The notes below the pieces were generated by a model that had not been told where the DNA came from, did no database searches, and saw only the letters and a program-made list of their open reading frames with translations. 32,000 bases of DNA from assembly GCF_002310835.1 (NCBI RefSeq), contig NZ_CP011041.1:2910001-2942000 (forward strand), read 5' to 3'. Below, piece by piece: positions 1 through 32,000 of this stretch. Numbering within the stretch: position 1 is the first letter of the stretch; every line of letters begins with the position of its first letter. The position numbers were made by a program, and so were the translations under genes. Origin of the DNA: Pseudoalteromonas tetraodonis (GTDB taxonomy: Bacteria; Pseudomonadota; Gammaproteobacteria; Enterobacterales; Alteromonadaceae).

Positions 1-105
1 ATTACTATTACTGTTTGAGCCAGTACCTTGATATAAACTCAATGCTCCAGCACCAAGTGCTGCCCCAATGATGATGGCAATAATTGTTTTTGTATTCGTT
101 GACAT
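1..105 (-). CDS. 5' end (35 codons) of a membrane-anchored protein that runs off the window. Probably the periplasmic adaptor (membrane-fusion) subunit of a heavy-metal RND efflux pump
   Basis: The ATG at 105-103 overlaps the TAA stop of the upstream outer-membrane factor gene (TAATG), and GGAG lies 7 nt upstream. The translation is MSTNTKTIIAIIIGAALGAGALSLYQGTGSNSNSN: a short tail followed by one hydrophobic helix. The function is inferred only from the usual C-B-A operon order. Confidence 0.4.
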   Translation of the reverse strand, partial: MSTNTKTIIAIIIGAALGAGALSLYQGTGSNSNSN

Positions 106-1532
106 TATTTTTCTCCAAATTGCTGACTGGATAAGTGCTGATTAGTTTTGTGTGAAGTTTGCATCGACTTATGTTCAGCATTTGAGTTAGATTGAGAATG
201 CGCAAAGAAATAGTTGATACGAGCAACTGTTTTAAGTGCGTCAACATCAATTCTTAAAGCTGATATTCTGGTATTTAATTCGGCAATTCTTGCTCGAACA
301 ACTTCGGCAAAATCGCCATCATCATTTGTGTAGGCTGTCAATGACGCTTCTGCTTGGTCATGAGTTTGTTTAAGGAGTTGTTCTTGATAGATAGATTGTC
401 TATCTGATAAGCGTTTAAGCTGTCTTAGTTCTTTTTCTAAAACACTGATCATTTGCTTTGTCAGTAATAGTTTCTCGGTTTTAATAGTCTCTGAATCTGC
501 AATAGAAGCTGCAACTTGCTTATCTTGTCTGTTCTCGGTAAACAAGGGTAAATCAAACGTTACCCCAACAGAAAATAAATCAGCTCGGCTATCACCAGAG
601 GGCATATTGTCGCGATAGGCATAACTAGCATTAACACCCCATTGCGGCTCATATTGCTGTTTGGCTAACTCAATTCCTTTTTCTGAAGCTTTGCGTTTTA
701 TATCAATCGCAAGTATGGCTGGGTGATTCGAAAGCTCCTGAGCCAATAGATTTCTTGAGTAATTAGATGCTTTTAGGACTGTTGGATTATTCAATTGAAT
801 CGAAGGCAATTCTTTTGAGACGCTAAACTCTAATGGTTGCGCGTCAAAGTTGAATGATTCATTCAAACGATCCGCATCGTAAATATGAAGCCACTCATTG
901 AGACGAGCGATTGTCGTTTCTAGTTTCTGCTTTTGCGAAGTTAATCTGTCATCTAACTGCACGATTTCCAACTGAGCACGAATAACATCTTGCTGTCTAG
1001 TTTTACCAACAACGTTTGAATAGCTAGCTTTAGCCACTTCCGCCATCTGCTCAAAGAGAGACCAATCATCTTCAATCAATTTAATAGTTTGTTGGGCTAA
1101 GTAAGCATCTAACCAAAGTTGTGACACTTGGCTTTTCAACTTAGCTTTACGATCCTCTCGTAACAGTGGAAATTTCGTGGACTCAATTTGTAACTGGTCT
1201 TTCTTGATCTCTAGACTGTCGCCTCTCGGAAACATTTGAGAGACGCCAACCTTTAGCTGAGTCATTCCTTCCTGATCTAAATCCCAAGTATCTGTTGGTA
1301 AATTCATTATCCCTAGCGATACTTTCGGATCAGGCAAAGTACCTGAAGCAATACTTCTATTTTCAACTGCACTTTGTTTCAATCGGCTACCATGAAGCCA
1401 AGGATCATTTTGCTGAGCTAAGGTGATAGCTTGTTCAAGCGACACTACTTTCTCAGCTTGAGCTGAGAATACAGATAAGCCGAGTATTAATGCAGTTGAA
1501 AGTGAAGTAAGGTTTGAAGAGTTCAATTTCAT
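105..1532 (-). CDS. TolC-family outer-membrane efflux protein (CzcC/CusC-like heavy-metal efflux outer membrane factor)
   Basis: 475-aa ORF with a signal peptide (MKLNSS...SVFSAQA/EK). It shows the long coiled-coil-rich repeats typical of outer-membrane efflux proteins. Both ends are translationally coupled to neighbours by TAATG overlaps at 1532 and 105. It sits beside a DUF411 metal-binding gene. Confidence 0.8.
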   Translation of the reverse strand: MKLNSSNLTSLSTALILGLSVFSAQAEKVVSLEQAITLAQQNDPWLHGSRLKQSAVENRSIASGTLPDPKVSLGIMNLPTDTWDLDQEGMTQLKVGVSQMFPRGDSLEIKKDQLQIESTKFPLLREDRKAKLKSQVSQLWLDAYLAQQTIKLIEDDWSLFEQMAEVAKASYSNVVGKTRQQDVIRAQLEIVQLDDRLTSQKQKLETTIARLNEWLHIYDADRLNESFNFDAQPLEFSVSKELPSIQLNNPTVLKASNYSRNLLAQELSNHPAILAIDIKRKASEKGIELAKQQYEPQWGVNASYAYRDNMPSGDSRADLFSVGVTFDLPLFTENRQDKQVAASIADSETIKTEKLLLTKQMISVLEKELRQLKRLSDRQSIYQEQLLKQTHDQAEASLTAYTNDDGDFAEVVRARIAELNTRISALRIDVDALKTVARINYFFAHSQSNSNAEHKSMQTSHKTNQHLSSQQFGEK

Positions 1533-2029
1533 TAGAATTGCTCCTCGTATGTCTTAACTTTTGCATAGACTTTGCTCGTTCCATCTTTAAATAGAATTAA
1601 CACGTTGTATGGCATAAAGCGGTCATCGACTTCCATACCGGGAGAGCCAACTGGCATTGCTGGAACTGAAAGCCCAATCGCATTGGGATGTTCTTCTGAT
1701 AAGAACTGCTGAATAAATTTAGCAGGTATATGACCTTCAAAGGCAAATCCATTTCTACTCACTGCCGTGTGGCATGAACGGTAATTAGGTTTGATACCAT
1801 ACTTAGTTTTGATGTTGCCGATGTTTCGGAAATCTTTGGAATGCGCAACGATCCCTTTGTCTTCAATATGAGTTATCCATTTTTTACAACACCCACAAGT
1901 AGGGGTTTTATAAACGATTAACTCCAAAGGTGTTACGTCGTTATTGTGTGCATGGTTATGTTCGTTGGCGTTTGCAAACGCAGGTGAAAGCAGCATTACT
2001 ACTGCTATTTTTAAATACTTATTGATCAT
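1532..2029 (-). CDS. DUF411 (CopG-like) periplasmic metal-binding protein
   Basis: 165 aa with a signal peptide and a His-rich stretch (NEHNHAHN). It carries the family-typical motifs TCGCCKKW, SCHTA, EGHIPA and VPAMPVGSPGME. Its stop overlaps the start of the efflux outer-membrane factor gene. Confidence 0.8.
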   Translation of the reverse strand: MINKYLKIAVVMLLSPAFANANEHNHAHNNDVTPLELIVYKTPTCGCCKKWITHIEDKGIVAHSKDFRNIGNIKTKYGIKPNYRSCHTAVSRNGFAFEGHIPAKFIQQFLSEEHPNAIGLSVPAMPVGSPGMEVDDRFMPYNVLILFKDGTSKVYAKVKTYEEQF

Positions 2030-2136
2030 TTTTGCCCCCAGACATCGCTGGAAAATATCTATAGCGCTACGACGCTATATTGACTAACAGAAAAATTAAT
2101 TACATGTGCGAGAAATTTGGACGCACTAATCCTGTA

Positions 2137-2496
2137 TTAGGCAAAAATTGGTGGACGATAAAGGGAAGTGGAAATTGAATGAGGTTGTTTAGATTGCAGA
2201 GCAGCTACAGATTCACTGAATATTTGAATATCTGTCGAATCAATACTGGAATTTAGGACTGTCGTAGATGAGCAAGCATTTGCAGGACAAATACATTCAA
2301 CGTCACAACAATCTTCTGATTGACCATTACTGCTTTTATTCATATCACCATGATCCATGTTCATGTTCATGTTCATGTGTGATTCGTGAGAACCTGATGA
2401 CATTTCGCAAGGCATAGCAGAATACGCAAATGCTTGCCCTACAAAGGCAACCAGCATAAGCGTCATTACTAAGACTTTTGAAAATGCTTTAGACAT
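2137..2496 (-). CDS. Secreted Cys/His/Met-rich small protein, putative metal-binding (CopL-like; tentative)
   Basis: 119 aa with a signal peptide (MSKAFSKVLVMTLMLVAFVGQAFA). It contains an HESHMNMNMNMDHGDM Met/His tract, a CCDVECICPANAC Cys cluster and a C-terminal YRPPIFA. It lies in the metal-resistance context. The family name comes from memory and is not verified. Confidence 0.55.
   Translation of the reverse strand: MSKAFSKVLVMTLMLVAFVGQAFAYSAMPCEMSSGSHESHMNMNMNMDHGDMNKSSNGQSEDCCDVECICPANACSSTTVLNSSIDSTDIQIFSESVAALQSKQPHSISTSLYRPPIFA
2356..2378. repeat. Hexanucleotide tandem repeat (CATGTT) x3.8 inside the Cys/His/Met-rich gene
   Basis: Read directly as catgtt catgtt catgtt catgt. On the minus strand it encodes the in-frame MNMNMNM tract. 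Confidence 0.9.
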
Positions 2497-2524
2497 AAAA
2501 TTCTCTTACAAATATACATCTCTA

Positions 2525-2553
2525 ATACTAATGCAAATTTTTGACTAAGTCAA
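2525..2553 (-). promoter_or_regulatory. Putative sigma-70 promoter for the 2137-2496 gene
   Basis: The minus strand reads TTGACT, a 17-nt spacer, then TAGTAT, ending about 28 nt before the ATG. The -35 element lies inside the 13-bp palindrome TTGACTAAGTCAA (2541-2553). This is an AT-rich region, so the prediction is weak. Confidence 0.35.
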
Positions 2554-2675
2554 TTGATGCTGTATAAACATTTATGAATATTTGATTATCGTCAAATTTT
2601 TCAAAGAGGTAAGTGACAAATAATAATCTCATCAGACTTCTTATCTTCGCTATTCAATGGCTTTTATTTTGAGAC

Positions 2676-2945
2676 TTAAGTTGCTCTCTCATTTCTAAAA
2701 CTCGATCTGCCGAATAAGCTCCTGCTCTCATAACAACTCCCACTATGTGTGTATATTTCTAACTTATCCTCATCAGCAGATTTGCTAACAATCTTTGAAG
2801 TCACGATTTGCTGAAATGGCCGAAACCTGAATGTTTCATCTTCAATAACCCCCCCTGATAAAAACTCGCCAAGAAATATTTTTTCAAATTCTTTATAGTC
2901 GTAAACAGATACTATGTAGGCATCCTTTAAATATATTCTATCCAA
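2676..2945 (-). CDS. Hypothetical small protein, paralogue of the 105-aa protein upstream. It is apparently frameshifted near 2731; the corrected ORF would be 2654-2945, about 96 aa
   Basis: TTG start preceded by AAGGGA 5 nt upstream, 12 nt after the stop of the upstream gene. The N-terminus (RIYLKDAYIVSV) resembles the 105-aa protein (RVKLTNAKLISI). The motif matching the paralogue C-terminus is found only in a shifted frame. Confidence 0.55.
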   Translation of the reverse strand: MDRIYLKDAYIVSVYDYKEFEKIFLGEFLSGGVIEDETFRFRPFQQIVTSKIVSKSADEDKLEIYTHSGSCYESRSLFGRSSFRNERAT

Positions 2946-2957
2946 CGTATTCCCTTA

Positions 2958-3275
2958 CTAATAACTAGCCGGGAGCATATCTCGCAGCTCTAATAACTCA
3001 TTAGGAGAATACATACACTCATGCATTAAATTAAACTCAAATGCATTTACATCAAACTCTTTAGATTCAGCATCTAAGATATAAAAGTCAACACCAAAGC
3101 ACTTACTTTCTAGACCATTGATTTCCAAAACCTTTATCGTGAATAAAGCATCTCCTTCTTTACCATTTTCATTTTCGTCAGCAAATGTGCCGTAAAGCAC
3201 CCGTTCAACTTTTTCCTCTGTATCAGATTGAATTGAGATAAGTTTTGCGTTGGTTAGTTTTACTCTAGGTCTCAT
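2958..3275 (-). CDS. Hypothetical protein, 105 aa, no recognisable family
   Basis: The ATG is preceded by AAGGAG 7 nt upstream. An ATGA overlap (3272-3275) joins it to the stop of the 345-aa gene. It has a tandem paralogue immediately downstream. Confidence 0.75.
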   Translation of the reverse strand: MRPRVKLTNAKLISIQSDTEEKVERVLYGTFADENENGKEGDALFTIKVLEINGLESKCFGVDFYILDAESKEFDVNAFEFNLMHECMYSPNELLELRDMLPASY

Positions 3276-4309
3276 GCTTGAACTCCTTTCATATCTTCTA
3301 CAGAAAAAGGACGAAAAAAACTTAGATATTTAACCCCATCAACTTTAAGCAAATTGTTGTCAGCATCAAAATGTGACAGAACACTAGATTGATACAACGA
3401 AATGTATTTTTCATAATCGATTGTGTTAAAAAAGTTGGTATCAACGCGCCTCGCATAAAAAACAAGATCTTGCTGTTCGATACGAACAATGAACTTCTGA
3501 TCGCCATCTAGATTTTTGACTCGTAGACATAAATCAGGTTTGTGCCAATCAGATACAAAGGAAGGAATCAATGGGAAGCCATATACCAAATAGCGCATAC
3601 CTTCGATTTTGAAGGTTGTTGGATTGAACTGAGCCTTATTTACTTTGCCGCTACTGAATAATTCAAGTGTCAACACCAGCCAGTGCACATGCTTAGAAAA
3701 TGTATTTCCTTCAGAAATACAGCCTTCAAACTCACCATTATGGTTTACATGATTGATGTACATGTATTTTCTAATGTCATCCAAGGAAAGCTTTTCAAAC
3801 GGAAACTTGCAAGCGATTAGCCTGAAATAACAACCATGAACTTTTAAATCTGCATATTGAACTATCAACGGATCATCAAAGGCATCAAAGTATGGTCGCC
3901 ACTCTAAGCGGAAGTCTGCACCTGTATTTACAATAAACTTGGCATTTTCAGGCAACCCTAAAACTTGGTATATCACTGAAACTAACTCTAATGTTTCGAT
4001 ATCTACCAGCATCAGGCTTTCAATACGGTTTGCCATTGACTCAATTTCTTTATGAAGCGATTCAATAATTTCTTGATCATCGTATTCGTTGATCATTAAA
4101 TATTTCAGGGAATCGTGCTTTAGAATTGAGTCCAGCTTTTTCTTTTCAAATACTTCAGAGAGATATTTATGGGTATCAGAAAAATGAGGGCAGTTATAAA
4201 CACCTCTAGCCCACAGGCCTTGGGCGTAAAGATCAGGAAACTCTAATAACTCAGCAAACTCTTTTGCTTGTTTATTGAGCTTATTCTTTAATTGATAAAG
4301 TGAGATCAC
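3272..4309 (-). CDS. Hypothetical protein, 345 aa, no recognisable family. Its N-terminal module of about 35 aa is shared with the 120-aa protein at 4518-4880
   Basis: GTG start with GGAG 6 nt upstream. It is a long ORF in AT-rich DNA and is translationally coupled to the next gene. I see no transmembrane segment or signal peptide. Confidence 0.8.
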   Translation of the reverse strand: MISLYQLKNKLNKQAKEFAELLEFPDLYAQGLWARGVYNCPHFSDTHKYLSEVFEKKKLDSILKHDSLKYLMINEYDDQEIIESLHKEIESMANRIESLMLVDIETLELVSVIYQVLGLPENAKFIVNTGADFRLEWRPYFDAFDDPLIVQYADLKVHGCYFRLIACKFPFEKLSLDDIRKYMYINHVNHNGEFEGCISEGNTFSKHVHWLVLTLELFSSGKVNKAQFNPTTFKIEGMRYLVYGFPLIPSFVSDWHKPDLCLRVKNLDGDQKFIVRIEQQDLVFYARRVDTNFFNTIDYEKYISLYQSSVLSHFDADNNLLKVDGVKYLSFFRPFSVEDMKGVQA

Positions 4310-4470
4310 TTAGTTCTCCAAACAACTTTCCAATAAACAATGGCCTACCAACACATTGCTTTATTTATTGTTCAAATAACCAAATTTTTACGGATGCTCC
4401 GCTTCACTGTTCACGTTTTTCAAGGCGAAAAACATGTGTAGGTGTAGGCTGTCCGCACAACCTTTCACTC

Positions 4471-4498
4471 ATAATATCGCTAAATTTTTAAATGGCAA
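4471..4498 (-). promoter_or_regulatory. Putative sigma-70 promoter for the 345/105/96-aa operon
   Basis: The minus strand reads TTGCCA (4498-4493), a 16-nt spacer, then TATTAT (4476-4471). This would give a leader of about 155 nt before the GTG at 4309. Confidence 0.35.
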
Positions 4499-4517
4499 CT
4501 TACGGATTTGTACAAAA

Positions 4518-4880
4518 TCAGTCAGAAATTTTGGCTTTGAACTCATCAAAGCTAAGTCCGAAAAGGGATATGACTAATTCTTCATTTATATTGGAACCGG
4601 GAAATTTTTTTTCAAAATTTCCAATGATGCTATCTAGGTGGCTAGCTAATATTTTTACTAAAAATATTTCCGAGTTTGGTGAGAGAGCAGACAGTGCTAT
4701 CAATGGGTTGTCAAAGGATTCAGCTTTTATTTTTACTAGTAAATCGCTGTAACTGTTACAGTCATACAGACAAATAGCTAGGGCTTCTTGGGCTTGTCCA
4801 AGGGGAATAGTTAATAATTTAGATAATCGTTTTGCCTGCCTTTTTATATTTACTAGCAGGTCTTCTTTATTAAAAGACAT
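4518..4880 (-). CDS. Hypothetical protein, 120 aa, no recognisable family. Its N-terminal module is homologous to that of the 345-aa protein
   Basis: The track ORF is 4518-4916. I prefer the ATG at 4880 (MSFNKEDLL...) because it places the shared IKRQAKRLSKLL...YSD module at the same offset from the N-terminus as in the 345-aa protein. The Shine-Dalgarno sequence is only weak (GGTG). Confidence 0.7.
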   Translation of the reverse strand: MSFNKEDLLVNIKRQAKRLSKLLTIPLGQAQEALAICLYDCNSYSDLLVKIKAESFDNPLIALSALSPNSEIFLVKILASHLDSIIGNFEKKFPGSNINEELVISLFGLSFDEFKAKISD

Positions 4881-5002
4881 CAATACACCAAAAAACGGCA
4901 ACGCTAGGCCACGCACCTATGTCACTCAGTTTTTGTGAATATTTAATCTTTTAGTTCAGAGTAAATCCATTTCGTCCTGTTTTCGTGGGAACGGGCTTCT
5001 CT

Positions 5003-5028
5003 GAAAAGCCACTGCAAAAAGCAGTGGC
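5003..5028 (-). terminator. Rho-independent terminator of the PIN-PhoH gene
   Basis: The minus strand reads GCCACTGC TTTTT GCAGTGGC followed by TTTTC. It is a perfect 8-bp GC-rich stem, 45 nt after the stop at 5073. Confidence 0.75.
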
Positions 5029-5072
5029 TATTGTCGCAATATTATAAGGAAATGTGAATTGTAGTTTGATGC

Positions 5073-6455
5073 CTACATGTTCTTTTCAGTGAATTCAGCC
5101 AAGCTACTACGCTCTACTTCATCAAATATCAATACTGAGCCTTTTTCATAGTTTCTATACACGTTAACAGCCGCGCTAGCACCTGAAGATGCGGGTGTGA
5201 CAAACTTATCATCAATCTGGGCTAAGTTGCCCAACACGATTGTGCGACAATTTTTGCCACCACGGCTTAACATGCCCTTAATTTGCGCTCTAGTCATGTT
5301 TTGAGCTTCATCAATGATTAAAACAGCATCGTCTATTGAACGACCTCGGAAGTAAGCCATACTAGTAAATTCTATATTGGCTTTTTCGATCACATGCTCA
5401 ACAGTTGCACTAATATTACCTTCATTGTTATCACCTGAATGCATTGATATAAGCGCATCTGTTATACCTGCTAATAACGGCATTGATTTCTCTGTCAGGT
5501 CACCGGGTAAAAACCCCGGATCATCGTCCATAAAGTCTCTGGAGCGCACCACAACGATTTTTTTGTACTTTTTTAACTCCAATACTTGATGCAGCGCCGA
5601 AGCAACTGCTAAAAAAGTTTTTCCGGAGCCAGCAGGGCCAAGGATGATATTTAAGTCATAATATGGATCTGTTAATTGGCTTAAAGCTACTGCCTGACGC
5701 TGATTTTTAGGCAAAATGCCCCATACTTTTTCTTGTTTACGAGGCAATAACTTTGTGAATACCTCAGTATCTGTTACTTCTGAAATTCGCCCAATGTGTC
5801 CAGCTTCATCGTACCAATACATGTTTGGCTGAACTTCATCATTAAATAGACTTATTGGGAAAGTATAAACTTCTCCTGAAACCTTGAAGTCTTTGTCTGA
5901 TTTAATTCGATCAAAAAGATCTCCTTTAAAGGCTTGTACCCCTGTGTATAAAAGATCAATATCTGATATTTGATTATCTACGGCAACGTCTTCTGCCATG
6001 ACCCCTACGGTTCGAGCTTTCAAGCGCATATTAATGTCACGGCTAACAATTACTACGTCTTTATCTAAGTCCTTCTGAAGATACAGTGCATAGTTAATTA
6101 TTCTATTGTCAGCGTCACTTCCAATACCGTGCTTTAACTCTTTAGCCATATCGAGCTGGGTATCAATTCCAATAAACAGTTTTCCTCGTTTAGCTGTTTC
6201 AGTAGAAGGCAGTGGAATACCAGCTTCCATCTCTTCTGCACTGTGCCCATTGATTATATCTTCAAGCATACGAATACATACACGAGCATCAGCACTAACC
6301 GATTTGTTAGTTCTTTCTTTTAAGTTATCTAATTCTTCTAGAACTGTTAGACAGATGTAAATATCATCTTGATATGACAGGATACTTTTTGGATCATGAA
6401 CCAACGCAGACGTGTCAAGAACACGAGGGTTTCGGTTTTCAACAGAGCTTTTCAT
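5073..6455 (-). CDS. PIN-domain plus PhoH-like P-loop NTPase fusion (PhoH2/YlaK-type), full length
   Basis: PIN acidic residues lie in VLDTSAL, LEELD, DNRIIN and SRDINMRLKA. Walker A is GPAGSGKT and Walker B is LIIDEAQN. I prefer the ATG at 6455 (MKSSVENRN) because GGAGGG lies 7 nt upstream; the track start at 6470 is a less likely alternative. Confidence 0.9.
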   Translation of the reverse strand: MKSSVENRNPRVLDTSALVHDPKSILSYQDDIYICLTVLEELDNLKERTNKSVSADARVCIRMLEDIINGHSAEEMEAGIPLPSTETAKRGKLFIGIDTQLDMAKELKHGIGSDADNRIINYALYLQKDLDKDVVIVSRDINMRLKARTVGVMAEDVAVDNQISDIDLLYTGVQAFKGDLFDRIKSDKDFKVSGEVYTFPISLFNDEVQPNMYWYDEAGHIGRISEVTDTEVFTKLLPRKQEKVWGILPKNQRQAVALSQLTDPYYDLNIILGPAGSGKTFLAVASALHQVLELKKYKKIVVVRSRDFMDDDPGFLPGDLTEKSMPLLAGITDALISMHSGDNNEGNISATVEHVIEKANIEFTSMAYFRGRSIDDAVLIIDEAQNMTRAQIKGMLSRGGKNCRTIVLGNLAQIDDKFVTPASSGASAAVNVYRNYEKGSVLIFDEVERSSLAEFTEKNM

Positions 6456-7813
6456 GACGCAGCCCTCCAAAAGTTTGCATCGTTGCTAGAATGCGTGTTG
6501 TACTTACATCCCAAATAACAAATACTCTGTAAAGATTGGCTATTGTGGGAATGCTTAAAGTCGTTACAAAAATCCATGTTTAGAGAAATTCTTTTTACTT
6601 TTTCTACAGGCCAATAAAAACAAGGGGGTAAAAACTTTAAAATCTTTCCAATTCGGGGTTGTAAAATCACCACCGCATTTTGAATACTACGTCCGCGCAT
6701 AAAGTTCACCGACTTAAACTGAATATTGGCTTTTTCCATAATGTAATTACGGCTCGAAATTGGGTTTTCATCACCTTTATGCAGCACTTCTAAGGTATCG
6801 GTTATGGCAGCCAACCAAGGCGCCATTTTTTCTTCCTCGGTACCAGGCAAAAAGCCAATTGATTCTGCAATTTCAGGGGTATTACGGGTTACAATGACTT
6901 TGTCGTAAATACCTTTTTCAATCACCATCTCTAGCGCACACGCAAGTGCCAGTAAAGTTTTACCACATCCCGCAGGGCCGGTTAAAATAACAAGCTCAAT
7001 AGACGTGTCGAGCAAGGCATCAAGAGCCATTGCTTGGTAAATATTTTTTGGCTTTATTCCCCATGCACTTTGATGCATCAATCGCTCTGCACCAATATCT
7101 TTAATGGTAATATGCTCACCATCATACGATTTAACTCTAGCGGCAAACTGATCGCCATCATCAAGTAAATATTCATTACAAAACACATCAGGAATTAAAT
7201 CTTTAGGGATATGATGAACTGTTTCACGTCCGTGTTGCTCAGTATTACACTGGCCGACATGCTGCCAAAAATCGCCCTCAATTTTTTTATGACCACTGGT
7301 GAGTAAATCAATATCGTCAATTAATTGATCAGTACGATAGTCTTCAACATATTTAAGCCCCGCCCCTTTGGCTTTTAAGCGCATGTTAATATCTTTAGTT
7401 ACTAATATGACTTTTTTATCGCTGTGCTGGTTTTGTAAATGCACCGCACAATTAATAATACGGTGGTCGTTTTCATTGCCCGGCAAACCAGAAATAGAAT
7501 CGGCAAATAAATGGTCGTTTACAATAATTAAGCTGCCTGTCGATCCGCCTTGTTTATTCCTTGGCAGCGCCACACCTTGTAACATTTGTTCGGGAGTTGC
7601 CTGACTCAACACCCCATCAAGGCCACGAATAGCCACTCGCGCATCGCGGCTCACATCGTGTTTTCTATCTTTTATATGATCAAGTTCTTCCAATACGGTC
7701 ATTGGGATAACAACTTGGTGCTCTTGGAATGACAAATACGCGAGGGGTTCGTGAAGTAATACATTGGTATCTAGCACATACATTTTACTATCAAAATTTG
7801 AAGCTTTTCCCAT
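6452..7813 (-). pseudogene. Truncated PIN-PhoH-like gene. The homologous part is 6662-7813 (384 codons), followed by a 69-codon unrelated tail
   Basis: The PIN motifs (VLDTNVL, LEELD, DHRIIN, TKDINMRLKA) and Walker A (GPAGCGKT) are present. Similarity to the paralogue stops at ...RGRSIQNAVVIL, where DEAQN should follow. No frame downstream encodes Walker B or the PhoH C-terminus of about 80 aa. Confidence 0.8.
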
Positions 7814-7916
7814 AGTACTTTCCTTACGTTTTATGATTTTTATGCTATACCCAATAAACTAATCAGTGGTTACTAATAAACTTGATTAATTACTTAGGTA
7901 TAATTTGAGTTTAGTC

Positions 7917-7949
7917 TATTTGTCATAAAAGTCTGTTTTATGACAAATA
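7917..7949. repeat. Perfect 14-bp inverted repeat with a 5-nt spacer, in the divergent intergenic region between the truncated PIN-PhoH gene and rapA
   Basis: Read directly as TATTTGTCATAAAA gtctg TTTTATGACAAATA. Confidence 0.85.
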
Positions 7950-8112
7950 TCATTTAGTTTGAATTTTCCACAAAATCGACGCACTAATGAGCGCTTAGGG
8001 TTGGTAATAATTCATACTTATAAAATTAATTAAAAGTCAGGCAAATAGCGCCTTGCAGTGGTGTTATCTAACAGGTAACATAGCCGCCTTTTTCTTCATA
8101 GACGAGACATAC

Positions 8113-11007
8113 ATGAATTTTTCCTTAGGTCAGCGTTGGATAAGTGACACAGAGTCAGATTTAGGATTGGGCACCGTTGTTGCCATTGATGGCCGCCAAG
8201 TCAGCATTTTATTTCCTGCCAGTGGTGAAAACCGTGTTTATTCTTCTGCAGAAGCTCCGGTAACCCGCGTAGCATTTAATCCTGGTGATGTGATCCGAAG
8301 CGTTGAGGAGTGGGAATTACAAGTTGAGTCTATTGAAGTACAGGGTGAGTTATTGTGCTATCACGGTGAACGTGTTGATAACGGTGAAAAAGCACAATTA
8401 AAAGAAACTTTTTTAGATCACTTTATCAAGTTCAATAAACCGCAAGACCGCTTATTTGCAGGCCAAGTGGACCGTTTTGATCGGTATACTTTGCGCTATC
8501 AAACTTGGTTACATCAGTTTGAACGTCAGCAGTCACCTATTAAAGGCTTAATTGGTCAACGCGCTAATCTTATTCCGCATCAGCTTTATATTGCTCAAGA
8601 AGTCGGTAAACGTTTTGCACCGCGGGTATTACTGTCTGATGAAGTAGGCTTAGGTAAAACCATCGAAGCGGGCATGATTTTACATCAACAAATTATCACC
8701 GGTCGTGCCAGCCGTGTACTTATTGTTGTGCCTGAGAACTTACAACACCAATGGTTAGTAGAAATGCTACGCCGTTTTAATTTACGTTTTTCTATTTTTG
8801 ATGAAGAACGCTGCGACGAAGCGTTTGCTGATTCACCTAATGTATTTGATACCGAGCAATTGGTGCTTACTAGCCTTGAGTTTTTAACCAAGAAAAAACG
8901 CTGGTTTGAACAAGCTACGTTGGCCGACTGGGATTTATTAGTAATCGATGAAGCGCATCATTTAAGCATTAATAACAATAAACCCAGTGCTGAATACCAA
9001 CGTATGGCTGAGCTGAGCCAAGATATTCCAGGGCTAATTCTTCTTACCGCTACGCCAGACCAACTGGGTCATCGTAGTCATTTTGCTCGTTTACAACTGC
9101 TCGACCCAGATCGTTTTTACGACTATGACGTGTTTAAAGAAGAAGAAGCAAACTACAAAGACGTTGCCGAAGCTGCTAATCAGTTATTACAAGAACAAGC
9201 ACTGGATGACAGCGCAAAGGGCACATTAATTGAGCTATTAAAAGAAACAGATATCACCGATATCCTTGAAAAAGCCCAACAAGGCGACCTTGCTGCACGC
9301 AAAGAAATACTCAATATGTTATTAGATCGCCATGGCACTGGACGCATATTATTTAGAAATAGCCGCAGTGGCATTGATGGCTACCCTAGCCGTAAATTAC
9401 ATGCCTACCCAATGGCATTACCTAAGCAATACAAAACAGCAATGACCGTACTGGGTAATATGAGTGGCATTCAAAATGCCGAACTCAGTGCGCAACGTGC
9501 ACTTTTCCCTGAAAAAATATTTCAAGAATTTGAAGGTGAAAGCGCAAGTTGGGGATTATTTGACCCCCGTGTAGATTGGCTAATCGAAACGCTAAAAACA
9601 CTCAAGCGTGAAAAAGTACTGCTTATTTGTGCTAAAGCCGAAACAGCAATTAGCTTGGAGCAAATATTACGTGAACGCGAAGCAATTAAAGCCTCTGTGT
9701 TCCACGAGGGCATGTCGATTATTGAACGTGATCGCGCTGCGGCATTCTTTGCCGATGAATACGATAACGCACAAATATTACTGTGTTCAGAAATTGGTTC
9801 AGAAGGTCGTAACTTCCAGTTCTCACATCACTTAGTGTTATTTGATTTACCACTCAACCCCGATTTACTTGAGCAACGTATTGGTCGATTAGACCGTATA
9901 GGGCAAACACAAGATGTGAACATTCACGTGCCTTACTTTGAAAACACAGCACAAGAAGTACTACTGCGTTGGTATAACGAAGGCTTAGATGCGTTTGAAA
10001 GCACATCAACCACTGGGCAGTTGCTGTATAAAGAGTTTAGCGAAGATTTACTTGAGTACATTGCAGCTCATAATTGTGATGAAGATGAGCTAGATCCACT
10101 CCTTGAGCAAGTAGCACAGAAAAATGCAGTATTACGCAAACAAATGGAAAGTGGTCGAGATCGCTTACTAGAGCTACATTCATCGGGACAAGGTGCTGCT
10201 GACTCACTTGTAGCTGACATTGAAAAGCTCGATAACCAGTTTGAACTGCCAAGCTACATGATCAACGTGTTCGACACCTTTGGTGTAAGCCAAGAAGATA
10301 AAGGTGAAAACACCATTATTTTAAAGCCCACTGAGCACATGTTAAACGCTTCGTTCCCATCGCTAAAAGACGATGGTATGACAGTAACCTTTGACCGCGA
10401 TACCGCGCTTTCTCAGGAAGATGTGCACTTTATTAGTTGGGATCACCCTATGGTGCAAGGCACTATGGATATGATTTGTGATGATGATTTTGGTAGTTCA
10501 TCGGTGGCGTTACTTAAAAACAAAAAGTTACCACCAGGCACCTTTTTTGTTGAGCTAATATTTGTTGCCGAAGCCATGGCACCAAAAGTCCTGCAAGTGG
10601 GTCGCTTTTTACCCCCTACGCCAATTCGTATTTTACTCGATAAGAGCAGTAATAACTTAGGTGAAAATGTTGGTTTTGATGGCTTTAATCAGCAACTATC
10701 TGCGGTAGGTCGTCAAACAGCAAGTAAATTAGCCGGTGCATTGCAAAGTGCGGTTCATCCAATGATCAATACCGCAAAAGACATGGCGCAACAAAAGCTG
10801 GATGTTATTCGTGCCGAGTCATTAGCAAAAATGCAAACATCGTTGAGCGAAGAGCAACAGCGATTAGTTGCACTGAAACAAATTAATCCAAACATTCGCC
10901 AAGAGGAAATTACCTTTTACGATAAACAACGCAATGAGCTCACCGCACATATTGAAAAAGCGCAGTTAAAACTCGATGCGATTCGTTTGATTGTGGTTTC
11001 GCACTAG
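8113..11007 (+). CDS. rapA: RNA polymerase-associated Swi2/Snf2 ATPase RapA
   Basis: The N-terminus MNFSLGQRWISDTESDLGLGTVV closely matches the E. coli RapA N-terminus as I recall it. DEAH-type helicase motifs are present (GLGKT, LLVIDEAHH), and the length is about 965 aa. I chose the ATG at 8113 rather than the track start at 8053. Confidence 0.95.
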   Translation: MNFSLGQRWISDTESDLGLGTVVAIDGRQVSILFPASGENRVYSSAEAPVTRVAFNPGDVIRSVEEWELQVESIEVQGELLCYHGERVDNGEKAQLKETFLDHFIKFNKPQDRLFAGQVDRFDRYTLRYQTWLHQFERQQSPIKGLIGQRANLIPHQLYIAQEVGKRFAPRVLLSDEVGLGKTIEAGMILHQQIITGRASRVLIVVPENLQHQWLVEMLRRFNLRFSIFDEERCDEAFADSPNVFDTEQLVLTSLEFLTKKKRWFEQATLADWDLLVIDEAHHLSINNNKPSAEYQRMAELSQDIPGLILLTATPDQLGHRSHFARLQLLDPDRFYDYDVFKEEEANYKDVAEAANQLLQEQALDDSAKGTLIELLKETDITDILEKAQQGDLAARKEILNMLLDRHGTGRILFRNSRSGIDGYPSRKLHAYPMALPKQYKTAMTVLGNMSGIQNAELSAQRALFPEKIFQEFEGESASWGLFDPRVDWLIETLKTLKREKVLLICAKAETAISLEQILREREAIKASVFHEGMSIIERDRAAAFFADEYDNAQILLCSEIGSEGRNFQFSHHLVLFDLPLNPDLLEQRIGRLDRIGQTQDVNIHVPYFENTAQEVLLRWYNEGLDAFESTSTTGQLLYKEFSEDLLEYIAAHNCDEDELDPLLEQVAQKNAVLRKQMESGRDRLLELHSSGQGAADSLVADIEKLDNQFELPSYMINVFDTFGVSQEDKGENTIILKPTEHMLNASFPSLKDDGMTVTFDRDTALSQEDVHFISWDHPMVQGTMDMICDDDFGSSSVALLKNKKLPPGTFFVELIFVAEAMAPKVLQVGRFLPPTPIRILLDKSSNNLGENVGFDGFNQQLSAVGRQTASKLAGALQSAVHPMINTAKDMAQQKLDVIRAESLAKMQTSLSEEQQRLVALKQINPNIRQEEITFYDKQRNELTAHIEKAQLKLDAIRLIVVSH

Positions 11008-11062
11008 AGAATCTAGCTGTCAGTCGTTAGTTAAAGATCAACTAGCGTGTGCATTGAAAAAA

Positions 11063-11087
11063 GCGCGATATTTATATCGCGCTTTTT
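11063..11087 (+). terminator. Rho-independent terminator after rapA
   Basis: GCGCGATA ttta TATCGCGC followed by TTTTT. Confidence 0.8.
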
Positions 11088-11147
11088 ACTTGAGCCTTTG
11101 CCCTCACTCCACTAAAATAGCGCACTTCAAAATCACTGAGGTCTGCC

Positions 11148-11801
11148 GTGTTAGTTAACTACAATCCCCCTATGAGCCCGTATTTAACTATACTGTTTCA
11201 AGATGATGATTTACTTATTGTAAATAAGCCTAGCGAATTACTCACCGTCCCAGGTAAAGACCCAAAACATGCCGATAGCTTAATAAATCGCGTCAACCGT
11301 GTTTTTCCTAGTGCTAAAATTGTTCACCGTTTAGATATGGCTACCTCAGGCATACTTTGCTTAGCAATGAACAAAGCCGCTCATCGGCATTTAAGTATGC
11401 AATTTCAAGAGCGCGAAACAGCAAAACGTTACATTGCACGAGTATACGGACAACTTGAAACTGAAACAGGCTCCGTTGACTTACCGCTTATTTGCGACTG
11501 GCCGAACCGTCCTAAGCAAATGGTTGATCATGACAATGGCAAACCTTCGCTCACTCATTTTAAAGTCCTTGAACGTGAAGCACAGGCAACCCGTGTAGAG
11601 CTTACTCCTATTACAGGGCGCTCACATCAGCTGCGCGTGCATATGCTAAGCTTAGGCCATCCTATTTTAGGCGATCGCCTCTACGCCCATAAAGACGCAC
11701 TTGCTGCTGCTCCTCGGTTACAATTACATGCACAAATGCTACAACTCAAACACCCTGTAACGGAGCAAGTACTTACTTTTGAAGCTGAGAGCGAGTTTTA
11801 A
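11148..11801 (+). CDS. rluA: Pseudouridine synthase RluA (23S rRNA/tRNA)
   Basis: GTG start. NYNPP...ILFQDDDLLIVNKPSELLTVPGK and the catalytic HRLDMATSG motif are present. The length is 217 aa. Confidence 0.9.
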   Translation: MLVNYNPPMSPYLTILFQDDDLLIVNKPSELLTVPGKDPKHADSLINRVNRVFPSAKIVHRLDMATSGILCLAMNKAAHRHLSMQFQERETAKRYIARVYGQLETETGSVDLPLICDWPNRPKQMVDHDNGKPSLTHFKVLEREAQATRVELTPITGRSHQLRVHMLSLGHPILGDRLYAHKDALAAAPRLQLHAQMLQLKHPVTEQVLTFEAESEF

Positions 11802-11814
11802 CACGGTTTAATCT

Positions 11815-11841
11815 TTTAGCTATTTACAGTAAATAGCTAAA
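11815..11841 (+). terminator. AT-rich hairpin downstream of rluA, a possible weak terminator
   Basis: TTTAGCTATTTA cag TAAATAGCTAAA, a 12-bp perfect stem. There is no clean T-tract afterwards (ctttaag). Confidence 0.35.
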
Positions 11842-11893
11842 CTTTAAGAGCACTACGCCGATACATAAATAAGATTTAAATTAAAAGCTTATT

Positions 11894-12823
11894 ATGTTTA
11901 TTACGCAGATGTTTAAAGTCATTATTACTACTCTTGTGCTTGGCTGTACGTTAATCAGTTTTCAAGCGCTGAGTGCTGAGTATATCGCTCCTCCTCCCTT
12001 TTCAAAAAATATTGATGCGGATATCTCTCGCTTAGCCCAAAGTGATGAAGTAAAGCCTATTTTAGCTGGTGATACTGAGTTTTTAACTTTATACAGTGAA
12101 TATATGAGTGCGAACTTTAGAGGTGTAGTCATACTCATTCCTGACTGGCAATCAACGCCAACAAACAATGCAGGCATGAACTTTTTACGTAAAGAACTGA
12201 ATAACCACGGGTATACCTCTTATGCGATGACAGTGCCTGATATTGATTGGCAAGCAGCTCAAGATGATGCAGCAAAAACGACAAATGATTCCGTGGGCAC
12301 AAATAATAAAACAGCCAACGCAAATACTAAGCCAAACACCAGTACACAAAAACAGCCCCATCATGCTGACTATGTTGAGCAAGTAAATACTGAGGTGGTA
12401 GACAATTACAAGTTAAAACTACTCGCTCGCTACGACGCTTTATATCAGAAGGCTGCGATTGAGTCTGAGAATATTGTTGTTATTGCACAAGGCACCAGTG
12501 CTGGGGTGTTATTGGAGCATTACGCTGAGTTTTCAGACTCAAAAATAAACGCCTTCATTAGTTTGAGCAGTTACCTTCCTAATACAAAACGCAATGCAAA
12601 GTTAAGCCAAATAACATCTTTGGTCACCCCTGCTTTGTTAGATATTTATTTTGCTACAGACAGTAATGATATTTTAATGAATCTTAAAAACCGCCAGCGT
12701 TGGGTTAATCGAAATGCAAAGTTTGATTATCGCCAGCGCCAGCTGTTTGGATTACGCGATGCGCCGCAGCAACATGCGCGGCTAAGCAAAGAAATAGACG
12801 GGTTTTTACGCCGCCTTTTTTAA
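11894..12823 (+). CDS. Secreted hypothetical protein, alpha/beta-hydrolase-like (DUF3530-like; tentative)
   Basis: 309 aa with a signal peptide (…ISFQALSA/EY) and a low-complexity Asn/Thr/Lys-rich insert. The family assignment comes from memory of similar proteins and is unverified. Confidence 0.6.
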   Translation: MFITQMFKVIITTLVLGCTLISFQALSAEYIAPPPFSKNIDADISRLAQSDEVKPILAGDTEFLTLYSEYMSANFRGVVILIPDWQSTPTNNAGMNFLRKELNNHGYTSYAMTVPDIDWQAAQDDAAKTTNDSVGTNNKTANANTKPNTSTQKQPHHADYVEQVNTEVVDNYKLKLLARYDALYQKAAIESENIVVIAQGTSAGVLLEHYAEFSDSKINAFISLSSYLPNTKRNAKLSQITSLVTPALLDIYFATDSNDILMNLKNRQRWVNRNAKFDYRQRQLFGLRDAPQQHARLSKEIDGFLRRLF

Positions 12824-13663
12824 ATACTCGTATGCCGCTTGAATATCTTGGCTTTTTTTAACTGCCACTTCCATCATATGCTTAGGTAAACCTTGCGATA
12901 CCAGTTTATCAGGGTGGTGCTGAGCCATGAGCTTACGGTAGGCTACTTTAATATCACGTTGCGACGCGTCTTTATTTAAACCTAATAAGGCCAATGCCTG
13001 CGAACGGTTCATATCATTACTTGGTGGTACATGATGTCCTGAACCTTCGCGGTAGCTGCTACTTTGACTTTGCTGCTGTTTAAAACGCTGTTGTTGCTGC
13101 CTAAAGTTAAACTCTGCTTGATAACGTTTTAATACAAAGGCAAAGTGTGCTTTAGACACACCTAGCTGCTTACTAACTTCTTGCAGTAATTGCTTTTCTT
13201 GTGCAGCAAGTACCCCGTCAGAAAACGCCATTTGAATTTGAATTTCTAAAAATAACTGCAGTAAATCATAACGTTTAGCAAAACGTTCTTTAAAATCATA
13301 AACCGTATCTTTGAGTGAAAAGTCGCTATCTTTACCTGATTGAAATGCCTGCTGCGCTTCACGGCGCTCTTCGCCTTTTAAGCCCATTTCATCCATAAAC
13401 AGCGTCGCTGCTTTAATGTGGGTTTCGCTAACACGGCCATTCGACTTGGCAATATGCCCCATTACCGCAAAGCAACTCGAAAAAAACAACGCTTGGCGTT
13501 CGTTAACATCATCGCCTTTAAAAAGGTTAGAAAAGCCGCCAGCTTTATCAAAGTCTTTTTTTAAGCTTTTATCAAACATATGGCCTAGGTATAAGCCTAA
13601 AATGGCACCAAATATTTTGCCAAACATAAAACCAAAACAGAAACCGAGAATTTTTCCCCACAT
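12806..13663 (-). CDS. djlA: Co-chaperone DjlA (membrane-anchored J-domain protein)
   Basis: The N-terminal glycine-rich TM segment MWGKILGFCFGF...GHMFDK resembles E. coli DjlA. There is a TerB-like middle region and a C-terminal J domain (YRKLMAQHHPDKL). Confidence 0.9.
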   Translation of the reverse strand: MWGKILGFCFGFMFGKIFGAILGLYLGHMFDKSLKKDFDKAGGFSNLFKGDDVNERQALFFSSCFAVMGHIAKSNGRVSETHIKAATLFMDEMGLKGEERREAQQAFQSGKDSDFSLKDTVYDFKERFAKRYDLLQLFLEIQIQMAFSDGVLAAQEKQLLQEVSKQLGVSKAHFAFVLKRYQAEFNFRQQQQRFKQQQSQSSSYREGSGHHVPPSNDMNRSQALALLGLNKDASQRDIKVAYRKLMAQHHPDKLVSQGLPKHMMEVAVKKSQDIQAAYEYLKKAA

Positions 13664-13696
13664 TTTAAAACTTACCTCTAGTCTTTTATATTTAGC

Positions 13697-14353
13697 TTAT
13701 GGTGCTAATTGTTGGTTAAGAGCCGATAAACGCTCTGGTGTGCCTATATCGTCCCATTGGCCAATATAGAGTTCAGTGGAGACTAAATGTTCATTTAATT
13801 TTTCACGTAGCAAAGGGCCTAATGGCCGAATGCCTGGGGCTAGCCCCTCAAAAAAGTCAGCTTGATAACGCCCTATCCCTGAAAAGGTATACCGCTGGCT
13901 ATTTGTCGGTAAGTAGCTCAGTGCAAAATCGCCATCAGGATTATGCGCAGGGTTTTCAACCAATACAATGTGCGCCTCTTTAGGCTGTAAATGTAGCTGC
14001 ATTAATGCACTGACATCGTAGTCGCTGTAAACATCCCCATTAATCACAATAAATGACTCACCGAGTAAAGGAAGCGCTTGAATAATACCCCCTGCAGTTT
14101 CAAGCCCGCCAGTCACCTCTTGGCTGTAGGTTATGGTTACCCCCCATGCACTGCCATCTGCAAAATAGGCTTTTATTTTATCTCCTTGCCACGCAAGGTT
14201 AATCACAATTTGGCTAATGCCAGCCGCTTTTAAGCGCATAATATGATGTTCAATAAGTGGCTTACCTGCCACACATAACATAGGTTTTGGCAGCTGTGCG
14301 GTGAGCGGCATCATACGTTTACCGCGTCCAGCAGCTAAAATCATGGCCTTCAT
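13697..14353 (-). CDS. murU: N-acetylmuramate alpha-1-phosphate uridylyltransferase (nucleotidyltransferase)
   Basis: The MKAMILAAGRGKRMMPLT nucleotidyltransferase signature is present. An ATGA overlap joins it to the upstream kinase gene. The position beside lptD-surA-pdxA matches Pseudomonas. I chose the start at 14353 rather than the track start at 14425. Confidence 0.85.
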   Translation of the reverse strand: MKAMILAAGRGKRMMPLTAQLPKPMLCVAGKPLIEHHIMRLKAAGISQIVINLAWQGDKIKAYFADGSAWGVTITYSQEVTGGLETAGGIIQALPLLGESFIVINGDVYSDYDVSALMQLHLQPKEAHIVLVENPAHNPDGDFALSYLPTNSQRYTFSGIGRYQADFFEGLAPGIRPLGPLLREKLNEHLVSTELYIGQWDDIGTPERLSALNQQLAP

Positions 14354-15351
14354 AGTTGCTCTCCTTTTAACCGCAGCTGTACTTTTGGTATCACGTAATT
14401 TTTTATCCAATCTGATAAGTCGCAAAGCTCCGGATATTGTGCCGCTACCTCTATTACGTATTCAAGCGTAGGAAGTATATTCGCTAAGTAACCTTTTTTG
14501 CCATCACGTAGGTACAAGCGACAAAAAATCCCCGCCGCTTTTAAATGGCGCTGCAAGCCGGTTAAATCAAACCAATATTTAAATTCTGCAAATGATTCAT
14601 GAGTTATTAAACCTTGGCGTTTAAATTCGTCGTAACCAAACTCAAGTAAGTGAGCAAGCTCGTCTTTAGGCAATTTAAAGTAGCAGTCTCTTAAAAGTGA
14701 GACTAAGTCGTAACATAATGGGCCTTGTACCGCGTCTTGATAATCAATAATCGCCCATTGCTGCTCGCAGCGCATAATATTACGACTGTGATAATCCCGG
14801 TGCATTGTGACTGTGGGTTGCTCAAGCAGTGTATTTATTAGCAGCGCTGTGCTTGTTTGCCAAGTCTGTTGCTGCTCAGCGCTGAGCTCTGCGCTAATAA
14901 AATCATTAACCAGCCAATTTTTAAAAATATCCAGTTCAAGTGCAATAAAATCAAGGTCATACGGATTCATTGACGGCGCGGCTGGAGTTTTTGCCCACTT
15001 GGCACTTAAACTGATCAGTTGCTGGTAATACTCGCTGCGATTGGCATCATCAAGTAAGTCGGCTAAATGGGTGCTACCTAAATCACTTAGAATAAAAAAA
15101 CCTTGCTGCTCGTCACTATGAATAATGGATGGTAATAAAAAACCCTGCTCAGAAAACACCTTATTTAATGCAATATAGGGGACGTTGTTAACTTTTTTTG
15201 GATCGGAGTCCATCACAATAAAGTGATTATTTTCAGCGCTTAACCTATAATAACGGCGAAAACTGGCATCTGCGGTTATTGCATTAAGCGCATAGGATTG
15301 CTCACCAAAGTGAGTATTAATAAACTGTTGTAAACTCTCAAAGCGTGTCAT
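14350..15351 (-). CDS. amgK: Anomeric MurNAc/GlcNAc kinase (aminoglycoside-phosphotransferase fold)
   Basis: APH-type kinase motifs are present (HRDYHSRNIM, IIDYQDA). The length is 333 aa. It is translationally coupled to murU and divergent from lptD. Confidence 0.8.
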   Translation of the reverse strand: MTRFESLQQFINTHFGEQSYALNAITADASFRRYYRLSAENNHFIVMDSDPKKVNNVPYIALNKVFSEQGFLLPSIIHSDEQQGFFILSDLGSTHLADLLDDANRSEYYQQLISLSAKWAKTPAAPSMNPYDLDFIALELDIFKNWLVNDFISAELSAEQQQTWQTSTALLINTLLEQPTVTMHRDYHSRNIMRCEQQWAIIDYQDAVQGPLCYDLVSLLRDCYFKLPKDELAHLLEFGYDEFKRQGLITHESFAEFKYWFDLTGLQRHLKAAGIFCRLYLRDGKKGYLANILPTLEYVIEVAAQYPELCDLSDWIKNYVIPKVQLRLKGEQL

Positions 15352-15445
15352 TTTATAAGCTATCTATTTTTCACTAATTACTTTGCCATTGTTTTCCTTT
15401 ATTATGTATAGCTTGTAACTAATCACAGAGCATAAAGGTCGATAA

Positions 15446-17692
15446 ATGAGCAAAACCTGGGGCATTTTGATGCTAAGCGTACTGAGCGCACCATCGCTTG
15501 CCGAAACTGAACTGACACACAACTTTTGTGGCACTTCAATGCAAACCAGAGCTTGGCAACCGCTTGCTGGCCTTGAGCTTGGAACGGTTGATATCAGCGC
15601 TGATGACGTTGAGCTTTTAGGCACACAAAGCGCTGAATTTACTGGCAATGTTGATATTAACACCGTTAACATGAGTTTGTCCGCACAATCAGCACTGATT
15701 GATAAACAACGTGGCCTGCTTAATGCCACTGGCCCAATTACCTATCGCGATTATGTAAGCCACGTACAAAGTTCGGGCTTAAATGCCGATTTAAATAACT
15801 CAGCATTTAGTTTATTAGGCGCACAATACAGCCTAACACAACAACAAGGTAAAGGCGGCGCGGAAAAGCTCACCATCGATAAGTCTGGCTTAATGCTGAT
15901 GAATGCAAGCTTTACTGCGTGCCCAGGTAATACGCCTGTGTGGGCTATTGAAGCCGATGAAATAAACTTATCACGTGAAGAAGGCTGGGGCGAAACCTAC
16001 AATGCCGTGCTACGTATTTTAGATACGCCAGTACTCTATTTACCTTATTTTACTTTCCCACTCGATGAGCGCCGTAAGTCAGGCTTATTAACGCCCAGCT
16101 TTTCAAGTTCAGATCGCTATGGGTTAGAAACGATTACGCCTTATTATTGGAATATTGCCCCTAATTATGATGCCACTATTACCCCGCGTTATATGTCACG
16201 TAAAGGGCTACAGTTACAAACTGAATTTAGATATTTAACCCCAGAGCACCAAGGTTTAGTGGCTGTAGAATATTTAAATAATGATGACTCAGAGCCTGAA
16301 CTTAACGAGCGCTTTTTGTTTCATTGGCAACAAAAAAGTTATATTGGTGAAGACTGGCGAGCCAGTATTGATATTACCAATGTTAGTGATGACAACTACC
16401 TAACTGATTTAAACTCCGCTTATGCCAGTAAAACCGATACGCAGCTTTATCGCACCGGCTCGCTAACTCATATGGGCGAAATGTGGCGTACTGATATAAA
16501 AGTGCAAAACTTTGAAGTACTCGGTGACCACTTAGAATCATACACGGCGTTACCACAAATTAGCTTTACCCAAACTACCCCATGGAAAATTGATTATTTC
16601 GACTTTAGTGTTTCAGGCGAGCTGAGCCATTTTACTAACAGCTCTGCGGTAATTGACCAAGCTACTCGGGTGCACATCGAACCTAAAGCACGCTTTGATT
16701 ACAAAGAGTATGCCTGGTCATTTTTATCTGAAGTGAGCTTATTGCAAACTAACTATAAACAAGACGGTGATTTACAGGGTACACAGTATAGCGATAATGT
16801 TTCGCGTACTTTGCCTAAAGTGCGCTTATATTCTCAGCTTAACTTTGAGCGCGACACCTCAATTTTTATTGACGATGGTATTCAAACTCTAGAGCCACAA
16901 ATTCAGTATTTATATACGCCTAATAAAGATCAGTCTGACATTGGCTTATACGATACCACCAAGTTACAAGATGACTTTTTTGGTTTATTCAGGGATGCGC
17001 GTTTTTCAAGTGTTGACCGAATTGCCGCAGCTAATCAATTTACGCTCGGGGCTACAACGCGTTTATTTGATAAGAAAAATGAAGAAGTATTTAACTTCAG
17101 CGCAGGCCAAATATTTTATTTAAGTGATTCAGCCAAGCCTACAGAGCAAGGGCTTAATAGCGATAGTAACTACAATGCCTTGTTTGCAGCGCAAACCATG
17201 TTACATTGGCACCGCCGCTGGTATTTATCGGGTGGTATTCAGTACGACACGGATGGCAAGCAAATTATCCAGTCAAATTTAACCTTAGACTACAAAGGTG
17301 ACGATAATCAGCTGGTTCAATTGAACCATCGCTATGCAAATGATGTCTCAGGAAATACAATCGAGCAAGCGGGCTTATTTACAAGCATCCCTATCAGTGA
17401 CGAGTGGCAATTTATTGCAAGTTACCATCGCGATCTTGATAATAACCGCAGTATTGAAGTATTTAGTGGATTACAGTATGAATCGTGCTGTTGGGCGTTC
17501 CAAATTACTGGCCATCGCCAAATTGAAACTGATTTAAATCAGTCAATTGGGCAACCCCAAGCCACTTTTGATTCGAGTATTCGTTTGAATTTTGTATTAA
17601 AAGGGCTTGGTAGTAAAAGCCGTTACGATGCTCAAAAATTATTACAACAAGGTATTTTTGGTTATCGTAGGCCGTATTTTCTTAATGACTAA
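15446..17692 (+). CDS. lptD: LPS-assembly outer membrane protein LptD
   Basis: 748 aa with a signal peptide and a large beta-barrel sequence. It lies directly upstream of surA-pdxA-rsmA-apaG-apaH, as in enterobacteria and pseudomonads. Confidence 0.95.
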   Translation: MSKTWGILMLSVLSAPSLAETELTHNFCGTSMQTRAWQPLAGLELGTVDISADDVELLGTQSAEFTGNVDINTVNMSLSAQSALIDKQRGLLNATGPITYRDYVSHVQSSGLNADLNNSAFSLLGAQYSLTQQQGKGGAEKLTIDKSGLMLMNASFTACPGNTPVWAIEADEINLSREEGWGETYNAVLRILDTPVLYLPYFTFPLDERRKSGLLTPSFSSSDRYGLETITPYYWNIAPNYDATITPRYMSRKGLQLQTEFRYLTPEHQGLVAVEYLNNDDSEPELNERFLFHWQQKSYIGEDWRASIDITNVSDDNYLTDLNSAYASKTDTQLYRTGSLTHMGEMWRTDIKVQNFEVLGDHLESYTALPQISFTQTTPWKIDYFDFSVSGELSHFTNSSAVIDQATRVHIEPKARFDYKEYAWSFLSEVSLLQTNYKQDGDLQGTQYSDNVSRTLPKVRLYSQLNFERDTSIFIDDGIQTLEPQIQYLYTPNKDQSDIGLYDTTKLQDDFFGLFRDARFSSVDRIAAANQFTLGATTRLFDKKNEEVFNFSAGQIFYLSDSAKPTEQGLNSDSNYNALFAAQTMLHWHRRWYLSGGIQYDTDGKQIIQSNLTLDYKGDDNQLVQLNHRYANDVSGNTIEQAGLFTSIPISDEWQFIASYHRDLDNNRSIEVFSGLQYESCCWAFQITGHRQIETDLNQSIGQPQATFDSSIRLNFVLKGLGSKSRYDAQKLLQQGIFGYRRPYFLND

Positions 17693-17788
17693 ACTGCTTT
17701 ATTTATAGTAAAAATTTACAAATAACTATATCAATTTAGCCGTATTTAGCATTACAACAGTACTATTAGTAAGAGTAGTAAAAAGAAT

Positions 17789-19084
17789 ATGAATTTAAAA
17801 AAATTATTAACATCAGCAGTTTTAACGTTCAGCTTATGCCAAAGTGCATTTGCCGCCCCTGTCGAAATAGATAAAGTAATTGGTATTGTAAACCAAGGCG
17901 TTATTTTAAAAAGTGAAGTTGACACCATTGTTGATCGCGTAAAAAAACAAGCAGAAGAACAAAACCAACAGCTGCCAAAAGACGAAACACTGCGTGTTCA
18001 GGCGATTGAGCGTTTAGTAAATCAAACCTTGATGATGCAGATGGCTGAGCGTATGGGCTTAGAAATTTCAGATAGCCAGCTTGACCAAACCCTTGCCAAC
18101 ATGGCTAAAGAGCAAGGCGGTACAATTGCTGATTTGCGTCGTACTATTGAAGCATCGGGTGAGAGCTTTCAAGCTTACCGCGAAGAAATTCGTAAAGAGA
18201 TAACCACGCAACAAGTTACGCGTGCAAACGTAGACCGCCGTATATATGTAAGCGACCAAGAAATTGATAACCTACTAAAAATTATGGATAGCCAAGGCCA
18301 AAATGCCGAAGAATATGATATTGGTCATATTCTTATCGATATTCCAAGTGGTGCAAGTGCTGACGACGTAAGCTCAGCAAAAACACGCGCAGACAAAGTT
18401 ATTGAGCTGCTGCAAGACGGCCAAGAATTTAAGCGTATTGCCATTTCATCATCAAGTGGCTCAAAAGCCCTTGAGGGCGGCCAATTAGGCTGGATGGGCA
18501 TTAACGAAATGCCATCGTTATTTGCAGAAGCTGTAAAAGGTAAAAAGAAAGATGCGATTATTGGTCCACTTCGTTCCGGTGCGGGTTTCCACATCATTAA
18601 AGTACAAGACGTACGTGGCCGCCAAGTAGTAGAAACCACTGAAGTTAAATCTCGTCATATTCTTATTAAGCCTTCTATCATTTTAAGTGAAGAAAAAGCA
18701 CGCACTATGCTAGCAGGCTTTGTTAAAGATTTACGCGCCGGCGATGCTGACTTTGCAGAACTTGCTAAAGAGTACTCACAAGACCCCGGTTCAGCACTTA
18801 AAGGTGGTCAATACGATTGGACTGATCCAACCACCTACGTGCCTGCGTTTAGAGATACGTTACTATCACTTGATAAAAACGAAATCAGCGAACCATTTAG
18901 AAGTCAGTTTGGCTGGCACATTGTGCAGTTACTAGATAAACGTGTTGCAGATAAGACCGAGCAAGCTAAACGTAATCGTGCACATGGCATGTTGTTTAAT
19001 CGTAAATTTAAAGAGGAAAGCTTTAACTGGCAGCAAGAAATGCGCGAACAAGCCCATGTTGAAATTTTCCCAATAGACGAATAA
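17789..19084 (+). CDS. surA: Periplasmic chaperone / peptidyl-prolyl isomerase SurA
   Basis: A signal peptide and two parvulin domains are present (GGQLGWM..., [12 protein letters not shown]). The synteny is conserved. Confidence 0.95.
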
Positions 19085-19086
19085 TT

Positions 19087-20079
19087 ATGACTTTAAGAAT
19101 TGCGGTAACCCCCGGAGAGCCTGCAGGCATTGGCCCAGACTTGCTATTAAAACTGGCACAGCATAGCTGGGATGCGCAACTAGTAGCGATTGCAGATGCA
19201 TCGCTACTAAAACAGCGCGCTAAGCATTTAGGTTTAAACATTGAATTAATTGAATTTGATGAACAAGCCAAAGCAATGCCAACAGCAGCAGGCAGCTTAT
19301 ATATTAAGCAGATTGATTTAGCAGAGCCCGTTGAGCTTGGCGTGCTTAATGACGCTAATGGGCAATACGTTTTAGATACATTACGTATTGCCAGCGAGAA
19401 GAATATGGATGGCACATTTGATGCCGTTGTTACGGGGCCTGTTCACAAGGGTATTATTAACCAAGCCGGCATTTCTTTTAGTGGCCATACTGAGTACTTT
19501 GCTCAGCAATCAGGTACTGCTGATGTGGTTATGTTATTAGCCACCGAAGGTCTGCGTGTTGCCCTAGTAACAACACATATTCCGCTTGCTTATGTTTCTC
19601 GTGCCATTACGCAAGAGCGACTAGTTAAAGTGGCTAATATTCTTAATCATGACTTGAAAACGAAATTTGGTATTGAGCAACCGCGTATTTTAGTCTGTGG
19701 CTTAAACCCGCACGCTGGTGAAGATGGCCATTTAGGCCGCGAAGAAATCGACACGATAACGCCTACACTTGACATACTAAGAGCTGAAGGGATGAACTTA
19801 ATCGGTCCTTTACCAGCAGATACATTATTTCAAGATAAATACCTAAATGAAGCCGATGCAGTACTGGCTATGTATCACGATCAGGGATTACCTGTGCTAA
19901 AATACAAAGGATTTGGTAAGTCAGTGAATATAACTCTTGGCCTTCCATTTATCCGCACTTCAGTCGACCACGGTACTGCGCTTGATTTAGCCGGTACAGG
20001 CGATGCTGATGTTGGCAGTTTTGAATTAGCGATCCGCGAAGCAATTAAGCTCGCCCATGAAAAAGCACAGAATCAATGA
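19087..20079 (+). CDS. pdxA: 4-hydroxythreonine-4-phosphate dehydrogenase PdxA
   Basis: [21 protein letters not shown] and SVDHGTA motifs are present. The length is 330 aa. Confidence 0.95.
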
Positions 20080-20882
20080 CCGATAAAGTACACTTAGGAC
20101 ACCGCGCCCGTAAACGTTTTGGCCAAAACTTTTTATTCGATGAGTCAATCATCGACAAAATCGTCACCGCTATCGATCCTAAACCGCAAGATAATTTAGT
20201 AGAAATTGGCCCAGGTCTAGGCGCTATTACCGAGCCTGTTGCCGATTTAAGTGGCCATTTAACGGTTGTTGAGCTAGATAAAGATTTAGCCCAGCGTTTA
20301 ATTGAACACCCATTTTTAGGGCCAAAATTAACCGTAAACCAAGGCGATGCAATGAAGTTTGATTTTGCAAGCCTAGTTAAAGATGACAAAAAACTAAAAG
20401 TATTCGGCAACCTGCCGTACAACATTTCAACGCCTTTGTTGTTTCACCTGTTTGAATTTGCCGATCATATTGAGCACATGCACTTTATGCTGCAAAAAGA
20501 AGTGGTAAAGCGCATGGTAGCAGGCCCTGGTAGTAAAACCTTTGGTCGCTTGAGTGTGATGACTCAGTATTATTGTCATGCGATGCCTGTGGTAGAGGTA
20601 CCGCCTGAATGCTTTAAACCGGCACCTAAAGTCGATTCTGCGGTTATTCGCTTAATCCCTAAAAAGGCACAGCAGCGTACCGCTAAAAGCGTTAAAATAT
20701 TAAACACCGTTTGTTTAGAAGCGTTTAATCAGCGCCGTAAAACGTTGCGTAACAGCCTTGGCAACCTTCTAACCGCTGACGAATTAACCAGCATTGGCAT
20801 TGATATTACTTTGCGAGCTGAGAGCCTGTCGTTACAACAATTTATTGATATAGCTAACTGGATTTATGACAACAAGCAGTAA
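20076..20882 (+). CDS. rsmA: 16S rRNA (adenine1518/1519-N6) dimethyltransferase RsmA/KsgA
   Basis: [19 protein letters not shown] and NLPYNISTP motifs are present. An ATGA overlap joins it to pdxA. Confidence 0.95.
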
Positions 20883-21255
20883 TATAGGATCACCTGTAAA
20901 GGTATCTGTTGAAACGTTTTATGTAGAAGAGCAATCGCAACCTGAACTAGATAAGTTTGTGTTCGCCTACTCCGTTACTATAAAAAACCACAGTTTATGC
21001 AGTGCAAAGTTACTTAGCCGTTATTGGCTAATTACTGATGCCAATGGCAAAGAAGTAGAAGTGCAAGGCGAAGGTGTGGTCGGTGAAACCCCAGATATAG
21101 CCCCAGGTGAAAGCTACAAATATACCAGTGGTGCAATAATAGATACACCGGTAGGCACCATGCAGGGACATTACACTTTACGTAACGAGTTTGGTGCTGA
21201 ATTTAAAGCACCCATAAACGTATTCCGCTTAGCCTGTCCTAATATCTTACACTGA
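20866..21255 (+). CDS. apaG: ApaG (DUF525) protein
   Basis: 129 aa containing ...FAYSVTIKN...[13 protein letters not shown]...[11 protein letters not shown]. The position between rsmA and apaH is conserved. Confidence 0.9.
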
Positions 21256-21270
21256 CAAAAACAGGTAACA

Positions 21271-22089
21271 ATGGCCGACTACGCGATAGGTGATTTACAA
21301 GGCTGCTTTGACGAATTTAGTTTATTGTTAAAGCAAGTCGACTTTAACCCTAGCAAAGATCACTTATATTTAGTGGGTGATATTGTCGCTCGCGGCCCAG
21401 ACTCTAAAGCGTGCCTTGATTATATTTATCAACATCAAGACAGCGTTAGCGTCACATTAGGCAATCATGACTTACACATGATTGCCTGTTATTTAAATAA
21501 TGTTACACCTAACCCCAAAGACAGACTCACTGCACTGTTTAACAGTAGTAAACTGCCCCACTACATCGCGTTTTTACAAACTCAGCCTTTAGCACTTTAT
21601 TTAGAACAATATAATTGTTTTATTTCTCATGCAGGCCTTAACCCTGATTGGTCGTGCGCACACGCTATTAAACACGCTCAATTTGCTCAACAGTGTTACA
21701 GTCAAAACAATGCCGAGTTCTATTTTAAAAACATGTATCAGCCTCACCCGCTAAAATGGACTGAGCAACTTGATGATGCTGCTAAATTTCGTTACATCGT
21801 TAATTATTTCACTCGCATGCGCTTTATTACGCCTGATAATTTGCTCGATTTTAATGCAAAAGAAGCAACAACAAATTCATCATCACTAATTCCTTGGTTT
21901 TCTCATCCTGCCATTATGAACGCTCAACATGACCTAATTTTTGGACACTGGGCAGCACTTGAAGGCAAAACGCCCTACAACCACCTTTATGCTCTAGACA
22001 CGGGTTGCGTATGGGGTGGCTCAATGACACTAATAGAACTGCAAAGTAAGCAAAAATTTTCAGAAAAATCACAACTTTTGTCTAAATAA
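21271..22089 (+). CDS. apaH: Bis(5'-nucleosyl)-tetraphosphatase (symmetrical) ApaH
   Basis: The MADYAIGDLQGCFDEF, GDIVARGP, GNHD and GHWA metallophosphatase motifs are present. Confidence 0.93.
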   Translation: MADYAIGDLQGCFDEFSLLLKQVDFNPSKDHLYLVGDIVARGPDSKACLDYIYQHQDSVSVTLGNHDLHMIACYLNNVTPNPKDRLTALFNSSKLPHYIAFLQTQPLALYLEQYNCFISHAGLNPDWSCAHAIKHAQFAQQCYSQNNAEFYFKNMYQPHPLKWTEQLDDAAKFRYIVNYFTRMRFITPDNLLDFNAKEATTNSSSLIPWFSHPAIMNAQHDLIFGHWAALEGKTPYNHLYALDTGCVWGGSMTLIELQSKQKFSEKSQLLSK

Positions 22090-22332
22090 ACTGAAAAAAG
22101 TTAATACATCTGTTAAGTTTAAGAGTGGATGTTAAATTGTATAATTACAAAACATTCACAATAATGTGTAAAAAATAGCAATGCTCTTATAATTGAGTTA
22201 AACATAGACAGTAAACGAGTGTTATTGCCTACATTATTTTTTATCTTTAATAAAAGACTTAGTTTGTAATTAAGTTTTGCGGTAAATTTAGCAACTAACT
22301 ATTAACAGTAAAAATTAATTATTTTTAATTAC

Positions 22333-22359
22333 TTAACTTATTGTTGAAAGCGCCGATAA
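22333..22359 (+). promoter_or_regulatory. Putative sigma-28 (FliA) promoter upstream of the chemoreceptor gene
   Basis: TTAACTTA, an 11-nt spacer, then GCCGATAA, compared with the consensus TAAAGTTT-N11-GCCGATAA. The -10 element matches 8/8 and the -35 element 5/8. It lies about 23 nt upstream of the first ATG. Confidence 0.5.
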
Positions 22360-22381
22360 GTTTTAATAGACGTATTTTTGA

Positions 22382-24409
22382 ATGGAAAACCATATGAATC
22401 TAACAGTGAGTCAACGTATTTGGGGTGGTTTTATATTTATCACTTTATTACTTTTAATTATTGGCGGTAACTCTTTAATAAAAATAGCAAATATAGATCG
22501 TTCAACTCAAAAAGTTAATCAGCTATCGCTTCCTGCATTAAACAAGAGCGCTCAGTTACAAGCAGAATTTATTTTGATGAGTAAAGCCGCTCAAGCTAGT
22601 TTCCATATAACATCGGCTCAAGAACTCGCCACGTTAAAAGCGCAAATAGAAGAGCAAAAACAAATATTTAATAAATTGCACCGCGAACTACAACAAGTTG
22701 TTAAAGACGATCCACAGTTAAACAAAAGCAGCCTTGAAGTTGAAAAAACCTACCAGAGCTTTTCAAATATCATAAACAGCCTGCTTAAAGATAAAAACAC
22801 CCAGCTAGTGCTTAACAAAAAGCTCAAAGCTCAATTAGAAACCGTTGAGCTTGCGGCAGAAGATGCAAACTCTATGGTGCTTGATATTATTGATATTGAT
22901 GGTTTAGAGGATAATCATCCACGCGCTTATCAAGCAGCTAATAATCTAGAAAATAACTTTATGTCCGTGGTTACCAGCAGCACCGACATGCTAACCGTTA
23001 AAACGCTTAACACGCTCGATATTATCAAAAACGAGCAAGTGTATTACTTTGAAGAAGTCGTTCGTACCGTTTCATTAATAAAGCCGGCGATAGAGCAAAG
23101 TCACAGCAGCTTGTTTAATGACTTAAAGGGTTATGTAGATACCCTAGAGAGCAATATTTTAGGTAACGATAGCCTTTCAGCTAATAAAAAACGCCTTATT
23201 GACGCAATAAGCACAACCGAGCGTGAATTAGCAGAGTCTGAAAAAGCGACTAAAACAGCGCTTAGCCAAATTGACGAATTAGTATTACAAGCCAGTGGCG
23301 TTGCATTTACATTACAAGAAGGCGTACGTAGTGACGTAAACTCAGCTAATTTATGGACATGGATAGGTATGATCATTGCGACTATTATCGCTGTGCTTGT
23401 AGCCATCATTACTGTTAACCGTATTACTAAGCCATTAGCGGAAGTAAATCGTATTCTAGATATTGTTGCAAGTGGTGATATGACTCAACGCTTAGATGAC
23501 AGCGCAAAAGATGAATTTGGTGAGTTATCGAAAAGTTGTAATACCTTAATTGATAGCTTACGTAGCTTAATCACCGGTATTATTTCACGTTCAACACAAC
23601 TTGCAGCCGCTTCTGAGCAAACCTCAACAATTACCGGTGAATCAAGCAAAGCAATCAGTAATCAGCAAGCGCAAGTAGAGCAAGCAGCAACCGCAACCAC
23701 TGAAATGAGCAGCACATCACAAACAGTGAGTAATAGTGCGCAACAAGCACTGAGCGAAATTAAAAATGCCGATAAAGAAGCGGAGCGCGTTAAAGGTATT
23801 TCAAATCAAAATAAAGCAACCATTGAGCAACTCGCCTACGAAGTAGACGAAGCATCAAGTGTTATCAATAAACTACACAAAGATAGCGCATCAATTGGTA
23901 GTATTTTAGATGTTATTCGCGGTATTGCCGAGCAAACTAACTTACTCGCACTTAATGCAGCGATTGAAGCCGCTCGTGCCGGAGAGTACGGCAGAGGCTT
24001 TGCTGTGGTAGCTGATGAAGTAAGATCGCTTGCGAGTAAAACACAAGAGTCGACCCAAGAAATTCAATCTATGATTGAATCACTACAGTCGGGCGCTGAA
24101 GAAGCGGTTAAAGCTATGGAAAAAGGTAAAGAACGCGCGGTTTCGTGTGTTGAGCAAAGTGACTTAGCCAACAGTGCACTGGACTCAATTACCCTTGCAG
24201 TATCACAAGCGCATAATGTCAGTGAAGAGATATCAACAGCAGCACAAGAGCAACAACAAGTATCACAAGAGATCAGTGAGCGCTTAGAGTCTATTGTTGC
24301 TATTGCCGAGCAAACAGCAGAAGGCGCTGTACAAACGAATATTTCAAGTTCAGAAGTGGCTAAATTAGCCGAAGAACTAAGAATATCAGTAGAGAACTTT
24401 AAAGTATAA
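22382..24409 (+). CDS. Methyl-accepting chemotaxis protein
   Basis: An N-terminal TM segment, a periplasmic helical domain of about 300 aa, a second TM segment and a HAMP domain are present. The conserved signalling hairpin is also there ([37 protein letters not shown]). An alternative start exists at 22394. Confidence 0.9.
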
Positions 24410-24416
24410 ATATCGC

Positions 24417-24446
24417 GCTGTAAGTAGCCTTAGAGCTACTTACAGC
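24417..24446 (+). other. Perfect 12-bp hairpin just after the chemoreceptor stop codon, with no T-tract
   Basis: GCTGTAAGTAGC cttaga GCTACTTACAGC, followed by tcatac. It could be a U-tract-less terminator or an RNA-stability element. Confidence 0.4.
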
Positions 24447-24715
24447 TCATACCCTAGTAAGTCAGCGTAAAGCCCCCTTATTCCTCTTCAGGCATACTTA
24501 AACAGCTCATCCGCACTCTAAATCAACAACACCAAACGACTTAGCCCGTAAAGTCATTTAATGCTCATACTCTTTATGTTTTTTAGTTATAAACAACTGA
24601 TGCAATTATCTACGGAATAATTCGTGGTGCTTAACAAAAGCCAATTAGCGATTTAATTCAATGGGTATCATTACGGTGATATGGTTTCGGTGGATGATAG
24701 AGCAGATTTTAAAAA

Positions 24716-24744
24716 CAAAAAACCCAGCATAAGCTGGGTTTTTA
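24716..24744 (-). terminator. Rho-independent terminator after rpmG, with T-tracts on both strands
   Basis: aaaaaACCCAGC ataa GCTGGGTttttt. The minus strand reads the stem followed by TTTTTTGTTTTT. Confidence 0.75.
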
Positions 24745-24765
24745 CATTTCTGAAAGAAAACTAAA

Positions 24766-24921
24766 TTACTTGATTTTAGCTTCTTTGAAAATCACATGTT
24801 TACGAGCCTTAGGATCGAATTTTTTGATTTCCATTTTTTCAGGCATGTTACGCTTGTTCTTGTCGGTAGTGTAGAAAAAACCAGTACCAGCAGTTGAAAC
24901 TAAACGGATCTTATCGCGCAT
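24766..24921 (-). CDS. rpmG: 50S ribosomal protein L33
   Basis: This ORF is not in the track because it is under 60 aa. My hand translation is [51 protein letters not shown]. It lies directly downstream of rpmB. Confidence 0.95.
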
Positions 24922-24932
24922 AATTCAGTTCC

Positions 24933-25169
24933 TTAAACTTTTTCGCCACGAGCACGGATTTCAGTAAGAACCGTGTCAATGCCTTTTTTATCGATAATAC
25001 GCATACCTTTAGTAGTAGTGCGTAATGTTACAAAACGTTTTTCACTTTCAACCCAAAAACGGTGTGTTTGTAGGTTAGGTAGGAAACGACGTTTAGTCGC
25101 GTTTCTCGCGTGTGAACGGTGGTTACCAACCGCTGGACGCTTACCTGTAACTTGACATACTTTAGACAT
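24933..25169 (-). CDS. rpmB: 50S ribosomal protein L28
   Basis: [34 protein letters not shown]..., 78 aa. I chose the ATG at 25169 with GGAG upstream rather than the track start at 25220. Confidence 0.95.
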
Positions 25170-25441
25170 GTCTATATATCTCCAATAACTTCGCTCGAGC
25201 TTAATTTTCCCTAAGGCCATGTATTTGTGCCCTAGAGATAAATCGAAGGGCGCTCTTTATACAGCTTTTACAGGCAAAGATCAAATACTGATCTTATCCA
25301 ACCAGCTCATGTGTAAATTTGATAGCGGCTAATTATAAAGATCGAATGCCCTTAGGGAAAGTAAAAACTGCATTTAAATTAAACTAATTTGCCAAAACGC
25401 ACTAAACCGCTCATTTTTAGCACATATCTGAAGCGATAAAC

Positions 25442-26116
25442 TCAAATCAGTCCCCGTTCGGCAAACGAAACACTGCTTTCACCACCAATAATAATATGAT
25501 CCAACACATTTATGTCGACTAATTGCAGTGCTTGGCACAACTTATTGGTAATGAGCTTATCGGCCTGACTCGGTTCTGCAATACCACTGGGGTGATTATG
25601 TGAAAAAATCACCGCCGCCGCATTATTTTTCAGTGCCGCCTTTACCACTTCACGCGGATATACACTGGCCGCATTAATTGTGCCGTAAAATAATATTTCA
25701 TCTTTTAATAAACGATTTTGACTATCAAGGTACAACACCATAAATACCTCTTGCTGCAATCCACGCATTTGCAGCGTTAAATAGTCATAAACGGCTTGTG
25801 GAGAGTTAAAAACGGCGTCGCGTACAAAGCCTTCTTGCATGTAACGCTGGCTTAGCTCAAGTACTGCTTGTAGCTGAACATATTTAGCCATTCCCAAGCC
25901 TTTTTGCGCACAAAACTCATCTATGCTGGCATTAAACAAATTATGCAGGGTTTTATTTTCGTTGATCAGATGCTGCGCCAACTCTATGGCATTCATGCCG
26001 GGTAGGCCCGTGCGCAAAAATATAGCTAATAGTTCAGCATCAGAGAGTGCCTTTGCGCCCTTTTCTAGCAGTTTTTCTCGCGGGCGGAGCGAATTAGGCA
26101 GTGACGTTAATTGCAT
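25442..26116 (-). CDS. radC: RadC/YicR family JAB-domain protein
   Basis: N-terminal LRPREKL...LSDAELLAIFLRTG and the JAMM motif SHNHPSG...PSQAD are present. The position upstream of rpmB-rpmG is conserved. Confidence 0.9.
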   Translation of the reverse strand: MQLTSLPNSLRPREKLLEKGAKALSDAELLAIFLRTGLPGMNAIELAQHLINENKTLHNLFNASIDEFCAQKGLGMAKYVQLQAVLELSQRYMQEGFVRDAVFNSPQAVYDYLTLQMRGLQQEVFMVLYLDSQNRLLKDEILFYGTINAASVYPREVVKAALKNNAAAVIFSHNHPSGIAEPSQADKLITNKLCQALQLVDINVLDHIIIGGESSVSFAERGLI

Positions 26117-26257
26117 GATTCATCCTTGAAAGGTTACTGTACTGTATAACTGTAATGCAAAATCAAAAATTAGCGCGATAAAACGCATTTTATCTTAGCT
26201 GTCACGCTCAAGATTTGTTATTTTAGCCACCATATTTTATAAAATTGATGAACAACC

Positions 26258-27451
26258 ATGATTAATTTAACAAATAAAAAAATAGTGCTGGGTATTAGCG
26301 GTGGAATTGCAGCGTATAAATGTGCTGAACTCGTAAGACGCTTAAAAGACCATGGTTGTGACGTTAAAGTAGTAATGACCGAATCAGCAAAACATTTTAT
26401 CACCCCGCTAACCATGCAAGCTGTGAGTGGTGAAATGGTGTCTGACTCATTGCTAGACCCATCAGCCGAAGCCGCTATGGGACATATTGAATTTGCCAAA
26501 TGGGCTGATTTAATTTTAGTTGCCCCTGCCACCAGCAATATTATTGCGAAAATGGCCGCAGGGATTGCTGACGACTTGCTCACGACTTTATTACTGGCGA
26601 CCCCCGCAAAAGTTGCCATAGCGCCAGCTATGAATCAGCAAATGTACGCACACCTTGCAACGCAAACTAATATAGCCACTTTAAAGGCTCGTGGCGTTGC
26701 TGTTTGGGGACCAGGTAAGGGTGAGCAAGCTTGTGGTGATGTCGGTGCTGGGCGAATGCTTGAACCGCATGAATTAGTGAGTTTATGCACTGAACCTGCG
26801 CAACCACAACTCTTAGCAGGTAAAACAATTACAATTACCGCAGGCCCAACCCGTGAACCTCTCGATCCTGTTCGTTTTATATCAAATCATAGCTCTGGAA
26901 AAATGGGCTATGCACTGGCGCAAGCTGCGTTATCATTTGGCGCACACGTGAACTTAATTTCAGGCCCGGTAACTATTACAGCACCGCAAGGTGTTAATTT
27001 AATTAATATAGAAAGTGCTGAACAGTTACTGCATGAGTCACTCAAATATGCGCCTCACTCAGATGCCTTTATTGGTTGTGCCGCTGTGGCCGATTATCGT
27101 GCAGCAAGTATCGCCACGCAAAAAATGAAAAAACAAGGCGATGAACTCACTCTTAGCTTAGTTAAAAACCCAGATGTAATAGCCGCGGTTGCAAACCTCA
27201 CACAAAACCGCCCTTACACCGTCGGCTTCGCCGCAGAAACGCAGAACGTTGCTAATTACGCAAAGGGGAAACTAACCAATAAAAACCTCGATATGATTTG
27301 TGCCAACGATGTATCGCACAGTGATGTAGGCTTTAATTCTGAGCGCAACGCACTCACCCTGTATTGGCAAAATGAACAACTCGACTTACCTGAAACCAGT
27401 AAAATAGAAATAGCGGTTAAAGTGATCGAGCAGCTCGCCAAACGATTATAA
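26258..27451 (+). CDS. coaBC: Bifunctional phosphopantothenoylcysteine decarboxylase / phosphopantothenate-cysteine ligase
   Basis: The flavoprotein N-domain ([16 protein letters not shown]) and the CoaB C-domain ([25 protein letters not shown]) are present. The length is 397 aa. Confidence 0.95.
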
Positions 27452-27674
27452 AAAGGCTGGAAACAAACTGAATAAAACATTAACATGATGACGCCTTGTG
27501 ACCTTTTGGTGTAATTTTACTACGCTAAAATAGCTTAACGCTTGCGCATTACTAATGTATCGCTGTAATACGTGCAAAAACACCCCATTGAGTATTGCGC
27601 GCTGTAACACTTGGCACAAAGCTGTGTTATCGCACATTTATGTTGAAAAAAATAACTATTAAAAAGGAATGTTC

Positions 27675-28262
27675 ATGCCTGCGACAAAAAAAAGTAATCG
27701 CAAAGAGCAAATACTGCAAGCACTCGCACAAATGTTAGAAACCAGCCCAGGCCAGCGTATTACAACAGCCAAACTTGCCGCAGAAGTTGGCGTATCTGAA
27801 GCCGCTCTTTATCGCCACTTTCCTAGTAAAGCGCGCATGTTTGAAGGGTTAATTGAATTTATTGAAGACACGCTGCTATCACGTATTAATCTTATTTTAG
27901 ATAACGAGAAAGAAAGTAAAGCACGTGTATACAACACCCTATTACTGCTGCTAACGTTTGCCGAAAAAAACCCAGGCATAACCCGTATATTAACAGGCGA
28001 TGCTCTACAGGGTGAACAAGAGCGACTTCGTGAGCGTGTACAAGGCTTATTTGAAAAGCTAGAAACCCAATTTAAACAAATCCTTAGAGAGCGTAAGCTA
28101 CGTGAAGGTAAAAACTTCCAAAGCGATGAGTTAACCCTAGCTAACTTTTTGCTTGCCTACGTTGAAGGTAAAATGAATCAGTTTGTGCGCAGTAATTTTA
28201 GTGCACGACCTAGCGAGCAATTTGAAAAACAATGGCCAGAGCTTCAAAAAATTTGGTTATAA
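27675..28262 (+). CDS. slmA: Nucleoid occlusion factor SlmA (TetR family)
   Basis: [39 protein letters not shown] is near-identical to the E. coli SlmA HTH region as I recall it. I prefer the second ATG (27675), which has AAGGA 6 nt upstream, over the track start at 27669. Confidence 0.92.
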
Positions 28263-28606
28263 GGTTTTAGTTAATTTTGCTAGCAAGGTTATTAAATTAA
28301 ACTATTTAGCCATTTCTTATAATCTATTCCACATAAACTCTGTGTTCTTTTTATAAATTAGACTTAAAAATAAATTTGAACACAGAGCTGAAAGTAAAAA
28401 AATTGAAAACCACAATTAAACTTCCGCTTCCCTAACTTTTTACGGATACTTAGCACCTCGCATTCCGTAGCCCGAAAGTTTTACCTTTTACCTTTTACCT
28501 TATATTTTTAACCTCTCATCTCTGCCCTGCTACCACTTATCGTATCTACTCGAATTGTTATTAAAACTCGTTACAATAAAATAATGTTAAAAAACGAGAA
28601 TCTATA

Positions 28607-31354
28607 ATGAAAACACAACTCACTCTTGTAGGCTGTGCACTTATTACCAGCTTAACGAGCGCCAGTGCTTTAGCTAATAAGCCACTAGAATTTAAAGATG
28701 TATTTGATTTTAAATCTGCAAAAGGCACGCAGCTTTCTGAAAATGGTCAAATCCTTTCTTTAAGTGCAACCCCTTATCGCGGGAATGCTACCGGGAAAGT
28801 CTACTCACTCAATAGCAATAAGCTTATTGCTGAAGTGGAACGAGGAACCCGTCCTACCATTAGCAAAATGGCTAACTGGGTCGCATTTACGCAGGTGCCT
28901 ACTCTGCTTGAAAAAGAAACCACTAAGAAAAAAAGTGACTTAAAAAATAACTTAGTATTAGTGAACACCCAAACCGGTGAGCAGCAAAGCTTTAATAATG
29001 TAAAAGATTACGTGCTAGCTAATAACGGCCAGTGGCTGGCCTATCGCAAAAATGAAAACGCTGAAGAAGACGATAAAAAGCTCGACAGCGACAGCGCTAT
29101 CACTGCCGACAAAAAAGATAAAAGCTATCCGCTGGTTATCATCAACTTAAGTGACAAACGCACTCATACTCTTGAAAGTGCCTTTACCTATGGCATTAGT
29201 GCCACCAGCGATCAACTATTGGTGAGTCAAAGCTATGTGGATGGCGGCAATAATCAAATTACCTTATTTTCACTCGATAATTTTACCAGCACCGTATTAA
29301 TTGATGAGCCTGGTGTGGTTGCTAGCAAAATAGCGTGGCACCCAATCGAAAAAACCGTTGCGTTTACCTTAGGCAACTATGTAAACGATGATAAGCGTCG
29401 TCGTCAGTACGAATTAACGCTGTGGCAAAACGACACGCTAACCACTGTGCAATCACCTAACCCAGAATGGTTAATGGGCAAAACCGCGACATTAACTTGG
29501 GCCGAAGATGGTACACGTTTATACTTTGAAAACCGCCCAAAACTCGCAGCAAAAATTAAACAAAAAGAATACACAGATGAGTCATCACTGTATGACTTTG
29601 AGGTAATTCGCGACCATAAAGGGTTAAATGTATGGCACAACAATGACGCGCAAATTAAACCTCGCGAAGAGCAGCAATGGAATGAAAATAATAAAAACCG
29701 TCATTACACGGCGGTATACCATGTAAACTCACAGCAAGTCGTTCAGTTAAGCACGCCAAATATGCCTGAGCTGTCGCTTAATACTGAGCGTGCCACTTCA
29801 TTGTTAGGCTACTCAAATTTAGCGCATCTTGAAAAAGTAATGTATGGCGGTTTTTTTGCTGACTACTTTGCTGTTGATATAAACACGGGTAAACAGACTC
29901 CTATCATTAACGACTATCCATTTAGACCGAGCCTTGCGCCCAATGGGCAGTTTGCTGCTTACTTTGATAATAACCAAGTACAGCTTAAAAACTTAGGTAA
30001 TAATAAAGTGAGCGTACTCAGCAAGGCGATTAACGCCACGTTTGCCGATGACAAACACGACTATCCATCCAAGCAGCCTGGTTATGGTTTTGCAGGCTGG
30101 CTGAACGATAGCAGCGAAATACTGGTTTACAGCAAATACGATATTTGGTCGTTTAACGTCAATACCAAGCAAGCTAAACGCTTAACTAATGGTAAAAAAA
30201 GTAACACGCAATACAGAGTGATCAAACTTGATAAAAACCAAGTAGCCTTTAACAACAATGATACGCTCCTGCTTTCTGCAATTAATTTACAAAGCAAGCA
30301 AAGTGAAGTGGCAAAACTTAATTTAGCAACTCTTGAAGTCACTGAATTACTTACAGGTAATAAGCGCTTTGATGTAATTAAAAAGGCCAAACATGCCGAT
30401 AAATACTTATTTACTGAGCAAACCTATCAGCAATTTCCAGACATTTATCAAACAGACTCTAACTTTAAACAACCACAACGCGTAACTAACCTTAACCCTC
30501 AGATAAGCAACTTTGCTTGGGGACAAGCACCTGAACTCATTAGCTATAAAGGCTTTGATGGTGAAGATTTACAAGGGGTATTAATCAAGCCTGCCGGCTA
30601 CAAAAAAGGCGATAAAGTGCCTGTTGTGGTGTACTTTTACCGCTACATGAGCCAGCGCATGTATGACTTTCCAAAAATGGAATTAAATCATCGCCCTAAT
30701 TTCCCGATGTTTACCTCAAATGGCTACGCCATTTTTTTACCTGACATTCGCTTTGAAATAGGACACCCCGGTAAATCTTCAACTCAAACCATGATCAACG
30801 CCACCCAAAAGCTGATTGATTTAGGCATTGCCGACCCAGATAAAATAGGTTTACAAGGCCACTCTTGGGCGGGTTATCAAAGTGCATTTATGATCACCCA
30901 AACTGATATGTTTAAAGCAGTGGTATCGGGCGCGCCAGTGTCTAACATGACCAGTGCTTACAGTGGCATTCGCTTAAAATCTGGACTTGCACGCCAATTT
31001 CAATACGAAACAGGGCAAAGCCGTATTGGTAAAAATTTATTTGAAGCACCTGAGCTTTATATTGAAAACTCACCGGTATTTTTTGCCGATAAAGTAAACA
31101 CGCCTATCTTAATTATGTTTGGCGACAAAGATGATGCGGTGCCATGGCATGAAGGCGTGCAATATTACTTAGCGCTTCGCCGCGCAGGTAAAGATGCAAC
31201 CTTTTTACAATACGAAGGTGAACCACACCACTTGAAAAAGTTTCCTAATCAGGTCGATTTTTCAGTGCGTATGATGCAGTACTTTGATCATTATCTTAAA
31301 GGCAAACCGGCCGCTAAGTGGATGAAAGAAGGTGAAGCGTTTATCGAAGAGTAA
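28607..31354 (+). CDS. Secreted S9-family serine peptidase (prolyl oligopeptidase / dipeptidyl-peptidase-like)
   Basis: 915 aa with a signal peptide and a long N-terminal beta-propeller-like region. The C-terminal alpha/beta hydrolase domain carries the nucleophile motif GHSWAGY, followed by GDKDDAV and a distal His (EPHH). Confidence 0.85.
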   Translation: MKTQLTLVGCALITSLTSASALANKPLEFKDVFDFKSAKGTQLSENGQILSLSATPYRGNATGKVYSLNSNKLIAEVERGTRPTISKMANWVAFTQVPTLLEKETTKKKSDLKNNLVLVNTQTGEQQSFNNVKDYVLANNGQWLAYRKNENAEEDDKKLDSDSAITADKKDKSYPLVIINLSDKRTHTLESAFTYGISATSDQLLVSQSYVDGGNNQITLFSLDNFTSTVLIDEPGVVASKIAWHPIEKTVAFTLGNYVNDDKRRRQYELTLWQNDTLTTVQSPNPEWLMGKTATLTWAEDGTRLYFENRPKLAAKIKQKEYTDESSLYDFEVIRDHKGLNVWHNNDAQIKPREEQQWNENNKNRHYTAVYHVNSQQVVQLSTPNMPELSLNTERATSLLGYSNLAHLEKVMYGGFFADYFAVDINTGKQTPIINDYPFRPSLAPNGQFAAYFDNNQVQLKNLGNNKVSVLSKAINATFADDKHDYPSKQPGYGFAGWLNDSSEILVYSKYDIWSFNVNTKQAKRLTNGKKSNTQYRVIKLDKNQVAFNNNDTLLLSAINLQSKQSEVAKLNLATLEVTELLTGNKRFDVIKKAKHADKYLFTEQTYQQFPDIYQTDSNFKQPQRVTNLNPQISNFAWGQAPELISYKGFDGEDLQGVLIKPAGYKKGDKVPVVVYFYRYMSQRMYDFPKMELNHRPNFPMFTSNGYAIFLPDIRFEIGHPGKSSTQTMINATQKLIDLGIADPDKIGLQGHSWAGYQSAFMITQTDMFKAVVSGAPVSNMTSAYSGIRLKSGLARQFQYETGQSRIGKNLFEAPELYIENSPVFFADKVNTPILIMFGDKDDAVPWHEGVQYYLALRRAGKDATFLQYEGEPHHLKKFPNQVDFSVRMMQYFDHYLKGKPAAKWMKEGEAFIEE

Positions 31355-31372
31355 CCACTAGAAGTTAAAAAA

Positions 31373-31404
31373 CCCCGATAGCACTGCGTGATATCGGGGT
31401 TTTT
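31373..31404 (+). terminator. Rho-independent terminator after the peptidase gene
   Basis: CCCCGATA, an 11-nt loop, then TATCGGGG followed by TTTTT. Confidence 0.85.
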
Positions 31405-31639
31405 AACTATGTAATCATCATCACTTTAAAGAGAGTGTCCAAAGTAATAATGTGCCCGTCATATCTCTAGCTGAAGATCTACTCGCTATCACTGCAATGC
31501 AGAACTGTATTTTGCATACAAAAATAGCGCAAGCTAGATAACCCTTTCTTTTTGTAGTTATTTACTCGGTACTTTTATATGAGCGGGTTATGAGTAATAA
31601 TCAGTCAATAAAAAAGACACAGTCTAAGAGAAATAAAGC

Positions 31640-32000
31640 ATGCTAGATTTTTGGTACAAAGGACTACCACAGTATCCAAAAGATCATAAAGACTTTTGGC
31701 GCACACGCTTAATTGCTCATTCATTATTAACGGCAACCTGCTACTTTTTAGTTTTAACCCTACTCAACCTGTTCTACTTTCACAGTTACGATATTGCCGC
31801 CATTGATGCATTAGGCTTAGTTATATCATTAGCTATTTATGGCTGGTTTAGTAAAACTGCAAATGTAAGTGCTGCGGCATGGGCAGTTACATTTATGGTC
31901 GTTAGTTTAATAATGACATTTGTTATCTCTGTCGGTGGCCTTGCTCACTCTTTATTTTGGGCAACACTTATTCCCCCTTTTGCGTTTTTTTTAGTGGGTA
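31640..32000 (+). CDS. 5' part of an integral membrane protein that runs off the window. It may be the sensor N-terminus of a signalling protein
   Basis: The frame is open from the ATG at 31640 to the window end (120 codons). The translation MLDFWYKGLPQYPKDHKDFWRTRLIAHSLLTATCYFLVLTLLNLFYF... contains several hydrophobic helices. The functional guess rests on topology only. Confidence 0.5.
   Translation, partial: MLDFWYKGLPQYPKDHKDFWRTRLIAHSLLTATCYFLVLTLLNLFYFHSYDIAAIDALGLVISLAIYGWFSKTANVSAAAWAVTFMVVSLIMTFVISVGGLAHSLFWATLIPPFAFFLVG

Follow-up and report, generated by a model that had tools for sequence, protein, structure and literature searches.

Five co-directional genes in a 32,000-nt stretch of Pseudoalteromonas tetraodonis DNA (GCF_002310835.1, NZ_CP011041.1:2910001-2942000; the window) lie, judged by sequence comparison, at one end of a mobile element of roughly 40 kb inserted into a host PIN-PhoH gene. 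The element is probably an SE (strand-biased circularizing integrative element), a tyrosine-recombinase transposon of Gammaproteobacteria (Nonaka et al. 2022, PMC9345347; Idola et al. 2023, PMC10214605), which would carry a surrogate for the PIN-PhoH gene that it splits and, separately, a cassette of orphan genes with an RNA leader that is kept as the cargo changes. An earlier reading of the sequence alone had already described five same-strand genes in a GC-poor accessory patch. Indeed, all five lie on the minus strand, and purifying selection acts on every one of them (dN/dS 0.04-0.29), indicating that they are real genes. The orphan block has a GC content of 35.7% compared with 40.8 ± 1.6% in core windows of the same size, none of which was as GC-poor, and the patch proved to be horizontally acquired.

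The element end and the split host gene

The element end, its metal-resistance cargo and the host gene are laid out as follows:

1-2500, minus strand: first part of this element's metal-resistance cargo, continuing off the window
105-1532, minus strand: CusC-type OEP, metal-resistance cargo
1532-2029, minus strand: DUF411, metal-resistance cargo
2137-2496, minus strand: CopL-like, metal-resistance cargo
6649-6661, minus strand: terminal inverted repeat, motif C'-like, CAACCCCGAATTG (five-genome alignment)
6662-6667, minus strand: 6-bp spacer ATTTTA on the attR side, adjoining the element end (PS1M3 junctions)
6662-7813, minus strand: 5' fragment of the host core PIN-PhoH gene (ylaK/PhoH2-like), residues 1 to ~384 (Pfam)

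The gene at 6452-7813 had been called a broken core gene. Broken it is, and the identity that had been missed is that of a paralogue of the neighboring complete PIN-PhoH gene. Pfam matched PIN_4 and only positions 2-125 of the 205 in the PhoH profile. The host protein is cut after ...NAVVIL (residue 384/385), directly before the Walker B motif DEAQN. The fragment's reading frame continues past the element end as far as a TGA (6452-6454) and there overlaps the ATG of the element-borne PIN-PhoH gene (ATGA). In the empty site, intact orthologues of 465 aa stand between rapA and a hybrid histidine kinase gene. Alignment of five genomes places the border between island and core exactly at the terminal inverted repeat, with a sharp break in identity: positions 1 to ~6661 of the window are ~100% identical across Pseudoalteromonas species, whereas beyond them the host fragment, like rapA, is 75-88% identical between species.

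The CAACCCCGAATTG motif occurs once in the window, compared with 0.02 expected occurrences. Its inverted partner at the far end, CAATTCGGGGGTG, is complementary at 12 of 13 positions and was read in three loci (L038, L041 and L114), in each case following a ylaK remnant that starts at residue 381. PS1M3, whose orphan genes are identical to those of the window, is the single genome in which both element ends were read: GTGATTTTA followed by CAACCCCGAATTG at the attR junction (L003), and CAATTCGGGGGTG followed by ATTTTA and GATGAA at the attL junction (L114). ATTTTA is thus present at both junctions, ~41.6 kb apart; the 6 bp at attL, after the host codons, are ATATTA in L038 and ATCCTG in L041. 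The same nucleotide position in ylaK was used across genomes of different species, and variants with other ends used two further fixed positions. This brings the total to at least three, all of them at or next to conserved NTPase motifs.

Past CAATTCGGGGGTG, both L038 and L041 encode proteins of 496 aa (intA, Phage_integrase), 927 aa, 701 aa (intB, Phage_integrase) and 154 aa, that is, the intact order intA-tfp-intB-srap, which lies outside the window and was seen in these sister genomes. Published hallmarks of SEs are a four-gene order, imperfect repeats of 13-19 bp, a 6-bp spacer and target specificity (PMC10214605). In SEs, attL x attR recombination also yields a circle derived from a single strand, with no empty site remaining. 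We read the element as an SE, its ends, spacer and target choice being consistent with these features. It resembles SE-6283 and other SEs in the gene order at one end (here taken from L038 and L041), in its short imperfect terminal inverted repeats, 6-bp spacer and strict target choice, in its marine gammaproteobacterial hosts including Pseudoalteromonas, and in a GC content below that of the chromosome. It differs from them in its target, a PIN-PhoH gene entered at three or more positions, in its length of ~41.6 kb, in a cargo of resistance genes against copper, silver, zinc and mercury, and in a core module that is decayed in the sole genome with both ends read (in PS1M3, an IS has reduced intA to 246 aa, and tfp, intB and srap are gone). 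PhoH is unmentioned in the main text of PMC9345347 and PMC10214605, and in any paper naming SEs. GInt, RIT and Tn554 also combine several tyrosine-recombinase-type genes and a small auxiliary protein with target specificity, and Tn554 shares the 6-bp footprint (PMC10214605). However, the arrangement of a recombinase, a large non-catalytic protein, a large recombinase and a small protein, in that order, is that of SEs, unlike the ginA, ginB, ginC, ginD order of GInt, and Tn554 has no counterpart of tfp.

The SM9913 chromosome is 99.97% identical to the window, and a published SE screen reports zero tfp-srap blocks on it, so this copy may be an immobile remnant; such a copy leaves the ~100% identity across species unaccounted for. 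The layout is not always simple, as exemplified by L012, where PIN-PhoH and the cassette have the SE core genes between them. Off the window, the metal cargo continues with CusBA, CopCD and a multicopper oxidase. Because the same cargo was found without the orphan genes in L109 and L113, we place a module boundary at ~2500-2650.

The element-borne PIN-PhoH gene

Directly inside the element end lies the following gene:

5073-6455, minus strand: complete PIN-PhoH, 460 aa, proposed surrogate for the split host gene (Pfam)

Pfam confirmed the complete PIN_4 and PhoH protein described earlier (E 5.7e-25 and 1.1e-44, respectively). The domains span residues 17-162 and 252-457 of the 465-aa translation from an upstream TTG (residue numbers in the 460-aa protein are lower by 5), both Walker motifs are intact (A, GPAGSGKT; B, DEAQN), and dN/dS is 0.04-0.06. 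The protein shares its PIN_4 and PhoH architecture and both Walker motifs with mycobacterial PhoH2. In contrast to the latter, it scores only 151 bits with the NCBIfam PhoH2 model NF053827 (host fragment, 162 bits; equivalog cut-off, 680), has no toxin-antitoxin-like partner gene and is a host-gene duplicate at a transposon tip. SXT/R391 (in prfC) and dusA-specific islands likewise split a conserved housekeeping gene and offset the cost with element-borne sequence, supplying just a new gene end that is fused in frame; the present element, by contrast, brings a whole divergent gene.

A PIN-PhoH gene was found at the tip of the element in all SE-lineage loci with sufficient upstream sequence, and within this lineage it always co-occurred with the cassette. 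In L137, one SE had inserted within the surrogate PIN-PhoH of another. Our comparative analysis indicates that the element copy is most likely a target-gene replacement and not a defence effector, following the precedent of SE-6283, which is inserted in bcp and itself encodes a homologue of bcp (PMC9345347). In SE-6283 this homologue is next to the core genes, whereas the surrogate here is at the intA-distal tip. Since in this variant its ATG overlaps the stop of the truncated host frame, the element gene could be expressed from the host promoter. According to this model, the SE would land in the conserved host PIN-PhoH gene just before the Walker B codons, and the divergent, intact copy at its tip would replace the function lost by insertion, so that landing in a highly conserved gene would be safe. 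We infer this complementation for a copy that is just 39% identical to the host protein.

The sequence-only reading had instead proposed a defence or abortive-infection locus. In a model of this kind, PIN-PhoH would be the nuclease/NTPase effector of a multi-gene system and the orphans its sensor and regulator parts. PIN-PhoH does adjoin the cassette throughout the ≥65%-identity clade wherever enough upstream sequence exists, and defence genes lie near the cassette in L012 (BrxR, type I R-M, GmrSD), L011 (BrxR, MTase-HNH, an MksE-like gene) and L101 (AbiE). Nevertheless, we consider an effector role highly improbable. That it is a copy of the insertion target, carried at the tip of the element, accounts fully for the gene, and the host ylaK stands as a single gene without such partners. 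Moreover, the cassette recurs without PIN-PhoH in the available sequence of L011, L099, L141, L098 and L101, more distant cassettes that have none within 3-10 kb. The two units have a hairpin and a separate, structured leader between them, and in L012 and L013 7 kb of other genes intervene. PADLOC returned nothing for the 89-, 105- and 120-aa products, only a Csn2 match for the 345-aa protein (E 5.6e-4 over 88 residues) and only short, generic P-loop matches for PIN-PhoH. A defence role of the locus may exist, but gains no support from these data.

The RNA leader and the orphan proteins

Behind PIN-PhoH, the element would carry a separate, operon-like cassette made up of an RNA leader followed by the genes for the 120-aa and 345-aa proteins and for one or both of the small acidic paralogues (105 and 115 aa). 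Its features are:

5007-5029, minus strand: 9-bp GC-rich hairpin, then UUUU (fold)
4948-5016, minus strand: conserved structured RNA motif, leader of the 120-aa gene (RNAalifold, covariance model)
4881-4947, minus strand: 3' part of the leader, with a small conserved hairpin (GC-GUGG loop), a U-rich stretch and TTGGTG before the ATG
4518-4880, minus strand: 120-aa protein (homologues of 119-121 aa)
4471-4498, minus strand: promoter-like site TTGCCA-16-TATTAT between the 120-aa and 345-aa genes, 10/12, a consensus match only
3272-4309, minus strand: 345-aa protein with a helical N-terminal and an alpha/beta C-terminal domain (model)
2958-3275, minus strand: 105-aa acidic protein, pI 4.5, paralogue of the 115-aa type, in ATGA overlap with the 345-aa gene
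2654-2945, minus strand: 115-aa-type gene, a pseudogene in the window (original stop 2654-2656)

A strong terminator had been placed at 5003-5028. There is indeed a hairpin (~5007-5029, −17.1 kcal/mol, z −3.2), but it is followed by only UUUU and was not called by a terminator scan. It is the terminator of PIN-PhoH or else the leader's 5' stem, with the 3' arm extending into the RNA motif. An equivalent hairpin of other sequence was seen by eye in L141 and L098; L012 and L013, which have an insertion of other DNA at that point, lack the hairpin. The motif itself forms an irregular hairpin, whose helices are P1 (6 bp), one of 2 bp and P2 (4 bp), and is kept among loci whose proteins share only 30-47% identity. 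RNAalifold found 12 pairs, four with compensatory changes and none broken (84/84 cells paired), values matched by 0 of 500 shuffles. A covariance model gave one match per cassette locus (71-83 bits) and none in 24 control loci. As a structured 5' leader it resembles those in Rfam, but no Rfam family matched at E ≤1 across 2400-6800 on both strands. The whole 161-nt leader folds at −52.2 kcal/mol (z −4.5). Its 3' part pairs across the start-codon region in the minimum-energy fold of the window, contains a terminator-like call at 4912-4895 and has a consensus hairpin with compensatory changes in 5 of 6 pairs and some broken cells.

The four small products are true, related genes without family assignment, much as had been supposed: the quoted ribosome-binding sites are there, an ATGA overlap joins the 345-aa and 105-aa genes, and the internal homology is genuine (105/115-aa pair, E 9e-8 with the intact 115-aa paralogue; 120-aa protein and 345-aa N-terminus, E 3e-5). 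The quartet evolves as proteins, with dN/dS of 0.08-0.29 wherever dS is unsaturated (0.09-0.29 for the 120-aa and 0.17 for the 105-aa gene), and family libraries (Pfam, NCBIfam, PADLOC, PHROG function) named none of the four. For the 120-aa protein, which had no match in Pfam, NCBIfam or PADLOC, the length of the homologues favours the start at 4880, as first assigned, over a GTG start giving 132 aa. It aligns over its entire length to residues 1 to ~122 of the 345-aa family and is, by this alignment, a free-standing paralogue of the helical N-terminal domain of the 345-aa protein. The two genes are neighbors in window-type loci and in L012, L013, L098, L099, L102 and L141.

The 345-aa family comprises 21 clusters among 5.8e9 proteins and 40 representatives among 1.84e9. 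Its AF2 model is confident (34 sequences, pLDDT 88.9, pTM 0.85), but a Foldseek search gave no PDB or viral match (best E 0.039 in PDB and 0.034 in BFVD, TM ≤0.2), and nothing was found in Pfam or PDB sequences. Only Q14, Y38 and G244 are conserved family-wide, with G118, W137, R163, Y240 and R333 at ≥90%, and the family has no conserved catalytic-type residues. We lean towards a regulatory or element-host conflict role of the cassette over an enzymatic one.

The cassette had been described as ending in a trio of 345, 105 and ~96 aa. The first two stand, whereas the third, with its end at 2654, mixed two reading frames: a 56-nt deletion between 9-nt direct repeats (GTTGTTATG, ~2729-2738) frameshifts the 115-aa gene in the window and leaves an open frame of 89 aa (2676-2945). 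The 115-aa form is intact in SM9913 and most relatives. Its family has 35 clusters, all in Alteromonadales, and it is matched by phrog_11960 (E 7.6e-6), which has no assigned function. In L106, the 345-aa gene is split. Together with the broken 115-aa gene, this indicates that the cassette is dispensable in at least some resident copies.

Distribution and possible roles of the cassette

In the gene neighborhoods, the 345-aa gene co-occurs with the 120-aa gene and the small paralogues, whereas PIN-PhoH is no constant partner, being present in the SE lineage and lacking in the distant cassettes. The block of PIN-PhoH, 120-, 345- and 105-aa (with or without 115-aa) genes is kept with differing cargo in L012, L013, L102/L103, L132 and L105 and was found at three ylaK insertion positions. 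The cassette has at least three element contexts, namely SEs, a P4-type integrase island (L011) and contigs near AbiE or small orphan genes. It has a narrow, patchy taxonomic range and was not found in IMG/VR viral contigs.

Several of these observations could fit a mobile conflict module, with the cassette alone (leader, 120-, 345- and 105/115-aa genes) serving as defence, anti-defence or TA-like cargo: the variety of element contexts, the patchy taxonomy, the low GC content and acidic small proteins, gene decay in resident copies, and the paralogous-domain pair, which suggests an inhibitor/target arrangement. Known defence, anti-defence and TA systems likewise include small multi-gene cassettes on mobile elements and paralogous-domain pairs. 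We regard this as possible but would not call it likely, as no PADLOC, Pfam or PHROG function was assigned (no PADLOC-DB 2.0 model convincingly matches any cassette protein), the 345-aa family lacks catalytic-type conservation, viral contigs lack the cassette, and metal-resistance or metabolic genes are its neighbors as often as defence genes.

Alternatively, the cassette could be a lineage-specific helper that controls how the element is copied out, integrated or maintained, the point of control being the leader RNA. It is retained on the attR side among SE variants with different ends, insertion positions and cargo, often directly adjoins recombinase genes or an end of the element (L012, L011) and decays where the SE core has decayed too; its basic, helical N-domain could bind nucleic acid. 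Given that the cassette also occurs outside SEs and that no DNA-binding family matched, we consider a helper role quite unlikely.

For the reading that we prefer, an SE with a surrogate PIN-PhoH and a separate leader-cassette, the latter would act as an accessory module of mobile elements, self-contained and regulated through its leader. In this module, the 120-aa protein would either form a pair with the N-domain of the 345-aa protein or compete for it, and the small acidic proteins would serve as partners. A further, somewhat unlikely proposition is that the leader RNA and the 120-, 345-, 105- and 115-aa proteins make up an undescribed mobile-element module with a new fold, a new cis-regulatory RNA and a role in element-host conflict or in the control of SE mobility, long kept by an SE lineage that homes to conserved NTPase motifs of a single host gene and replaces this gene. 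If so, the cis-regulatory RNA of this module would sense a ligand or a protein.

The five genes and the split host gene

Five co-directional genes had been described in the sequence-only reading, and all of them indeed lie on the minus strand. The elements that could be placed as whole features are:

6452-7813, minus strand: "broken core gene", the host ylaK
5073-6455, minus strand: complete PIN_4 + PhoH protein (PIN-PhoH)
4948-5016, minus strand: structured RNA motif within the 120-aa gene's leader, which extends down to 4881
4518-4880, minus strand: 120-aa ORF
3272-4309, minus strand: 345-aa ORF
2958-3275, minus strand: 105-aa ORF, with an ATGA overlap

The coordinates of the complete PIN-PhoH gene and of the 120-, 345- and 105-aa ORFs, the ATGA overlap and the quoted ribosome-binding sites were all as originally reported. 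The third small gene, given as about 96 aa, was wrong. Compared with strain SM9913 and most relatives, 56 nt are missing in the window between two copies of GTTGTTATG, so that a 115-aa gene is frameshifted to an 89-aa frame; the supposed end at 2654 is the old stop codon. Another genome (L106:7180-8217) has its 345-aa gene broken into two ORFs of 226 and 108 aa, which together with the 56-nt deletion indicates that these genes decay in resident copies. Against orthologues from other genomes, dN/dS was 0.04–0.06 for PIN-PhoH and 0.08–0.29 for the orphans wherever dS was unsaturated, and we therefore regard all of them as real genes, as had been argued for the orphans. Their low GC content also held up: the orphan block has 35.7%, versus 40.8 ± 1.6% in core windows of the same size, none of which was equally low. 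On a smaller scale, the 500-nt core windows 22001-22500 and 17501-18000 have unusually low GC contents (0.27 and 0.33), with a local GC-skew change in the former.

The broken core gene is itself a PIN-PhoH gene, encoding PIN_4 plus only positions 2–125 of the 205-position PhoH profile. With the complete copy it shares 39% identity, in an alignment that ends at residue 381–385, just before Walker B. Insertion-free related genomes have the order rapA, intact 465-aa ylaK and hybrid histidine kinase. Over the window, a Pseudoalteromonas contig (L007) shows no difference and SM9913 is 99.97% identical. Window positions 1 to ∼6660 are ∼100% identical (250-nt steps) even in genomes with just 75–88% identity in rapA and 5′ ylaK, and the ∼100% match extends at least 6.7 kb past the left edge of the window. 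The break point reads ...GTGATTTTA|CAACCCCGAATTGG.... Simple tandem duplication of PIN-PhoH is out, given copies that are just 39% identical and the sharp identity break, as is a Tn7-like element, since there is neither a TGT end nor a transposase of that type. We read this stretch as, most probably, the attR end of an SE (strand-biased circularizing integrative element) lodged in the host PIN-PhoH gene.

The far end and the complete PIN-PhoH gene

Scanning genomes with the N-terminal part of the adjacent histidine kinase gave no hits. Using the C-terminal 79 residues of intact YlaK as query, we retrieved 80 loci, two of which (P. lipolytica and P. rubra) have a ylaK remnant starting only at residue 381. 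Upstream of these remnants lies CAATTCGGGGGTG, the inverted partner (12/13) of the element end in the window, and pointing inward from it are genes for a tyrosine recombinase (496 aa), a protein of no family (927 aa), a second tyrosine recombinase (701 aa) and a protein of 154 aa. This four-gene order (intA-tfp-intB-srap), the 13-bp imperfect repeats, the 6-bp spacer and the fixed target resemble those of SEs (PMC10214605). The two far ends (L038 and L041, 1-9996) are 99.9% identical over 10 kb in different host species, a second sign of recent spread. A plasmid database search for the element gave no match.

Both junctions could be read in strain PS1M3, whose orphans are identical to those of the window: ATTTTA is present at both, ∼41.6 kb apart. 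In this strain, an insertion sequence truncates intA to 246 aa and tfp, intB and srap are missing, which fits the absence of any tfp-srap block from SM9913 in the published SE screen. On these two grounds, the copy in the window may be an immobile remnant. At the PS1M3 far end (L114:10001-15300, AP022624.1), the truncated intA is followed by three IS-type transposase genes, a KAP NTPase fragment and, beyond it, CDF and czcCBA cargo; this truncated form of intA recurs on 14 contigs.

The complete PIN-PhoH gene is the first gene inside the element end and is best explained as a spare of the target gene that the element carries (the surrogate). There is direct precedent in SE-6283, which inserts into bcp and carries a bcp homologue (PMC9345347). 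The truncated host ylaK ORF runs 69 codons into the element, where its TGA overlaps the surrogate's ATG (ATGA, 6452-6455, minus strand), an arrangement suggesting that the host promoter could drive the surrogate by translational coupling.

Other insertion positions within ylaK lie directly after Walker A (L013, L103, L105, L108 and L111) or after GNLxQID...TP (L012); these variants have different end sequences and share the internal block. The Walker A-site variants have no ATGA overlap. At L137:1-3750, three PIN-PhoH pieces occur in a row, namely part of the host gene up to residue 431, part of an SE-type gene (residues 1–296, 72% identity) and a complete SE copy, which looks like the insertion of one SE into the surrogate gene of another. 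In Alteromonas sp. 5E99-2 (L012:819-9430), a divergent intA-tfp-intB-srap set, 30–40% identical to that of L038, lies between surrogate and cassette. The resulting order intA-tfp-intB-srap-surrogate mirrors SE-6283, and there is no space for an element end or ylaK remnant ahead of the cassette. PhoH goes unmentioned in the papers that name SEs.

The orphan cassette and its RNA leader

The noncoding stretch upstream of the 120-aa gene is conserved even where protein identity is 30–47%. RNAalifold predicted an irregular hairpin of 12 pairs, with compensatory changes in four and none broken. All 84 cells were paired, slid registers fell to 23–46% paired, and the observed values were reached in 0 of 500 shuffles. 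Since the test covered seven sequences, the covariation is supportive of a leader structure but not conclusive. A covariance model matched each cassette locus once, at a constant place and strand (71–83 bits), with zero matches in 24 control loci; Rfam gave no match to the leader. Diverged versions were recognised by eye ahead of the first cassette gene in L099 and L101. The predicted fold of the full 161-nt leader, at −52.2 kcal/mol (z −4.5), pairs the start-codon region, and the hairpin previously read as a terminator abuts the RNA motif.

Two relationships among the proteins were borne out: the 105-aa and 115-aa types are paralogous (E 9e-8), and the whole 120-aa protein aligns to the first ∼122 residues of the 345-aa family. 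This shared module may resemble a 'KxQAKxL...' domain that is widespread at the N-terminus of some proteins in the glyoxalase superfamily, a likeness we set aside. The small proteins are acidic (pI 4.5–5.2), and a profile–profile test found no relation between them and the C-domain of the 345-aa protein. Pfam, NCBIfam, PADLOC (a check proposed earlier) and PHROGs returned nothing usable for any orphan, Pfam nothing for 34 members of the 345-aa family, and PDB sequence profiles nothing below E 0.04 for all three protein families. A first AlphaFold2 model of the 345-aa protein, built from 17 close sequences, was of low quality (pLDDT 58), making its Foldseek result meaningless. Adding distant relatives (34 sequences) gave a confident model (pLDDT 88.9, pTM 0.85) with a helical N-domain and an alpha/beta C-domain, for which Foldseek found no match in the PDB (best E 0.039, TM ≤0.2) or BFVD. 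Few residues are conserved throughout the family and no typical catalytic residue is among them, from which we infer that the protein would bind or scaffold rather than catalyse.

Members of the 345-aa family are very few and confined to Alteromonadales (21 clusters in 5.8 billion proteins; 40 representatives in 1.84 billion); the 115-aa type forms 35 clusters. Within the clade of at least 65% identity, every locus with enough upstream sequence has, in this order, split ylaK, surrogate PIN-PhoH, the 120-aa, 345-aa and 105-aa and/or 115-aa genes, and cargo that varies between cus/cop, a bacteriocin-type exporter, R-M with GmrSD and metabolic genes. In L109 and L113, cus/cop cargo is present and the orphans are not. 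Five distant loci keep the cassette, with no PIN-PhoH within the available sequence:

L141: 129-361-126 aa
L098: 119-346-112-130 aa
L099: 130-380-100 aa
L011: 340-116 aa, on an island that has P4-type integrases
L101: 562-aa relative, adjoining AbiE genes

In L011 (P. piscicida), the 120-aa gene and RNA motif are missing, and ∼12 units of a (CAAA)n microsatellite (9450-9500) are found upstream of the 340-aa gene. Genes upstream in L141 were considered as recombinases and rejected (weak match only, E 0.023, no Pfam match). Neither cassette nor leader motif was found in viral contigs.

Role of the cassette and implications

Within the ≥65% clade the orphans co-occur with one another and with PIN-PhoH; distant copies had no PIN-PhoH in the sequence available. 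With PIN-PhoH best explained as a spare target copy, and the cassette separate and found without it, the defence system centred on PIN-PhoH that had been proposed is very improbable. The orphans are a separate, putatively leader-controlled cassette, kept by the SE lineage and also carried by other mobile elements. A stand-alone conflict module is a possible, tentative reading of it; a helper of the element is a rather unlikely one. Nothing here shows that cassette and leader are a defence system.

The SE is a known class of element, and the cassette and leader are so far uncharacterised: well defined, compact, conserved and without known relatives, they make sensible candidates for work on function. 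The SE reading accounts for the tandem PIN-PhoH pair and "broken core gene" widespread in Pseudoalteromonas, and shows what carries an island of resistance to copper, silver, zinc and mercury that is near-unchanged between species. It also provides a second, clearer case of an SE inserting into a conserved gene and bringing a spare; with three motif-coding positions in the same gene and a nested element, target choice and the idea that the spare offsets the cost become directly testable.

Follow-up and report, generated by a model that had tools for sequence, protein, structure and literature searches.

An SE-type island appears to end inside a PhoH2 gene of Pseudoalteromonas tetraodonis, next to a putative replacement paralogue

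Results

Truncation of a PhoH2 gene at a probable island boundary

We analyzed a 32,000-nt stretch of Pseudoalteromonas tetraodonis DNA (contig NZ_CP011041.1, positions 2,910,001 to 2,942,000; hereafter the window, numbered from its first letter), in which a gene with PIN and PhoH domains breaks off at 6661/6662. This position is in all probability attR, the intA-distal junction, of an SE-type island inserted in a PhoH2 gene, with a replacement paralogue that would be read via host signals. [quoted passage not shown] The result supports the first-pass annotation, which had read the position as the boundary of an accessory region.

The fused host ORF (6452-7813, minus strand) is 453 aa long. 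Its host-derived 5' part (codons 1-384; 6662..7813, minus strand) was identified as PIN-PhoH (PhoH2) by Pfam and NCBIfam matches; it contains a PIN domain, a linker, and the N-terminal half of PhoH with Walker A (GPAGCGKT), and lacks Walker B and the C-terminal 79 residues. PIN_4 covers residues 12-154 of the ORF and the Pfam PhoH match is confined to residues 253-384 (profile positions 2-125 of 205); with PIN and Walker A present and Walker B absent, the ORF does not encode a complete PhoH P-loop ATPase. It had been proposed that similarity to PIN-PhoH is lost at 6661/6662, directly before Walker B, and both statements hold. The BLASTP alignment of the truncated ORF with the downstream paralogue (39% identity over 381 residues) ends at residue 384 (...AVVIL / ...AVLII), the nucleotide alignment with genome L001 ends at 6662, and the junction reads VIL/DE. 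The gene is truncated and not frameshifted, as first suggested, since a reading of all three minus-strand frames from 6661 to 6456 turned up neither DEAQ nor the PhoH C-terminus. In a tblastn search of the window, the 79-aa C-terminus of the intact orthologue matched the paralogue only (5076-5312, 39%), in agreement with the earlier statement that the 3' remnant is absent from the window. The intact gene of about 460 aa that was to be sought in relatives was found as a 463-aa gene in L001, L089, and L090, where it represents the empty site; the host part in the window is 98-99% identical in amino acid sequence to the L001 orthologue.

Junction sequences and element termini

The host/element boundary is a 6-bp crossover (spacer) ATTTTA on the minus strand (TAAAAT on the plus strand; 6662..6667), which encodes I383-L384, and element-specific sequence starts at 6661. 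The empty site in L001 and L089 reads attB = GCGGTGGTG-ATTTTA-GATGAAAGCC, the window carries attR = GCGGTGGTG-ATTTTA-CAACCCCGAATTG, and L095 and others carry attL = CAATTCGGGGGTG-ATTTTA-GATGAAAGCC. The hexamer is common to attL, attR, and attB, and its identity in all three means that no footprint can be read from it. The element ends are 13-bp imperfect inverted repeats (CAMCCCCGAATTG) placed around this crossover, within the range of the 13-19-bp imperfect inverted repeats with a 6-bp spacer that mark SEs. The terminal repeat at the intA-distal end, C' (CAACCCCGAATTG read inward; 6649..6661, minus strand), agrees with the intA-proximal terminus C (CACCCCCGAATTG) at 12/13 positions in L095/L096/L100-L104 and with the intA-proximal terminus of L091 (CACCCCCGAACTG) at 11/13 positions. 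Further inside lies a sub-terminal motif, AAAGTTTTTAC (6628..6638, minus strand), an 11-mer shared by both ends when these are read inward; its inverted copy lies 50 nt inside the other end and the motif is kept among the tail variants described below, which makes it a candidate accessory protein-binding site. A search for direct repeats near the breakpoint, proposed in the first-pass annotation, yielded the 10-nt sequence GGTGATTTTA at both junctions, the far one seen in relatives. This repeat falls within the 10-17 nt of the GInt flanking repeats, and it is expected of an SE too because the C arm resembles attB.

Open reading frame across the element end

From the crossover the host gene's frame runs on for 69 codons through the right end of the element (6452..6661, minus strand). 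It ends in a TGA that overlaps the start codon of the paralogue (ATGA, 6452..6455, minus strand), and the paralogue's Shine-Dalgarno sequence GGAGGG (6463..6468, minus strand), 7 nt before the ATG, falls within the final codons (W-R-A) of this ORF. These features had been described before and were read again in the sequence. For the window tail, the chance of meeting no stop in 68 codons at its own base composition is 0.7%, and the other two frames have 4 and 5 stops. In all of 13 distinct tail variants frame 0 was free of stops and each other frame had 2-10, with a per-sequence chance of a stop-free tail of 0.1-3%. The tails are 165, 204, 207, 210, or 234 nt long, all multiples of 3, and the indels (a 9-codon duplication, deletions of about 14 codons) are in frame only. 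Divergence among the variants reaches about 50% of positions; conservation is highest in the first about 75 nt, which contain C' and the shared sub-terminal motif, above all in the C' columns, and the tail end ...W/G-E/R-A-A is kept in all variants.

The tail had also been called non-protein-like, and two results bear this out. Substitutions fall evenly on the three codon positions in the tail (594:682:700) vs 476:238:1286 in the paralogue, and AlphaFold gave a pLDDT of 31-39 for the tail, with values below 50 for residues 389-453. Conservation of the tail at the protein level in relatives, which had been named as evidence against an accessory-region boundary, was found only superficially: relatives do carry the same truncated form with a homologous tail, but the substitutions are flat, the pLDDT is low, and the tail follows the element, not the host. 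A scan of the coding strand of the tail by consensus match revealed no sigma-70-like promoter, and there was no terminator. We concluded that the tail is the right end of the element and not a protein domain, yet it is held stop-free.

The stop/ATG overlap, as ATGA or TAATG, is present at every junction locus of the Walker B site. At the Walker A site of the same gene the elements are uncoupled, the ORF stop lying 70-290 nt before the paralogue. Among elements at a third site, 4/13 have an extra small ORF, and that of L212 and L214 extends into a TAATG overlap with the paralogue ATG. The open frame plus ATGA overlap is a conserved design feature, and an open frame whose stop sits on the paralogue ATG suggests translational coupling.

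The element-borne PhoH2 paralogue

The paralogue (5073..6455, minus strand) is a full-length PIN-PhoH (PhoH2) protein of 460 aa with intact Walker A and Walker B (IIDEAQN). With Pfam matches to PIN_4 (5.5e-25) and PhoH (1.1e-44, profile positions 2-196/205) it combines PIN with a complete PhoH P-loop ATPase. Its NCBIfam PhoH2 score of 151 bits is under the equivalog cut-off of 680 and indicates family-level membership, not equivalence. Across elements the paralogues share 70-95% aa identity with invariant GPAGSGKT and IIDEAQN, and in the compact element L212 the paralogue is the sole non-recombination gene; L214 shows the same arrangement in a tblastn map only. The paralogue thus belongs to the core of the element and, complete and conserved as it is, most likely replaces the lost host PhoH2 function. 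Viral contigs scanned with the paralogue and IntA gave distant phage PhoH genes only, or nothing, and PADLOC on the paralogue, the truncated gene, and four orphans gave weak P-loop noise only.

Recombination genes at the far end in related elements

The far end lies outside the window, and the search for an integrase there, also proposed earlier, was run in relatives; it revealed tyrosine recombinases beside a PhoH remnant. In L095, L096, and L103 the far end carries an 82-aa PhoH remnant whose first codons are the very ones at which the gene in the window breaks off, and before the remnant lie genes of 496, 923, and 694 aa; L100 has the same layout with a third gene of 488 aa (496, 923, 488 aa). 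The corresponding genes are 494, 918, 685, and 153 aa in L212, and L081 has genes of 577 and 161 aa. The module thus consists of four inward-reading genes for a recombinase (A), a ~920-aa protein with a recombinase fold (B), a large recombinase (C), and a small protein. Phage_integrase (Pfam) matches A at 34.9 bits and C at 32.1 bits, and C carries GMRKEE ... HMFRHNF ... Y (HxxRH...Y) and is homologous to SE IntB. The 923-aa protein B has no Pfam match and no PDB sequence match; its C-terminal 360 residues show 26% identity to annotated integrases, and its family has GWN where A has GLR, with R and Y invariant, so that the description 'lacks all RHRY residues' is only partly true of it. The PDB sequence searches with Tfp and IntA gave nothing usable, and the third gene of Aliiglaciecola L081, of which a partial C-terminus of 204 aa served as protein query, returned four short-contig matches only.

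The SE core order intA - tfp - intB - srap is thus found in same-attB relatives and in sister elements, with two tyrosine recombinases and a Tfp that has a recombinase-like fold without a recognisable catalytic domain. A, B, and C are homologous to intA-tfp-intB of Vibrio cholerae plasmid pW6G (E = 1e-57, 4e-59, and 9e-97), the block with which the comparison with curated SEs was made. The srap of this block is among the SE genes of Idola et al. (2023, Additional file 3; PMC10214605); the small srap-like protein here has no detectable similarity to pW6G Srap (E = 1.4). Homologues of A and B also occur on betaproteobacterial plasmids, outside the reported SE host range. In the host part, the window shows 100% identity with Pseudoalteromonas sp. 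SM9913 (CP001796.1), whose chromosome (NC_014803.1) has 0 SEs listed (Idola et al., Additional file 4; PMC10214605), and the papers found to name SM9913 contained nothing on the island. For P. issachenkonii one SE only is listed, at 376 kb (Idola et al.; PMC10214605), and its truncated gene is at 2.9 Mb. Since no SE is listed at these loci, the recombination genes of the window's own island may be lost or pseudogenised, and its far end may carry a deletion.

Cargo and horizontal spread

The region 1..5072 (minus strand) is island cargo that continues beyond the left window edge. It comprises four orphan genes (4518-4916, 3272-4309, 2958-3275, and 2137-2496), a DUF411 protein (1532-2029), and a CusC-like outer-membrane factor (105-1532), as judged by Pfam matches. 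The block is homologous in P. lipolytica L008, and in L085-L088 the cargo goes on with cusB, cusA, copC, copD, and a multicopper oxidase. In L087/L088 this cus/cop cargo extends for at least 16 kb from the junction; of the two earlier proposals, an inserted block extending past position 1 or a deletion accompanying the event, the former is borne out. As a side observation, the cargo was traced as far as a copA-like gene (10 kb around window-encoded proteins). An Rfam scan of the window found no family. Other cargo at the PhoH2 hotspot includes CBASS (L016) and McrBC (L065).

Everything left of the break had been called accessory-looking. This is confirmed by its absence from L001 and L089 and by its identity pattern: in L087 the host 5' part is 81% and rapA 84% identical to the window, whereas identity rises to 99.9% in tail plus paralogue and in the cargo; in L178 the same host-vs-element contrast is 88.7% vs 99.9%. 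Pseudoalteromonas species, Psychrosphaera, Arsukibacterium, and Aliiglaciecola share this junction, each time with a homologous tail of about 69 codons and a PIN-PhoH paralogue downstream. Alleles that differ by 1.3% at synonymous sites have identical tails, and therefore the element is younger than the host alleles.

Discussion

Proposed mechanism

We propose that the island integrates in the chromosomal PhoH2 (PIN-PhoH) gene adjoining rapA. Its joined ends (C - ATTTTA - C') would recombine with attB over the V-V-I-L-D-E codons at Walker B. In intact relatives intA (496 aa) and intB (about 690 aa), both tyrosine recombinases, read inward from the far end together with tfp (about 920 aa) and the srap-like gene. 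Integration would split the gene into the 5' part seen here and a 3' remnant of 82 aa, placed at the far end outside the window. From the crossover to the paralogue ATG, 207 nt of terminal recombination sequence are read through in the host frame. Given in-frame read-through and a stop over the ATG just after GGAGGG, the host PhoH2 promoter would drive transcription of the paralogue, and its translation would be coupled to that of the truncated ORF.

Insertions were found at three sites in PhoH2: residue 286, which follows Walker A, residue 384 (Walker B), and residue 424 (SNYLT). A reading of L085/L086 as further decayed copies was rejected, as they are insertions at residue 286. More tentatively, and with slightly less than even confidence, we suggest an SE lineage specialised on PhoH2 that uses the three sites, brings a promoter-less replacement and an open-frame linker, and provides a self-renewing landing pad for defence and resistance cargo. 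In the Walker B lineage the recombination end might double as a translated linker selected only to stay open, so that the replacement would use the promoter and ribosomes of the host gene. As the replacement itself is a PhoH2 gene, an insertion would renew the target for later ones; nested and tandem insertions are present in L237, L238, and L193.

Alternative explanations

The strongest competing explanation concerns the tail. The open frame and the ATGA overlap could be functionless, the tail being recombinase-binding DNA, the paralogue having its own expression signals, and the frame a historical accident. Conservation concentrated in the first about 75 nt, with C' and the motif common to the other end, would fit this, as would the uncoupled Walker A site elements with the same paralogue family, and a promoter scan by consensus match could miss a real promoter. 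We regard this explanation as rather unlikely, however, because tails as divergent as those compared here are free of in-frame stops that abound in the other frames, each with a small chance of being so, because all length variants are in frame, and because the stop lies over the ATG at all Walker-B-type loci, an overlap that the extra ORF of L212 and L214 still reaches. As to the class of the island, a GInt (three integrases, ginABCD) instead of an SE is improbable. A set of four genes that includes three with a recombinase fold, together with a small coiled-coil protein, would suit a GInt, and so would GGTGATTTTA and the AT-rich far end (as described in PMC5385486), the occurrence of A and B relatives in Betaproteobacteria, a group with reports of GInts and none of SEs, and a protein B that keeps R and Y and is without the first Arg only, as reported for GinC (PMC5385486). 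Against it, the gene without an integrase domain is second and not third, the third encodes the large HxxRH...Y recombinase, i.e., the SE order, the homologous pW6G block is in the SE list and not reported as a GInt, and the 13-bp inverted repeats surround a 6-bp spacer as in SEs.

That the locus is a vertically inherited two-gene system, with a genuine C-terminal domain as tail and no mobile boundary, is highly improbable. Proteins of 452-458 aa with the same break and a homologous tail do occur in several genera, and pN/pS is 0.02 over the 384 N-terminal codons (seven alleles), a value unusable as evidence of post-insertion selection because the element is younger than the host alleles. Sister genomes have intact alleles, identity changes abruptly at the junction, the far end carries the 3' remnant and recombinase genes, the codon-position pattern is flat with low pLDDT, and the tail is identical where host synonymous sites differ; all this contradicts such a system. 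A misassembly, a frameshift from sequencing, or a simple deletion would account for the bare fact of a truncated gene and nothing else, and can be practically dismissed: the identical junction is present in at least 20 independent assemblies, including the complete CP001796.1 and CP011030.1 and many metagenomes, and the missing part is encoded in no frame. Orientation-specific insertion in a conserved gene had also raised a Tn7-like or CAST-like element, which was ruled out by the tyrosine recombinases and the non-TGT termini. Tn7-like transposons are recognised by TnsA/B/C with TniQ/TnsD, TGT...ACA ends with repeated TnsB sites, and a 5-bp target duplication; here the termini are CAMCCCCGAATTG, 6 bp are common to the junctions, and L212 is without such genes. 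The SE-type island thus remains our preferred reading.

Significance and comparison with known systems

In Pseudoalteromonas, Psychrosphaera, Arsukibacterium, and Aliiglaciecola, the proteins of 452-458 aa that are recurrently annotated as 'PhoH family / PIN domain-containing protein' are chimeras of a broken host gene and the end of a mobile element. PhoH2 adjoining rapA is an integration hotspot for SE-type islands, with copper/silver efflux as cargo here, and a precise attB and termini are gained for a little-studied class of mobile elements. If the coupling is true, a terminal recombination site is also a translated linker and the compensating gene uses the signals of the gene destroyed, which would matter for the question of how insertion within a gene can come at almost no cost. 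The GInt and SE supplements and the GMT main text contain no mention of PhoH or of the terminal sequences, and in searches combining PhoH with integrative-element terms PhoH was mentioned in none of the best matches listed.

Among known systems, the GInts described by Bardaji et al. (2017; PMC5385486) share three recombinase-fold genes and a small TnpC-like gene at one end, cargo followed by a poorly conserved AT-rich far end, 10-17-nt imperfect direct repeats with high target specificity, and insertions that can alter the C-terminus of the target product. The GInt order ginABCD places two catalytic genes first and the non-catalytic one third, whereas the non-catalytic one is second here, and the nearest curated homologue is classed as an SE, not a GInt. 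PhoH is not among the GInt targets seen named there (an ABC transporter gene, ssb, ribonucleotide reductase, and an HU gene). GMT islands (Mahata et al., bioRxiv 10.1101/2023.03.28.534373) are likewise gammaproteobacterial islands with tyrosine recombinases, and their cargo serves defence, offence, and resistance, but their core is GmtY, GmtZ, and the small StbA-like GmtX, while four genes are found here, including a 920-aa second protein. Tn554 (tnpA, tnpB, tnpC) of staphylococci also uses a specific site in one orientation with a 6-bp footprint (as summarised in PMC10214605); it differs in having no Tfp counterpart and Firmicutes hosts, and the sources consulted mention no replacement gene for it. 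Islands in tRNA/tmRNA genes (Islander, PMC4383910) also split their target and regenerate a functional copy with element sequence. They restore the displaced 3' segment only, by attP identity, whereas here a whole divergent paralogue (39% identical) is supplied and the host gene stays broken.

The closest match is SE-6283 and its relatives, the bcp-integrating SEs of Vibrio (Nonaka et al., 2018/2022, PMC5991714, PMC9345347; Idola et al., 2023, PMC10214605), which share intA-tfp-intB-srap at one end, imperfect 13-19-bp inverted repeats (C/C') around a 6-bp crossover, site-specific insertion inside a protein-coding gene with a homologue of the disrupted gene brought by the element, marine gammaproteobacterial hosts, a G+C content under that of the host, and varying cargo. 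As a precedent, SE-6283 has bcp as its target and brings along a homologue of that gene (PMC9345347), whereas the target here is PhoH2, and the proteins are distant from the nearest curated SE block (about 30% identity). Two further differences set the present island apart: its replacement gene is intA-distal, abuts attR, and is fused in frame with a stop/start overlap, for which we found no such description for SE-6283, and its sister lineages use three motif-coding sites in one gene.

A PIN-PhoH gene interrupted ahead of Walker B

The ORF at 6452-7813 (minus strand), adjoining rapA, encodes 453 aa. Pfam places PIN_4 at residues 12-154 of this protein, while the PhoH profile is covered only at positions 2-125 of 205 and its match ends at residue 384. 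The neighboring paralogue (5073-6455, minus strand), 460 aa when counted from the ATG, covers PhoH profile positions 2-196. BLASTP aligns the two proteins at 39% identity over 381 residues, ending ...NAVVIL / ...DAVLII. DEAQ and the PhoH C-terminus are absent from all three frames between 6661 and 6456, and the 79-residue C-terminus of an intact orthologue has the paralogue as its sole tblastn match in the whole window. Past the break (6661/6662) the frame runs open for 69 codons to a TGA that overlaps the paralogue ATG (ATGA, 6452-6455), with GGAGGG 7 nt upstream of that ATG. The first-pass annotation had described the loss of similarity in mid-PhoH, the missing DEAQ and C-terminus, a displaced 3' remnant lying outside the window, and the open frame with its ATGA overlap and GGAGGG; Pfam, BLASTP, frame check and tblastn agree with this description in every element. 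The accessory-region boundary that it proposed here is real and well defined, given the empty sites in relatives, the identity step at the junction and the far-end recombinases in relatives.

Empty site and independent movement of the island

A genome scan with residues 1-384 of the truncated gene as query returned 80 loci (L numbers denote related loci or contigs, P numbers related proteins). The closest, a Pseudoalteromonas MAG (L001; 99% aa and ~93% nt identity), carries an intact 463-aa gene that reads ...VVILDESQNLTASQL...; its nucleotide alignment with the window stops exactly at 6662. The gene is also intact in Pseudoalteromonas sp. DL-6 (L089), where genes for a sensor kinase and a GGDEF response regulator come next. 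P. lipolytica (L008) has a junction identical in position to that of the window and a homologous island. The break is an insertion, and the empty site is extant in relatives.

Proteins of 452-458 aa that break at this point and continue into a homologous tail were retrieved by a protein search from several Pseudoalteromonas species, Psychrosphaera, Arsukibacterium and Aliiglaciecola; the tail turns up repeatedly because elements of one kind do. Among P0031, P0034, P0035 and P0037 the tails differ at only two or three residues, whereas N-terminal identity to the query is 77-83%. When L087 DNA was compared with the window, the host 5' part was 81% and rapA 84% identical, against 99.9% for tail plus paralogue and cargo; for L178 the values were 88.7% for host and 99.9% for element. 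In L088 (SM9913 chromosome I, CP001796.1; window position w is position 2,826,877 + w by our own mapping) the host gene is 100% and rapA 99.97% identical to the window, which therefore very probably derives from SM9913 or a near-clone of it. Among seven truncated-gene alleles the tail is invariant while host-part synonymous sites differ by 1.3%. The alleles therefore predate the element, and the host-part pN/pS of 0.02 is thus uninformative on selection after insertion.

In host orientation, the empty site attB reads AATGCGGTGGTG-ATTTTA-GATGAAAGCC (30-bp stretch, GCGGTGGTGATTTTAGATGAAAGCC), the window junction attR reads AATGCGGTGGTG-ATTTTA-CAACCCCGAATTG, and attL, in L095 and six others, reads CAATTCGGGGGTG-ATTTTA-GATGAAAGCC. 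This comparison places the element ends at 13-bp terminal inverted repeats, CACCCCCGAATTG and CAACCCCGAATTG (12/13 identical), flanking a 6-bp crossover, ATTTTA (6662-6667 in the window), common to all three sites; the repeat C' lies at 6649-6661. A second 11-mer, AAAGTTTTTAC, is found 23 nt inside the right end and, in inverted orientation, 50 nt inside the left end.

Far end and core genes in relatives

Look-ups with the GGDEF gene, which lies downstream of the intact allele, gave contigs in which PhoH is reduced to an 82-aa remnant (MILDESQNL...). In L095, L096 and L103 three genes that read inward, of 496, 923 and 694 aa, come before the remnant; the layout in L100 is the same, with 496, 923 and a shortened 488 aa. 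The first and third genes match Pfam Phage_integrase above the gathering score, and the second is without any Pfam match. In L081 (Aliiglaciecola) a 161-aa coiled-coil protein is encoded after the third core gene. The compact element L212 consists of the paralogue and genes of 153, 685, 918 and 494 aa, and nothing else; L214 is arranged likewise, as known from its tblastn map alone.

Core-gene decay is common among related islands, affecting intA in L091, intB in L100, and L198. At L091 1-110, where the contig ends, intA is cut by an apparent IS3-family transposase N-terminus (MKKSNRYTSEFRERAIRLV..., reverse strand). L198 (10001-19835) retains the 3' host remnant and two SNYLT-type ends (inverted repeat TACCCWATTCTTAAAT) without recombinase genes between these ends, and is possibly a non-autonomous or decayed derivative. 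Idola et al. [quoted passage not shown] The same survey (PMC10214605) recorded a single SE in P. issachenkonii, away from the position at 2.9 Mb where this species has the same truncated gene. In that species (CP011030.1/CP013350.1, ~361-381 kb) the supplements of Idola et al. list ginC-ginD (360,990-363,568) and tfp-srap (376,479-381,463) less than 20 kb apart, which looks like a GInt beside an SE at a locus unrelated to the PhoH2 site.

Insertion sites and the proposed replacement gene

A metagenome scan with element-borne paralogues gave 80 loci, and the upstream host fragment was used to classify their junctions. Three main junctions emerged: one behind residue 286 (GPAGCGKT|), one at residue 384 (Walker B, as in the window) and one at residue 423/424 (SNYLT|). 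The clustered upstream sequences form three right-end families. The third, with 12 loci including L207, L208, L210, L216 and L218, precedes the same paralogue; upstream of it, L207 and L208 have only a weak PIN-like fragment (residues ~11-87, 35-41% identity). Its members may have entered a fourth site, or another target gene.

In L237 (2158-5444), L235, L247 and L243, host fragment 382-424 stands isolated, with one element's intA end on one side and a second element's paralogue end on the other; the Walker-B and SNYLT sites of one gene are therefore occupied simultaneously. At L238 8802-11383, where the junction itself was read, the paralogue of one element is truncated behind Walker A by the insertion of another, and a complete paralogue copy follows. 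L193 (1099-3740) has a truncated paralogue followed by a complete copy, and L246 (10001-12359) a truncated paralogue followed by a second partial copy (75% identical) that runs off the locus end. These three loci, with only the L238 junction read, fit repeated or nested insertion, the putative replacement gene serving in turn as a target. Between elements from different genera and insertion sites, the paralogues share 70-95% identity. Walker A and B do not vary among them, and substitutions by codon position (476:238:1286) show a strong third-position bias. The paralogue belongs to the basic make-up of the element.

The open tail

In 13 distinct Walker-B-type tails the host frame contains 0 stops, against 2-10 in each other frame; given base composition, an open frame would arise by chance in 0.1-3% of cases per tail sequence. 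Tail lengths (165, 204, 207, 210 and 234 nt) differ only by multiples of three, the variants including a 9-codon duplication and deletions of ~14 codons. Tail substitutions fall about equally on the three codon positions (594:682:700) and AlphaFold gives pLDDT 31-39 for residues 389-453, so there is no evidence of constraint on the tail peptide. Every Walker-B-type locus has an overlap of stop and paralogue ATG, either ATGA or TAATG, and a consensus scan found no sigma-70-like promoter or terminator on the same strand in the tail. Through an open frame, ribosomes and host-promoter transcription would reach the paralogue; as the simplest reading, we infer that the frame is maintained for this passage. 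Directly past the paralogue stop, at approximately 5004-5028 (minus strand), a hairpin GCCACTGC-TTTTT-GCAGTGGC followed by TTTTC looks like an intrinsic terminator that would end the unit of two genes; this hairpin was absent from the consensus scanner's output.

Coupling is not universal in the wider family, as reading stops 70-290 nt upstream of the paralogue in residue-286 elements. Four of 13 residue-424 elements have an extra short ORF running to a TAATG overlap with the paralogue ATG; ORF and overlap were read in L212 (9925-10001, ~25 codons) and L214 (9829-10001, ~55 codons), where the ORF starts 1-2 nt past the tail stop. In L243 and L252 a tail stop lies at the same distance (172 nt).

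Cargo

Four consecutive orphan genes (132, 345, 105 and 119 aa) at 2137-4916 are an uncharacterised conserved cargo block adjoining the paralogue. They have no Pfam match, and PADLOC returned nothing convincing, with one weak Csn2 match (345-aa protein, E = 5.6e-4). The order of the first three is kept by their counterparts in P. lipolytica (L008) and L085-L088; for the 119-aa ORF these loci offer, at roughly that position, only counterparts of 115-123 aa. Compared with window 1-6455, L085, L086 and L179 carry the same cargo (identical CusC, 97% identical paralogue) behind a different right end, which entered the host gene past Walker A (residue 286) and not at Walker B. This suggests that sister elements exchange end modules or cargo, perhaps by recombination within the shared paralogue. 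Two SNYLT-site sister elements carry a CBASS operon (patatin, CD-NTase, E1/E2; L016 16870-21010) and McrBC (L065 17866-20902), and the PhoH2 locus is therefore also a defence-island site.

Comparison with known elements

SEs have the core intA-tfp-intB-srap; Nonaka and colleagues described them, and Idola et al. carried out a survey (PMC9345347, PMC10214605). The core proteins of PhoH2 islands are called A, B, C and D in the same order. As a tblastn search against plasmids showed, Vibrio plasmids encode homologues of A and B with ~30% identity. The V. cholerae pW6G block encodes an integrase (460 aa), a hypothetical protein (863 aa), an integrase (677 aa) and a 'TetR-like' protein (128 aa), and the third protein of L212 matches the pW6G integrase (E = 9e-97). 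The small gene of this block is among the SE srap genes in Additional file 3 of Idola et al. (PMC10214605); the small core proteins of PhoH2 islands gave no match to the pW6G counterpart, being too divergent. SE tfp-srap blocks were found only in Gammaproteobacteria (Idola et al., PMC10214605). Plasmids of Azonexus, Azospira and Caballeronia (Betaproteobacteria; L105, L106, H1-H4) carry ~30% identical homologues of the first two core proteins, outside this host range.

In GInts (PMC5385486) the non-catalytic protein is placed third, whereas in relatives of the PhoH2 island the protein without integrase match is second; GMT islands have a three-gene core, whereas these relatives have four core genes. 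We interpret the window boundary as the junction, distal to intA, of a probable SE-type island that entered PhoH2 and carries a putatively compensating paralogue. GMT islands share the habit of carrying such a gene, so the principle is already known; the conserved open, non-coding-like linker may be the one new feature.
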